From a virus: a DNA stretch of 50,885 bases. The stretch's first letter is position 1; every line of letters starts with the position of its first letter. Of this stretch, positions 1 to 50,885 are shown piece by piece. Location of the stretch: the IMG/VR virus record IMGVR_UViG_3300009528_000004, one strand, 5' to 3'. The notes beneath the pieces were generated by a model that was not told the origin of the DNA, ran no database searches, and was given only the letters and a program-made list of their open reading frames with translations. A program made the translations under genes and the position numbers.

Positions 1-123
1 CCAGGCGCAGATTGACGAGGATATCGAGAAGATAGGAAAGCTCAGGAACAGAGTTGAGGACAATAAGGAGAAAATAAAAGCTCATGGAAACTGGCTGAAG
101 GAGAATAAACAGGTTGATGTTGA
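1..123 (+). repeat. Terminal overlap, copy A (identical to 50763..50885)
   Basis: Base-by-base comparison of both ends shows 123/123 identity. The repeat lies inside a coding frame. Confidence 0.97.
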
Positions 124-595
124 GGAAATAAGGACCAAGATTGATGAAGCCGAAAGTGTAAACAAGCGAATAAGGGCAGCGGAAGCATTCCGGGAAAAAG
201 AAACAGATATTAAAAAGCTATCCGGGGAACGCGATGGACTTACTAAACAAATAGAAAAGCTGGATTCAAATAAGAAACAGGCCCTGGAGAAAGCAGATAT
301 GCCCATAAAGGGGCTTTCGGTTGATAAAGACAGCGTAACTTATAAGGGCTTTCCCTTTTCTCAGCTCTCTGATTCCGAACAGCTAAAGGTATCTATGGCT
401 ATAGCGATGGCAGTCAATCCTAAATTAAAGGTGATCCGGGTAAGAGATGGCTCATTACTTGATGAGGAGAATATGAAGATCATCAGAGAGATGGCAAACA
501 ATAATGATTTTCAGATCTGGATTGAGAGAGTAGAAGAGGGGGAGGTGGGATTCATAATTGAGGATGGTGAGTTAAAGTTATCTAAAGAGTCCTAG
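1..595 (+). CDS. SMC/RecF-like AAA ATPase, C-terminal part (continuation of 50122..50885; joined gene 1236 nt, 411 aa)
   Basis: The frame starting at nt 2 is open to TAG 593..595 and is in phase with the ORF that runs off the 3' end. It has a K/E-rich coiled-coil middle, a signature-like 'LSDSEQLKVSMAIAMA' and a Walker-B-like 'KVIRVRDGSLLDEEN'. Confidence 0.85.
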   Translation, partial: QAQIDEDIEKIGKLRNRVEDNKEKIKAHGNWLKENKQVDVEEIRTKIDEAESVNKRIRAAEAFREKETDIKKLSGERDGLTKQIEKLDSNKKQALEKADMPIKGLSVDKDSVTYKGFPFSQLSDSEQLKVSMAIAMAVNPKLKVIRVRDGSLLDEENMKIIREMANNNDFQIWIERVEEGEVGFIIEDGELKLSKES

Positions 596-787
596 AAAAG
601 TCGCTATAAGGAAAACAAATGAAAATCATTATCAGACAGAAATCGGCTACTTACGGACTACGTTTTCCGCCCGCTTTCCCCAAAGTACGAGTAGCCTTTT
701 TTTATTGGGCCCGTTATCAGAGTTCTCTCCTGTCTCTGGTGCGGGCTCATTTCTATTAAAGGGATAATTAAGGATAGGAAATAAGTA

Positions 788-1591
788 ATGGCAAACCCAC
801 AGCGAGAGAATGGCCATATAGATATAGCGAATGAGATCGCTGATCATCTAGCAAAAATAAGAATACCAGGGCAAGAAATGCAAATCTTATGGGTAATTTT
901 TAGAAAGACCTGGGGATGGCATAAGAAAATAGACACTATTTCTCATACCCAATTCGCAAAAGCCACAGGAATTGAGAGGAGACACGTGGCGAGACTGTTA
1001 GAGAGCTTACTTAAAAAAGAACTTGTCACCAAAAATGGTGATAGTTATATCTGTAAGTATGGAATACAGAAAGACTGGGAGAAATGGAAACTATCACCAA
1101 AAATGGTGACTATCACCAAAAATGGTGATACCCCTGTCACCAAAAATGGTGACGCAACTATCACCAAAAATGGTGACCACAAAAGAAAGAAAGAAAACTA
1201 TACAAAAGAAAGACCTCACCGGTTAATTAAGAAAGTGGCATACAAAGATAAACATTTGACCCTGGCCAAGCTACTAGAGAAGCTCATTAAAGAGAACAAG
1301 CCGGACTATGTATTCGCGGGAAGACATCTCGATAGGTGGGCTAACGAGATCAGACTTATGGAGGAGAAAGACAGAAGAGATCTAAAGAAAGTAAGCGTAA
1401 TAATTAGCTGGGCCCTAAATCATTCATTCTGGAAAACTAATATCCTGAGTGGTAGCAAACTCAGAAAGCAGTTTGATAAGTTAGAAATACAACGTAAGGA
1501 GGAATTAGGTGGAAGCAAGCAGAATCGGCAACATTATCAAACAGACAAATCTAGGAAAGAGGATAAATATAGGGACCTTTACGAAACCTGA
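788..1591 (+). CDS. Replication initiator, phage O-like N-terminal winged helix
   Basis: 'ILWVIFRKTWGWHKKIDTISHTQFAKATGIERRHVARLLESL' fits the replication-protein-O N-terminal pattern. The gene contains five exact iterons. Confidence 0.8.
   Translation: MANPQRENGHIDIANEIADHLAKIRIPGQEMQILWVIFRKTWGWHKKIDTISHTQFAKATGIERRHVARLLESLLKKELVTKNGDSYICKYGIQKDWEKWKLSPKMVTITKNGDTPVTKNGDATITKNGDHKRKKENYTKERPHRLIKKVAYKDKHLTLAKLLEKLIKENKPDYVFAGRHLDRWANEIRLMEEKDRRDLKKVSVIISWALNHSFWKTNILSGSKLRKQFDKLEIQRKEELGGSKQNRQHYQTDKSRKEDKYRDLYET
1026..1176 (+). repeat. Origin-type iterons: five exact copies of TCACCAAAAATGGTGA (starts 1026, 1094, 1113, 1137, 1161) followed by an A-rich tract (1177..1215)
   Basis: Read directly from the sequence. 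Each copy is an inverted repeat TCACCA/TGGTGA around AAAA. The four clustered copies are spaced 19, 24 and 24 bp. Each copy encodes (V/I)TKNGD in the initiator. Confidence 0.8.
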
Positions 1592-2309
1592 ATGTAAGAA
1601 GTGCCATAAACTTATAACTTGGAAAGAAGCGGAAAGAGGTTTATGTAATAAGTGTATGGCTCCCATATTAAAGGCAAGGCAGGATGGGAGGCTGAAAGAA
1701 ATAAAGGAGAAGATAAGAGACCTATTGGCAAGCCGGGGAGTACCTAAGAGATATTTGGGCTGTACGCTAGACAGCTTCCGGGCAATAGATATATCGAGGA
1801 AAAGGGTTTTAGGGATCATTAGGAGATATACTGAGAAACCGGTCAGTGCTGGCGAGGGGTTATTCCTGACTGGCAGCAACGGAACGGGCAAGACTCACCT
1901 GGCTATTGCTATTATGAGGGAGCTTATCCTGGATGATCACCTGAGCTGCTATTTTATAAAAGTACCGGATCTCCTACTAAACATCAGGGAGCATATCGCG
2001 AACGGGCTGAGCGAGAAGGATATAATAGAGAAATACAAGGAATACGATTACTTATTCCTAGATGAATTAGGGGTGGAGAAGGTGAGCGAGTGGGTACTGC
2101 AGGACTTATATTTGATACTTGATGGCAGGAGTGGAGCTCTGAAGCCAACGATAATAACCTCTAATTTAGGCTTGGAAGAAATAGAAGAGCATATCGGCTC
2201 AAGGTTCGTCTCCCGGATAGTGGAAATGTGCAAAAGCGTAGTGATGGAGTTTGACGATTGGAGAAAGCTATCTAGGAGAAAGAAGATAAGCGGGGGCCAG
2301 GGATCATGA
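1509..2309 (+). CDS. DnaC/IstB-like helicase-loader ATPase with N-terminal zinc ribbon
   Basis: GTG start 7 nt after AGGAGG (1496..1501), overlapping the initiator gene by 83 nt. Motifs: 'CKKCHK...CNKC', Walker A 'GSNGTGKTH', Walker B 'LFLDELG'. Confidence 0.8.
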   Translation: MEASRIGNIIKQTNLGKRINIGTFTKPECKKCHKLITWKEAERGLCNKCMAPILKARQDGRLKEIKEKIRDLLASRGVPKRYLGCTLDSFRAIDISRKRVLGIIRRYTEKPVSAGEGLFLTGSNGTGKTHLAIAIMRELILDDHLSCYFIKVPDLLLNIREHIANGLSEKDIIEKYKEYDYLFLDELGVEKVSEWVLQDLYLILDGRSGALKPTIITSNLGLEEIEEHIGSRFVSRIVEMCKSVVMEFDDWRKLSRRKKISGGQGS

Positions 2310-2452
2310 AGAAAATCCTACTTTTTATCTCTGTTCTGGCTATAATTACCGTTCCGAGCGAGGCAACGGCAATCCTGTGGGTCCTCTTCACGTCAATTTG
2401 GACCTGCTTTTTCCTACTTCGGGCGCTGAGAGAGGGAAAGGAGAGCAGATGA
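2306..2452 (+). CDS. Small hydrophobic protein (48 aa)
   Basis: ATGA overlap with the loader stop. Two hydrophobic segments. Below the ORF-track size cutoff. Confidence 0.5.
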   Translation: MKKILLFISVLAIITVPSEATAILWVLFTSIWTCFFLLRALREGKESR

Positions 2453-2703
2453 AACGAAAGAAATTACCTTGGGCCTGGGTTAGGTACGGAGAGAATTCGA
2501 TTATGTGGTGTGCTGAAATCAGGCCAGAGTTTAGACCTGATTGGAACATAATAAGTGTGGTATGGGGAAGAAGAATTAAGTATGGATTTACTATTCTGCC
2601 AAAAGACTGGTGGGTTCATGTGTGGCTGCCGAAATGGTGTAAGGGCAGAGGGTATTATATCTCTATCGGATTATGGCTACTTTCTATCCACAGGGGATAT
2701 TGA
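2449..2703 (+). CDS. Hypothetical Trp-rich protein (84 aa)
   Basis: Start taken at ATG 2449 (ATGA coupling, 'aaggag' upstream) rather than the track start 2377. No family recognised. Confidence 0.5.
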   Translation: MKRKKLPWAWVRYGENSIMWCAEIRPEFRPDWNIISVVWGRRIKYGFTILPKDWWVHVWLPKWCKGRGYYISIGLWLLSIHRGY

Positions 2704-2930
2704 TGATATATACAGATAAGGTTCATCTAGTAGGGAATGATTTATCGGAATTGCACTGTTTTGCCAAGTCGGTGGGGCTGAAACCGAGTTGGTTTCAGAG
2801 GCATCAACGACATCCGCACTATGATATTACGACGTCTAGAATGCTAGGGAGGATCCTGAGTAGGAACAGGGTAATTGTGGTGAGTACAAAGCGGTTAATT
2901 ACTGTTTGCAGGGGGAAAGATGAAGGATAA
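2703..2930 (+). CDS. DUF4031-like protein
   Basis: 'MIYTDKVHLVGNDLSELHCFAKSVGLKPSWFQ..HPHYDI' fits the DUF4031 pattern. In-frame ATG at 2703 with TGATG coupling. Confidence 0.65.
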   Translation: MIYTDKVHLVGNDLSELHCFAKSVGLKPSWFQRHQRHPHYDITTSRMLGRILSRNRVIVVSTKRLITVCRGKDEG

Positions 2931-3714
2931 GAAACCGACAGGAATTGACTTATTCGCTGGTTGTGGAGGATTCTCGTTAGGCATACGAGGAGCTGGGTTT
3001 AAGGTTCTGGTAGCAGTTGAAAACGATAAGGGGGCAGCGCAGACGTATAGGGCTAATCAGAAAGGAACAGTTGTCCTCGAGGAAGATATCCGAAAGTTGA
3101 CTGCAAGAAAATTACTGGAAATAGCCAAGATCAAGAAGGGAGAGCTGACTTTGCTATTCGGTGGTCCTCCGTGTCAAGGCTTCAGTGTGTTGAGTACAAA
3201 TCGAAGTCTTGATAATCCTAACTCAAAACTAATGAATGAATTTGTGCGGATGGTAAAAGGTGTCAAACCAGAAGTATTTTATATCGAGAACGTACCCGGG
3301 TTATTCGCATTTAAGGATTTCTTTATTCTACTAATGGAATGTCTTGAGAATTGTAGCTATGTAACTCGTTGTCTTATGATGGATGCGGTCAGTTATGGTG
3401 TGCCACAATATAGAAAAAGGATCTTTATTCAGGGAGCCAGGAAGGACTTAGGTATATTACCGAGTTTTCCTCCACCGACTCATTTTGGCCCAGAGCAATT
3501 AAAAGTAAAAGATGATCAGATGTTTCAGCCAGCAATAGTAGCTGTAAAATGCTTTGCTAAGAATGGATTCCCAAAAGAAGAAGTCAAGGATCTTTATTGG
3601 AATACTAAACTACATATTCAGATGAACCGTAAGACAGCCTTGAGGGTATGGGAGTGTGCTATAGGGGAGTTAATTGGAGAAGGATTAAAGGCTAGTTTGG
3701 AGGCTAACCGATGA
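2920..3714 (+). CDS. DNA (cytosine-5) methyltransferase, short form (motifs I-VIII only)
   Basis: Motif I 'DLFAGCGGFSLG', motif IV 'GGPPCQGFS', motif VI 'ENVPG', motif VIII 'QYRKRIFIQG'. I see no motif X (GNAV-like) in the remaining 90 aa. Confidence 0.8.
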   Translation: MKDKKPTGIDLFAGCGGFSLGIRGAGFKVLVAVENDKGAAQTYRANQKGTVVLEEDIRKLTARKLLEIAKIKKGELTLLFGGPPCQGFSVLSTNRSLDNPNSKLMNEFVRMVKGVKPEVFYIENVPGLFAFKDFFILLMECLENCSYVTRCLMMDAVSYGVPQYRKRIFIQGARKDLGILPSFPPPTHFGPEQLKVKDDQMFQPAIVAVKCFAKNGFPKEEVKDLYWNTKLHIQMNRKTALRVWECAIGELIGEGLKASLEANR

Positions 3715-4076
3715 ATAATGGACATGTTACGTTACATAAGTCAGCTAGTAGGTTTAGCAGCGGTGATAATATTTTGGTCTTTCCTTTTCTTAAAACGGTG
3801 ATGTTTGTTACTTTTCATAAAGAGAAAATCTGGATTATTGAATGTTTTACCCACGACAAGAAGAAAAATCAAAGGACATTCTTTATGAAGAACGGCCACT
3901 TGCTTTTCAAACCGAATGAATTTGATATGGGAATATTACTGTACGCCAGTGGTATGAAGGGTTTAGCAGAGTATATAGAGTATCTTAGGAAAAATACTAG
4001 ACTTGCTCTCGTTTTAGTTCCTGCACGTGGAGGCGAGTTAGAAAAGGTCAAAGGATATTTGACAGGCAAAAAGTAA
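3711..4076 (+). CDS. Hypothetical protein (121 aa)
   Basis: ATGA coupling to the upstream stop and same operon frame logic. No family recognised. Confidence 0.55.
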   Translation: MNNGHVTLHKSASRFSSGDNILVFPFLKTVMFVTFHKEKIWIIECFTHDKKKNQRTFFMKNGHLLFKPNEFDMGILLYASGMKGLAEYIEYLRKNTRLALVLVPARGGELEKVKGYLTGKK

Positions 4077-4086
4077 GGAGAAGGAG

Positions 4087-4308
4087 ATGAGAAAAGATCC
4101 AAAACCTCAGTATGCACCACCGAAAAAAGTTGTTCCGTGGTTGTTTTGGTATGAATGCGTTACCTGTAGAAAACTTGTTAAGCATGAACCTGTTTGGAGG
4201 TATCGGAGTCGGACTGTTTGTTGTGAATGTGCTGAGACACCTAAAATAGCTATTGGACAGATTAAACAGTATATAAAATATGGCGACCTTGACCTTGAAA
4301 GTGATTAG
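4087..4308 (+). CDS. Small zinc-ribbon protein
   Basis: 'CVTCRK....CCEC' cysteine pairs, with 'aaggagaaggag' immediately upstream. Confidence 0.55.
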   Translation: MRKDPKPQYAPPKKVVPWLFWYECVTCRKLVKHEPVWRYRSRTVCCECAETPKIAIGQIKQYIKYGDLDLESD

Positions 4309-4360
4309 ATGAAGAAAGAATATATTAAACTCCCTAAGCAAAAGGGGCAAAAGGTAAGGG

Positions 4361-5692
4361 ATGGAGACTAACGTAATCTATAATAAATCCTCAGTATCAA
4401 TGCCAGAAATAGATGATAACTCTATTGACTGTATTGTTACATCGTGTCCTTACTGGGGTTTGAGGGATTATGGCCAAGAAGCTAACCAGATTTGGGGTGC
4501 GGCGCCGAATTGTGAACATCAATGGGGAGATAAATTAGTAGTCAGGGAAAGAGGTTCTGTATCGGGTCCAACTGCTCAAGTAGGGAATCAGCAAAATCCT
4601 GAAATTGCTAAAACTCATTCTACTGGAGGTCAATTCTGCCAACTCTGCGGAGCTTGGTATGGTCAACTGGGCCTCGAGCCTACTTTAGAAATGTATCTTG
4701 AACATCTGCTTCTAATAACCCTCGAGTGCAAGCGAGTCTTGAAACCTACTGGAGTTATGTGGTGGAATCATGGGGATTGTTATTCAGCGAAAAGGTGGTC
4801 AGATAGTCCGAGTACGACTGGTATAAGTAGGAAATGCTCCGATATAGTAGTTGAAAAAATACACGGGTTGCCAGATAAATGTATGGTTCTCCAAAATTAT
4901 CGTCTCATATTAAAAATGATAGACGAGCAGGGCTGGATTCTCCGCAATGATATCAAATGGCACAAGCCTAATGCTATGCCTAGCTCGGTTAAGGATAGGT
5001 TGGCAAATAAGTATGAGCCAGTATTTATGCTGACTAAGGAAAAGAAGTATTGGTTTGATTTGGATGCTATAAGGGAGAAACATAAGCAAGAAACAATTAA
5101 CAGGAAAGATAACTGGGGCAGAGATAAAAAACCTGCTATCAAAGATAATATGGCCTATCAAATGAACAGGGTTTATCTAAACCCTTCTGGCAAAAACCCC
5201 GGCGATGTCTGGACAATCCCTACTCAACCATATCCAGAAGCTCATTTCGCTACCTTTCCTGAAAAGTTAATCATTAGACCTATATTATCATCCTGCCCTG
5301 AATGGATATGCAAAAAATGCGGTAAGGCTAGGGTGAGGATAACCAAGAAGGATAATCCCGACCATACAGGGAAAACGGACTCGGAATATAAGATTGGACA
5401 AAATGCTAACCGGTTAGCATTATTAAGGCAGGCGGCTAGGGAACGAGGAGAGGAATTTGTCAATAAGATTATAACCATCGGCTGGACTGACTGCGGATGT
5501 AATGCAGGCTGGCGACCGGGCATCGCACTTGATCCCATGTGTGGCTCGGGAACCACTCTTGCCGTGGCAAAGAAGAAGAATCGGCAGTTTATCGGCTACG
5601 AGATAGTCAAGAGCTATATTCCACTTATTAAGAAAAAGCTGGCCAAGGAAGATACTATGTTCAACCGGGACCTCAAGGAGCAATTCCTATGA
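4361..5692 (+). CDS. N4-cytosine/N6-adenine DNA methyltransferase (beta-type motif order) with Cys-rich insertion
   Basis: Motif IV-like 'IVTSCPYWGLRDY', 'HFATFPEKL', and a C-terminal motif I 'LDPMCGSGTTLAVA'. Inserted 'CPEWICKKCGK'. Confidence 0.8.
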   Translation: METNVIYNKSSVSMPEIDDNSIDCIVTSCPYWGLRDYGQEANQIWGAAPNCEHQWGDKLVVRERGSVSGPTAQVGNQQNPEIAKTHSTGGQFCQLCGAWYGQLGLEPTLEMYLEHLLLITLECKRVLKPTGVMWWNHGDCYSAKRWSDSPSTTGISRKCSDIVVEKIHGLPDKCMVLQNYRLILKMIDEQGWILRNDIKWHKPNAMPSSVKDRLANKYEPVFMLTKEKKYWFDLDAIREKHKQETINRKDNWGRDKKPAIKDNMAYQMNRVYLNPSGKNPGDVWTIPTQPYPEAHFATFPEKLIIRPILSSCPEWICKKCGKARVRITKKDNPDHTGKTDSEYKIGQNANRLALLRQAARERGEEFVNKIITIGWTDCGCNAGWRPGIALDPMCGSGTTLAVAKKKNRQFIGYEIVKSYIPLIKKKLAKEDTMFNRDLKEQFL

Positions 5693-5937
5693 AGATTAGC
5701 TTATTCAAAGAAGCCCTAAATAAAGTATTCGGAGCACCAAGTAGGCTCTATTATGGCTGGAAGGTCAGTCTATCGCTGAATATGCTTAAAAACTTACATG
5801 AGGATATGATAAAAGCTCATTATCCCAGACATAAACACAGGCAGTTTTGGAGGGATTTTGTCAACTCTCCGGCTCGCCGTCAGGCGATTGAGCTTAGTTT
5901 GAGGAGGAAAATATGCAAGCAATTAAAGAAGAACTAG
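5689..5937 (+). CDS. Hypothetical basic protein (82 aa)
   Basis: ATGA coupling to the MTase stop. No family recognised. Confidence 0.5.
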   Translation: MKISLFKEALNKVFGAPSRLYYGWKVSLSLNMLKNLHEDMIKAHYPRHKHRQFWRDFVNSPARRQAIELSLRRKICKQLKKN

Positions 5938-6032
5938 AGAAAGTAGAGTGCGAGATATGCCACGGAGTAGGTTCGACCTCTGACCACCACGATCCTTGTA
6001 GTAACTGTGGCGGTAAGGGATATATAGAATGA
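5913..6032 (+). CDS. Mini protein (39 aa) with two DnaJ-type CxxCxGxG zinc-finger motifs
   Basis: 'CEICHGVG' and 'CSNCGGKG', with GAGGAGG at 5901..5907. Below the ORF-track cutoff. Confidence 0.55.
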   Translation: MQAIKEELEKVECEICHGVGSTSDHHDPCSNCGGKGYIE

Positions 6033-6121
6033 CCGAGTTTCCCTGCAAGATAAGGGTTAACCATCAAGAAAGAATCAAAACGGCTAATTCGGGGCGAAAA
6101 TAAAGCCTGGGGGCAAAATAA

Positions 6122-6586
6122 ATGACTAAAGTGATAAAAATGGTTGAGACGAATCGTTACCAGGGCGGTAGACGAAAAGACCTCAATAATACCTATTTCA
6201 GGAGCCGGTGGGAGGCGAATTATGCTAGGTACCTCAACTTCCTCAATGTAAAGTGGCAATACGAGCTAAAAACGTTCTACTTCTCAGGGATAAGGAGGGG
6301 AAACGTCTCCTATACGCCCGACTTCTACCTGCCGGATGAGGACAGGTGGATAGAGGTAAAGGGCTACCTCGATCAGCCCTCGAGAACGAAGCTAAAGCGG
6401 TTCAAGAAATACCATCCAAAACAGTTTATTAAATTGACTATTGTTATCAGAGATCCCTGGGCGGAAAGTAAATCAGCTATTGAGATGATGAAGTTTCTAG
6501 AGAAGTTGGGCGTTTCTACAGAGGCAATAGAGGGCTACAAGGAGATAGAGGATAAGTTCGGCGGGCTGATAGGTAGTTGGGAGTGA
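6122..6586 (+). CDS. PD-(D/E)XK nuclease, DUF1064-like (resolvase-type)
   Basis: 'FRSRWEANYARYL', 'YTPDFYL' and 'IEVKGY...TKLKRFK' reproduce the DUF1064 order of conserved blocks. Confidence 0.7.
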   Translation: MTKVIKMVETNRYQGGRRKDLNNTYFRSRWEANYARYLNFLNVKWQYELKTFYFSGIRRGNVSYTPDFYLPDEDRWIEVKGYLDQPSRTKLKRFKKYHPKQFIKLTIVIRDPWAESKSAIEMMKFLEKLGVSTEAIEGYKEIEDKFGGLIGSWE

Positions 6587-6589
6587 GAA

Positions 6590-6733
6590 ATGAACAGGAC
6601 TGAAAGAAGGAAATTTCTTAATAAGTGGTGTTCTTGTCAGAGCGGAAAGAAATATAAGAACTGTTGTTTTCCGAAGGACGTAAAGAGAAGGGAGAGGGAG
6701 ATCAAGAAAAGCCTGAGAATAGCATTGCACTGA
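6590..6733 (+). CDS. Small SEC-C-motif metal-binding protein (47 aa)
   Basis: 'CSCQSGKKYKNCC' matches the SecA C-terminal zinc motif. The start is 4 nt after the upstream stop. Confidence 0.55.
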   Translation: MNRTERRKFLNKWCSCQSGKKYKNCCFPKDVKRREREIKKSLRIALH

Positions 6734-6738
6734 GTGAT

Positions 6739-6766
6739 TTGACAAGAGAAATTGATGTGATAAGAT
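6739..6766 (+). promoter_or_regulatory. Sigma-70-like promoter TTGACA-N16-TAAGAT
   Basis: TTGACA at 6739..6744 and TAAGAT at 6761..6766. It lies directly after the last early gene. Confidence 0.5.
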
Positions 6767-6772
6767 TATTAC

Positions 6773-6831
6773 CGACTAACAAACGACTAACAAACGACTA
6801 ACATATAAAAGACGAACATACGACCAACATC
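6773..6831 (+). repeat. Direct repeats: 3 x 11-bp CGACTAACA(A/T)A head to tail, plus degenerate copies ACGAACATA and CGACCAACAT
   Basis: Copies at 6773..6783, 6784..6794 and 6795..6805, with degenerate copies at 6812..6820 and 6821..6830. Non-coding. Confidence 0.85.
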
Positions 6832-6867
6832 AAAGACGGAAACGAGTTTTTGGGGTTGGTCTTTTTT
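6822..6867 (+). terminator. Intrinsic terminator
   Basis: GACCAAC (6822..6828) pairs with GTTGGTC (6855..6861). An inner CAAAGA/TTTTTG helix extends the stem, followed by TTTTTT at 6862..6867. Confidence 0.65.
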
Positions 6868-6893
6868 ATTAAGATTAAAAGGCCAAAATAGAT

Positions 6894-6967
6894 AAAGGGA
6901 GCGCCCGCAAGTCCGCCGCCAAGCAGTCTTGTTTTATGGGATGTTCTCCCTGGGCCGCTCCCCTTTC
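6894..6967. other. GC-rich imperfect inverted repeat (AAAGGGAGCG ... CGCTCCCCTTT) enclosing about 50 nt
   Basis: Arms at 6894..6903 and 6956..6967. A local GC-rich island in an otherwise AT-leaning genome, just upstream of the HNH gene. Confidence 0.4.
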
Positions 6968-6997
6968 TATTATAACTATTTTCCGGGCAGGTGCAAG

Positions 6998-7390
6998 ATG
7001 AGCGTAGCAGCGACAAAATCTAAGTGGCTAAAAGATATAAATACATTTGCTAAACAGAGACGAAGATATAACTGGAAAGTAAAACGTCAGAAGGATCGGC
7101 GGGCGCAAGAAGAATACTTTGAGGAGCATCCTTACTGTCAGGTCTGCTTAGCTGAGGGGAGAGGAAGGAGACCGGCTGATGAGGTTCACGAGATTCTCTA
7201 TCGCTCCCAGGGGGGTAAGTGCATACCGAAGAATGAGATCTCAACCTGCAGGCCTGATCATGACAGAATGCACTTCTTGAAGGGCCCATTTTTACATAGA
7301 GATGACCTATTTGAGATAAAGAGAAAGGAGGAAAGCTTTGAAGCCAATAGAGTGGAGAAAGATGGAAGAGGCGATGGCCGATATGTCTAG
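6998..7390 (+). CDS. HNH endonuclease
   Basis: 'CQVCLAEG...ADEVHEILYRSQGG...NEISTCRPDHDRMH'. Start taken at ATG 6998, because the track start 6929 lies in non-coding-looking sequence. Confidence 0.8.
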   Translation: MSVAATKSKWLKDINTFAKQRRRYNWKVKRQKDRRAQEEYFEEHPYCQVCLAEGRGRRPADEVHEILYRSQGGKCIPKNEISTCRPDHDRMHFLKGPFLHRDDLFEIKRKEESFEANRVEKDGRGDGRYV

Positions 7391-7529
7391 GAGCTTGTGG
7401 AAACAGTATAAGGAATATAAGGACAGGGGCTTCAGCAGAAGGCAGGCATTTGAGTTGACCAAGATGTTCCTTACAACCATTCTCCAGAAGGTCTTACTCG
7501 CTGGCGTTTTAGGACATAAAGATGAGTAA
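7338..7529 (+). CDS. Hypothetical protein
   Basis: ORF overlapping the HNH 3' end. The start is uncertain (TTG 7338 or ATG 7362). Confidence 0.4.
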   Translation: MKPIEWRKMEEAMADMSRSLWKQYKEYKDRGFSRRQAFELTKMFLTTILQKVLLAGVLGHKDE

Positions 7530-7722
7530 GGATAGTTGGGAGACTTTTACCTGCAGGATGCCCAGAAAAGCATACGTTTTGTTAGAAGATGAGCTAGAGC
7601 GAATTCGTAACTTGGCTGAGATCGATCCAGAGGATAAATTTTCTGATGAGGTTAGAGATGGTTTAGCAATGGAATTTATCGTAGCGCTTAGTGCTGCGAC
7701 TCCTGATGAGTCGGTGGTATAA
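7522..7722 (+). CDS. Hypothetical acidic protein (66 aa)
   Basis: ORF coupled to its upstream neighbour. No family recognised. Confidence 0.5.
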   Translation: MSKDSWETFTCRMPRKAYVLLEDELERIRNLAEIDPEDKFSDEVRDGLAMEFIVALSAATPDESVV

Positions 7723-7723
7723 A

Positions 7724-7852
7724 ATGAAGATTATTCTTATTTTAAGATTTTTCGTATGGGATTTTCCAAGATCTATCATAATGAAATGGATTGAAATTTG
7801 TGAGTGGGAAAAAGAAGTAACGAAACTTATGAAGCACATAAGGAGACATTAG
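7724..7852 (+). CDS. Small protein (42 aa), hydrophobic N-terminus
   Basis: ATG 1 nt after the upstream stop. Ends in '...RRH' with TAG overlapping the next GTG start. Confidence 0.4.
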   Translation: MKIILILRFFVWDFPRSIIMKWIEICEWEKEVTKLMKHIRRH

Positions 7853-7974
7853 TGCATATAGTACCCGGAATAACCATACTGGAGATAATCGGCTTAGTAT
7901 GCGGAGTAGTCGTTATCCTGATTCCCGCTGCTGTAGTCGCTATAATGCACATACTAGACGCTATTATTGAGTAA
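7852..7974 (+). CDS. Small transmembrane protein (40 aa)
   Basis: GTG start within 'AAGGAGACATTAGTG'. One long hydrophobic helix, 'ILEIIGLVCGVVVILIPAAVVAIM'. Confidence 0.45.
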   Translation: MHIVPGITILEIIGLVCGVVVILIPAAVVAIMHILDAIIE

Positions 7975-7987
7975 AGGGGAGAGATAA

Positions 7988-8173
7988 TTGCCTAAAAAGC
8001 GAGCTGTAGGAAAACGTGAAAAGATACGTAGAAGGAATAGACAGGAGTATGCTAGGATAAATAACTTACATTTCGAGCAACGACAGGAAAGGGAAGTAGG
8101 AGATGTATTTAATGATGATCTAACTTTACCACTAGCAGTAACAATGGCTTTACTTACAAGAAGGAGACATTAG
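7988..8173 (+). CDS. Hypothetical basic protein (61 aa)
   Basis: TTG start after 'aggggag'. Ends in '...RRRH' with the same TAGTG junction as 7850..7854. Confidence 0.45.
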   Translation: MPKKRAVGKREKIRRRNRQEYARINNLHFEQRQEREVGDVFNDDLTLPLAVTMALLTRRRH

Positions 8174-9474
8174 TGGAAATTAAGATGATGAAACTGTCGG
8201 ATATAAAACCTGCCCTGTATAATCCTAGAAAAAACTTAAAACCAGACGATCCTGAATATAAAAAATTAAAACGCAGTATGGAAGAGTTTGATTGCGTGGA
8301 GCCCCTTATTTGGAATAAGAGAAGCCGACAATTGGTGGGCGGCCACCAGCGGCTAAAAATACTCAAGGAAAAGGGGGTCAAGGAGTTCGAGGTGTCCGTG
8401 GTTGACTTGGACGAAAAAGGGGAAAGGGCTTTGAATGTAGCCCTCAATAAGATACAGGGTGACTGGGATTTTACTAAGCTAGCAGATTTAATGGTTGAGT
8501 TGGATGACGGGGAATTCGACCTAGAGCTAACAGGATTTGACCTTTCTGAGAGGGAAGAAATCGCTAACTGGGTTCCTGATGATGAGGAAATAATCCATAA
8601 AAAGCTGATTGACCAATTTATAGTGCCTCCCTTTAGTGTGCTAGATACTAGGCAGGGCTATTGGCAGGACAGAAAGAGGATGTGGAAAGACTTGATTGAG
8701 GATAGAGGCGAGAGCAGAAAAGAGGTATTGAGTGAACTTACTCCCCTTCGTCGATATAATCCTTCCCTTCATAATTTAGGTACAGCATCTATATTAGACC
8801 CAGTGCTATCTGAGGTGGTTCTGAGATGGTTTAATATGGAAAAGGGTACTGCTTTTGATCCCTTTGCAGGAGACACAGTGTTTGGTTTTGTGAGTGGCTA
8901 TTTGGGTTATAAATTCAAGGGGATTGAGCTAAGGAAGGAGCAGTGTGAGATAAATCAGGCCCGATGTGATGCCTATAAATTACCCGTAGAATATTTCTGT
9001 GATGACGGTCAAAAGGTATTAGATTACATTAAGCCAAAATCCCAAGATATGCTCTTCAGTTGCCCGCCGTTTTATGACCTTGAGGTATATTCTGACCTGC
9101 CCAATGATGCGAGTAATCAGGATACCTATAAGGACTTCCTAGTAATAATTGAGACGGCGCTTGGCAACTCTATTAAGGGCTTGAAAGATAACAGATTTGC
9201 AGTGATTGTATGCCAGGACATAAGGGACAAAAAGGGATTTTATAGGGGGTTCCCAAATCATATTAGGGACATTTTTGAGAAGAAAGGTATCAAGCTCTAT
9301 AATTGGATAATCTTAATAAATAGTATAGGCAGTGGGGCAGTAAGGGCTGCCAACTATATGCGAAACAGAAAGGTGGTATCGGTGCACCAAGATATTCTAG
9401 TCTTTTATAAGGGGAATCCCAGGGCAATAAAAAATGAGCTTAATACAGACAAGGCAATTTGTACTGACGGGTGA
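8173..9474 (+). CDS. ParB/sulfiredoxin-like N-terminal domain fused to an amino (N6-A/N4-C) DNA methyltransferase
   Basis: 'IKPALYNPRK...LVGGHQRLKIL' is ParB-like. Motif I 'FDPFAGDTVFG' and motif IV 'CPPFY' mark the MTase half. Confidence 0.8.
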   Translation: MEIKMMKLSDIKPALYNPRKNLKPDDPEYKKLKRSMEEFDCVEPLIWNKRSRQLVGGHQRLKILKEKGVKEFEVSVVDLDEKGERALNVALNKIQGDWDFTKLADLMVELDDGEFDLELTGFDLSEREEIANWVPDDEEIIHKKLIDQFIVPPFSVLDTRQGYWQDRKRMWKDLIEDRGESRKEVLSELTPLRRYNPSLHNLGTASILDPVLSEVVLRWFNMEKGTAFDPFAGDTVFGFVSGYLGYKFKGIELRKEQCEINQARCDAYKLPVEYFCDDGQKVLDYIKPKSQDMLFSCPPFYDLEVYSDLPNDASNQDTYKDFLVIIETALGNSIKGLKDNRFAVIVCQDIRDKKGFYRGFPNHIRDIFEKKGIKLYNWIILINSIGSGAVRAANYMRNRKVVSVHQDILVFYKGNPRAIKNELNTDKAICTDG

Positions 9475-9730
9475 TGTCAGCGTCAATAAGAGGGTATGGA
9501 ATAGCTTTTTAGAGGCAATACACAAGTCGGGAGCGACTATATTTGGCACGATCAAGCATGAATTCTATCCCCAGGGGATGACTGGTATTGTGGTTATCGG
9601 TGAGAGCCATGTGGCAATACATACCTGGCCTGAGCTAGGCAAGGCGTGGGTGGAGTTTGCGACCTGTGGGGACATTAAGCAGGCAGAGGTGTTTGAGAGA
9701 GAGCTTAGAAAACTAATAGAAAAGGGTTGA
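9434..9730 (+). CDS. speD: Pyruvoyl-dependent S-adenosylmethionine decarboxylase proenzyme-like protein (class 1, SpeD/SpeH type)
   Basis: 98 aa, colinear with Bacillus-type SpeD: 'KSGATI', 'FYPQGMTGIVVIGESHVAIHTWPE' (the E-S cleavage site) and 'TCGD'. Overlaps the upstream MTase by 41 nt. Confidence 0.75.
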   Translation: MSLIQTRQFVLTGDVSVNKRVWNSFLEAIHKSGATIFGTIKHEFYPQGMTGIVVIGESHVAIHTWPELGKAWVEFATCGDIKQAEVFERELRKLIEKG

Positions 9731-9790
9731 TAAAGCAATGAATATTGATGCAGGAACGCCTGGAGTACGGACAGGCAGATAAAGGTAAAA

Positions 9791-10564
9791 ATGGTAATGA
9801 TATATGAACCAAGAGGTAGGGCAAGGGAATATTCTCCCCTGGCCCTGAATATTTACAACAAGTGTGATCATAATTGCCGGTATTGTTATGTGCCGTTACT
9901 CCGAAGAGGAAGGAGGAATGGGCTATACGATGTCCGGCCCCGGCAATATATTTTGGAAATCTTGAGACGGGAGGCAAGAAGACATTCCTTCGGCAGCCAG
10001 GTTCTTTTATGTTTCAGTGGGGATCCTTATTGTATAGCCGATGAAAAATACAGGACTACCCGGGAGGTATTAAAGATCCTTCTGGAAAACAGTATCACCG
10101 TGGCAATCCTGACCAAAGGCGGGAAGAGATGTCTCAGAGATATTGATTTATTCAGGAAGTTCAAGGCTATCAAGGTCGGGGCAACATTAACATTCATTGA
10201 GGAAAAGGATAGTCTTTATTGGGAGAGGAAGGCCAGTCTCCCAGAGGAAAGGTTCAAGACGCTAGAAAGGCTAAAGGAAGAAGGCATTAAGACGTGGGTA
10301 AGTCTTGAGCCGGTTATAGATCCGGAGCAGACATTTAGGATAATAGACAGGACATATAAGTTCATTGATCAGTATAAAGTGGGAAAGCTGAATCACTATC
10401 CGAGCGAAATAGACTGGAAGGATTTCGGGACCCGAGTAATAGATAAACTGAACCACTATGGAAAGGAATTCTATATCAAGAGAGATCTAGCTCAGTATAT
10501 TTCACCTAGTGAGATGATGAAATCGCAGAGGGATATGGACTATTTTGCTCTCAGGGGAAAGTAA
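9791..10564 (+). CDS. Radical SAM enzyme, SplB/COG1533-like
   Basis: 'CDHNCRYCY' CxxxCxxC cluster near the N-terminus. 'FSGDPY', 'ILTKGG' and 'SLEPVIDP' blocks match the DNA-repair-photolyase-like layout. Confidence 0.75.
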   Translation: MVMIYEPRGRAREYSPLALNIYNKCDHNCRYCYVPLLRRGRRNGLYDVRPRQYILEILRREARRHSFGSQVLLCFSGDPYCIADEKYRTTREVLKILLENSITVAILTKGGKRCLRDIDLFRKFKAIKVGATLTFIEEKDSLYWERKASLPEERFKTLERLKEEGIKTWVSLEPVIDPEQTFRIIDRTYKFIDQYKVGKLNHYPSEIDWKDFGTRVIDKLNHYGKEFYIKRDLAQYISPSEMMKSQRDMDYFALRGK

Positions 10565-10566
10565 TT

Positions 10567-10947
10567 ATGGCAGACGAGAATTCAAGCAATTCAAGCCTTA
10601 AAAAAAAGAGGATTGAAAGCGTATTGGAATCATTAGGGGCCGGTGCGTCCTTTATCAAGGCGTGCAAGGCGGCTGACATAGACCAATCCACCTTTTGGCT
10701 ATGGCGCCAGGCTGATGCAGAATTAAACAAGAAAGTCCTGCAGGTGCTAGACGGCCGGACGCAGACAGTCGAGGATGCTTTGTATGTAGGTGCGTCTAAG
10801 GGTAATGTGATCGCTCAGATATTCTGGCTTAAAAATAGGGCTTCAGGACGTTGGAGAGATAGACAGGAGCAGGTAATTGACGGGGGCCTAGAAATAACAA
10901 TCAGGTATGCCGGTGAGAAGGACAGGCGCAAGAAGAAGAAAGAATGA
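10567..10947 (+). CDS. terS: Terminase small subunit
   Basis: HTH-like 'FIKACKAADIDQSTFWLWRQ' and 'IFWLKNRASGRWRD'. Lies directly upstream of terL and overlaps it. Confidence 0.75.
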   Translation: MADENSSNSSLKKKRIESVLESLGAGASFIKACKAADIDQSTFWLWRQADAELNKKVLQVLDGRTQTVEDALYVGASKGNVIAQIFWLKNRASGRWRDRQEQVIDGGLEITIRYAGEKDRRKKKKE

Positions 10948-12185
10948 AAAAACTAGAAGTAATACTAAATCCTAAGATTGGTAGATTCCTCATAGAGTCG
11001 AGGAAGAGGATTAACGTATTATATGGTGGCGCTGGGAGTGGTAAGAGCTATACGGTGGCCCAGCATCTCCTGATTAACAAACTCTACCAAGAGAAGGACA
11101 TCAGGATCCTAGTAGTAAGAAAGACCCTGCCCGCCCTGAGAATCACAGCCTACCAGTTGGTACTAGATTTACTTGAGGAATACGAGTTACCCTACCTACT
11201 AAACAAAACCGAGATGACTATTTTAGTCGGAAGAAATAGGATGCTCTTCAAAAGTCTGGATGATCCAGAGAAGATTAAGAGTTATGAGGGCAATTATGTC
11301 TGGATTGAAGAGGCGAGTGAGATCAGCCATAAGGATTTTATGCAGCTAAACCTCCGGCTGAGGAGACGTACTAATGGCAGGGGGTTTGGCAACCAAATGT
11401 TCCTCACCTTTAACCCGATAAATGAGTATCACTGGCTGAATGAGAAGCTAGTACAAGGGAATCGTAAGGATACGAAAATCAATCAGTCCACCTACCAAGA
11501 CAATATATTTCTTGATCAATCATATATAGATGAGCTAAACGCCTTAAAGGATGAGGATGAGATGTACTACCAGATTTATGCCCTGGGTGAGTGGGGAGTT
11601 CGCAAGAATGTTATTTATTCTAACTACGAAATTATTAAAGCTAAGGATTGGCCGGATAGCTTTGACGAGACAATTTATGGACTAGACTTTGGCTATAATA
11701 ACCCCTCAGCACTACTACAGATAGGTTTTAAGGATGAAATACCTAGTATAACGGAAAAACATACGGGTAAATATCTTTCAGTTTACGAAAGAGAGCTACT
11801 TTACAAGACCGGCCTGACTAACATGGATCTGATAAAAGAGCTTGAGAAGCTGATTAAGGTAAAGACTGATAATATCTACGCGGACTCAGCCGAGCCAGCC
11901 AGGATAGAAGAGATAGGAAGGTCAGGATTCAATATCTATGAATCTGATAAAGATGTTAAGATGGGCATTGATTACGTAAATAGGCAAAAGGTGAAGATAC
12001 ATGAGGATAGTGTAAATCATATCAGCGAGAAAAGAGGATATAAATGGAAGGAGGATAAGGACGGGCACGCGCTAGAGGAGCCGGTTAAGTTTAGAAATCA
12101 TCTTCAGGATACAGAGAGATACGCTCTTTATACGCATTTAGGAACGAAAAATAAGAGAAAAGGAAAAGTTTATGTAGCGGGGTGA
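10944..12185 (+). CDS. terL: Terminase large subunit (PBSX-type)
   Basis: Walker A 'YGGAGSGKS', Walker B 'YVWIEEA', C-terminal nuclease-type acidic blocks 'YGLDFG' and 'YADSAEP'. Confidence 0.9.
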   Translation: MKKLEVILNPKIGRFLIESRKRINVLYGGAGSGKSYTVAQHLLINKLYQEKDIRILVVRKTLPALRITAYQLVLDLLEEYELPYLLNKTEMTILVGRNRMLFKSLDDPEKIKSYEGNYVWIEEASEISHKDFMQLNLRLRRRTNGRGFGNQMFLTFNPINEYHWLNEKLVQGNRKDTKINQSTYQDNIFLDQSYIDELNALKDEDEMYYQIYALGEWGVRKNVIYSNYEIIKAKDWPDSFDETIYGLDFGYNNPSALLQIGFKDEIPSITEKHTGKYLSVYERELLYKTGLTNMDLIKELEKLIKVKTDNIYADSAEPARIEEIGRSGFNIYESDKDVKMGIDYVNRQKVKIHEDSVNHISEKRGYKWKEDKDGHALEEPVKFRNHLQDTERYALYTHLGTKNKRKGKVYVAG

Positions 12186-12191
12186 TAATGT

Positions 12192-13613
12192 ATGAGTACC
12201 AAAAAGGAAGTTAAGAAAGGCAAGGTTTATGTAGCAACCGACAGGGGCTTTGTCCTACCTTATTCTGAGCTGACAAAGCATGAGATCAAGAAATCCTCAA
12301 AGCAACTTAAAGAGGAAAAGGAATGGCTGACAGAATCAGGGTTAGCCACTCATCCGTATCCGCCTACATCATTCCTCATGCTTTACGAATCCAACTCGAT
12401 ATTTTGGGCTACTGTCAAACAGATCGCTACGGACGTAGCGGGGCTAGGTTGGAAATTACTACTGAAAGAGGGCCAGAAAGAGAATAAGACAGAGAAAAAG
12501 ATACTAGATGATTTCTTCAATAAGCCTAATCCGAGTTTATCTCTGAGGAAGATCTGCGAACGGGTGATCATTGACTGGGGAGTAATGGGCTATGCCGGGA
12601 TAGAGGTTACTAGAAACGGAGCTAATAAGGTTGACGGACTTCACCATGTACGGGCTCATACCCTCTGGGTCCATACTGGCAAAAAGAAGTTCTGTCAAAA
12701 GCGGGGAATGAAGAAGGTCTGGTTTAAGGAGTTCGGTTTGAAGGAAAACTTTCAACTAGAGACTGGCAAAGAGGGAAACTACGAAGAGAAGAACAGAGCT
12801 AACGAGCTGATATACCTGATAAACTACTATCCTCGTAACGATTACTACGGAGTACCTAATATCCTGCCCGCGATAGGATCTGTCATCGGGCTTTTAGGGA
12901 TCCGGGACTACAATCTCGCTTTCTTCACCAATTACGGAGTACCTGCCTATATGGTAGTTCTTGCCGGTGAGTGGGATGAGGATGCTGAGAAGATCATCAA
13001 GAAGCACCTGGATACAGAAGTTAAGGGTGGCAAGAATGCTCATAAGACTATGATACTCCAAGTTCCCGAGGGCGGATCAGCAACGTTCAAACCTCTCTCA
13101 GTAGATATTAAAGAAGGTAGCTTCCGAGTTTATCAGCAGGTCTTGAGAGAAGATATCCTTGCTGCCTACTCCATGCCTCCCTACCGAATCGGTATAAACA
13201 TAATAGGTAAGTTAGGAGGGACTAATATAAGGGAGTCTACGTTTATATATAACGAATCGGTTATAGAGCCCCTGCAGGAAGATCTTGAGGATATTTTCAA
13301 CAGCAGGATAATAGAAGAGGGCCTCGAGTGCCACTCCTATAGGTTCAAGTTCAATGATATGGACCTGAGGGACCGGGATGCTGAGGCTAAGAGAAACAAC
13401 GAAGCGATTGCGTACGGGAAGTTGACTCCGAATGAGGCTAGGAATCTTGAGGGCTTAGGCAAATCCTATACGGGAGGAGACAGATTCTACGTGGGTACGA
13501 ACCTGATCGAAATAGGCGAGGCTGATCTGGAGAAGAGGGACAAGGAGCAGATGAAATTCATAGCCAAGCAGAAGAAACTGAAGGAAGAAATTAAGAAGGT
13601 AAAAGGAGATTAA
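12192..13613 (+). CDS. Portal protein
   Basis: 473 aa directly after terL. 'YGVPNILPAIGSVIGLLGIRDYNLAFFTNYGVPAYMVVL' fits the portal core pattern. Confidence 0.85.
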   Translation: MSTKKEVKKGKVYVATDRGFVLPYSELTKHEIKKSSKQLKEEKEWLTESGLATHPYPPTSFLMLYESNSIFWATVKQIATDVAGLGWKLLLKEGQKENKTEKKILDDFFNKPNPSLSLRKICERVIIDWGVMGYAGIEVTRNGANKVDGLHHVRAHTLWVHTGKKKFCQKRGMKKVWFKEFGLKENFQLETGKEGNYEEKNRANELIYLINYYPRNDYYGVPNILPAIGSVIGLLGIRDYNLAFFTNYGVPAYMVVLAGEWDEDAEKIIKKHLDTEVKGGKNAHKTMILQVPEGGSATFKPLSVDIKEGSFRVYQQVLREDILAAYSMPPYRIGINIIGKLGGTNIRESTFIYNESVIEPLQEDLEDIFNSRIIEEGLECHSYRFKFNDMDLRDRDAEAKRNNEAIAYGKLTPNEARNLEGLGKSYTGGDRFYVGTNLIEIGEADLEKRDKEQMKFIAKQKKLKEEIKKVKGD

Positions 13614-13614
13614 G

Positions 13615-13764
13615 ATGTCAGTACCTGAAAGTAAGACCGGGAGCAAGTATGAGAAGCCTGTCTTTGAAAAGGAGTCTGAGCTCCGCTTTCCCAGAGAGGT
13701 AATTGAGGTATTTAACGGCGGGCGGATGTGTGTGCAGTGCTCATCCTGTCACGGCTGTCAGTGA
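13615..13764 (+). CDS. Small Cys-rich peptide (49 aa) ending 'FNGGRMCVQCSSCHGCQ'
   Basis: ATG 1 nt after the portal stop, with 'aaaggag' at 13602..13608. Below the ORF-track cutoff. Four Cys as CxxCxxCxxC at the C-terminus. Confidence 0.5.
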   Translation: MSVPESKTGSKYEKPVFEKESELRFPREVIEVFNGGRMCVQCSSCHGCQ

Positions 13765-13804
13765 AGCAACTAGGGATTGGATTAAAGGAAATTAAGGGAG
13801 AAGA

Positions 13805-14749
13805 ATGAATCTAACCTTAGAACAAGCTAATAAGGTTGACGATATTATTTCCGAGTTCTTTGAAAAAGTGGACCGCAAGGGTCGCATAGCCTCACGCCTG
13901 CGCCGAGCGATAGACAAGTCCGCAAAGTATCTCAGGCCCAAAGTCAACGAGTGGCTTGAGATTATGAGAAGCAGAATAATCCGGGACATGCTCAAGCGGT
14001 ATGTTAGAAAAACGGGGGGCCCCGGGAGCTATCGGGTGATATCGGATGGTGCGGAGCGAAAAGCTCTAGCCCCCCTCCAAAAAGACAGGGCCCTGGACAT
14101 AACCACTAAGCTAACCGACTGGAAATGGATCGAGCAGAGGGGAAATAGCATACTGAAGCCTGCTATTTTGACAGTTGTAGAAAATGGGGCTAATGAGGCA
14201 CTCATTATCGGGGGAATCGAAGCAAGATTTGATATTCTTAACCCTAAAAGCGTAGCCTGGGCACAGAAGCACTGCGCAACGCTAGTCAGGGAGGTAACTA
14301 ACGAGACAAGGAAGGGAATTAAGAACATCATCAGGCGGGGCATAAAGGAAGGATTTGCCATGCCGAAGATTGCCAGGAAGATAAGGCCGCTGGTGGGCCT
14401 GACCTCCCGACAGATGATGGCGGTGGCGAATCACGAAGAATGGCTGATAACTAACCGGCCCGAGCTTAGCGCAAAAGAGATCGAGAGGCGGATAGACGTA
14501 TACGCCAGGAGGAAGCACCGAAGGCGGGCTGATATGATTGCCAGAACCGAGTCAGCCTATGCGGTTGATGAGGGCACGCTCGAGGGATATGAGGAGGCTG
14601 AGGTTGAGATGGTAGAGTGGCTAACCTCACAAGCTGGTGCGTGTGATGATTGTATAGCTCAGAGCGGAAGAAAATTTAAGATAAAGGAAGCCCACGGGAT
14701 GCAGCCGGCTCATCCGATCTGCAGGTGCTGTTGGAGTCCAGTTATATGA
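13805..14749 (+). CDS. Head morphogenesis protein (Mu F / SPP1 gp7 family)
   Basis: 'ARTESAYAVDEGTLEGY' and C-terminal 'CDDCIAQSG...HPICRCC'. Confidence 0.85.
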   Translation: MNLTLEQANKVDDIISEFFEKVDRKGRIASRLRRAIDKSAKYLRPKVNEWLEIMRSRIIRDMLKRYVRKTGGPGSYRVISDGAERKALAPLQKDRALDITTKLTDWKWIEQRGNSILKPAILTVVENGANEALIIGGIEARFDILNPKSVAWAQKHCATLVREVTNETRKGIKNIIRRGIKEGFAMPKIARKIRPLVGLTSRQMMAVANHEEWLITNRPELSAKEIERRIDVYARRKHRRRADMIARTESAYAVDEGTLEGYEEAEVEMVEWLTSQAGACDDCIAQSGRKFKIKEAHGMQPAHPICRCCWSPVI

Positions 14750-15039
14750 AATGTAAGAAATGCGGTAGGTGCTGTGACCTGGTTACCCTAAAGGTAAAGA
14801 TTACACCTGCCTTGATACCCGATTCTGCGCCAAAGGGCTGGCTTCAGAAGCATTGGCATTTTGTCAAGAAGAAAGGCAAGAGTTATGGCTACTCCTGCGA
14901 TTTTTATGATAGAAAAACGCACTTATGCAGAATTCATAAAACTAAGCCTGCAGTATGTAGAAATTTTCCTTATCAGAAAGAACACCCTGACGATTATCAA
15001 AAATTCACACCAAAAGGATGTGGTTACAAATGCTTATAG
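14746..15039 (+). CDS. YkgJ-type cysteine-cluster (putative Zn/Fe-chelating) protein
   Basis: 'CKKCGRCC' plus the distal 'CRIHKTKPAVCRNFP'. Start taken at ATG 14746 (ATGA coupling). Confidence 0.65.
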   Translation: MKCKKCGRCCDLVTLKVKITPALIPDSAPKGWLQKHWHFVKKKGKSYGYSCDFYDRKTHLCRIHKTKPAVCRNFPYQKEHPDDYQKFTPKGCGYKCL

Positions 15040-15132
15040 AAGAAGTAACAGAAGAAAATGTTGAAAACCTTAAAGATGGTGAGCTCTGTGATCTGGCGTT
15101 AAGATGTGGGTTGATATGGCAAAAAATAGAGG

Positions 15133-16722
15133 GTGATAAACATGAATAAGATAACGAAGTATGAGATAGTAAAAAGCTATGGGATCCTGAAGGCTGAGAT
15201 ACAAAAAAGAGGCTTAAAGTTCAGCCCGAATGTGCTCCTGGATAAAGCCTTGTTCAAAAAGGCAATGATTGGGATTGACGTAGAGGGTCTTGATGATGTT
15301 ATTATTAAGGATTATGTTTCTATTAGCGGCCCTTTTGTGAAGTCCTGCCGGGAGGCCAAGGTAGTCGATGTAGTCATTAAGGATGATGAAGAGAACAGGG
15401 ATGAAGAACTGGAAGAGCAAATAAGCGAGGCTGTGCAAGGCGAAACCAAGAAGAAATGCAAATTTACCTATAATAAGGCTGGCCCGACTCCCCCTTATAT
15501 TCCGCTATTTGATAAAGTAATCAGGGCAAAGAGGGAGACGAGCAAAGTAGAGATCAGTAAAATTCCCGTGATAGTCTCAAAACCTTACCCTAATGAACAT
15601 TCTTGCAGATTAGAAGATCCAAAGAAATATGATACATGTAGAAGAGGCGAAAGGGTTGCTGATAAACCTGAATCGATAAAGGGCAAAAAGTATTTTGTTA
15701 TTTACTGTAAAAAAGGCAAAGGGCCGATGGAGCAGCAGGCACTTCGCTATCCGAAAGACAAATGGACCCTTGAGCAAGCAAAAGCACATTGTAAATTGAA
15801 TAAAGGTCTATTCGAGCCCGCTACTGAGAAGGTAGAAAAAGAGGAGCAGCTTGAGGAAGTTGTCGAAAAATTTGCAGGGAGTCCGAGGAATCCTTTCGGT
15901 ACCCACTGCAGTTTTAGATTCGAGGGCGGGGCAGCAGGATACAAGAAAGCCTGGATGGTGCACTTTTCCCAGATTAACGGCGGGGCCTTAACTCCGAGAG
16001 CATCAGGGCCAATCAGAGGAACCGTTAGAAGGGTGGCTATGATAGCGAAGGTAATGAAACCTACTTGTGATATTCGAGAATCCGAAGGAATGGGTGCACG
16101 CCGTGGTCCTAAAAGCCCGCTCCCGGGAAGCTATCCTCAGAGACCTTCCGATTATGGTCTGTCGTCCTGGCTAAGTCCGAGCGATGAGGAAGTAGATAGG
16201 GAAAAAGCTCTGAGATTTACCTGCAGCGACCTCAATGTGATCAAGAAGGCTGCGGTAGCCGAGGTAAAGAGAAGGATCAAAGACAGGGAGGCAGAAGAAG
16301 AGGCTAAGAAAGCAGACGAAGAAAAGGAAACAGAGAAGGGCCAAGCGCTTGAATTTACATTCGGAAAGGTCGACAAGAAGGAGCATATAGTGGGCGGGAT
16401 CATTTATGAGCCGGATAAGGAGGACACCCAGGGGGATAAGGCAAACGCAAAGGAGATCTGGAAAGCTCTCAAGAACTATATGATCGAGAAGAAATCTATT
16501 AAGGTCATGCACAAAGGAAAGGCCAAAAGCGTTCCCATAGTCGAGTGCTTCCAGGCGGAGGAAAATACCCATAAGGGAGGGACTGGTCCGGAGCACCTGG
16601 TCAAAAAAGGGGCCTGGTGGTTGAGTATTTACCTGGGTGATGAGCCGGAGATCTGGAAGGATGTCTTATCCGGCAAGCTAAATGGATTCAGCATGGCTGG
16701 TCGTGCATCGGCTAGCACTTGA
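15133..16722 (+). CDS. Prohead protease, XkdF-like C-terminal domain with long N-terminal extension
   Basis: The C-terminal 130 aa ('HIVGGIIYEPDKEDTQGD...IKVMHKG...GAWWLSIYL...GFSMAGRA') fit the XkdF-type protease. The middle carries 'PYPNEHSCRLEDP'. Confidence 0.7.
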   Translation: MINMNKITKYEIVKSYGILKAEIQKRGLKFSPNVLLDKALFKKAMIGIDVEGLDDVIIKDYVSISGPFVKSCREAKVVDVVIKDDEENRDEELEEQISEAVQGETKKKCKFTYNKAGPTPPYIPLFDKVIRAKRETSKVEISKIPVIVSKPYPNEHSCRLEDPKKYDTCRRGERVADKPESIKGKKYFVIYCKKGKGPMEQQALRYPKDKWTLEQAKAHCKLNKGLFEPATEKVEKEEQLEEVVEKFAGSPRNPFGTHCSFRFEGGAAGYKKAWMVHFSQINGGALTPRASGPIRGTVRRVAMIAKVMKPTCDIRESEGMGARRGPKSPLPGSYPQRPSDYGLSSWLSPSDEEVDREKALRFTCSDLNVIKKAAVAEVKRRIKDREAEEEAKKADEEKETEKGQALEFTFGKVDKKEHIVGGIIYEPDKEDTQGDKANAKEIWKALKNYMIEKKSIKVMHKGKAKSVPIVECFQAEENTHKGGTGPEHLVKKGAWWLSIYLGDEPEIWKDVLSGKLNGFSMAGRASAST

Positions 16723-16746
16723 CATCTTAAAACTATCATATATGAT
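16719..16746 (+). promoter_or_regulatory. Sigma-70-like promoter TTGACA-N16-TATGAT
   Basis: TTGACA at 16719..16724 overlaps the protease stop codon. TATGAT at 16741..16746. Confidence 0.45.
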
Positions 16747-16833
16747 TGCTATTGATAATTGACAATTTGATAAAGCGACGCCAAAAGGGTTAAGGTCGTG
16801 CTAAAGTTCCCTTAGCCAACTGAGGGAAGCTAG

Positions 16834-16894
16834 AAGCGGACGCCTAAGCTATTCGGATCGTGAATCTGAAAGGTTTAGGTGTCCGCTTTTTTTA
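16834..16894 (+). terminator. Strong intrinsic terminator
   Basis: A 14-bp stem (16834..16847 with 16875..16888, one G-U pair) followed by a T7 run. Confidence 0.7.
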
Positions 16895-16932
16895 TTGAAA
16901 TACCTAAACCAAGAAAAGAGAGGTGATTGTGA

Positions 16933-17889
16933 ATGGCCAGGGAATTGAAGGAGATCGAGGTTGAAGAGATCAGCCTTGTCGATGCTGCTTCAAATCGCAA
17001 GAAGTTCTACATTGTCAAGAAAGACGATACAAAGAAACAGAAAACCCAAATTTCGATAAATAGTGACGGGACGGTCAAGGGTACTAAGATACTTATGGGC
17101 GGTGAGGAGGTCAAGGACCTAGTAGATTTTAGTTTCTCGTTCTACATGCCAAGAAGTGGCGATGTAGACGGACTAGGGAAAAATATCTCCTGCTCCTATT
17201 CAAAAGTTACCGAGACCGAGGACGGTTTCAAGCATACCGACCATTTCTATTTATCAAAATCACTGGAGGTGAAAGAGGGAATGAAAGACCTAAAAGAGCA
17301 ATTACAAGAGTTACTAGGGGAGGATTTCTCTGAGGAAGATTTCGAGAAGGCCCAAAAGAAACTTGACGAGAAAGTCATTGGTGCTTTGAAGGGAGCTTTG
17401 AATATCCTCAATAAATACAAGGGAGACTTCCCAGACGAGCTTAAGAAGGCGGTGGGAGTCCTAGCCAAGCACGCTGGCTATGGGGCAACCCAGAAATCTA
17501 AGGAGCCTTATAAGCTCGAGGAAATATTGGAGGTACTAGAGAAAGCTCACCTGGAAAAAGCCGGCGCCAAACTCTCCAAGAGTACCAGGCAGCAAATTCA
17601 GAAAGCTATTGATGCTCTAACGAAGCTTCTTGAGCTAGACAAGAAGAACACAGAAGGAAACGGAGAACTCAAGAAGGAGCTCGAAGAGATCAAGGATTCT
17701 ATGAAGAAACTGGCAGGGAAACTGGGAGAGAAAGGCAAGGATGAGGATGTCAAGGAAGAGCTGGGTAAGATAACCAAGAGACTGGAGACCATCGAGAAGA
17801 TTAAGGGAGTCAAAAAATCGATTGATGGAGATGGTAGTTCAGAAGAAAAAGGAGACAAGTGGCCTTCTTTTAACCTTGGTGAAGAATAA
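16933..17889 (+). CDS. Scaffolding protein
   Basis: K/E-rich, predicted coiled coil, positioned between protease and capsid. Confidence 0.7.
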   Translation: MARELKEIEVEEISLVDAASNRKKFYIVKKDDTKKQKTQISINSDGTVKGTKILMGGEEVKDLVDFSFSFYMPRSGDVDGLGKNISCSYSKVTETEDGFKHTDHFYLSKSLEVKEGMKDLKEQLQELLGEDFSEEDFEKAQKKLDEKVIGALKGALNILNKYKGDFPDELKKAVGVLAKHAGYGATQKSKEPYKLEEILEVLEKAHLEKAGAKLSKSTRQQIQKAIDALTKLLELDKKNTEGNGELKKELEEIKDSMKKLAGKLGEKGKDEDVKEELGKITKRLETIEKIKGVKKSIDGDGSSEEKGDKWPSFNLGEE

Positions 17890-17974
17890 CCGAATTGTTC
17901 CTTATGGTTATTGTTGAAGTTTAGCGAAGAATAGATTGTTTAATTAAATTAAGAAATAGCGAGGTGAAAAACTA

Positions 17975-19066
17975 ATGCTTACAAATGCTGAACTACTGAG
18001 CAAACAGAAATTCCTGAAAGCGATGAAAGCTCTCCCGGATATTGAACTGACAGCTCAGGAAGCAGACCAGTTTATCGACTACGTTATAGATCAGTCCTTC
18101 TGGAACAAGAACGCCCGGATAGTCAAAATGAATAAGAACGAGAAGAACATCCGGTACCTGGGGTACGGATCTGGACGGTTCTTGAAACCCGCTGACAAGT
18201 TTAGCGTCACGGATTACAAGAAGGAGTTCTATAGCGGAAAGATAGCTCTTGTCTCTAAAAAGGTAAGAGGAGCAATCGAGATCTTTGATGATGACCTTGA
18301 GGATAACATCGAAGGTCAGGCTTTTGCAGATCATCTGATGAGGGTGATTGCAGCTAAGGTCGCTAATGAGTTGGATGAGGCTTACTTTGTATCTAATGCG
18401 GATTATGCTGATACGGATATAAGGAGTCTCTGGGAAGGATTTAGGTATATCCTTCTCGGTTACGCTCCAACTGAGGCTGATGATGCTCACATGCTTCCCA
18501 AAGCAGCCAAGAAAATGGATGCAAGTGCTACCGATGACTTTGAAGTCGCCGGTGGAATTGCTGAGAGATGGGAGAATCCTGCTGCCTCCGGGTTCTTTGA
18601 CTGGGAATTTAAGTTCGGCCAGATGTTGGCAAAGCTCCCTTCTAAGTACAAGGTGAAGGGTCTGGCGAACTTAAGATACTTCTGTAATGATATAATCCTG
18701 GCGGATTACGTCAAAGCACTGGCAGCTCGGTCTACAGCTCTAGGAGATAAGGCGATTATTGGCGGCGAGCCCCTGACGTACATGACCATTCCTATCGTAA
18801 CCGTTCCACTTATGCCTGCGAACTTTGCAGCGTATAGCGATGGAAAGGAGATGTATGAGGATGAGGCTGGCGCCACCTACAAGTACGCCGATGTTGTCCT
18901 GACAAACAAGGATAACTTTATTATCGGTTTACAGAGGGCCCTAAAGCTGGAATCCCAGAGAGTTCCTGAAGATGAGGCTCAAAGAGTCTTTTACTCTATG
19001 AGAGCTGATCTTAAGGTGGAAAATCCAGAAGCGGCTGTGATTCTCTACAATCTGACTCACTCATAA
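17975..19066 (+). CDS. Major capsid protein (HK97-fold type)
   Basis: 363 aa directly after the scaffold. 'VRGAIEIFDDDLEDNIEGQAFADHLMRVIAAKVANELDEAYF' fits the capsid P-domain/E-loop pattern. Confidence 0.8.
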   Translation: MLTNAELLSKQKFLKAMKALPDIELTAQEADQFIDYVIDQSFWNKNARIVKMNKNEKNIRYLGYGSGRFLKPADKFSVTDYKKEFYSGKIALVSKKVRGAIEIFDDDLEDNIEGQAFADHLMRVIAAKVANELDEAYFVSNADYADTDIRSLWEGFRYILLGYAPTEADDAHMLPKAAKKMDASATDDFEVAGGIAERWENPAASGFFDWEFKFGQMLAKLPSKYKVKGLANLRYFCNDIILADYVKALAARSTALGDKAIIGGEPLTYMTIPIVTVPLMPANFAAYSDGKEMYEDEAGATYKYADVVLTNKDNFIIGLQRALKLESQRVPEDEAQRVFYSMRADLKVENPEAAVILYNLTHS

Positions 19067-19076
19067 GGAGGGTTAA

Positions 19077-19337
19077 ATGTGGAAGATAATCAACCGTGGG
19101 ACTGGTATTGATTTATATGTTAGGGGCGTGAAGTGTTATCTCGCTCCGGGCTGTGTTATCAAAACAAACGATACTAAGCTGATAGAGGAAGCGAGGAAAG
19201 CTCCCTATGTACTGGTTACTGAGGATTTTAGCGGTTTTAGTTTAGGGAAGCTAAGGAAGCTGGCCTCTCAGAGGGGGATTATAAAATTTGGTAGATTTAC
19301 TAAAAAGAAATTACTTGAAAAACTGCAAGCGAGGTGA
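19077..19337 (+). CDS. Small head-associated protein with Rho-N/SAP-like C-terminal motif
   Basis: 'LRKLASQRGIIKFGRFTKKKLLEKLQ'. Confidence 0.5.
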   Translation: MWKIINRGTGIDLYVRGVKCYLAPGCVIKTNDTKLIEEARKAPYVLVTEDFSGFSLGKLRKLASQRGIIKFGRFTKKKLLEKLQAR

Positions 19338-19343
19338 TAATAA

Positions 19344-20234
19344 ATGAGACAAGATCTTAGTACTCTTGATAGGGATATAGGACAGCCTTGGAGTCGTGTT
19401 ATCCAGGAGGCTTTTAGGGATGGTATAGACTGCGATATAATTCATGGTGGGCTCTTAGTAGGTGGAAGCCAGCAGGGTTTATACGGACAGAGCGCCACCC
19501 CGAATTATATTATAGGAACACGCAGGATAAGCCCTGATGGGCGTGTATATCGTTACGTCAAAGCGACTAACATTATTGCACAAACCCATTTTGGTCTGAA
19601 ATTCTACTCCCGGATAGCTGATGGAATAGGAAATACCCCTCCGTTACAGACTCAGATTGTCGGCGATTCGACTATTAAAATTGATTCTGGTAAAGGTGCT
19701 GCTGGTGTCGCTAAGGATGAGCTGGTTGGTGGTTATGTTATAATTCACCTTGGAAGTGATAACTATAACCAATTTAGAGGTATTACCGGCAATACCCTTG
19801 CTGATGGAGATGGATACGTCACGATTACCCTTGATGCACCACTGACGGCGGCTATCAAGCTTTCTCACAGCGTAGAGGTTCTTCAGAATCCCTATGGTAA
19901 TGTGCGGTTGATGGCTGGGCCGAGTGGCGGGATGGCAGGAACTGGGTTTGCATCTGTAGCTGGAATACCAAATGTAAAGACCCTTGTGGCAAACCAGTAC
20001 ATTTGGATTCAGACCTGGGGGCCGATTTGGATAAATCCACACGGTGATGCGGGATCTGGTGTCGATCAGTGCGAACGAAAATTGGTCTTTGATGCCGAGG
20101 GCTCAGTTTCTGTTGCCGACGAAGTATCTCATGGTGGTATTACTCAAACCGATGGAGATGAGCAGGTAGCTGGCTTCATTATTGACAGGGTTGCTGGCGG
20201 ACCGCCTCTGATTATGTTACAGATTAGTCCGTAA
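19344..20234 (+). CDS. Virion structural protein of unknown family (296 aa, Gly-rich)
   Basis: Lies between the capsid and connector genes. No family recognised. Confidence 0.55.
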   Translation: MRQDLSTLDRDIGQPWSRVIQEAFRDGIDCDIIHGGLLVGGSQQGLYGQSATPNYIIGTRRISPDGRVYRYVKATNIIAQTHFGLKFYSRIADGIGNTPPLQTQIVGDSTIKIDSGKGAAGVAKDELVGGYVIIHLGSDNYNQFRGITGNTLADGDGYVTITLDAPLTAAIKLSHSVEVLQNPYGNVRLMAGPSGGMAGTGFASVAGIPNVKTLVANQYIWIQTWGPIWINPHGDAGSGVDQCERKLVFDAEGSVSVADEVSHGGITQTDGDEQVAGFIIDRVAGGPPLIMLQISP

Positions 20235-20307
20235 GTCGAGATAACAGGCTTTTGGGGGCTTGAGCCTTATCAAGCCCCGTAAAAATCTGTAAAGAGAGGA
20301 GGCTAAT

Positions 20308-21150
20308 TTGCCAAAAAAACCGCATACAGCTATAGGTAATTATGTTCATGAAGATGATATAGATAACTGGCCTGAGAGTTATGCCGATCCAGAACAGCAG
20401 GAAGTAATTGATAGAATTGAGGAACTCGTTGAGAAGATTACGGGAGATTATTTCTATCCTAAAGATTTTGATATTTACCTTGATGGAAATGGAAAAAGTA
20501 GGATCTTCCTCAGCTTCAAGCCTAACATCCTAAGTATCTCCTCTATAGAAGTCTCAGGAGTCAGTCTCGGCACTTCCTGGTATACCCATGACGAGGATTC
20601 AGTTTATCTTGACTCTGAGTTACCCAGTAATGGCGTTTTAGAAGTAGAGACAGTCCTCTTCCCAAAAGGGAGAGGGAATATCCATATTGTAGGAACTAAG
20701 GGCTGGCCTGATGGAAAATTAGATATAGATAACGTAAGCGGAATTTTTCAGGTAGGAGAAACTATTTCAGCTCCGGCTCCTCCCGGTGGAAGCGGAGCGA
20801 CTGCTACAGTCAAAGAGGTCTATCCTACCTATCTTAAGATCATAAACAGAAGCGCCACAAATTTTGTCGAGAATGAACAGATCACCGGAGCAACCTCCGG
20901 AGCAACCGCCGATGTCAATAATTTATACGGCGCAGTAAATGACCCACCCAGAGCTATCAAGAAAGCCTGTATAATCCTTTGCCGGTACGATAATGATAAT
21001 ACCCTCTATACGAAATACGCCTTTGACTCAGAGCATTTAGGAGATTGGAGCTATGCCAGGGGAGGCAAGAAGCATCTAACCGGAGTAGTAGAGGCCGATG
21101 AACAACTGATACCTTTCATAAAGAGAAAGCCCTTAATCGGAGTTGTCTAG
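20308..21150 (+). CDS. Head-tail connector (gp6-like) with inserted repeat domain
   Basis: The N-terminal 'ADPEQQEVIDRIEELVEKITGDYF' is adaptor-like. The insertion is at about aa 141..207. Confidence 0.6.
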   Translation: MPKKPHTAIGNYVHEDDIDNWPESYADPEQQEVIDRIEELVEKITGDYFYPKDFDIYLDGNGKSRIFLSFKPNILSISSIEVSGVSLGTSWYTHDEDSVYLDSELPSNGVLEVETVLFPKGRGNIHIVGTKGWPDGKLDIDNVSGIFQVGETISAPAPPGGSGATATVKEVYPTYLKIINRSATNFVENEQITGATSGATADVNNLYGAVNDPPRAIKKACIILCRYDNDNTLYTKYAFDSEHLGDWSYARGGKKHLTGVVEADEQLIPFIKRKPLIGVV

Positions 21151-21672
21151 GTGAATTTCAATAACAGAGTTGACATCCAAAGAAAGTATAAAATCCCGGA
21201 TGGCATGGGAGGGTTTATCGATAAGTGGGCTAACCTAGAGAGATTAAACATAAGCAGCCTTGCAGGAACTTTCGTAGAGCATGAGATCATCACCGGAGGA
21301 AAAAGCGAGGCTACTGCTAAGGTGGGTAAAGTCGGTGAGGGCTACCTTGAGATCTACGGGAAGAGCGAAACGAACTTTGAGCTTGAGGAAGAGATTACTG
21401 GTACAACCTCTGAGGCTACTGCTGATATTGACAATATTATTAGTCTGGCGAATACCGCCTGCAGGTTGCAGCCCTATTCCGGAAGGGAGCTTTTTACGGC
21501 AGGCAAGGAGACAGTATTTGCCAGTCACCGACTATTTATGTCAGTTCCCCCGATCCCGATTACTGAAAAAGACAGAGCGAAATTCGGGACCAGGAAATTT
21601 GGTATTGAATTGATCAAAAATTGGGATGAGGCTGATAGATTTTATAGATTAGACGTACTCGAAATTGAATGA
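21151..21672 (+). CDS. Head-closure protein (SPP1 gp16 / HK97 gp9-like) with inserted repeat domain
   Basis: 'RVDIQRKYKIPDGMGGFIDKW' and 'CRLQPYSGRELF' flank an insertion of about 65 aa. Confidence 0.7.
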   Translation: MNFNNRVDIQRKYKIPDGMGGFIDKWANLERLNISSLAGTFVEHEIITGGKSEATAKVGKVGEGYLEIYGKSETNFELEEEITGTTSEATADIDNIISLANTACRLQPYSGRELFTAGKETVFASHRLFMSVPPIPITEKDRAKFGTRKFGIELIKNWDEADRFYRLDVLEIE

Positions 21673-21839
21673 TATTCCTTAAATTGAAAAAGGATTGGCA
21701 TAATTATTGGCGAGGGAGCGTAACCGAAGTAGATGACAAAGAAGCAGATCTGCTAGTCCAAAGGAAAATTGCAGTCTATTCTTCCCCGCAAGATTACATG
21801 ACTAAAAGCGACTTGGATTTTGCACTGAAAAGAAGGTGA
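21669..21839 (+). CDS. Hypothetical protein (56 aa)
   Basis: ATGA coupling. Below the ORF-track cutoff. Confidence 0.45.
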   Translation: MIFLKLKKDWHNYWRGSVTEVDDKEADLLVQRKIAVYSSPQDYMTKSDLDFALKRR

Positions 21840-21843
21840 CGGT

Positions 21844-22008
21844 ATGCAGATTTTCGGACTGATAGTAATGGTAATAGGATCAGCAGGAATTGTATCCTCA
21901 GTAATTATGGAGATCAAGACCAGAGAACCAGTCTATGCTCTCATGATGAAGATTTTTCCCTTGATATTTTCCATAGGAGCGATCTTTTTCTTCATAATAG
22001 GAAAATAA
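21844..22008 (+). CDS. Small two-TM membrane protein (54 aa)
   Basis: 'IFGLIVMVIGSAGIVSSVIM' and 'IFPLIFSIGAIFFFII'. Tightly packed between neighbouring genes. Confidence 0.5.
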   Translation: MQIFGLIVMVIGSAGIVSSVIMEIKTREPVYALMMKIFPLIFSIGAIFFFIIGK

Positions 22009-22009
22009 A

Positions 22010-22360
22010 ATGGATGTTAAGTGGTATGGCAAGAAACTCAAGGAGGAGATGCGGGCTAAGGCCGTCAAAAATATGACCGATGCCTGTTTATTCTTGGAAG
22101 CAGACATTAAGAAGAGCTTAACAGGAAAAAGCCCCTCAGCCCCGGGTGAGCCTCCAGGAAAAAAATCAGGAACGCTGGGAAGGTCGGTCACGCATGAGGT
22201 AGAAAAAACATCTCATGGTGTGGTAGGAAGAGTAGGAACAAATATTACTTATGCAGTACCCTTAGAGTTTGGGACTTCCAAGATGGCAGCTCGTCCTTTT
22301 ATGCGTCCCGGGCTGGAAAGAAATAAAAGCAAGATAGCAAAAATCATAGCGAGGAAATAA
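22010..22360 (+). CDS. Tail-completion protein, HK97 gp10 family
   Basis: 'GRVGTNITYAVPLEFGTSKMAARPFMRP'. Confidence 0.8.
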   Translation: MDVKWYGKKLKEEMRAKAVKNMTDACLFLEADIKKSLTGKSPSAPGEPPGKKSGTLGRSVTHEVEKTSHGVVGRVGTNITYAVPLEFGTSKMAARPFMRPGLERNKSKIAKIIARK

Positions 22361-24031
22361 ATGGAAAAAGTATCGATTCTTATCCCCACACGCCAAAGAT
22401 ATAAGAAGTTGACAAAGTGTCTTGAATCACTCTTTGAGAATACCAAATATCCCGATTGGGAAGTTATAGTGATTTTGGATAGGGATGACGTTGATTCTTT
22501 AATGTTAGTACATGAATTTGAGATGGCCCATACGAGAGAGATAAAAAAGATTGTTAAATCAAAACGGGAGATGTATGTTGGCAAAATCAATGAGGGCTAT
22601 CACAAAACAGATTCTTCCCTCATAGTCTTTCTAGCCGATGATGTCGAGGTTCAGAAGAATTGGCTGATTGAGGCAGTATTAACCTTCAATGAGTCGTTCC
22701 CGGATGGAATGGGGCTGGTCTCCTTCCAGGATGAGTTCGACGATAGGCTCGCTCCCCATGGGCTAATCTCTAGGAAATACGTTGAGGAATTCTTAAACGG
22801 GAACATCTTCTATCCCGGGTACGTTCATTATTGGTGTGATACGGAGTTAACTGTCAGGAGCAAAAAATGGAATCGGTTTGTCCATTCTCCTAAGTCAATA
22901 ACTATTCACAGATCGAGGCCAGAGATAGATAGGCATGGAAAGGATGACGACCATATTCGCAAGGAAGCAAGAACAACTCTGAAGCAAGGAGAAGAGCTGT
23001 TGATTTTTCGACAGTGCTGGGGTTTTCCTGACAAGATGCCGAGAATGAAGAACTTTAAGTTGCCGAGTAAAGTTGATATTCGCTTTATGCCAACGGAGGA
23101 GCTTGAGTTTTATGTTGGATTCGGGGTGGACACTAGAAAAAAGCTTGATTGGAAAGTTGACAGGGAAACAGCGCTTTTCTTCCTGAAGCTTTTTCCGGGA
23201 TACTTCAAACCGATAATTGAGAAAAAGAAGACCGATTCTATGGTGCTTCTTAAGCTCAAGATACTAGCCATCGTCTGTGTTTACAATGAGATGGATATAT
23301 TACCCTACCTTATTGATCATTTAGCTTCTCAGGACATAGATATCTTTGTCTTCGATAACTACTCTACCGATGGAACATGGGAATACCTAAGGGAAAGAGG
23401 GATTGATTGTGAGAAGCTTGATACGCATGAACAACTCAATTTGGTGCTGATTATCGAAGCTAAGATGAAGAAGTGGGATCAAGTAAAGCCTGACTGGTGT
23501 ATCTATCAGGATGCCGATGAATTTCCATTAACTTTAGAATTTCCAACCCTGAGAGAATTGATAGAGGATAGGGACAGGAGAGGATTCGATGCCATCAATC
23601 AACTAAGGGTTACTTTCTTACCAACAGGTGAGGAAGATTTCGGGAAAAAAGACCCTCGCAAGATTTTCCGTTACTATGATAAGGATTACTGGTTCTCCTC
23701 CACTAATGCCTGCTCGGATAGGATATTCAAGTATAAAAGGAAAGTTAGCTTAAGTGGGGGTGCGCATTATATTTTGAATAGTGTGCGCAGGAGCAGGGAA
23801 GGACTTAATAATGTAATTTTCCATTATCCTTATAGGGAATTCGCAGAGAGGCAATTGGAAGAAAGAAAATCTCGATCCTCAAAAGCTGAAATCAAGGGAG
23901 GTTTGCATAGGCATTATTTTGAATCTTACCCAAAAGGCTTCGTTTGGAAGAAGGAAGGAAAAGGAGATTTGATGAATCCTAAGGACCCTTTGCATAAATT
24001 TTATGCGGCTGAGGCAGTTAGAGTAGTTTGA
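22361..24031 (+). CDS. Two-domain family-2-type glycosyltransferase (556 aa)
   Basis: N-terminal half: 'VSILIPTRQRY...WEVIVILDRDD' and 'FLADDVE'. C-terminal half: 'ILAIVCVYNEMDILPYLIDHL...VFDNYSTDGT' and 'QDADEF'. Confidence 0.8.
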   Translation: MEKVSILIPTRQRYKKLTKCLESLFENTKYPDWEVIVILDRDDVDSLMLVHEFEMAHTREIKKIVKSKREMYVGKINEGYHKTDSSLIVFLADDVEVQKNWLIEAVLTFNESFPDGMGLVSFQDEFDDRLAPHGLISRKYVEEFLNGNIFYPGYVHYWCDTELTVRSKKWNRFVHSPKSITIHRSRPEIDRHGKDDDHIRKEARTTLKQGEELLIFRQCWGFPDKMPRMKNFKLPSKVDIRFMPTEELEFYVGFGVDTRKKLDWKVDRETALFFLKLFPGYFKPIIEKKKTDSMVLLKLKILAIVCVYNEMDILPYLIDHLASQDIDIFVFDNYSTDGTWEYLRERGIDCEKLDTHEQLNLVLIIEAKMKKWDQVKPDWCIYQDADEFPLTLEFPTLRELIEDRDRRGFDAINQLRVTFLPTGEEDFGKKDPRKIFRYYDKDYWFSSTNACSDRIFKYKRKVSLSGGAHYILNSVRRSREGLNNVIFHYPYREFAERQLEERKSRSSKAEIKGGLHRHYFESYPKGFVWKKEGKGDLMNPKDPLHKFYAAEAVRVV

Positions 24032-24040
24032 GGTAAGAGA

Positions 24041-25162
24041 ATGATCAATTTAGATGCATTAGTGGTTGATGGTAATTCTACAGGGCCGTATGGAGATATG
24101 AAGCCATTCGCATGTTTACTAGCAGGCCTTGTGATAGCATGTAATGCTCAGGTTGTGCTTGAGATTGGAAGTGGACCTTTGAACTCAGGTAGAGCTTTTT
24201 TGTACGGACTTGAAAAGACTAAGGGAATTCTTTATACTTGCGACCTTAAAAAGAAATTTGACTTTTCTCATCCGTCTCTATGTTTTGAGCGGTTAACTTC
24301 GCAGGAGCTTGCTAAGAGTTGGAATAATCAAATAGATATTCTTTTGATTGATGGGGACCATAAATACGAGCAGGTTAAGTTCGATTATAATACTTTTTTG
24401 CCCTTTGTGAAAAAAGGTGGGTTTATTGTTTTACATGATACTGTTGTTAAGGCGGGTCCTAAAAAGCTTGCTTCAGAGGTTGTTGGGGGTCAGAGGTTAG
24501 TGTTTCCGAAGAACCCGGGATTGACGGTGTTCCAAAAGCAAGAGAGTGGGGTTTTGACGGGCGAGAATCAAGTAGAACTTGAGGAAACGAAAAGAATTGT
24601 TAAAAGCATCCAAGGATGGGTTGGCGACAAGGAAGGTGCATATCTTTTCCAGAGAGCAAAGAACTGTTCAAAAGGTATAATTGTTGAAATAGGCTCTTGG
24701 AAAGGGAAATCAACTGTTTGGCTGGCAAGGGGCTCAAAAGCAGGAAACAAAACTAGGATTTATGCTATAGACCCTTTTGATGGTAGAGATTCAAAATTCA
24801 TAACAATACCCCAGCCTGATTATTCAGTTTTTGAAATTTTTAAGGATAATATAAGAAAAGCTGGATTGAATGATTTGATAACTCCTATCGTTTCCCGCTC
24901 TCAGGATGCAAGTGATAAAATTAAGGAGAGAATAGAATTTCTTTTCATAGATGGTGCCCACGGATATGAGTTCGTCAAGAAGGATTTTGAGCTATATTTC
25001 CCAAAGGTGCTGAGGGGAGGGATCATTGTATTTCATGATGCAAATGAAAGAGAAGGAGTTAAGAGAGAAGGCGTAGTAAAACTAATGAGGGAATTATCAA
25101 AAGACAAAAGGGTAGAGAAAATCGATGTCGTGGGTTCAATGGTGGCTTGGAGGAAAATTTGA
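24041..25162 (+). CDS. Tandem-domain class I SAM-dependent methyltransferase (CmcI/TylF-like halves)
   Basis: 'LEIGSGPLNSG...LLIDGDHKYEQV...GFIVLHD' is repeated as 'VEIGSWKGKST...LFIDGAHGYEFV...GIIVFHD'. Confidence 0.75.
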   Translation: MINLDALVVDGNSTGPYGDMKPFACLLAGLVIACNAQVVLEIGSGPLNSGRAFLYGLEKTKGILYTCDLKKKFDFSHPSLCFERLTSQELAKSWNNQIDILLIDGDHKYEQVKFDYNTFLPFVKKGGFIVLHDTVVKAGPKKLASEVVGGQRLVFPKNPGLTVFQKQESGVLTGENQVELEETKRIVKSIQGWVGDKEGAYLFQRAKNCSKGIIVEIGSWKGKSTVWLARGSKAGNKTRIYAIDPFDGRDSKFITIPQPDYSVFEIFKDNIRKAGLNDLITPIVSRSQDASDKIKERIEFLFIDGAHGYEFVKKDFELYFPKVLRGGIIVFHDANEREGVKREGVVKLMRELSKDKRVEKIDVVGSMVAWRKI

Positions 25163-25190
25163 AAAGAGTAGCAAGGATAGTAGGTAAAGA

Positions 25191-25625
25191 ATGAGTATAG
25201 ATATAAACGCTTTGAAGATAGGGATCTACGATGCCTTAAATGTGCCAGCTATCACCAATCTAGTAACAGGGATTTATCACAAAAAGGCTCCCCAGGATGC
25301 ATCCTACCCCTATATCCTCTACTGGATCGTAACCGGTAGCAATAAAGACACTTTTACCGAATGGAAGGATGAAGTGCTGATTCAGATAGATGTGTATTGC
25401 CAGAATAAAGATAAAAATGAAAATGATGTATCGGGAGGCCAGCATTGTGGAGTTATATTAAAGGCGGTTACTACAGCGATGGATGAGGCTGAGATAACTG
25501 CTGAGGGATATTCGGTATTTTTCTGCCAAAGGCAAGGACCTCCTCGAGATCTATATGAGGATGATACAGATACTTATCATAATGTTTTAGAATATCGAAT
25601 CGAAATGGAAAAAAGCAAAATTTAG
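25191..25625 (+). CDS. Tail terminator/completion protein (DUF3168-like)
   Basis: 'IYHKKAPQDASYPYILYWIV...VLIQIDVY', positioned before the tube gene. Confidence 0.65.
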   Translation: MSIDINALKIGIYDALNVPAITNLVTGIYHKKAPQDASYPYILYWIVTGSNKDTFTEWKDEVLIQIDVYCQNKDKNENDVSGGQHCGVILKAVTTAMDEAEITAEGYSVFFCQRQGPPRDLYEDDTDTYHNVLEYRIEMEKSKI

Positions 25626-25689
25626 TTCTTTAATATTAGTTTAATGAAAATTTCAGTAAAACTCGGTAAGTATTAGGAGGTGAATAATA

Positions 25690-26112
25690 ATGGGCGAAAC
25701 AAAAGCAATTGCGGGATATCACGGAAAGGTTTATGTAGGAGCTGCTTCCTCACCCCTGAATGAAGTTGCAGAGATAGGGAACTGGACTGCGACTATAGCA
25801 TTGGATTTAATAGAGACTCCCAAGTTTCAGGCGGATAAAACTAGGATTGCTGGAAAGAGGGACTTCAGCGGTTCATTCGATGGATCTTGGTATCTCCAAG
25901 ATACGACAGGTCAGAAAGTCCTTCAGGATGCTCTGCTTGGTGGAACGGTGGTCTATTTGAGGCTTCAGGCAAAGGATGGTAACACTTACTCTTGTTGGGT
26001 TTTGATTTCTGGGGAAACATTAGGTGCCCCTCATGCTGGATCACAAGCCATCAGCTTTGCTTTTTCCTCTACTGGTAAGGTGGCAGTGACCGTCGCGTCC
26101 ACAAGCGCATAA
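25690..26112 (+). CDS. Major tail (tube) protein
   Basis: 140 aa with strong RBS 'aggaggtg'. Position immediately before the chaperone pair and tape measure. Confidence 0.65.
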   Translation: MGETKAIAGYHGKVYVGAASSPLNEVAEIGNWTATIALDLIETPKFQADKTRIAGKRDFSGSFDGSWYLQDTTGQKVLQDALLGGTVVYLRLQAKDGNTYSCWVLISGETLGAPHAGSQAISFAFSSTGKVAVTVASTSA

Positions 26113-26192
26113 TAGGTTTTGAGGGCTGGTGTAATAGGGCTAGAAACTCCTTGAGCCGTTCAGTCCTAGAGAGGAGAATATAAAAAAGGAGT

Positions 26193-26663
26193 GTGATTAT
26201 GGGTATAGACAAAACTGTTGATGCTCCTGTAACAGTGGAGTTCAAGGGAAAACAATATAAGTTAAGACAGGTTACTACTCAAGACTATGGCGAGATTGTT
26301 CGCTATCTCAAGACGCTTTATGTAGGTGAGGTTGGGAAGTCTATGAAGATAGCCGGGATTAGTGAAAATAAGATTATTGCGGAGATAGGAAGGCTTCAGT
26401 TCGAGGAGTGGGGCACCAAAGGGGAAAATCAGAAGGAAATAGAAAAGCATTATAATGAGAGGGTAAAACCGTTGATGGCCTCCAATGAGGCAATGACCTA
26501 TATCCTCTACATAGGATTGAGAAGAGAGCATCCTGAACTGACCCTTGAGGAAACGAATGATATTGTAGCGAGTAGCCCTAAGGCTATAGGAGATCTCATA
26601 ACTTATGTAATGGGTGGAATTAAAGCAAAAAAAGGAAAAAACGTGAAGAGAGTAACGGCGTAG
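26193..26663 (+). CDS. Tail assembly chaperone (G-like)
   Basis: Position upstream of the tape measure, with a slippery site near its 3' end. Confidence 0.75.
   Translation: MIMGIDKTVDAPVTVEFKGKQYKLRQVTTQDYGEIVRYLKTLYVGEVGKSMKIAGISENKIIAEIGRLQFEEWGTKGENQKEIEKHYNERVKPLMASNEAMTYILYIGLRREHPELTLEETNDIVASSPKAIGDLITYVMGGIKAKKGKNVKRVTA
26627..26633 (+). promoter_or_regulatory. Programmed -1 ribosomal frameshift site A_AAA_AAA
   Basis: 'gcA AAA AAA gga' in the zero frame. The -1 frame is open from 26633 straight through ORF 26687..26926. Confidence 0.75.
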
Positions 26664-26686
26664 ATTATTATTGTCAGCTCTGGACT

Positions 26687-26926
26687 ATGGACTGGGATTA
26701 CGTCTTTGCTCAATTGAAGAGATTTTATAGGTGCTCGAAAGTTGAATTCAAGGAGATGACTCTGCATGAGGTCTTTCAGCTATTAAAGGATGGAGAAAAG
26801 TTAGCAAAGGCAGAAAGCGGGGAGAAAGTAGAGACAGAAACTCGGGAACAAAAAATAATAAGATTGAGAGATATGGCAACGCGAAGAAAAGCTAAATTAA
26901 TTAGAGAGGGAAAATGGAAAGATTGA
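26687..26926 (+). CDS. Tail assembly chaperone extension (T-like), expressed as a G-T fusion by -1 frameshift
   Basis: It sits in the -1 frame relative to 26193..26663, with no stop between the slippery site and this ORF. Confidence 0.7.
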   Translation: MDWDYVFAQLKRFYRCSKVEFKEMTLHEVFQLLKDGEKLAKAESGEKVETETREQKIIRLRDMATRRKAKLIREGKWKD

Positions 26927-26969
26927 GATACTGGAAGTGTATTTTTAAAGATTACAGGAGAAATTTATA

Positions 26970-29900
26970 ATGGCCGCAGGAACAAAAGTCGGAGAAGCCT
27001 ACGTCGAGCTTCAAGCTCGTATGGCCAAGTTTGAGTCTCAGTTGAAATCAGCAGAGGTAATGACTGGTAAATCAGTCAGCAAGATGCAGGCTAAATTTCA
27101 GGCTCTAGCTCCCACCTTCAGGAAAGTAGGTATAGGAATGGCCGTTGCCGGCGGTGCTATTACGGCAGCGCTAGGCTTGACCATAAAGTCCTCTATGTCT
27201 TTCAATAAGGAAATGGCCAACATAGCCACCCTGATCCCAGGCGCTACTGACCGGGTGATTGAACTAAAGGGCGCAATCCAGGAAATGGCTGTAGATGTAG
27301 GAAAAGCTACGGGGGATTTGGCGGCAGGTGGTTATCAGGTCATATCTGCGTTCGGGGACACTGCCGATACTGTGGCTATTCTTGAAATATCAGCTAAGGC
27401 TGCCACGGCTGGTGTGGCAACTACTACATCAGCAATTAACCTCTTGTCGGCTGTTACCAAGGGATACGGTGATACCTCTAAAGAGGCTATTCAGAAAGCC
27501 AGCGATTTGGCTTTTATGACGGTCAAATTAGGGCAAACTGATTTCCCTCAACTTGAAGCCAGCATTGGCCGTGTAATACCCCTGACTGCTGAAATGGGAG
27601 TGAGCCAAGAGGAACTATTTGCAGTAATGGCTACCGGGACAGGAGTCACAGGTAAGGCTGCTGAAGTAGCAACTCAATTCAGGGGGGTAATGCAATCCCT
27701 GATGGCCCCGACTGCGGATATGATAAAGCTCCTTGAGGAGAAGGGATATGCAAGCGGAAAGGCTATGCTTGCTGATTTAGGTTTAGCAGGAGCTCTTGAA
27801 CTTATCAAAACAAAGGCTGATGAATCAAATACTCCCTTGCAGAAATACATTTCCTCGATAGAAGGTCAAACCATAGCGCTAGCATTGACCGGGACGCAGG
27901 CTGATACCTACAAAGAGAAGCTCCTTGCTATGATGGATGTTACAGGTCAGACTGATATAGCTTTCAAGGAACAAACAGAGGGTATCAATGCAGCAGGATT
28001 CGCCTTCGAGCAAGCAAAAATACGAATAGGAGTCTTAGGCCAAGAAATAGGCGACAGGCTCCTGCCGATGATAACCCCCCTGATTGAGAAGATTACCGAT
28101 ATTGTCAAGAAAATGTCAGACTGGGCAAAGGAGCATCCGAAACTTAGCTCAGGTATCATCAAATTTGCAGCAGTCCTAGGACCCCTTTTGATAGGTCTGG
28201 GTGGTTTCTTGATAATTTTACCTAAATTGATTGCTTTAATACCTCTTTTGAAAATAGGGATGATTAAATTGGGAGGAGCTTTTCATTTTATGCTGGGTCC
28301 AATCGGACTTATCATAATAGCAATAACGGCGGCTGTAGCGGCATTTATCTATTTCTACAAGACTAGCGAGAAGTTTCGTGATTTTATCAACAAGATTGGC
28401 GCATATATGAAGGCACTGGCTCAAAATATCTGGAATCACCTTGTCTGGCTGAAGGATAATTGGGGTAAAATTTGGAAGACGATATTTGAAGGCTTACCCA
28501 AAATAGCCAAGAACGCCTTCGATAATTTAATAACGATATTTAAGTGGGTATGGGAGTTTATTAAAGGCTGGGGAAGTTGGCTCGGCAAGAACTTCATAAA
28601 TGTCTGGAAGAATATGTTTAGCGCAGTGTCCACAGGGCTCAAGAACTTCGGGACTAATATTGTTGCACAACTAGGCTGGCTTGGCCAGAAAATGAACCCG
28701 AAAAACTGGTTCAAAAAAATCGAGCGGCCCGACTGGACTCCGCTATTTGATGGCTTGGAGGCCAAGTGGGAAGAGATGCCCAAGATTGCCGAGTTGAATC
28801 TGAAGAAGATGACTGAGGGCGTCAAGGTATACTTTGAGCCGCTGCCAGAATTAGTAGAACCCGTTTTTAAGGCTATAGAAGAGGGGGCTGAAGGAGCTGG
28901 CAAGGCAATAGATGGTATGACGACTGCAACAGAAAAATATATTACGACATTTGATGCATTACAAAAAGGGATAGGTAAAGTAAACGATGCTCTTGATCTT
29001 GTAATAGTCAAACTCAAAGAGATAGGGAAAGTTATTATGCTTCCCGTTTATGTATTTTGGGGTCAATTTGAGAAGGGCGCATTGGCAGTAAAGGAAGCTT
29101 GGGATGATACTTCGAGAGGTGTTAATAAAGCCACTGGCGAAATGGTCTCTACTATGTATCTTGCAGAAAGCAAACTTGCACCTATTTATGATAAATTCGT
29201 AGACGGTATAGTTGGGGTTGGAAAGGCTTATAAGGTTGTTGGTAAGGGAATAAAAAAAGAAACAAAAGATATGAGTAAGGATGTTAAGCAAGGCTTATTG
29301 GCAATGAAGGAAAGCTGGGCTGAAACAGCTACAAGCATTGAAGATTCAGCAGACGATATAGTTGAAGCTATTGTAGGAATGGTTGACGCAGTTACTTTAT
29401 TCTGGGGTAAGTTCAAAAAAGGTGCTTTAGCTGTCAAGGAGAGCTGGAAAGATACTAGAAAAGGTATAGATACGGAAAGCGGAAAGATAGTTTCTACTGC
29501 ATATTTGGCTGAAAGTAAGCTCACTCCTATATACGATAAGTTTGTAGATGGCGTATTAGGGTTTGGCAATGCTTATAAAATTACTAGGAAAGTAGTGGAA
29601 AAAGAAGTCCCAGGAATAGTAGGGATTACAACGGACGGCCTGCTTGCTATGAAAGAAGGCTGGGATGATACTGCAAGAGGGATTGAAGACTCAACAGAGG
29701 ATATAATTGATAGTCAGATTGAAATGGTAGATGCGGTAACTTTATTCTGGGGTAAACAGAAGAAAGGTCTTTTGGCTATAAAGGAAGGCTGGAAAGAAGT
29801 TGCAGATGCTGCGAAAGATGCTACAGATAAAGCTAAAAAAGCTGTTAAGACTTTTGCAGAAATAGCCGCTGAAGAATGGGCAGGTGCATTTGAAAGCATA

Positions 29901-31409
29901 GCAAGAACAGCCTTTTCTTCCTTTGTCGACATCATCAGGGGAGTAAAGACAATGGAGGAGGCATTCCTTGACTTTGCCAAGAAGCTCCAGACAGTCGTGG
30001 CGGATGCTCTTTTGAATCTGGCCATACAGGCGGCAGCAATGGGGGATGCAGTGGGGGCTGTCCTTCTGGGATTAGCGGCTCTGGTTGTCTCGCTTTGGGA
30101 TAAGATGGTGGCATGGTTGGACGGTTCTGCTGAGAGAGCTAGAGAATTGGAAGCAGCACTTGGAGATATATCCCATACTACAGAAATATTGGGTGAAGCC
30201 TTTAAGGATGTCGGTGCGTCACTCACTGGTAGCATCAACGATGCGGAAAGGGCTATACGTAACCTTCAACAAAGCCAGGAAGACCTCGCACTTAATACAC
30301 GGGACAAACTGATAAAGGAACTTGATAATTACTATGACTATCGGGTTCTGAGAGAAATGAGCCTGGATGAGCTTCTGGCACTATCAGCCGAAACCAGGCT
30401 GAAGCTGGAGCAGGGTACGCTTGAGGAGATAGCCGAGACTGCCGAGGAAACAGCAGAAAGGGAGAAGGACGCCAAGATTAGTACGCTTGAAGCTATCGAG
30501 GAGGCTTACAAAAAAGAAGCTGAAATGATAGACAAGAAGATTAAGCTCATTGAGATAGAGATAAAGCTGATGATGGCGGCCGCTTTGGCGGAGCAGGGCA
30601 AATTCAAGGAAGCTGAAAAGCTCAGGAAAGAGGCGATGCACGATCTTGGGAAGTTACTCTACACTGAAGAGGAAATGATAGAGAGAATAGAAGAGGCTAA
30701 GGACGCTCTGAGGGACTCGATACCTTGGTGGAAAAAATATGGGAAAGAAGGGGAAAAATCAGCGGATATCATAAGGGATGCTCTTAAAAGAACTGGGAGA
30801 GAGATGAAGCTTATGGAGGACTCGACTGACGATGCAAGGTACGGGATTGAAGATTGGGGCGACGCTGGAAGAAGAAATGCCCAGAAATTAGTGGAGGGAT
30901 TCGAGGAAGCGAGAGATGCAATTGAGGATTGGGGCGAGGCAGGAAGAAGAAACGCCCAGAAATTGGTAGAGGAGTTTGAGGAAGTAAGGATAGGAATCGA
31001 AGAATGGGGCAAAGAGATAAACAAGCTACCAGAGAAAATTGAGATAGGTTGGGACATACCGCCCTTCCCTGAGATAACAATTCCTAAAATCAACATACCT
31101 GTGGGATGGAATATAGCGGACTTCCCTAAAATAACAATTCCCAAACTCCCCACTGCCCAGATAGGTATTCCCAACATTCCCCGGACTATGCCTGTTTTAG
31201 TTCACAGGAAGGAAGCAATCCTTACTGCTCCCCAGGCTGAGGAATGGAGAGCAGGCAGGGGAGGACTAGGTGGAAACGTAACTTTCCAGCGAGGAGCAGT
31301 AATAATGCGGGTGCAAAACTTAAATACAAAAGCAGATGTTGAGGAATTAGTAGATTTAGTAGAGACGACTATGGTTAAGACCATAGAGAAAAAGTCGAGG
31401 GGTTTTTGA
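26970..31409 (+). CDS. Tape measure protein (1479 aa)
   Basis: Length, position, a central hydrophobic block ('LIGLGGFLIILPKLIALIPLL...') and internal tandem repeats. Confidence 0.9.
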   Translation: MAAGTKVGEAYVELQARMAKFESQLKSAEVMTGKSVSKMQAKFQALAPTFRKVGIGMAVAGGAITAALGLTIKSSMSFNKEMANIATLIPGATDRVIELKGAIQEMAVDVGKATGDLAAGGYQVISAFGDTADTVAILEISAKAATAGVATTTSAINLLSAVTKGYGDTSKEAIQKASDLAFMTVKLGQTDFPQLEASIGRVIPLTAEMGVSQEELFAVMATGTGVTGKAAEVATQFRGVMQSLMAPTADMIKLLEEKGYASGKAMLADLGLAGALELIKTKADESNTPLQKYISSIEGQTIALALTGTQADTYKEKLLAMMDVTGQTDIAFKEQTEGINAAGFAFEQAKIRIGVLGQEIGDRLLPMITPLIEKITDIVKKMSDWAKEHPKLSSGIIKFAAVLGPLLIGLGGFLIILPKLIALIPLLKIGMIKLGGAFHFMLGPIGLIIIAITAAVAAFIYFYKTSEKFRDFINKIGAYMKALAQNIWNHLVWLKDNWGKIWKTIFEGLPKIAKNAFDNLITIFKWVWEFIKGWGSWLGKNFINVWKNMFSAVSTGLKNFGTNIVAQLGWLGQKMNPKNWFKKIERPDWTPLFDGLEAKWEEMPKIAELNLKKMTEGVKVYFEPLPELVEPVFKAIEEGAEGAGKAIDGMTTATEKYITTFDALQKGIGKVNDALDLVIVKLKEIGKVIMLPVYVFWGQFEKGALAVKEAWDDTSRGVNKATGEMVSTMYLAESKLAPIYDKFVDGIVGVGKAYKVVGKGIKKETKDMSKDVKQGLLAMKESWAETATSIEDSADDIVEAIVGMVDAVTLFWGKFKKGALAVKESWKDTRKGIDTESGKIVSTAYLAESKLTPIYDKFVDGVLGFGNAYKITRKVVEKEVPGIVGITTDGLLAMKEGWDDTARGIEDSTEDIIDSQIEMVDAVTLFWGKQKKGLLAIKEGWKEVADAAKDATDKAKKAVKTFAEIAAEEWAGAFESIARTAFSSFVDIIRGVKTMEEAFLDFAKKLQTVVADALLNLAIQAAAMGDAVGAVLLGLAALVVSLWDKMVAWLDGSAERARELEAALGDISHTTEILGEAFKDVGASLTGSINDAERAIRNLQQSQEDLALNTRDKLIKELDNYYDYRVLREMSLDELLALSAETRLKLEQGTLEEIAETAEETAEREKDAKISTLEAIEEAYKKEAEMIDKKIKLIEIEIKLMMAAALAEQGKFKEAEKLRKEAMHDLGKLLYTEEEMIERIEEAKDALRDSIPWWKKYGKEGEKSADIIRDALKRTGREMKLMEDSTDDARYGIEDWGDAGRRNAQKLVEGFEEARDAIEDWGEAGRRNAQKLVEEFEEVRIGIEEWGKEINKLPEKIEIGWDIPPFPEITIPKINIPVGWNIADFPKITIPKLPTAQIGIPNIPRTMPVLVHRKEAILTAPQAEEWRAGRGGLGGNVTFQRGAVIMRVQNLNTKADVEELVDLVETTMVKTIEKKSRGF
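29031..29850 (+). repeat. Tandem 345-bp (115-aa) repeats inside the tape measure, about 2.4 copies
   Basis: The 'FWG(Q/K)(F/Q)(E/K)KG(A/L)LA(V/I)KE(A/S/G)W' anchors lie at 29055, 29400 and 29745, exactly 345 nt apart. Confidence 0.85.
30849..31016 (+). repeat. Tandem 75-bp (25-aa) repeats inside the tape measure, 2.2 copies
   Basis: 'EDWGDAGRRNAQKLVEGFEEARDAI', then 'EDWGEAGRRNAQKLVEEFEEVRIGI', then 'EEWGKE'. Confidence 0.85.
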
Positions 31410-32179
31410 TGTCTGTAATTCTTAAAAATAGCGGAAATGTAATTCAGTATACTTTTCCCTCTGGGGTAGAACTGATTGATGAGCCCCATTCTGTCCGCAT
31501 ATCCACAGAGGAGAGGGTCCACGCCCACGGTGGGGTAATCGTAAGTGATGAGAAAATAGCCTCTCGGATGCTGATAGTCCACGGAATCTTCAAAAAGGCA
31601 AGCCAGGCTCTGATGGAGACCGAACTCAAATTGATAAAAAAAGCCTGTTATGCAAAGAATTTGAGACTTTACGGGACTCAAAATGCCGATGAATTTTATA
31701 ATATAGAATGCAGAAGCTTTGATTTCGGTTATCTCGGGATGCTCACGGTAGCTGAAGTAGAAATTGAATTTATCTGTGTTGAGGGATTCCGCTACTACAA
31801 GGATGAGACCACTGATACAGAAGACCCTGTTGTCTCAGGGACTCCTTACATAGTTGCTAATGGCGGAGATGTAGAGATTAGCCCCATAATTACTTTTACT
31901 GCTGGCGCAGGTGCGGACATCTCGAAAATAAAGATTCAGAATACTACTGATAGCGATAAGTATTTTGAGTATGAGCCAGCCAGTAATTTAAGTTCAGGCG
32001 ATGCGGTAGTGATAGATTGTCAAAATGCTACCTGTAAATTGAATACGGTAGATGATATTGCTCACTTTTCAGGAGCGTTTATAGAGTTACAGAGTGGAGA
32101 TAACTCAATCACTATTACCATTACGGGGACGGCCGGGACGAGCCAGTTAGTTTTTGTGTTTAGAAAACGATATTTATAG
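31406..32179 (+). CDS. Distal tail protein (Dit-like)
   Basis: 257 aa directly after the tape measure (ATGA coupling). Confidence 0.65.
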   Translation: MMSVILKNSGNVIQYTFPSGVELIDEPHSVRISTEERVHAHGGVIVSDEKIASRMLIVHGIFKKASQALMETELKLIKKACYAKNLRLYGTQNADEFYNIECRSFDFGYLGMLTVAEVEIEFICVEGFRYYKDETTDTEDPVVSGTPYIVANGGDVEISPIITFTAGAGADISKIKIQNTTDSDKYFEYEPASNLSSGDAVVIDCQNATCKLNTVDDIAHFSGAFIELQSGDNSITITITGTAGTSQLVFVFRKRYL

Positions 32180-32191
32180 GAGGGTAGAATT

Positions 32192-32347
32192 GTGGCTAAG
32201 GGTACGGGTGGAGTAAAGCAGATGGTGTTGGGAATTTGGTACGACAAGAAGGGTATTATTAAACGACTCGATGTCAAGGGAATGAATTTAGAGGAATTGA
32301 TAGAGGCGTTAATAGAAAGAAGGGAGGCGAAGAAGAATGGTAGTTGA
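32192..32347 (+). CDS. Small protein (51 aa)
   Basis: GTG start 7 nt after 'aggaggg'. Below the ORF-track cutoff. Confidence 0.4.
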   Translation: MAKGTGGVKQMVLGIWYDKKGIIKRLDVKGMNLEELIEALIERREAKKNGS

Positions 32348-32507
32348 AAATTATAAAGGATTGGAGAAGTTAGATTGGGTTATGGACATAAGAAAGAGAT
32401 TGGAAAAAGGAAAAGTAGAAGGTTATATTTTATGTCCTGGGTGTAAAGGTTTGGGTTGTAAAAACTGTTTTGGTAATGGGTTTGTGACGAAAAAAGCAAA
32501 AAATTAA
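32337..32507 (+). CDS. Mini protein (56 aa) with two DnaJ-type CxxCxGxG motifs
   Basis: 'CPGCKGLG' and 'CKNCFGNG'. Overlaps the upstream ORF by 11 nt. Confidence 0.5.
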   Translation: MVVENYKGLEKLDWVMDIRKRLEKGKVEGYILCPGCKGLGCKNCFGNGFVTKKAKN

Positions 32508-32543
32508 AAGAAGGAAAATTAGAGAAATTGGAGGCGAAAAAGC

Positions 32544-32954
32544 ATGGCAGTAACAAGCTCAAAAATTCTGAATGATTTTTTAGAAAAATCAGTGAAGGCG
32601 ATAGGTGATGTTGATACTCCCGATCCGGCCACTTGGTTGGCGATGGGAGTGGGAGATGATAACACGGCAGCGGATGCAACGCAGCATACGTTAATAGGAA
32701 ATGCTTTTTATACAACCGTGGCCCCCACATATGAGGCATCTTATAAAGGTGTCTGGAATCATGAATTTACCTATGCTGAAGTTCACAGTATCCCACTGAC
32801 AAACGATACGATTAAGGAGTATTGTGTTACAAAATCGAATACTGAATATGCCAGTGGTGACCTGATGGTGCGAGTAGTGGTTGACCCTATAGTCCTGGGT
32901 GAAGGAGAAAAGTATGACCTGACTTTCAAGTTAGAAGCTAAGGAAACGACATAA
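32544..32954 (+). CDS. Tail/baseplate-associated protein (136 aa), family not recognised
   Basis: Position in the tail-tip block. RBS 'ggaggcg' upstream. Confidence 0.55.
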   Translation: MAVTSSKILNDFLEKSVKAIGDVDTPDPATWLAMGVGDDNTAADATQHTLIGNAFYTTVAPTYEASYKGVWNHEFTYAEVHSIPLTNDTIKEYCVTKSNTEYASGDLMVRVVVDPIVLGEGEKYDLTFKLEAKETT

Positions 32955-32964
32955 TTTTAGGGAG

Positions 32965-33471
32965 TTGAAAAAAATGGCTTATGTAGAATTTAATATACCT
33001 GCAGGAAGCTGGAATTATCCTCCAGCGAACCCTGCCCCTTTAGAAACAGTCGTGGGTACAAATGGAGAGATGTCAGGACACGCCTTCCATAAAACGACTG
33101 AGGAATTTATCGTATTACAGCCTGCTTTTAGAGTTCCTGCTAATCTTGATGCTGCCGGCACGATTTATTTTTATGTTGAGGGGTTCGCAAAGACTGCCGA
33201 TGGTAATGAAATTCAGTTTAGGTTCTCCTACTCATCAAGAGCTAAAGGCGAAAATTGGGATAGTGCTTATTCTACCGAAGATAGCGGAGATTACGTAACT
33301 GATGCACAGCAAGATGAGCTTGATGAGGTCGCGTGGAGTATGCCAGCAAGTAATCTCACGGCAGGGGACTTGTTAAGGATTATGCTGAGTAGAATAGCGA
33401 TAGATAATGGAAGTATAGTTAATGGTGATTATTACGTAACAAATTTGTGTATCAGAATACCTGTAACCTAG
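32965..33471 (+). CDS. Tail/baseplate-associated protein (about 165 aa), predicted beta-sandwich
   Basis: Position in the tail-tip block. The start may be ATG 32974. Confidence 0.55.
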   Translation: MKKMAYVEFNIPAGSWNYPPANPAPLETVVGTNGEMSGHAFHKTTEEFIVLQPAFRVPANLDAAGTIYFYVEGFAKTADGNEIQFRFSYSSRAKGENWDSAYSTEDSGDYVTDAQQDELDEVAWSMPASNLTAGDLLRIMLSRIAIDNGSIVNGDYYVTNLCIRIPVT

Positions 33472-33480
33472 GATAATTAA

Positions 33481-35055
33481 ATGGCATTACAATTTGTTAC
33501 TGGAAGTAGCCACCGTGTAAGTGCTAATGGTGTTACTTCAGGCAGTGTCTTTGGTGGTGCACATACGATTATTGGTAGAGGTCAATTATCGGCATGGGCT
33601 GCTAACCGAGACATTTTTGCAGCGGCTAATGCTGCGCACAGTTATTCAGCAATCGACTTCAGTAATGGTGACCAAAAACTTCATGCAAGAACTAACACTG
33701 CTGTGGGGGAGAACGTTGTTGATTCAGCAGTTTTTACTAATAATTCTGCCCGCCATCTTTTTGCTATTCTTGTTGACGCTGCTGGACATATAAATCATTT
33801 TTATATTGACCTTGCAGACCAAGGAAACGATTCAACTTTTGCTAATGACCTTTCAGGTCTAGATTGGTTTGATATCGGACAGATACCTTGGAATGGAGAA
33901 GGAGTAAATCCGTGGCACGGTAGAATAGAGGAGGTTCGTGTCTATAATCGTGAGCTGACATTTGCTGAGATAACAATTATATATTATGCCCAAGGCGCAG
34001 ACAATATAGTAAATGGTCTTATAGGGCGTTGGTTGATGAATGAGAAGGCAGATGGACAGGTTGCAGCGGGAGCTAATGTAGTTATAGATATAAGTGGGCA
34101 GGGAAATCACGGGACACCTGCTAATAATCCAGTTTATCGGGGAGCTCCGTTGAAGTTGGTAAGACCGTTTGTAACTATGACACGAATTGCTGAAACGTAT
34201 ACAGAAACTTTGACGAGAAAGTTGGGCTTTGTTCCTTCACACATTTCCGTAGTTGAAAGTTCTTTAACTAAGAAGTTAGGCTTTGTTCCATCGTTTGTTT
34301 TAGGTCCTTATGGGTTAAGTTATACTATGCAACTAGGCTTCGTTCCTTCCCAGGTCTCTACAATTTACGGCGAAAAGATACTAAAGTTAGGGGTAGTACC
34401 TAGTCATATTTCAACTATAACTGCTACTCCCCTGATAAAGAAGCTGGGTTTCGTACCTAGACACGTTTCTACTGCGTATGGAGAGCTATTAAAAAAATTA
34501 GGTTTAGTGCCTTCTCATAGTTCTACTATTTACGGGACAGAGCTGCTCAAATTAGGTTTTGTTCCTGACTACACCTCGATTGTTTATGGACTTTTGACAA
34601 AGAAACTCGGCTTTGTTCCCATTCATATATCGCAAGTTTATAAGTATATTGTAGAGCTGAAATTCTACGACCGAGATGATAACCTAGTTAAGATAATTTC
34701 ATCGAAGACTAAGAACTTTCCGTTAGTGGATCCACCTGGATTAGATTTTCAGTGGTTCAGAGATGGGGGTTGCGGCCCGTTTAGTTTTGCTGTGTCAGAG
34801 GATTTGGGTCTTGAGTATAATTACAAATGCGAGATATATCTGTGGGAGACGAAGTGGTATACGGGTTATATAACGAAACTGCCGCAAGTGGTAGGGACTC
34901 AGATTGTTTTCAATTATGCTGGTTGGGGTTACTCCGAACAGATTGATTGGCAGACAATTAAGGAGACGTATGTGGGTACTGAGCTTTCTGCAATAGCAGA
35001 GGACATATTAGATAATTATATTATTGGCAAAACTAAAGTAAAGAAGGCTGCATAA
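33481..35055 (+). CDS. LamG-like lectin domain, then 8 short repeats, then the N-terminal part of a tail-tip (Tal-like) domain
   Basis: 'WHGRIEEVRVYNRELTFAEI' is a LamG-type signature. Eight 'LGFVPSHIS'-type repeats follow. The C-terminal 'ELKFYDRDDNLVKII...FSFAVSED...' resembles the N-terminus of siphovirus minor structural proteins. Confidence 0.65.
   Translation: MALQFVTGSSHRVSANGVTSGSVFGGAHTIIGRGQLSAWAANRDIFAAANAAHSYSAIDFSNGDQKLHARTNTAVGENVVDSAVFTNNSARHLFAILVDAAGHINHFYIDLADQGNDSTFANDLSGLDWFDIGQIPWNGEGVNPWHGRIEEVRVYNRELTFAEITIIYYAQGADNIVNGLIGRWLMNEKADGQVAAGANVVIDISGQGNHGTPANNPVYRGAPLKLVRPFVTMTRIAETYTETLTRKLGFVPSHISVVESSLTKKLGFVPSFVLGPYGLSYTMQLGFVPSQVSTIYGEKILKLGVVPSHISTITATPLIKKLGFVPRHVSTAYGELLKKLGLVPSHSSTIYGTELLKLGFVPDYTSIVYGLLTKKLGFVPIHISQVYKYIVELKFYDRDDNLVKIISSKTKNFPLVDPPGLDFQWFRDGGCGPFSFAVSEDLGLEYNYKCEIYLWETKWYTGYITKLPQVVGTQIVFNYAGWGYSEQIDWQTIKETYVGTELSAIAEDILDNYIIGKTKVKKAA
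34218..34650 (+). repeat. Eight protein-level repeats of 18-20 aa (K)LGFVP(S/R/D/I)H(I/V)S-x-(I/V)YG
   Basis: Read from the translation. The DNA copies have diverged (mostly synonymous or conservative changes), so this is not a recent duplication. Confidence 0.85.
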
Positions 35056-37193
35056 TGGCATCTAGTAAGATTATAGATACAGGCTATCCATGCGTTGAGT
35101 TAGCGTGGAATAGGAAAAAGGCGAAATCTGTCTTTAATGATTTGAAGGAGATTGCTCAAAATTATAAATGTGGAGTAGATGAGGAGCAGGAATTCTACTT
35201 CCAACCTATCTCTAATACTATTACGAAGCGTTATTGGATAGGTAAGGGTGTAAAACTCTTTGAACCTGATGAGGAAGTTGATCCGATTATCAATGAGTAT
35301 GATGTTTTAGTGGGCCAGATGACTTCCGGAGATAATTATTTGCTGACGGTTAAGGATGATGGAGAAGGTAGCTCGCAAGAAAAGTTTGGGATTCGCAGGG
35401 ATAACTTACAATTGCCTGAGTGCATCCCAGGATTCGGGAGTGATCTAGCTTCAGGTAAAACTCCCACGACAAACCCGGTCGCAGGAACGCCTGCTAACAT
35501 GACCAATGGCAATTCTGAAACAGAGTGGGATAGTGGAGAAAACCAAGAAGCGGAGGATTATATCCAGGTTGATTTGGGAGAGGAGAAAAGTTATCTCGGG
35601 AAAATAAGGGTGGATTCTATAAACTCTGCAAAGGAAAAGAATTACTCGTATGCCGATAGGTTCAAAGTCTTAATCTCTTCGACAGGAGCGTTCACAGGAG
35701 AAGAAACTGAGGTATTTGCCGCAGTGGAGGATTTCGGGACTGCTGATGTGGTAATTACTTTCGTACCGACGACAGGCAGATATATGAGAATAGAATTGAC
35801 GGCGGGGAAGGCGTATCACTGGCGGGTGAACAGATTTGAGGTTTTCGAGTGGCAGGTAGGAGACATTACCCGCTGGGCAATAGATAGGTTAAATAAGACG
35901 AAAGATCCGATTAAACGTGGAGTGCTAGAGTTAGAAGTGTGCTATGAAAAGCTCTGGCCGCAAGGGAAGATTCGGTTGACGTCCCAGGATGGAGGGTCGT
36001 ATTATGATTACCCTCATGTGGCTACGTCTGTTCACGTCGGGACTGAGAGGAAAATAGAAGTACAGCTAGAGTTGGGTGAAGTGAAAAAGAGTGTAGGAGA
36101 CCAAATCCTGGCTCAGAGAAGAATGATAAGTGAATTTGGGATTGCCGGGTTGTCCAGAGATGCTGATTTGTCTAGTGGTGCTGGACTGGGGTTGGGAGGA
36201 ATACTTCATACTCACATTGGAAAAGATTCGATTGAGACGCCTATGCTGAGAGCTGGAAGTATTTATGCAAAGCATTACCACGAACTACGCAATACTTATG
36301 TATTTTCTGACCAAGAATCGCTTGATGCTGCCAAGTCCTTTGAAATGGACTTTGAAATAGTCTCAGAAATGACCGCAATTGTCAATGTTAAATTGTCTTT
36401 TAGAATTAAAGAGTTCAGGGCTTATGCTACTACAGTACCAAGTGGTGGAGGACATACAACTCCTTCAGGTGGAGGACATACTACTCCGTCAGGGGGAGGA
36501 CATACTACTCCAAGCGGCGGAGGAGCGACAAGCGGTGCGAAAGGTTCAGCAAGTGGGGGAGGTAGCACAAGTGGCTATGAAGGGACGCCATCAGGTGGAG
36601 GGAGTACAAGCGGTGGTGGTGGAGCTACAACTCCGACAAGTTCAGTTGATTCAGGCGGATATGCAAGCGTTTGGCGAATACTTCAGGCTTATCTTTCGCA
36701 TGGTGTTGGTGTTGAGCTTCAAGAGGGATGGCTCATACAAGATTATGATACATTAAGTCTAGCTAGTCATACTCACACTCACACGGTAACCCTTAGTAAC
36801 CATACACACTCAACCCCTAACCACACGCATCCCAATCATAGACACTCAACGCCAAACCACACGCATCCTAATCACACGCATACGACACCCGCTCACACTC
36901 ATACAGTATCTAACCATCAACACACAGTATCTAGTCATACTCATACAGTAAGCAATCATACACATAGTCTTACTTTTGGAATTTATGAGGCTTCAACTTC
37001 ACCGACAATTAACGTATATGTTTCCAACGACGGAATCAACTATGGGGACTCTATTGGTGCTTATGAGGCAGACGAATTGGATTTGGTCATCACAGGAATT
37101 AGCGGAGCAGGCTGGAAGCGCATCAAGTTTACTTCTAATGTTCTAGCAAGAATTTCGGCTATTATCATGTGTAAAGTAGATATAACAGCTTAG
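35055..37193 (+). CDS. Tail fibre / receptor-binding protein with discoidin (F5/8 type C)-like domain, Gly-rich linker and HxH-repeat module
   Basis: 'NMTNGNSETEWDSGENQEAEDYIQVDLGE...RYMRIEL' is discoidin-like. 'PSGGGHTT' occurs three times. About 10 HxH motifs. C-terminal 'LTFGIYEAS...'. Confidence 0.75.
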   Translation: MASSKIIDTGYPCVELAWNRKKAKSVFNDLKEIAQNYKCGVDEEQEFYFQPISNTITKRYWIGKGVKLFEPDEEVDPIINEYDVLVGQMTSGDNYLLTVKDDGEGSSQEKFGIRRDNLQLPECIPGFGSDLASGKTPTTNPVAGTPANMTNGNSETEWDSGENQEAEDYIQVDLGEEKSYLGKIRVDSINSAKEKNYSYADRFKVLISSTGAFTGEETEVFAAVEDFGTADVVITFVPTTGRYMRIELTAGKAYHWRVNRFEVFEWQVGDITRWAIDRLNKTKDPIKRGVLELEVCYEKLWPQGKIRLTSQDGGSYYDYPHVATSVHVGTERKIEVQLELGEVKKSVGDQILAQRRMISEFGIAGLSRDADLSSGAGLGLGGILHTHIGKDSIETPMLRAGSIYAKHYHELRNTYVFSDQESLDAAKSFEMDFEIVSEMTAIVNVKLSFRIKEFRAYATTVPSGGGHTTPSGGGHTTPSGGGHTTPSGGGATSGAKGSASGGGSTSGYEGTPSGGGSTSGGGGATTPTSSVDSGGYASVWRILQAYLSHGVGVELQEGWLIQDYDTLSLASHTHTHTVTLSNHTHSTPNHTHPNHRHSTPNHTHPNHTHTTPAHTHTVSNHQHTVSSHTHTVSNHTHSLTFGIYEASTSPTINVYVSNDGINYGDSIGAYEADELDLVITGISGAGWKRIKFTSNVLARISAIIMCKVDITA
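36438..36533 (+). repeat. Tandem 24-bp repeats (4 copies) encoding PSGGG(H/A)TT
   Basis: Copies at 36438, 36462, 36486 and 36510. Confidence 0.9.
36765..36968 (+). repeat. His-x-His repeat module (about 10 HxH motifs with a 6-7 residue period)
   Basis: 'SHTHTHTVTLSNHTHSTPNHTHPNHRHSTPNHTHPNHTHTTPAHTHTVSNHQHTVSSHTHTVSNHTHS'. Confidence 0.9.
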
Positions 37194-37210
37194 AATTTGT
37201 TCTTTGAAAA

Positions 37211-37768
37211 TTAAAATTTATACCCCACTTGCAGTGAAATTCCTCCTTTGTTTGCACAGCTAATTCCAACTGAATTTATTTTGCCCTCAAGAAAGATATT
37301 TTCTCCTAGATTAAAACCAATTACAAAATGCAAACCCAAGCCCGAATCTTTTCGGATATCACGGCGATCTGTGTAAAGATAAGTCACTTCCTGAATCAGG
37401 TGGTGATACTCCAAACCCATGCCCAGATAGATCTCTCTAGTCAAAGTGGGAAAATAGAGAAAACTGAGAGTCATAACGATATCTCTCCAATCTCTATGTA
37501 AATAATTTGTAGTCCAGGCAGAAGATATGTATTCCAATCCCCCAGCAATACCAAACGAACTATTTTCAAGATAAAACAGATAGTCACTACCCACAATGAA
37601 ACCAGAATATCCAAAGAAGTTGTCCCTGTGTGACAATATACCGAATTTTATCCTGAATTCAGGGTCAGACACATTATTCTTTGCTTCCTGAGCAAAACCA
37701 CACAGGTTCATTGATAGAAGTAGCCCTATTACCAAAACTGTAGCCATGCTTATTCTTGTTTTTTTCAT
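37211..37768 (-). CDS. Outer-membrane beta-barrel protein (small OmpX/Lom-like moron)
   Basis: Signal peptide 'MKKTRISMATVLVIGLLLSMNLCGFAQ', alternating amphipathic strands and a C-terminal 'VGYKF'. Opposite strand to all neighbours. 'aaggagg' RBS. Confidence 0.75.
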   Translation of the reverse strand: MKKTRISMATVLVIGLLLSMNLCGFAQEAKNNVSDPEFRIKFGILSHRDNFFGYSGFIVGSDYLFYLENSSFGIAGGLEYISSAWTTNYLHRDWRDIVMTLSFLYFPTLTREIYLGMGLEYHHLIQEVTYLYTDRRDIRKDSGLGLHFVIGFNLGENIFLEGKINSVGISCANKGGISLQVGYKF

Positions 37769-37842
37769 ACTTGAGCCTCCTTTTTAGCTGTATACTATGA
37801 GACTAATATACATTAAAAATAAAAAAAGTCGAGGAGAATCTA

Positions 37843-38007
37843 ATGCGACAAAAACAACTTTTAGAGAAGATTTTGCTAGAACTTCAGAAAATTCATTTTC
37901 ATCAGGATAGAATGGAAGTTTTCTACATGATGGTTCACGACATCAAGGAAGATGGCAAGACTGGAGCTTGGATAGAGAAGGGGGATTCCAAAAGTAAAGA
38001 AGAATAA
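37843..38007 (+). CDS. Small protein (54 aa)
   Basis: 'gaggag' RBS. First gene after the strand switch. Below the ORF-track cutoff. Confidence 0.45.
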   Translation: MRQKQLLEKILLELQKIHFHQDRMEVFYMMVHDIKEDGKTGAWIEKGDSKSKEE

Positions 38008-38022
38008 ATTTAGGAGGTAAAA

Positions 38023-39000
38023 ATGAATAGACCGCATTTGCCGCCTTACAAGGTGGAGAAGTTAAAGGGATTGAGGTTTTTAAGGGAGCTGAGTAATTGG
38101 GCTTTCAGGCACTGGAAGATTAACGAGCTTTGGGAGCACACCCAGGGAGTAGAGGTAAAAGTAGCAGTTCTTGATACAGGTCGTCCAGACCACCAGGATA
38201 TAGAGGTTTTCAAAAGTGTAGATTTTACAGGGGAAGGTGAGATGGACAAGAACGGACACGCCACTTGGGTTTGTGGATGTATAGCCGCTACAAAAGGATT
38301 CCTGGGGCTGGCTCCGAAGTGTAAGCTCTACACGGCCAAAATCTTAGATGATGATGGAATGGGAGCTTGGTTGTGGATGAAAAAAGGCTTAAAGTGGGCT
38401 TTGGCAGAGGGTTGTCAAGTAGTGAATATTTCAGCCGGAGGTGACTACGCCGGCAATGAGATCCAGCCGATTCTGAAGAAGATGGCTGACTTGGGAGTTA
38501 TGATAATCTGTGCTGCAGGAAATAGTGGTACTTTGTTGATTTTTCCGGCTGTTGATCCTAACACGATTGCGATTGGCGCTGTAGATGAAGAGTGGCAAAA
38601 GGCAGCATTCTCTAGTTTTGGCCCGAGACTGATTGCGATGGCCCCGGGAGAAAATCTTCTTGGATGCTGGCTGGACAATGGATATGTCAAAGCTACTGGT
38701 ACCAGTATGGCCTGCCCTGAAGTATCCGGTGTTTTGGTGTTAGAGAGAGAGCTGAGAAGTATGAATTTGAAGGAAGTAGTTGGCAAATTTGCTATTACTT
38801 CTAGGGATATGGAAGGAGAGGGATGGGATCCGCGAACTGGTTGGGGAATCATTGACCCGTTTAAATTTCTCGGCTTTGAAGAGTCCAAAAAGAAGATTAC
38901 TTGGAAGTGGCTTATCGCTCTCCTCATGTTTTTCATATTCTATTTGTTTGGAGTACCGGGTGCAGCGATTAAAAGATTGTCAAAGGAGGGTAAAGTATGA
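38023..39000 (+). CDS. Subtilisin-family (S8) serine protease with C-terminal transmembrane anchor, no signal peptide
   Basis: Asp 'VAVLDTG', His 'NGHATWVCG', Asn 'VVNISAGG', Ser 'GTSMACP'. C-terminal 'WLIALLMFFIFYLFGVPGAAI'. Confidence 0.85.
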   Translation: MNRPHLPPYKVEKLKGLRFLRELSNWAFRHWKINELWEHTQGVEVKVAVLDTGRPDHQDIEVFKSVDFTGEGEMDKNGHATWVCGCIAATKGFLGLAPKCKLYTAKILDDDGMGAWLWMKKGLKWALAEGCQVVNISAGGDYAGNEIQPILKKMADLGVMIICAAGNSGTLLIFPAVDPNTIAIGAVDEEWQKAAFSSFGPRLIAMAPGENLLGCWLDNGYVKATGTSMACPEVSGVLVLERELRSMNLKEVVGKFAITSRDMEGEGWDPRTGWGIIDPFKFLGFEESKKKITWKWLIALLMFFIFYLFGVPGAAIKRLSKEGKV

Positions 39001-39482
39001 AGAAGAAAGTGTTGATCATGGCAAGTATGTTTCTGATGGTGTTTGCCTTATTGGTAGGGATGGTAATGGCTGACACTGCACAGGAGCAGGTTATACAAAA
39101 GGTGAGAAAGGAGCCGGTATCTATTTTTACCTACGTCAATTATACCTGGGACTTTCTCACAGAAGCTGCTAAACGATTCGCCTCGAGTGCGAAGCCTTTA
39201 GTCGTTTTCAATGGTGGTGCACGGATGGGAGGCGAGATCTCAATTTATGAAGAGGATCTGTTTTCAATAACAATGGGGAAGTATTTGAAAGATGATAGGG
39301 AGGATCCGAATACGCTTGAATTTGAACCGGGATGGTTTTACGGAATTGAGTTTATTTTACCTGAGTGGCCACGAAGGACAGACTTAGGAAAAATGTTCTC
39401 TAAATTGAGACCGCAGATCGTATTTCATCAAGGAAATTGCTATTTCGGCTTCAGTTACAAGTTTAGAAATGAGATCGAATAG
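38997..39482 (+). CDS. Secreted or membrane-anchored protein (161 aa)
   Basis: N-terminal 'MKKKVLIMASMFLMVFALLVGMVMA'. ATGA coupling to the protease gene. Confidence 0.6.
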   Translation: MKKKVLIMASMFLMVFALLVGMVMADTAQEQVIQKVRKEPVSIFTYVNYTWDFLTEAAKRFASSAKPLVVFNGGARMGGEISIYEEDLFSITMGKYLKDDREDPNTLEFEPGWFYGIEFILPEWPRRTDLGKMFSKLRPQIVFHQGNCYFGFSYKFRNEIE

Positions 39483-39491
39483 AAAATATAA

Positions 39492-39947
39492 ATGATTTGG
39501 TGGCAGTACGTTTTAGTTTGGTGGGGTATTAAACAAATTCTCAAGAACAAGGAGGCACGAAAAATGTTTAACAAAGCACTGGAAGGTGGACTGTACATAG
39601 CAGAAGCCGTGCTAAGAAATCCATACGTGGATTTCAAGTGGGATATGAGTGATTATCAGCCGGCGTTCGATAAGCTAGACGAGTTCACGGAAGATAAGAA
39701 GTTCACCGATGAGGAATTAGGTGAACTGATTGGGTTGCTTGGTGAAGGGCAGCCCAGGGGAGTCCGTGCTGCATTGTTTGCGGTAGGGGGCTTGTGCAAA
39801 TCTAGGCTCATTAACTTCGAGTGGGGCGTGGATAAGTACCAACCTGTATTTGACCAAGTGAATGTAATGAGAGAGGATGATCACTTCACTGATGAGGAAT
39901 TTGCGGACTTGCTCGAGGTCATAAGGAAAACGCTGATTAAGGAATGA
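39492..39947 (+). CDS. N-terminally anchored protein with an internal 45-aa duplication (holin or lysis-regulator candidate)
   Basis: 'MIWWQYVLVWWGIKQIL' is the TM segment. 'FKWDMSDYQPAFDKLDEFTEDKKFTDEELGELIGLL' is repeated as 'FEWGVDKYQPVFDQVNVMREDDHFTDEEFADLLEVI'. Confidence 0.5.
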   Translation: MIWWQYVLVWWGIKQILKNKEARKMFNKALEGGLYIAEAVLRNPYVDFKWDMSDYQPAFDKLDEFTEDKKFTDEELGELIGLLGEGQPRGVRAALFAVGGLCKSRLINFEWGVDKYQPVFDQVNVMREDDHFTDEEFADLLEVIRKTLIKE

Positions 39948-40360
39948 AGTGGGAACTCATCACCATACACCATTCAGCCTCCCGGGACGTAAGCGTTGAT
40001 ACTATCAGGCGGTGGCATTTAAAAAGAGGCTTTGTGGATGTAGGTTACGCATGGATTGTACGAAAGAATGGAAATTTAGAATATGGGCGTCCTATGACAA
40101 AACAGGGCGCCCATGTGAAATATCACAATTACCGCAATATGGGTATTTGCGTCACCGGGAATTTTACGAAGTATCTGCCATCCGAGGAGCAATACTCGAG
40201 TCTCAGGAGACTTCTTAAATTCCTGTGCTTTGCTTTCCGGATCCCGAAAACTAATATCCTGCTACATAGAGACTTGGCAAACACAGTATGCCCGGGAAAG
40301 TTTTTTGACCTAAAGAAAGTTCTTGAAAATGAACAAAAAAAAGAGAGTGGTGAAGATTGA
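39944..40360 (+). CDS. Endolysin: N-acetylmuramoyl-L-alanine amidase (amidase_2/PGRP type)
   Basis: 'ITIHHSAS', 'GYAWIV', 'GAHVKYHNYRNMGICVTG' and 'HRDLANTVCPG'. Confidence 0.85.
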   Translation: MKWELITIHHSASRDVSVDTIRRWHLKRGFVDVGYAWIVRKNGNLEYGRPMTKQGAHVKYHNYRNMGICVTGNFTKYLPSEEQYSSLRRLLKFLCFAFRIPKTNILLHRDLANTVCPGKFFDLKKVLENEQKKESGED

Positions 40361-40586
40361 ATGGTATGATCCAACTATTCTAATAGCCCCTCCGGAAACA
40401 GAGCTAACGGGAATATACTATCGCGGCTATGGAGAGCTAGAAGAGTTTGACAAAGCGTTTTACTGCCTACGCTTACTCTATCCGGTACCGGCACAAAAGG
40501 AGGGTACTAAGATAGCCAGTATTCTCATACCAAAGGGAGGGGTGAAGTTCATAAGGGAATTAGGAGAGAAACAGAGGGAAAAGTAG
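40323..40586 (+). CDS. Hypothetical protein (87 aa)
   Basis: Last + strand ORF of the lysis block. No hydrophobic segment seen. Confidence 0.45.
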   Translation: MKMNKKKRVVKIEWYDPTILIAPPETELTGIYYRGYGELEEFDKAFYCLRLLYPVPAQKEGTKIASILIPKGGVKFIRELGEKQREK

Positions 40587-40606
40587 TATGAGTAGCTTGT
40601 AGAAGA

Positions 40607-41023
40607 CTAGACACAGGCAAAAGCCTTTTCCGGTAAATGCTTGATTCTTTGGGGCAGGTCACTTTGAATGCTAGGAATTTTTTTGTTTCTTGATTTAACT
40701 TCTTCCAGTAGGATCTCTGACTGTAAAATCTGGGTTATATTTGTCGCAAAACATTCATTCTGCGACCTGCAATCTCTACACTTTTTCCCCTTAAAAGACT
40801 TGTTTTTGAAGAATTGGGGAATGTGCTCGTAGTAATTCAAAAAAATCATTCCTAGCACTTCTTTCACATCCTTGTCAACCATCAGACGAATATTGGGTTC
40901 TAGCTCCAAACAATGGCTAGAAAATTGGTGAGGAACCCTGGTAACATACATAATATCGGCTTCTGAGTCATAATGAAAGCATATTTCATCACCTTTATTC
41001 ATTTCGGGAGCTTCATTTTTCAT
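40607..41023 (-). CDS. DUF2283-like protein with Cys-containing C-terminal extension (antitoxin-like candidate)
   Basis: 'FHYDSEADIMYVTRV...VDKDVKEVLGMIFLNY' fits the DUF2283 pattern. ATGA overlap with the upstream gene. Confidence 0.6.
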   Translation of the reverse strand: MKNEAPEMNKGDEICFHYDSEADIMYVTRVPHQFSSHCLELEPNIRLMVDKDVKEVLGMIFLNYYEHIPQFFKNKSFKGKKCRDCRSQNECFATNITQILQSEILLEEVKSRNKKIPSIQSDLPQRIKHLPEKAFACV

Positions 41024-41379
41024 GACTTCCTCCGTAAATGCTTAAATGATATTGCTATCCCTCTCAAAAAGTCTACGTGGATGATACAATATTTATCGCA
41101 TTCTTTGAGCTCGGCAACAACTTCCAGGGGAAGTTTTGTAGGAAAGTTCTTAACATATCTAATCTTCCTTTTTGCGATTGCATGGTAGGGTTGTGTTTCC
41201 ACAATATCGAGGATATCCTCATACCTCTCCCAGAGATCCGGGTGATGTTCAAGGATGGTATTCTTCCAAAGGCCCCGAGCCAGATGAATCACCTTGCCAT
41301 CCTTATATTCGTGGCTATAGATTATCCTTCCATATTTACTACAGTTTCTTCCTCTTTGGAACGGCTTACTTTTGCTCAA
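41020..41379 (-). CDS. Hypothetical protein (119 aa), toxin-like candidate
   Basis: First gene of a two-gene cassette with its own consensus promoter. 'ILEHHPDLWERYEDILDIVETQPY' resembles the H..HP....I...I..P block seen in small nuclease-type toxins. This is recognition only. Confidence 0.5.
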   Translation of the reverse strand: MSKSKPFQRGRNCSKYGRIIYSHEYKDGKVIHLARGLWKNTILEHHPDLWERYEDILDIVETQPYHAIAKRKIRYVKNFPTKLPLEVVAELKECDKYCIIHVDFLRGIAISFKHLRRKS

Positions 41380-41407
41380 TCTCTTCTGCCACGGTTAGTC
41401 TATTTTG

Positions 41408-41436
41408 ATTATATACCAAATTGCGTAGTTTGTCAA
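41408..41436 (-). promoter_or_regulatory. Consensus sigma-70 promoter TTGACA-N17-TATAAT (minus strand)
   Basis: Reverse complement reads 'cTTGACAaactacgcaatttggtaTATAATc'. Lies between the integrase stop (41445) and the cassette start (41379). Confidence 0.7.
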
Positions 41437-41444
41437 GCCTTAGC

Positions 41445-42476
41445 TCAAAACTCCAACCTCTCGACCGCTCTCCTCAGATGGTCCTGGCTCAGGTGGGAGT
41501 ATATCATAGTAGTCGAAATATCTTGGTGGCCCAGAAGTTTTGATATACTAGCCAAGTCCACTCCTGCCATCACTAAGTGAGAAGCAAAGGTATGACGGAG
41601 AACATGGAGGGTTACATTGTCCAACTCTGCCCTTTTACATGCCTGCTTGAATCGCTCCCAGGTATGGGAATGCCTTATTTGTGAGCCAGTACTGGTTGTG
41701 AATACCCATATATCCTTCTTATATTCATTTTGCCTAATGTTCAGTATTTCTTGAACAGTTGCATTTATCGGTATTTTTCTCTCCCCACCTTTGGGAGACC
41801 AGTCTTTCTTAACCCTGATATGTATTCGCTCTTCATTCCAGTTTATATCTTCCCACTCCAGATTGCGCAACTCTCCCCACCTCATACCAGTATTGAGGAG
41901 AAACTTGACTATATCCAGCAGGTTGTGTTTGTTGTCGCATTTCTCTAGTAAGGCAGCTATTTCCTCTTTGGTGAGGTATCTTGGCGCTTTCCTGGCTGGC
42001 TTTCGTATCTTCTTGATGCTCTGGGTGGGATTTTCCTGGATATATTTCATCTCCATAGCATAACGGAAGAAGTGATGCAGACAGGTTAGCTCATAGTTGA
42101 CAGTTTGGGGTTTGACGAAATCTAGTCTATAAATCTTATATTGCTCGATTACGGGAGGACTGATCTGAGAGAGTTTATAGGGAGGATCCGGCAAAGTATC
42201 CAGAAAGTCCGACAGATGTCCGGTAATCTGGACATAGCGCTTTGTAGTCGAAGGCTTGGTATGAATCCGGATATAAGAGAGAAATTGCGGGATATATTCA
42301 GAGAGTTTTCTATCGATGATAGCAAGGCCGGCTCTTTGCTTAGCTATTTGAACTTCAATGTCTTTTTTGGCTAGCTCGGCGATTGCCTTGTAAGACCCGA
42401 TAGCTTTCTGAATGCGCTTCCTGTCTATAGTATAGGCAAGCCACCATTGTCGACCGCGCTTGTAAATTGTCGCCAT
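41445..42476 (-). CDS. int: Tyrosine integrase
   Basis: 'HVLRHTFASHLVMAGVDLASISKLLGHQDISTTMIYSH' with catalytic R...HxxR...Y. Arm-binding-type N-terminus 'IYKRGRQWWLAY'. Confidence 0.9.
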   Translation of the reverse strand: MATIYKRGRQWWLAYTIDRKRIQKAIGSYKAIAELAKKDIEVQIAKQRAGLAIIDRKLSEYIPQFLSYIRIHTKPSTTKRYVQITGHLSDFLDTLPDPPYKLSQISPPVIEQYKIYRLDFVKPQTVNYELTCLHHFFRYAMEMKYIQENPTQSIKKIRKPARKAPRYLTKEEIAALLEKCDNKHNLLDIVKFLLNTGMRWGELRNLEWEDINWNEERIHIRVKKDWSPKGGERKIPINATVQEILNIRQNEYKKDIWVFTTSTGSQIRHSHTWERFKQACKRAELDNVTLHVLRHTFASHLVMAGVDLASISKLLGHQDISTTMIYSHLSQDHLRRAVERLEF

Positions 42477-42753
42477 TACTACACTTTTACTATCTCTATT
42501 TTGAAACTAGCTCCTAAAGTATTGTTCTAATTAGGGGTAGCGGTGCAGGGATTCTTTACCACAGTAAGCCCCAGGACACGCTAAGAGAGTATTTCGACCT
42601 ATTCCTGCATACATTTCTCTTTGATTTCATAATCCTTTAATATAGCCATTTTTTGCCATCATTATCCATTGTTCTACTTCAATTATACTACCTGGCATTG
42701 CCCATTTTTTATCTACAAATAGTAGGTTGGCTTAAAAGTCTCCTGCGGCCTTT

Positions 42754-42996
42754 TTAGTCATCATTATTTTGAATACCAAGTTGGTCTTGCAGATCTTTAA
42801 ATAGTTTATATATAGGTTCCATCGAGTTTCTTAGTTCCAAAGTCAGCTTTTTCATCTTGTTAGTTATTGGTTGGGTTGATTTTGACAATTCTTTAATTAC
42901 TTTTCCTATTGGTTCCATTGTTTTAGCCATTGCTTGAAGATTTTTTCTCATCTCTTCGAAATTTTTCTCAAACTCATCAAATTGTCCACTATTCAT
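42754..42996 (-). CDS. Small coiled-coil protein (80 aa), third gene of the repressor operon
   Basis: 'aaggagg' RBS 24 nt after the upstream stop. Internal 'MEPIGKVIKEL' / 'MEPIYKLFKDL' repeat. Confidence 0.6.
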   Translation of the reverse strand: MNSGQFDEFEKNFEEMRKNLQAMAKTMEPIGKVIKELSKSTQPITNKMKKLTLELRNSMEPIYKLFKDLQDQLGIQNNDD

Positions 42997-43020
42997 ATTT
43001 TTTCCTCCTTAATATTGCTT

Positions 43021-43785
43021 TTACTCACTTTTCCTTGGGAAAGGCCAATCTTTTTCAAGACCCTCAGTCGAGATTTTTTTTAACTGTTCAAGAGTCAATT
43101 TATATTTCTCTGCCAACTTGTTCTCATTCTCATCAATCAGACGCCTCTGCATTTCAATCTCTTTTTCCCATTCTTCTGGATATCGCTTCTCAGCTTCTTT
43201 CATTGCTCGGTCCTCTATCAATATGAGTTCCTTCCAGATTTCGTTCCGCTTTTCTTCCGATAGACCAAATCGTTCTTCCGGCTCTGCACCAAGTTGTCCC
43301 AGTTGGCGCTCATTGATATTGATGGTAGGTTTCGTCTCAGCATGAGCCTTCTGCAGCATTGCTATCCATTGTGCCATACCTGTCTCAGCTCTTTCTTTCG
43401 AGGTATAGGCGTAGATGTAAATACTTGTGGGAGAATCATGGTACTTGAACCCTTTCCGCGCTTTAGTTGAAGAATAAAGTTGATTAAGCAAATCTTTCAA
43501 GCCGGCTTCGGAGATTTCGCCTGACACTAATACACTCAACGTAACTTGCGTCTTAATAGCCGCATCATAAACATCTTCATTCAAAATAGTATATTTCATA
43601 GTAACCCCTTTTCCGTTAATTCCTCCTAGTCCCCCTCCTATAAATAGAATTATGACAAAACCAAGAAGGCCGAAAGCCCAAGGCTTCTTTTTCTTTTTCC
43701 TTATCGCCTGTATTATTAGTACAATAATTGATACGAAGATACCTAAAAATCCAAGGAACATAAGACTAATAGCTAGAACTTCCAT
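43021..43785 (-). CDS. Two-TM membrane protein (254 aa), second gene of the repressor operon
   Basis: The start abuts the repressor stop codon (43787..43789) with one nucleotide between them. 'LAISLMFLGFLGIFVSIIVLII' and 'WAFGLLGFVIILFIGGGLGG' are followed by a 190-aa soluble domain. Confidence 0.7.
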   Translation of the reverse strand: MEVLAISLMFLGFLGIFVSIIVLIIQAIRKKKKKPWAFGLLGFVIILFIGGGLGGINGKGVTMKYTILNEDVYDAAIKTQVTLSVLVSGEISEAGLKDLLNQLYSSTKARKGFKYHDSPTSIYIYAYTSKERAETGMAQWIAMLQKAHAETKPTININERQLGQLGAEPEERFGLSEEKRNEIWKELILIEDRAMKEAEKRYPEEWEKEIEMQRRLIDENENKLAEKYKLTLEQLKKISTEGLEKDWPFPRKSE

Positions 43786-43786
43786 T

Positions 43787-44494
43787 TTACCTCCTCCTTA
43801 TTATCTCCTTTACTCTTCCTATTATTTTCGGCTTATCCTTAACTTCCCACACCACAGTCGGATAGGCAGGATTGTCAGGAGTCAAAATAATCTGGTCTTT
43901 GTGTACTACGACCCTTGTGACTTCCTTTTCTCCTTTGTTATTTATTACAATAGCCACATCTCCAGTCTCTACCTTATCATTAGGCGATATAAGCAAAAGG
44001 TCTCCCTCTATTATGTAAGGGCTCATACAGTCCCCTTTGGCTCTCAGGAAGAAAGCGTTGGGATCATCTACCTTGAACTCATAGTAATCCTCGGCTATGC
44101 CAGGGGGGTAGTCTTGATCACTATAATCTTTGGGGTTGCCTGCCGGGATTTCGGAGAGGATGGGGATAGGGTGGGTAGGCTTTTTGATTATATCGGGTCT
44201 CAGAAGTTCTGCCTTCACCAAGTGCTGTTTCGCCTTCCACTCCTCCCGGTCCCGTTGTCCTATTTTCCAAAGCTCATGGGGATCGGCCTTTAAAACTTTC
44301 CCGAGTAGCTTATATTTGGTGAAGTCTTGGAAGGGAGGCATATTCTCATTTTCTAGGCTGGACAGTTGCGAACGATGCAGACCCGTTTTATTAGCAAGGT
44401 CTGTTTGCGTCAAACCCAAGTTCTCTCTGAGAGCTTTTATCTTTTTTCCCAGTTCCATTTTGTTCGTCTCATCGTTCGTCTTGATGTTCGTCAT
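43787..44494 (-). CDS. CI/LexA-like repressor: XRE HTH plus S24 peptidase domain with Cys in the nucleophile position
   Basis: 'LRENLGLTQTDLANKTGLHRSQLSSLE' is the HTH. Also 'IPAGNP', 'KGDCMSP' (normally G-x-S-M) and the downstream Lys in 'VVVHKD'. Confidence 0.85.
   Translation of the reverse strand: MTNIKTNDETNKMELGKKIKALRENLGLTQTDLANKTGLHRSQLSSLENENMPPFQDFTKYKLLGKVLKADPHELWKIGQRDREEWKAKQHLVKAELLRPDIIKKPTHPIPILSEIPAGNPKDYSDQDYPPGIAEDYYEFKVDDPNAFFLRAKGDCMSPYIIEGDLLLISPNDKVETGDVAIVINNKGEKEVTRVVVHKDQIILTPDNPAYPTVVWEVKDKPKIIGRVKEIIRRR
44462..44491. repeat. GTTCGT-N6-GTTCGT-N6-GTTCGT (ACGAAC on the repressor strand), exact 12-bp phasing
   Basis: Hexamers at 44462..44467, 44474..44479 and 44486..44491, immediately inside the repressor start codon. 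Confidence 0.85.
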
Positions 44495-44498
44495 TTAT

Positions 44499-44527
44499 AT
44501 CTTACTAAATTTAGAGTCGGTTGTCAA
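44499..44527 (-). promoter_or_regulatory. PRM-like promoter TTGACA-N17-TAAGAT ending 4 nt before the repressor ATG
   Basis: Reverse complement of 44495..44530 reads 'cccTTGACAaccgactctaaatttagTAAGATataa', followed directly by the repressor ATG. No Shine-Dalgarno sequence is present. Confidence 0.55.
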
Positions 44528-44544
44528 GGGGAAAGATTGAGAAC

Positions 44545-44572
44545 TTGACATTTTATTTATATATTGTAAAAT
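44545..44572 (+). promoter_or_regulatory. Rightward promoter TTGACA-N16-TAAAAT
   Basis: Read directly. Lies in the divergent switch region. Confidence 0.5.
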
Positions 44573-44667
44573 GAGATAGATTGAAATAAATTAGCAGAAA
44601 GAAGCTTTTATGATAAGCTTTATCAAGTCAGCACCGAGTTACAAACACACTTTAAAAAGAAAGAGGC

Positions 44668-44695
44668 TTGACAAAAATTTAAATTAGTATATAAT
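44668..44695 (+). promoter_or_regulatory. PR-like promoter TTGACA-N16-TATAAT
   Basis: Exact consensus hexamers, 22 nt upstream of the cro-like ATG. Confidence 0.7.
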
Positions 44696-44716
44696 AACTA
44701 ATAACAGGAAACTAAA

Positions 44717-44923
44717 ATGAACCGACGAAAAGAAGTTAATCGCATACCTCATTACTTGAAAATCAGGGATATGACCGTTAAGGAGTTAGCCAGGGAACTC
44801 AGTGCAAGCCCTGAACAGACGGGGCGGTGGGTGCACCGGCGGGCCGATATCCAGTTTAATGTGCTCAAGAAGATAGCGGACATTTTCGATTGCCGGGTGG
44901 ATGACCTGCTGTCCTACGGGTAA
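44717..44923 (+). CDS. Cro-like XRE-family HTH regulator
   Basis: 'MTVKELARELSASPEQTGRWVHRR'. Divergent from the repressor. Confidence 0.75.
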   Translation: MNRRKEVNRIPHYLKIRDMTVKELARELSASPEQTGRWVHRRADIQFNVLKKIADIFDCRVDDLLSYG

Positions 44924-44973
44924 TTTTTTTTGATTAAAAGTGTTGTTAATAAATCATAACAGGAGCAATATAT

Positions 44974-45312
44974 ATGAAAAGACGCTACGATGAAACGAAC
45001 GGTGAGGTAGTCTTCGAGGATATATCCATGGCGGCGGCCCTGATGGGGGACTACTTCGACGAGCAAGGAAAAAAGCGAAAAGGGCTCAAGTTTCTGCGGA
45101 TCCAGGACACGCCCTTCCCCGACACAAAAGAAGTCGTTTTGAGGAAGGGAAAAGACTTCGAGGGGCTAGTGCAGCTATATTTCAACAAGAAGATCAGGAT
45201 AGAGCCGCATGAGTATCTCAACCGGATCGGCGAGCTGAAAGACCTGATCAAAGTCCGTATCAAGCAAACGGCCAGCCAGAGTCGCCATGTAATAGAGGAG
45301 CACGATGAATAA
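44974..45312 (+). CDS. Hypothetical early protein (112 aa)
   Basis: 'aggagc' RBS. Second gene of the rightward operon. Confidence 0.55.
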   Translation: MKRRYDETNGEVVFEDISMAAALMGDYFDEQGKKRKGLKFLRIQDTPFPDTKEVVLRKGKDFEGLVQLYFNKKIRIEPHEYLNRIGELKDLIKVRIKQTASQSRHVIEEHDE

Positions 45313-45523
45313 CGAAAGGAGTAAAGTTTTGAACGATAGCCTTCTCACCATCAAAGAGCTCTCCGAATGGCTAAACGTCTCAGAGTCCACCCTCAGGAAG
45401 TGGTGCTACCTGGAGATCATCCCCTTTTTCAACATCAGAAGGCATATCCGTTTCGACCGCCACAAGATTCTCAAATTCCTGGCTAACAATGAGATTAAGA
45501 CGAGGAGGAAGATAGAGGTATGA
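45305..45523 (+). CDS. Excisionase/MerR-type HTH DNA-binding protein
   Basis: 'LLTIKELSEWLNVSESTLRKWCYLEIIPFFNIRRHIRF' fits the excisionase-family HTH pattern. Confidence 0.65.
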   Translation: MNNERSKVLNDSLLTIKELSEWLNVSESTLRKWCYLEIIPFFNIRRHIRFDRHKILKFLANNEIKTRRKIEV

Positions 45524-45666
45524 GGGTGAAAATCTATACGCGAGCCGTAGAAGATATAAACGGTAGGGGCTTGCATACTGAGCTAGGTAGTATAACTCAT
45601 ATTCTTAATCGAAGCCCCTAAAACGGCCCCTATAAGCGTCAAATTTTTCAAACACAGGAGAAAAAG

Positions 45667-45762
45667 ATGAAATTACTCACCAAAGAGCCAAGAAAGAAGA
45701 TCTTACCGCTATATACCAATGAGAAAAAGAAACTAGATTATGGAAAACAGGAGGCAAGATAA
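45667..45762 (+). pseudogene. 31-aa ORF resembling only the N-terminal tip of DUF2958 proteins
   Basis: 'MKLLTKEPRKKILPLYTNE' matches the conserved start of DUF2958, but the ORF stops after 31 aa. 'aggag' RBS. Confidence 0.35.
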
Positions 45763-45983
45763 TGAAAAAAGCACTTAAGCGATCTGACCAAATCTTAAAA
45801 GTAATTCACCGACTACGAATGACAACAGGAGCTACTTGGCCCCAAGTCAAAGATTATCTACACCGCAGAGGTTACTGGCCACTTAGCCAGCGAAGCAATT
45901 TTGTCAAATTCGTTAATGACTCATTCGTAGTTTACTGGACAAGAAGAAAAGAAAGAGAGGTAAAAAATGAGTTATGTTTTTGA
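45762..45983 (+). CDS. Hypothetical protein (73 aa)
   Basis: TAATG coupling. No family recognised. Confidence 0.5.
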   Translation: MKKALKRSDQILKVIHRLRMTTGATWPQVKDYLHRRGYWPLSQRSNFVKFVNDSFVVYWTRRKEREVKNELCF

Positions 45984-46173
45984 TACCTTAGCAAGAGCAA
46001 TAAGGAAACTAGAACCAAGACTTACAGGAAGCGACAAAGAAATACTATCTCAAATTGGATGGGTATTAGAAGAAATCCATTCAAAAAATCACGACCTCAA
46101 AGATGTTATCAATCACGACTCTGATGTGACTCAAGCCGTTAATATATTAAAAGAAAGAATGGAGCAAAAATAG
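45967..46173 (+). CDS. Hypothetical protein (68 aa)
   Basis: Overlapping ORF in the operon. No family recognised. Confidence 0.5.
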   Translation: MSYVFDTLARAIRKLEPRLTGSDKEILSQIGWVLEEIHSKNHDLKDVINHDSDVTQAVNILKERMEQK

Positions 46174-46371
46174 ATGAAAAGAAAGGATTATGAGTTGGTA
46201 GCAAGGGGAGTTCGGGGACTCAGGGGCAAAGCACTACTTACGAGATGCTCTATTAGGCTCCTAGCGTGTGAGAATCTTGTAGCAGTGTTCAAAGAAGTAA
46301 ACGGTAACTTTAATGAGCAAGCTTTCAGGAAGGATTGCGGTATTGATCTTAAGAAGGGCAAAAATGGATAA
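46174..46371 (+). CDS. Hypothetical protein (65 aa)
   Basis: ATG directly follows the upstream stop. Confidence 0.5.
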   Translation: MKRKDYELVARGVRGLRGKALLTRCSIRLLACENLVAVFKEVNGNFNEQAFRKDCGIDLKKGKNG

Positions 46372-46636
46372 ACAAGTACTAGAAGAGCTGGTTGACCTAC
46401 GGATAAAGCTAACCGAATCAGAGAGCCAGGCGCTGAAAATTGCAGATCGCATCCAACTAGAGACTTACCATTGGGGACTTGTCCGTAAAGCCCGCTGGGA
46501 TATCCGGGAAGCCAACGCCAAGCTCTGCGAGCTAGCGAAACTATTAGGGCTAGACAAGCTGGATTTAGTCGAGCCGGAAAAGCTAGGAAATTGGGGGCAA
46601 GGTGAGCCAAAAAGGAGCAAAAGCAATGCAAAATGA
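46364..46636 (+). CDS. Hypothetical protein (about 90 aa)
   Basis: Start taken at ATG 46364 (ATGGATAA coupling) rather than the track start 46313. Confidence 0.5.
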   Translation: MDKQVLEELVDLRIKLTESESQALKIADRIQLETYHWGLVRKARWDIREANAKLCELAKLLGLDKLDLVEPEKLGNWGQGEPKRSKSNAK

Positions 46637-46778
46637 AGAGTTATGGCAACAACTAGAGAAGGATAACGGAGTAGAAAAAGAATCAACTTTAAGAGAGTGG
46701 GTAATTGGTCTGATAGCAAGCGGATTATACCTGCTGGCAAGCGGATGGCTGTATTTTGTCACGGTAATGGCGAGGTAG
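46626..46778 (+). CDS. Small membrane protein (50 aa)
   Basis: 'WVIGLIASGLYLLASGWLYFVTV'. Below the ORF-track cutoff. Confidence 0.45.
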   Translation: MQNEELWQQLEKDNGVEKESTLREWVIGLIASGLYLLASGWLYFVTVMAR

Positions 46779-46781
46779 AAA

Positions 46782-47030
46782 ATGGACAAACAGCACATTG
46801 AGAACATCCAGAACTTTATCAGTAGGAAGATCCAGAAGGCAAGGAATCAGGTTGACAATAACTGCCCAGAACTGGCACTTAAAACTTTAGGAGAAGTAGA
46901 GTTTTATACTCGGGCAAGTTTACAATTAGGGTTATTGTCTAGTAGTTACCAGGATTGGGAGACAGAAATAATTGGAAATATTCAGGATAAAATAGTCAGG
47001 TTAATAAAAATAGAAAGGAGAATAATATGA
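46782..47030 (+). CDS. Hypothetical protein (82 aa)
   Basis: ORF coupled to the next gene (ATGA). Confidence 0.5.
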   Translation: MDKQHIENIQNFISRKIQKARNQVDNNCPELALKTLGEVEFYTRASLQLGLLSSSYQDWETEIIGNIQDKIVRLIKIERRII

Positions 47031-48394
47031 GTATCATAGGGTTATCAGAGAAATTGAGGTTGCCGAGAAAAGGGAAGATCAGGCTCGGTGAAAAGAAGTT
47101 GAGCAAAAAGGGCAGGGAATATCCATCTACACTGGATTACTTTGCCGTACCGGAAGAGGTTACAGAGGTATACGGTGAGAAGCCCCGCAAGCTAGACATA
47201 ATGTTTCCGATGGAGAACAGAGATGATTTCTTCCCACAGTGGTATAAACGCTACGGAAGGTCGAAAGGACTAATCTGTAAGGGTGACGGAAAGACAGCAA
47301 CTGAGCTACCGCAAGGTACAGGAATTATGAAGGATGGTAAACTCGTAGATGAAAAAGGGCAACCGGTGGATCTTAACGATTTTCAGATGAAAGAAATAGA
47401 CTGCGAGGGCAAGGAGTGCCCCTACTATCAGGAGAGAGAATGTAAGCAAGTAGGAAACCTTCAGATTATCCTGCCGAAAGTCAAGGGACTAGGAATATAC
47501 CAGATAGATACATCTAGCTACAACAGCATAATCAACATCAATAGCGGTATAAAACTGATCAGGGGAATGCTCGAACGGGTAGGGATAAATAGAATCAGTT
47601 GGATCCCCCTTGTTTTAGAGGTTAAGATGCAGGAAGCTCATCCGGTTGTGAAGGGTAAGCGAATTTTGACTATCATCCCTGTAATGAGCGTTGATCTAGA
47701 GATGTCTGTTGAGTCAATGATGGCTATGCTGCAGAGATCGGCGCTACCTGCTCCCACAGCAGAAATAGATAATCCTAATCTACACGATAAGCCTGTATTA
47801 CTGTTTCCGAAGAAAGACGGCAGCATACCCACTGATGAGGGAGAGAAGGAAGCGAAAGAAAAGGCAGCTTTAGAGGAGAAAAAAAAGAAAGAAGATAAGA
47901 TAGCCTCAGAAAAGGATAAGGAAGTTATCAGTTCAGAATTCGCTAGTAAACTACTTAAAGAATGTAAAGAAAAAGGGATACTACCTTCTCAAGTAGAAAA
48001 AATGATGAAAGAGCAAACGGCTTTGGAGGAGAAAAAAGAGAGAGAGGATAAGGCAGCCATAGATAAAATAGGCGAAACAGAGGTCAAGGATGAATCGAAG
48101 GGTAAAGTTTCCTCAGAAGAAGAGGCCCAGGAAGATCAGGATAAACAGTCAGAGGAAGGAGAATCAGAAGGCAAGAAGGGGCGCAATCAGCTCAACATCA
48201 GATGGCACGTCCTTAAGAAGAAATGCCTGGAGATCGGGGTATTTGCAGATGAGGGAAGCTATAGAGACTGGATTAGAGAGGAATTCGGGGAAGGTATGGG
48301 ATCCTCAAAGGACCTTAATAACAAGAATATGATCTGGGGCATCGAAGTGATGGCCCAGAAACTTAAGGAGCATTCCAAGAAAGGAGAGGAGTAA
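47027..48394 (+). CDS. phiC31 gp3-like (RDF-like family) protein with K/E-rich low-complexity C-terminal half
   Basis: 'GKIRLGEKK...PSTLDYFAV...YGEKPRKLDIMFP...FFPQWYKRYGRSKGLICKGDG' parallels the conserved blocks I recall from gp3-type proteins. Recognition only. Confidence 0.45.
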   Translation: MSIIGLSEKLRLPRKGKIRLGEKKLSKKGREYPSTLDYFAVPEEVTEVYGEKPRKLDIMFPMENRDDFFPQWYKRYGRSKGLICKGDGKTATELPQGTGIMKDGKLVDEKGQPVDLNDFQMKEIDCEGKECPYYQERECKQVGNLQIILPKVKGLGIYQIDTSSYNSIININSGIKLIRGMLERVGINRISWIPLVLEVKMQEAHPVVKGKRILTIIPVMSVDLEMSVESMMAMLQRSALPAPTAEIDNPNLHDKPVLLFPKKDGSIPTDEGEKEAKEKAALEEKKKKEDKIASEKDKEVISSEFASKLLKECKEKGILPSQVEKMMKEQTALEEKKEREDKAAIDKIGETEVKDESKGKVSSEEEAQEDQDKQSEEGESEGKKGRNQLNIRWHVLKKKCLEIGVFADEGSYRDWIREEFGEGMGSSKDLNNKNMIWGIEVMAQKLKEHSKKGEE

Positions 48395-48438
48395 TATACT
48401 GAAAACCTATAATTCTCAGAAAGAGAGAGGAGAAGTAG

Positions 48439-48618
48439 ATGTTAGATAAATATGTTAAGAATAGCGAAGTTAAGCATTTTGACCAGGAGAAAGGGATTGT
48501 GATAGTGGAATTAACGATAGATATGAAAGGCTTAGTACAGGGTGTTTTGGATTCCTTCAAGATTTCCCTGGGGATGATTGAGCAAATGGTAAGAAGTGAG
48601 AAGGAGCAATCCAAATGA
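48439..48618 (+). CDS. Hypothetical protein (59 aa)
   Basis: 'gagaggagaag' RBS. ATGA coupling to the exonuclease gene. Confidence 0.45.
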   Translation: MLDKYVKNSEVKHFDQEKGIVIVELTIDMKGLVQGVLDSFKISLGMIEQMVRSEKEQSK

Positions 48619-49685
48619 CCAGAAGCTACTCGTATACTCAAATCAGTACATATATAGCCTGCCCGCAAAGCTGGAAATATACTAAAGATAAGCGTCCGAC
48701 TATGGCGTCACCTCTTCTGATACAGGGACGGATACTACATGATAAAGTAGATGAGTATATCAAGTACCTGGTGAAGAATGAGCTGACCTCCGACATCACC
48801 TGGAAAGGATTAACTGAGGGGTTGGATGAGCTACCAGAGGGGCCCGAACTGATGGACAGGTTCGCTAGGTCATTCGTGCTGAATCCTGAGACCCATAGCG
48901 GGAGCGAGGTTGAAATAGCGATAACTAAGGAAGGAGAACAAACCGGCTGGCGGAGTAACGATGTCTGGTTTCGCTTTAAGATTGATAAGGTGGATATAGA
49001 GGAAGATAGGTTGGTAATCACAGACTGGAAATCAGGATGGAATACAGATATAAGTAGATTTCAACTGGAAGTCTATGCCTGGGCACTGAGTTATATTGAT
49101 TTAGCTGGGCCCGGTCACAAAGAATACGATACTATCCTGGTCAAGAATCACTTCATCAGGTACCGAATCGAAAAGTCAGTCGAGATCCCCGTGTCTACTA
49201 TACCAAACATTGAGAAGAAAGTCAGGAAAATTGTGGCAGGAATGGAGGTGGCTAAGAAATTCCCGGCTAAGCCAGGCAGTTTTTGCTCACTGTGCGGGTA
49301 CGCTAGCAAGTGTAGTGAGAGGATGAGCCTAGTGGAGAGGGGCAATCTACCGATAATCGACACAATGGAGAAAGCAGTTGAATACGCCGGTAATGTTTTA
49401 GTATTTCAGCAGAGGTTGAATGCGGTCAGAGATCTACTCAGGGGATTCGTTGACGAGAATGGCAATATACCGCTTGCTACCGGATCATACGGCTACAACC
49501 CGCAGAATACGCTAGAGATACTAGATAAGGAGAAAGTGTACGATGCCCTCTGCGAGCAGGGCATTGATCCCCTAACCTATTTCAATGTCGATAAAATGAC
49601 TATACGCAAAGCCGGACTACCAAAAGAGCTGATCAAGCCGATACAGGAGATCCAATTTGGGTTCAAGAAGAGGAAGGATTCTTAA
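48615..49685 (+). CDS. Cas4/RecB-like PD-(D/E)XK exonuclease with Fe-S cysteines
   Basis: N-terminal 'YIACPQSW' Cys plus C-terminal 'CSLCGYASKC' (C...CxxCx5C). 'VITDWKSG' nuclease motif. Confidence 0.75.
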   Translation: MTRSYSYTQISTYIACPQSWKYTKDKRPTMASPLLIQGRILHDKVDEYIKYLVKNELTSDITWKGLTEGLDELPEGPELMDRFARSFVLNPETHSGSEVEIAITKEGEQTGWRSNDVWFRFKIDKVDIEEDRLVITDWKSGWNTDISRFQLEVYAWALSYIDLAGPGHKEYDTILVKNHFIRYRIEKSVEIPVSTIPNIEKKVRKIVAGMEVAKKFPAKPGSFCSLCGYASKCSERMSLVERGNLPIIDTMEKAVEYAGNVLVFQQRLNAVRDLLRGFVDENGNIPLATGSYGYNPQNTLEILDKEKVYDALCEQGIDPLTYFNVDKMTIRKAGLPKELIKPIQEIQFGFKKRKDS

Positions 49686-49838
49686 ATGGCTTACATAGAT
49701 AACGAAAAATTAGGCAAAATAAAGAACGCCTTGGCTATCATTTTACGAAGTGCATTAGATACCAAACAGGATAATAGAGAGTTAATAATTAGGCAAGTGG
49801 GAGGGATTGGTAAACTACTACCTCAGATAAAATATTGA
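49686..49838 (+). CDS. Small protein (50 aa), paralog A
   Basis: 'MAYIDNEKLGKIKNAL...LLPQIKY'. ATG directly follows the upstream stop. Confidence 0.5.
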   Translation: MAYIDNEKLGKIKNALAIILRSALDTKQDNRELIIRQVGGIGKLLPQIKY

Positions 49839-49845
49839 GAGGTTT

Positions 49846-49909
49846 AGCCCGTCCTGTAGCGCTCTGAAAAGGTAAGTCGTTAGGAGTTCAATCCTTAACA
49901 GGGCGGGCT
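49846..49909 (+). other. Stem-loop: 12-bp stem (one G-U) closing a 40-nt loop with an internal hairpin
   Basis: AGCCCGTCCTGT (49846..49857) pairs with ACAGGGCGGGCT (49898..49909). Followed by 'gaaggagg' and the next ATG. Confidence 0.6.
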
Positions 49910-49925
49910 GAAGGAGGAATAAAGG

Positions 49926-50135
49926 ATGGCCTATATAGATGATGAAAAAGTACTCGATATAAAGAATGCTCTTACGGTGATACAACTTAATACAGACACG
50001 ATTACTGCTCATTGGCATCCTTTTACAATTCGAGAAAAGATGAGAAAAGCTATTAACGAACAGATTAAAAGGGTTAATAGACTGTTACCTAAAATAAAGT
50101 ATGAGAAGAAAGGAGAAAAAGGTGAAAATAGTTGA
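49926..50135 (+). CDS. Small protein (69 aa), paralog B
   Basis: 'MAYIDDEKVLDIKNAL...LLPKIKY' shares both termini with paralog A. Confidence 0.55.
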   Translation: MAYIDDEKVLDIKNALTVIQLNTDTITAHWHPFTIREKMRKAINEQIKRVNRLLPKIKYEKKGEKGENS

Positions 50136-50885
50136 GCTAAAAGCAGAGAACATCAAGAGGATCAAGGCAATCGAGATCAAACCAAAGGACAATTTGGTGA
50201 TAATCTCGGGGAAGAATGATCAGGGTAAATCATCGGTGCTCGATTCGATATGGTACGCTCTTTCATGGGGCGATGGAAAGAAGAAAACACCAAAGCCTAT
50301 AAGGAAGGGTGAGGATAAAGCACAGGTGAGGGTTGACCTGGGGGACATCATCGTCACTAGGAACTGGACGGGAAACGAGAAGAGCTATCTGAAAGTAGAG
50401 AACAAAGAGGGGATGCAGTACAAGTCACCCCAGCAACTCCTGGACAGGTTTATGGGTAAATTATCATTTGACCCCCTGGACTTCTCAAGGCTGAACAGCA
50501 AGGAGCAGGGAGAGACGCTTCTTGAACTCGTAGATTTGAAATTAGATCTGAAGGAGCTAGAAGAGAAAAAGGAAACTATTTATGATGAGAGGACCCTGAA
50601 GAACAGGGAGCTAAAGGCAGTACAGATACAGCTAGAAGAGATGGAAGAGCCGGAGGAAACCCCGGTGTTGGAAATAAGTATAACATCGCTCACTGAGAAG
50701 CTCGAAACCGGAGTTAAGCATAATACCGACATTGAAAACAGACTACATAATCTAGATTTTACCCAGGCGCAGATTGACGAGGATATCGAGAAGATAGGAA
50801 AGCTCAGGAACAGAGTTGAGGACAATAAGGAGAAAATAAAAGCTCATGGAAACTGGCTGAAGGAGAATAAACAGGTTGATGTTGA
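50122..50885 (+). CDS. SMC/RecF-like AAA ATPase, N-terminal part (continues at nt 1..595)
   Basis: GTG start after 'aaaggagaaaaag'. Walker A 'GKNDQGKSS'. The ORF is open to the window end and in phase with 2..595. Confidence 0.85.
   Translation, partial: MKIVELKAENIKRIKAIEIKPKDNLVIISGKNDQGKSSVLDSIWYALSWGDGKKKTPKPIRKGEDKAQVRVDLGDIIVTRNWTGNEKSYLKVENKEGMQYKSPQQLLDRFMGKLSFDPLDFSRLNSKEQGETLLELVDLKLDLKELEEKKETIYDERTLKNRELKAVQIQLEEMEEPEETPVLEISITSLTEKLETGVKHNTDIENRLHNLDFTQAQIDEDIEKIGKLRNRVEDNKEKIKAHGNWLKENKQVDV
50763..50885 (+). repeat. Terminal overlap, copy B (identical to 1..123)
   Basis: Same comparison as copy A. The window ends in the middle of a codon of the ATPase ORF. Confidence 0.97.

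Follow-up and report, generated by a model that had tools for sequence, protein, structure and literature searches.

The window analysed here is the whole 50,885-nucleotide stretch of IMG/VR virus record IMGVR_UViG_3300009528_000004. Two large genes on the plus strand, encoding proteins of 556 amino acids (22361..24031) and 373 amino acids (24041..25162), are located among its head-tail joining genes (Table 1). Both ORFs have been found where the preliminary description had placed them, and every motif string that it quoted is present in the translations. Its claim that the two genes interrupt the order from the gp10-like protein to the tail terminator also holds, as both neighbours are confirmed by Pfam and PHROGs matches. 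Inspection of the junction sequence shows that the ATG of the glycosyltransferase (GT) gene immediately follows the TAA stop of the gp10-like gene, as had been described. The GT and methyltransferase (MT) genes are separated by 9 nt, and a 28 nt gap separates the MT gene from the gp17-like gene. We will use the term "cassette" for the two genes and "slot" for the position they occupy.

Table 1. Features of the cassette, its neighbouring genes and the tail fibre linker, in positions of the window.
Feature	Position	Strand	Basis or remark
Head completion protein (HCP)	21151..21672	+	Pfam Phage_HCP, E 2.4e-10
Small conserved ORF, 56 aa	21669..21839	+	4-nt overlap with HCP stop
Hydrophobic ORF, 54 aa, two predicted TM segments	21844..22008	+	just 5' of gp10
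gp10-like / Neck1 tail-completion protein	22010..22360	+	phrog_5, E 6.6e-21; weak Pfam HK97-gp10_like
GT-A module GTA, GT2 family, aa 1-228	22361..23044	+	Pfam PF00535 Glycos_transf_2
LNK domain, aa 229-292, ~60 aa	23045..23236	+	between GTA and GTB
GT-A module GTB, Glyco_tranf_2_4 type, aa 296-556	23246..24031	+	Pfam PF13704
O-methyltransferase module MT1, aa 1-180	24041..24580	+	Methyltransf_24 (PF13578) / CmcI-like
O-methyltransferase module MT2, aa 181-373	24581..25162	+	Methyltransf_24 / TylF-like
Tail terminator (gp17-like), downstream anchor of the slot	25191..25625	+	Pfam Tail_completion_gp17, 52.1 bits; phrog_176, phrog_78
Tail tube protein	25690..26112	+	phrog_1407, E 3.6e-12
S/T/G/P-rich linker of the 712-aa tail fibre, candidate acceptor	36438..36660	+	PSGGGHTT repeats in translation

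The conserved gene block is anchored upstream by the HCP gene, which is syntenic in all relatives. A repeat of ~70 residues is inserted in HCP, and the same repeat is present in the 280-aa adaptor (20308..21150). The 56-aa ORF has same-position homologues in two related contigs, L009 and L011 (57–69% identity). The 54-aa ORF reaches a Kyte-Doolittle maximum of 2.42 in a 19-residue window. In L009 and L011, its position is taken by small ORFs that are unrelated to it and carry a TM segment at their C-terminus. A small ORF whose paired CxxC motifs resemble a zinc ribbon by eye is located there in L014 and L015, and L016 lacks a small ORF at this position.

The preliminary description had assigned two GT-A/GT2-like halves to the 556-aa protein, and this assignment stands, with both halves above their Pfam cut-offs and their motifs conserved. 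GTA matches Glycos_transf_2 with 91.5 bits against a cut-off of 23.3, the best stretch being aa 5-123. It has the nucleotide-binding Asp, the DXD metal/diphosphate motif and, further downstream, an acidic base (D160/E162). Close relatives share D40, D42, D43, D93-D94 of the DXD motif, H156, D160, and E162 without exception, and these positions are kept in 29–37 of 37 sequences of the wider family, except for D43 (19/37). Across nine related loci, GTA is 53–73% identical. GTB matches Glyco_tranf_2_4 at aa 309-391 with 34.6 bits against a cut-off of 27.5; in the 51 sequences of its wider family, D337 of the STDGT motif is kept in 46 and D386 of the DADEF motif in 50. No similarity between GTA and GTB has been detected. 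The AlphaFold model of the 556-aa protein has a mean pLDDT of 75.5. Its values are mostly 81–95 for aa 1-120 of GTA, while GTB is modelled with moderate confidence (~67–89 for aa 300-440, lower beyond). Based on this model, GTA is predicted to adopt the GT-A fold, with Foldseek matches that include SpsA, TarP, WrtF, and pp-GalNAc-Ts. The best whole-chain PDB fold matches of the model are the two-GT-A-domain enzymes K4CP, PmHS2, and LARGE1.

The two GT modules are joined by a domain, LNK, that the preliminary description had not mentioned. It has the consensus LPxKVxLxFxPTEELxFYxGFGIDTRKKLDWxVDRExAxFLLxxFP and is modelled as a small strand-and-helix domain with pLDDT 74–90. LNK has no match in Pfam. 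Among the 277 collected proteins, the LNK profile is found only in P0001-P0010 and P0135, and it does not occur elsewhere in the window. It lies directly after each GTA module, is present in two copies in P0004 and P0006, and stands N-terminally in the second ORF of L016.

The 373-aa protein matches Pfam Methyltransf_24 with 138.9 bits in two stretches, and the CmcI and TylF profiles are also above their cut-offs. In both halves, the SAM motif I (ExG) is present, strand 2 is followed by an acidic residue, and the metal/catalytic motifs DGxH...HD are found. All MT1 modules compared have E41, G43, D68, D104-G105-x-H107, D115, and H132-D133; the corresponding set in MT2, E216, G218, D244, D304-G305-x-H307, D315, and H332-D333, is invariant in 60 sequences. 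Degeneration of the catalytic motifs, a weakness that had been raised beforehand, is not seen on alignment, since the family-invariant residues are kept in all four domains of the cassette. The protein had been described as a tandem duplication of a CmcI/TylF-kind methyltransferase. Two Methyltransf_24 domains of this kind are indeed present, but a recent duplication is not supported. MT1 and MT2 are 41% identical over a 56-aa core alone, and MT1-type and MT2-type modules each occur singly in relatives, fused to different GT modules; therefore, the protein is a fusion of distinct MT modules.

Among solved structures, each of the MT halves is best matched by MeT1 from Mycobacterium hassiacum (MMP 1-O-methyltransferase, 6g7d/6g80), an enzyme that methylates a sugar hydroxyl on oligomannosides (PMC9883506). 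For MT1, whose AlphaFold model has a pLDDT of 78.9 and a pTM of 0.78, this sugar 1-O-methyltransferase is the top PDB fold match (6g80, E 2.5e-9), and for MT2 it is the best PDB sequence match (6g7d, E 1.9e-8). MeT1 shares the ExG, DGxH, and HD motifs with the window's domains, but it is a stand-alone cellular enzyme with ~17–30% identity to them. MT2 is also ~50% identical to many cellular MT24 proteins of ~236 aa that are labelled "MMP 1-O-methyltransferase" or YrrM. Judging from MeT1, the nearest characterised neighbour, and from the fusion or adjacency to GT modules, the MT domains probably methylate sugar hydroxyls.

The cassette genes are tightly packed or abutting within the HCP-to-tube block and lie on the same strand, so that reaching the gp17, tube, and TMP genes requires transcription through the cassette. 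A crude scan of the 17–32 kb region gave 29 promoter-like matches against 25.3 expected from shuffled sequence, none of them 5' of the GT gene, and 9 terminator-like matches against 12.4. These signals are not above chance, which agrees with the earlier claim that the cassette has no promoter or terminator of its own and is embedded in the late structural operon. The composition of the cassette shows no anomaly, and its codon usage is the nearest to the genome mean. Purifying selection acts on the cassette as it does on the structural genes, with a dN/dS of 0.13 for MT2 and of 0.07–0.14 for tube, gp17, and MCP. The window also encodes an integrase, an S24 repressor, and an RDF. Because the phage is temperate, the sequence also leaves room for expression of the cassette in lysogens.

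A cassette occupies the slot in every contig found with the same tail-tube family that covers the slot, namely ~12 phages (the window, L009, L011, L013-L018, L025, L032, and L035). Where source labels are given, these relatives come from sediment or subsurface metagenomes. More distant tube relatives (38–42% identity) show the plain HCP-gp10-gp17-tube order with nothing inserted. Each cassette that is visible from its start begins with the conserved GTA and LNK, followed by swappable modules: another GT, MT24, MT11 (Methyltransf_11), LicD, or a TagD-like cytidylyltransferase. GTB is present in L009 and L018, and other modules take its place in L011 and L013-L017. In the relative P0002, the order GT-GT-MT is found within a single chain.

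In L025, the same slot holds a DNA N6/N4 methyltransferase. The slot can thus accommodate genes whose products act on something other than virion proteins, and its position alone is no proof of a virion-protein target. This observation bears on DNA hypermodification, in which the GTs would glycosylate a modified base before packaging and the sugars would then be methylated, allowing evasion of restriction or CRISPR. Late expression fits a modification made ahead of packaging, and the window encodes one C5-cytosine methylase and two N6/N4 methylases. Phage GTs that place diverse glycans on DNA have been described (Pyle 2024, as cited in PMC12619734). However, no gene of a hydroxymethyl-pyrimidine route (TET/JBP or dCMP/dUMP hydroxymethylase) has been found among the annotated ORFs of the window, in which the ORFs without a family match are all ≤136 aa, except for structural-module ORFs and one 254-aa ORF without a Pfam match. 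Both MT halves best match sugar or small-molecule O-methyltransferases, and we know of no DNA-glycan precedent for the LicD and cytidylyltransferase variants. We therefore consider action on DNA very improbable.

Remodelling of the host envelope has more in its favour. Here, the soluble GT and MT enzymes would act from the cytoplasmic side on the growing surface polysaccharide of the host, be it O-antigen, capsule, or a teichoic-acid-like polymer, and the changed serotype would lead to superinfection exclusion or keep the progeny off cell debris. GT2 domains, O-methyl caps, and LicD and TagD-like enzymes are characteristic of pathways that decorate the polymers of the cell envelope, and the weak NCBIfam neighbours of the cassette are EPS and O-antigen GTs. 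P0011, the non-phage relative closest to GTB, is surrounded by numerous GT and MT genes in what seems to be a cellular cluster, with a sugar ABC transporter next to it. The cassette also shares a temperate phage and a GT2-family domain with the Gtr-type O-antigen conversion modules, and PHROGs files its GT halves under "moron / GtrB-like". On the other hand, the GtrB-like match amounts to a mere 18.7 bits over 47 residues, and neither GtrA nor a flippase has been found in the window. The cassette enzymes show no convincing TM segments, the hydrophobicity maxima being 1.47 (GT) and 2.02 (MT), before a Rossmann-type strand. The cassette has a central place in the late head-tail operon, in which genes abut; it is ~17 kb away from the integrase and not close to the attachment region. 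Unlike sporadic morons, it is found in all clade members and always in this structural position. The contrast with O-antigen-conversion morons drawn in the preliminary description is thus borne out by the lack of Gtr-type membrane machinery and the distance from the integrase. A surface change minutes ahead of lysis would also achieve little. Overall, we judge a role in the host envelope unlikely.

The reading that we favour, and to which we give about an even chance, is that the cassette carries out a late cytoplasmic glycan assembly and most likely O-glycosylates at least one virion structural protein. The modification would be placed before or during virion assembly. The identities of the domains, their intact catalytic residues, their setting in the operon, their conservation across the clade, and the swapping of modules are observed; which molecule is decorated, with which sugars, in what sequence of steps, and to what advantage is inferred. 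GTA, with the help of LNK, would attach the first sugar to the acceptor, and GTB would add a further sugar. The two metal-dependent Methyltransf_24 domains would then O-methylate sugar hydroxyls, resulting in a methyl-capped glycan. In the sister phages, the later steps may be performed by other GTs, by Methyltransf_11, or by the LicD phosphotransferase with the TagD-like cytidylyltransferase. Since these later modules are swapped among sister phages, each lineage would show a different glycan.

Candidate acceptors have been considered among the virion proteins. The tube C-terminus, VAVTVASTSA, had been put forward earlier, and S137 is invariant in seven cassette-bearing relatives, where the tails are ASTSA/TSAT. 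However, the tubes of cassette-free relatives likewise end in TYS or TYSAT, and the S/T-rich tail of the tube does not track with the cassette. It is therefore a non-specific candidate; the MCP C-terminus is not S/T-rich. Behind the fibre linker listed in Table 1 lies a segment of HxH repeats, and a similar succession of an S/T/G linker and HxH repeats occurs in a related fibre of L043. The diderm host that had been proposed is weaker than claimed, with an OMP_b-brl match below the Pfam cut-off, a signal peptide, and a C-terminal YKF; an attempted host assignment gave no result.

The acceptor could also lie outside the virion. In this case, the enzymes would glycosylate a protein of the phage or host that is not part of the virion, or they would produce a methylated oligosaccharide in free form, as part of late host takeover or counter-defence. 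The enzymes are soluble, the cassette-specific LNK could target any partner, and hypervariable modules between conserved genes are typical of arms-race loci (between the window and L011, dN is 0.044 for MCP and 0.223 for GTA). Nevertheless, to our knowledge such a cassette has no precedent for either a non-virion acceptor or a free oligosaccharide. The fixed linkage to the head-tail joining genes makes a virion substrate the simpler explanation, and we regard a non-virion acceptor as improbable.

With a virion acceptor, a broader and more tentative reading may be considered, in which the gp10-terminator slot is a clade-wide glycan-diversity locus. LNK would be a docking domain that recognises the virion acceptor or chains the enzymes, like the docking domains of assembly-line synthases. 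The recombined modules (GT, O-MT, and LicD with cytidylyltransferase) would build glycans with methylated or phospho-alcohol-bearing caps that differ among close virions, in an arms race. Selection would be exerted by whatever recognises the virion surface or freshly synthesised structural proteins, for example defence sensors of the host, proteases, binding to decoys, or the partner in adsorption, and not by antibodies. We hold this extension to be possible, though rather unlikely.

In the literature searched, phage-encoded virion glycosylation has been shown experimentally for mycobacteriophages alone, where it blunts antibody recognition. The cassette of the uncultured temperate siphovirus clade described here is not homologous to those systems; it is modular, varies between lineages, and is fixed in the head-tail block. 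If virion glycosylation is true of this clade, this would point to self-glycosylation as a more widespread phage strategy that evolved without a link to vertebrate immunity. The cassette consists of a few soluble enzymes suited to co-expression with candidate structural proteins, LNK is a candidate targeting or docking domain, and the natural module swaps predict differing glycan caps. Should the cassette instead act on DNA or on the host envelope, one would have to explain why its place in the late operon is fixed.

Several known systems resemble the cassette in part. The E. coli K4 chondroitin polymerase (2z86), the P. multocida heparosan synthase (8vh7), and LARGE1 have two GT-A domains per chain, as the window's GT does. 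They match the 556-aa model with E 1e-14 to 1e-10 at ~10–13% identity; the TM-scores are ~0.3, so that the domain arrangements are not superimposable. These polymerases build repeating disaccharides, whereas non-GT modules can take the place of the second GT domain of the window, which speaks against an obligate co-polymerase. In Thermobifida phage P1312, a Methyltransf_24 MT (23% identity to MT2, E 2e-12) lies beside a "glycosyl/glycerophosphate transferase" on the same strand. This uncharacterised pair, from a phage with an actinobacterial host, is located just downstream of the tail genes and not in the head-tail joining block.

The A064R protein of the chlorovirus PBCV-1 is a GT-GT-methyltransferase protein that elaborates and caps the capsid N-glycan (PMC7826918). 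When compared by architecture, it is also a multidomain virus protein with two GTs followed by a sugar O-MT, the order seen in P0002, but PBCV-1 is a eukaryotic giant virus, and the window has two MT domains on a separate protein.

A further comparison is with the mycobacteriophages. Gp35-38 of Corndog (Cluster O) are reported to decorate the capsid and the tail tube (Freeman et al. 2023; PMC12363180), and gp110 of the Cluster F phage Che8 is reported as a further virion glycosylation gene (Freeman et al. 2023). In the Corndog layout, which we have checked, the genes for portal and protease flank gp35 (TylF/Methyltransf_24) and the GT-like gp36-38; the window's cassette is located at the head-tail joining genes instead. 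The domains in the window are fused in two polyproteins with LNK, its modules are swapped between sister phages, and its host, as far as one can judge, does not belong to the actinobacteria. BLASTP of Corndog gp35-38 against the window's modules gave no match (best E 0.003, to a relative's MT module), and the two systems share the MT Pfam family and nothing more at the sequence level. What they have in common is a phage-encoded Methyltransf_24/TylF O-MT and several GT-A-type GTs inside the structural operon, and in the window, as in the mycobacteriophage systems, the phage GTs and O-MT are co-located and co-oriented with the virion structural genes.

The preliminary description had placed a 556-aa glycosyltransferase-like gene (GT) and a 373-aa methyltransferase-like gene (MT) between the gp10-like neck gene and the tail terminator. 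Both open reading frames and both neighbours are present exactly as claimed, and all of the motif strings quoted for the two products are found in their translations. The GT start codon directly follows the gp10 stop codon TAA, and gaps of only 9 nt (GT to MT) and 28 nt (MT to gp17) follow, each containing a Shine-Dalgarno-like purine run. The cassette had also been said to lack its own promoter and terminator. In agreement with this, promoter-like and terminator-like matches in the 17-32 kb region do not exceed the shuffled expectation and none lies ahead of GT, although promoter scans are weak evidence here. Neither gene stands out in GC content, GC3, or codon usage, and their codon usage is in fact nearest to the genome mean. 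Given this layout, the cassette must be co-transcribed with the tail genes.

Coordinates of the features discussed, in the window unless another contig is named
Feature	Coordinates	Strand	Remarks
Terminal identity	1-123 and 50763-50885		123 nt, identical
C5-cytosine DNA methylase, two N6/N4 DNA methylases, radical SAM protein	2920..3714, 4361..5692, 8173..9474, 9791..10564		early region
Head-tail adaptor	20308..21150		280 aa; shared segment at aa 137-215
Head completion protein (HCP)	21151..21672		173 aa; shared segment at aa 31-105
Small hydrophobic ORF	21844..22008		
gp10-like/Neck1	22010..22360		
GT	22361..24031	+	556 aa
MT	24041..25162	+	373 aa
gp17-type tail terminator	25191..25625		
Tail tube	25690..26112	+	downstream of tail terminator
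Fibre	35055..37193		712 aa; repeats at aa 462-520 and 572-640
Fibre S/T/G/P-rich linker	36438..36660	+	
185-aa protein	37211..37768	-	signal peptide, C-terminal GYKF, sub-threshold OMP_b-brl match
Subtilase (Peptidase_S8)	38023..39000	+	
Small hydrophobic ORF, L009	9783..9986		
Small hydrophobic ORF, L011	9430..9648		
Split tail tube gene, L003/L013 (Ga0309839_1002276)	6945..8073		
N6/N4 DNA methyltransferase, L025 (IMGVR_UViG_3300033153_010658)	570..1904		444 aa
Pribosyltran and Asn_synthase-like genes, L002	1634..3611		
Cellular-looking GT/methyltransferase cluster, L040 (Logan SRR14872668_2078)	155..11775		

The GT protein is composed of three modules. The first, GTA (aa 1-228), is confidently predicted to be a GT-A domain, with pLDDT values mostly of 81-95, and the best part of the Pfam Glycos_transf_2 match (91.5 bits against a cut-off of 23.3) falls at aa 5-123. 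Residues D40, D42, D43, the DXD pair D93-D94, H156, D160, and E162 are invariant among close relatives, and all of them except D43 are nearly invariant in 37 sequences of the wider family. The second module (aa 229-292), for which we use the term LNK, is a small strand-and-helix domain (pLDDT 74-90) without a Pfam match. The third, GTB (aa 296-556), is a second GT-A domain unrelated to GTA, matched by Glyco_tranf_2_4 at aa 309-391 (34.6 bits, cut-off 27.5). Its family aspartates are kept, that of STDGT in 46 of 51 sequences and that of DxDEF in 50 of 51. The top whole-chain fold matches are enzymes with two GT-A domains, namely K4 chondroitin polymerase, heparosan synthase 2, and LARGE1, followed by single-domain GT-A enzymes. 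A viral structure library likewise contains many matches, GT-A proteins with several domains that come from uncultured phages or giant viruses. An obligate co-polymerase, by analogy with the K4 enzyme, has been down-weighted because the second GT module is swappable in relatives. Neither GT nor MT has a convincing transmembrane segment, and no NCBIfam family scores above its cut-off for either protein; neither is assigned to a curated equivalog.

MT matches Methyltransf_24 in two stretches (138.9 bits), and the RMNT_CmcI and TylF profiles also score above cut-off. It had been described as a tandem duplication, but a recent duplication does not fit, with the halves only 41% identical over a 56-aa core and each found separately in relatives. 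MT1 (aa 1-180) is fused to GTs in the collected homologues P0003, P0004, P0006, and P0014, and MT2 (aa 181-373) is fused in P0002. MT instead joins two distinct modules of the Methyltransf_24 family. Both retain an invariant set consisting of ExG, the aspartate after strand 2, DGxH, a further aspartate, and HD. For both halves, the best match among solved structures is MeT1, a mannoside 1-O-methyltransferase from M. hassiacum whose function has been described (PMC9883506). The sequence of MT2 matches it with E 1.9e-8, and the predicted model of the MT1 half alone (pLDDT 78.9) matches it by fold. MT2 is also ~50% identical to many cellular proteins of ~236 aa that carry the source labels "MMP 1-O-methyltransferase" or YrrM.

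Only 14 close homologues of GT are found among 5.8 billion clustered proteins. Context look-ups and scans of IMG/VR and metagenomes together yielded about a dozen different phage contigs, which have been annotated with a local module library and Pfam; a scan of IMG/VR with gp17 as the single query returned matches at 25% identity only. For a few of them a source label was seen, naming marine sediment or subsurface metagenomes. The cassette adjoins gp10 and gp17 in every contig that covers the region. GTA-LNK is the constant part (53-73% identity) and the remainder is modular; among 277 collected proteins, the LNK profile matches only in those of these phages. As a control, distant tube homologues (38-42% identity) lie in a plain HCP-gp10-gp17-tube order with no insert. 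The cassette is therefore a clade-defining insertion rather than a sporadic moron. The slot takes other cargo too, since a DNA methyltransferase stands between the cassette end and gp10 in L025, and position alone is no proof of function.

Gene order in the cassette slot of the window and related contigs
Contig	Order	Further upstream
Window	gp10, GTA-LNK-GTB, MT1-MT2, gp17	
L009	GTA-LNK-GTB-MT2, small GT2, gp10, gp17	
L011	gp10, GTA-LNK-(other GT-A), Methyltransf_11, gp17	
L012 (same phage type as L013)		second LicD, TagD-like cytidylyltransferase; MT24
L013	gp10, GTA-LNK-LicD, gp17	MT24
L014	gp10, GTA-LNK-LicD, cytidylyltransferase, gp17	
L015	gp10, GTA-LNK-LicD, gp17	second LicD, TagD-like cytidylyltransferase
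L016	gp10, GTA-LNK, LNK-GT-MT1, gp17	
L017	GTA-LNK-GTA'-LNK-GT-MT1, gp10, gp17	
L018	GTA-LNK-GTB-MT1, gp10, gp17	
L025	...MT1, DNA N6/N4 methyltransferase, gp10, gp17	
L032, L035 (short contigs)	end in MT1 directly ahead of gp17	

Small hydrophobic ORFs (54-72 aa, with one or two predicted transmembrane segments) occur between the HCP gene and gp10 or the cassette in some clade members. In L014 and L015, this place is taken by a small ORF whose paired CxxC motifs resemble a zinc ribbon by eye.

Where dS is unsaturated, the dN/dS of MT2 is 0.13, and the values for the tube, gp17, and the major capsid protein (MCP) are likewise 0.07-0.14. Between the window and L011 (Ga0247413_1168457), the MCP is 93% identical (dN 0.044) and the tube 88% (dN 0.066), whereas GTA is only 72% identical and GTA-LNK, with a dN of 0.223, is far more diverged; the second GT and the MT modules differ. 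Diverged GTA-LNK and differing downstream modules beside a near-identical MCP and tube indicate exchange of the cassette between lineages, the pattern to be expected where diversifying selection acts on a locus. Judged from these comparisons, it is a recombination mosaic within conserved flanks.

Given the terminal identity, the window represents a complete genome of ~50,762 bp that was assembled as a circle (or is terminally redundant). The phage is a temperate siphovirus with genes for replication (Rep-O, a DnaC-like loader), packaging and head (TerL, portal, MuF, XkdF-type protease, MCP), tail (TMP, Dit, fibres), lysis (an Amidase_2 endolysin), and lysogeny (tyrosine integrase, S24/HTH repressor, Gp3-like RDF). 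One of the two early N6/N4 DNA methylases is fused to a ParB-N domain, and the radical SAM protein is of the PA0069/Rv2578c kind. In the close relative L002, Pribosyltran and Asn_synthase-like genes that are absent from the window lie just upstream of the head protease and may be nucleotide or DNA-modification cargo. INPHARED gave no isolated relative, either by megablast with the 18-28 kb segment or by tblastn with GT, and no prophage copy was found in 185,579 GTDB genomes scanned with profiles of the GT N-domain and the tube. The endolysin points to a bacterial host. The diderm host proposed earlier is plausible, the only hint of it being the 185-aa protein, whose OMP_b-brl match is below the Pfam cut-off. 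The minus-strand gene of this protein is flanked by the fibre and subtilase genes and is moron-like in appearance.

Read most simply, the cassette would be a late glycan-assembly line in the cytoplasm with virion proteins as its substrates. GTA with LNK would initiate the glycan, the second module would extend it, and a cap would be added by the MT or LicD modules. Because of the co-transcription with tail genes, the clade-wide conservation in the head-tail block, the soluble enzymes without export machinery, and precedent, we hold with moderate confidence that the cassette glycosylates virion proteins. LicD and TagD-like enzymes are classic envelope-polymer tools. Their presence in relatives, together with the temperate nature of the phage, speaks for modification of the host envelope, which on balance we consider unlikely. 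Another protein or a small molecule as the target is improbable. Glycosylation of DNA is very improbable, since a TET/JBP or hydroxymethylase gene was looked for in the window and none was found; the ORFs without a family match are all of 136 aa or less, except those of the structural module and one 254-aa ORF with no Pfam match.

As for the acceptors of virion glycosylation, two S/T-rich regions had been put forward. The ...VASTSA tail of the tube is conserved in cassette-bearing phages, and tubes from phages without the cassette end in ...TYS or ...TYSAT. Such an S/T tail is thus also found in cassette-free relatives, and it has been dropped as specific evidence. The fibre linker, a candidate acceptor, is real and contains mucin-like PSGGGHTT repeats. 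The fibre has five PSGGG repeats, of which the first three read PSGGGHTT, followed by 11 overlapping HxH motifs (SHTHTHTV...NHTHS), and a related fibre in L043 has a similar arrangement. These motifs resemble the HxH repeats that bind metal at the tips of T4-type fibres.

Other structural proteins of the clade have features of their own. The head-tail adaptor and HCP have in common an inserted segment of ~75 aa (42% identity) with "...ITG.TS.ATA.V" repeats and weak matches to tail-fibre and virion-protein PHROGs. This segment may represent a domain for surface decoration that the two connector proteins share through duplication. In L003/L013, the tail tube gene is split into a first ORF with the first ~68 residues, a middle 191-aa ORF with a LAGLIDADG-like motif (LTGMIDGEGS), and a third ORF with the C-terminal part ending in VTVASTSA. 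The interruption is probably due to insertion of a group I intron or a homing endonuclease.

Outside phages, the nearest homologue of GTB is P0011, which lies in L040. The cluster around it comprises at least 10 genes for GTs and methyltransferases, among them TylF/MT24 genes and one with a faint likeness to MptE/Maf, and adjoins a sugar ABC transporter. It looks like a cellular methylated-glycan locus from which the phage modules may have come.

Systems of this kind are known from mycobacteriophages, chloroviruses, and mimiviruses. In mycobacteriophage Corndog, checked directly, gp35 (TylF/Methyltransf_24) and then the GT-like gp36-38 lie between the portal gp34 and the protease gp39. Corndog gp38 and Che8 gp110 are reported to be indispensable for glycosylation of the capsid (PMC12363180), and capsid and tube subunits are reported to carry glycans at their C-termini (PMC12619734); the findings of Freeman et al. 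2023 (PMC10527164) are cited through PMC11600133, PMC12363180, and PMC12619734. Experimental phage virion glycosylation outside the mycobacteriophages was not found in the literature searched. A second analogue is the chlorovirus GT-GT-MT protein A064R (PMC7826918). The Corndog enzymes have no pairwise similarity to the modules of the window; the cassette is therefore an independent invention, or was independently assembled from cellular parts. Five points are new compared with the known systems. The enzymes are not homologous to those known, their domains are fused in an architecture that includes a dedicated LNK domain, and the cassette keeps one position among head-tail joining genes. Modules are swapped between sister phages, and the setting is an uncultured temperate siphovirus clade.
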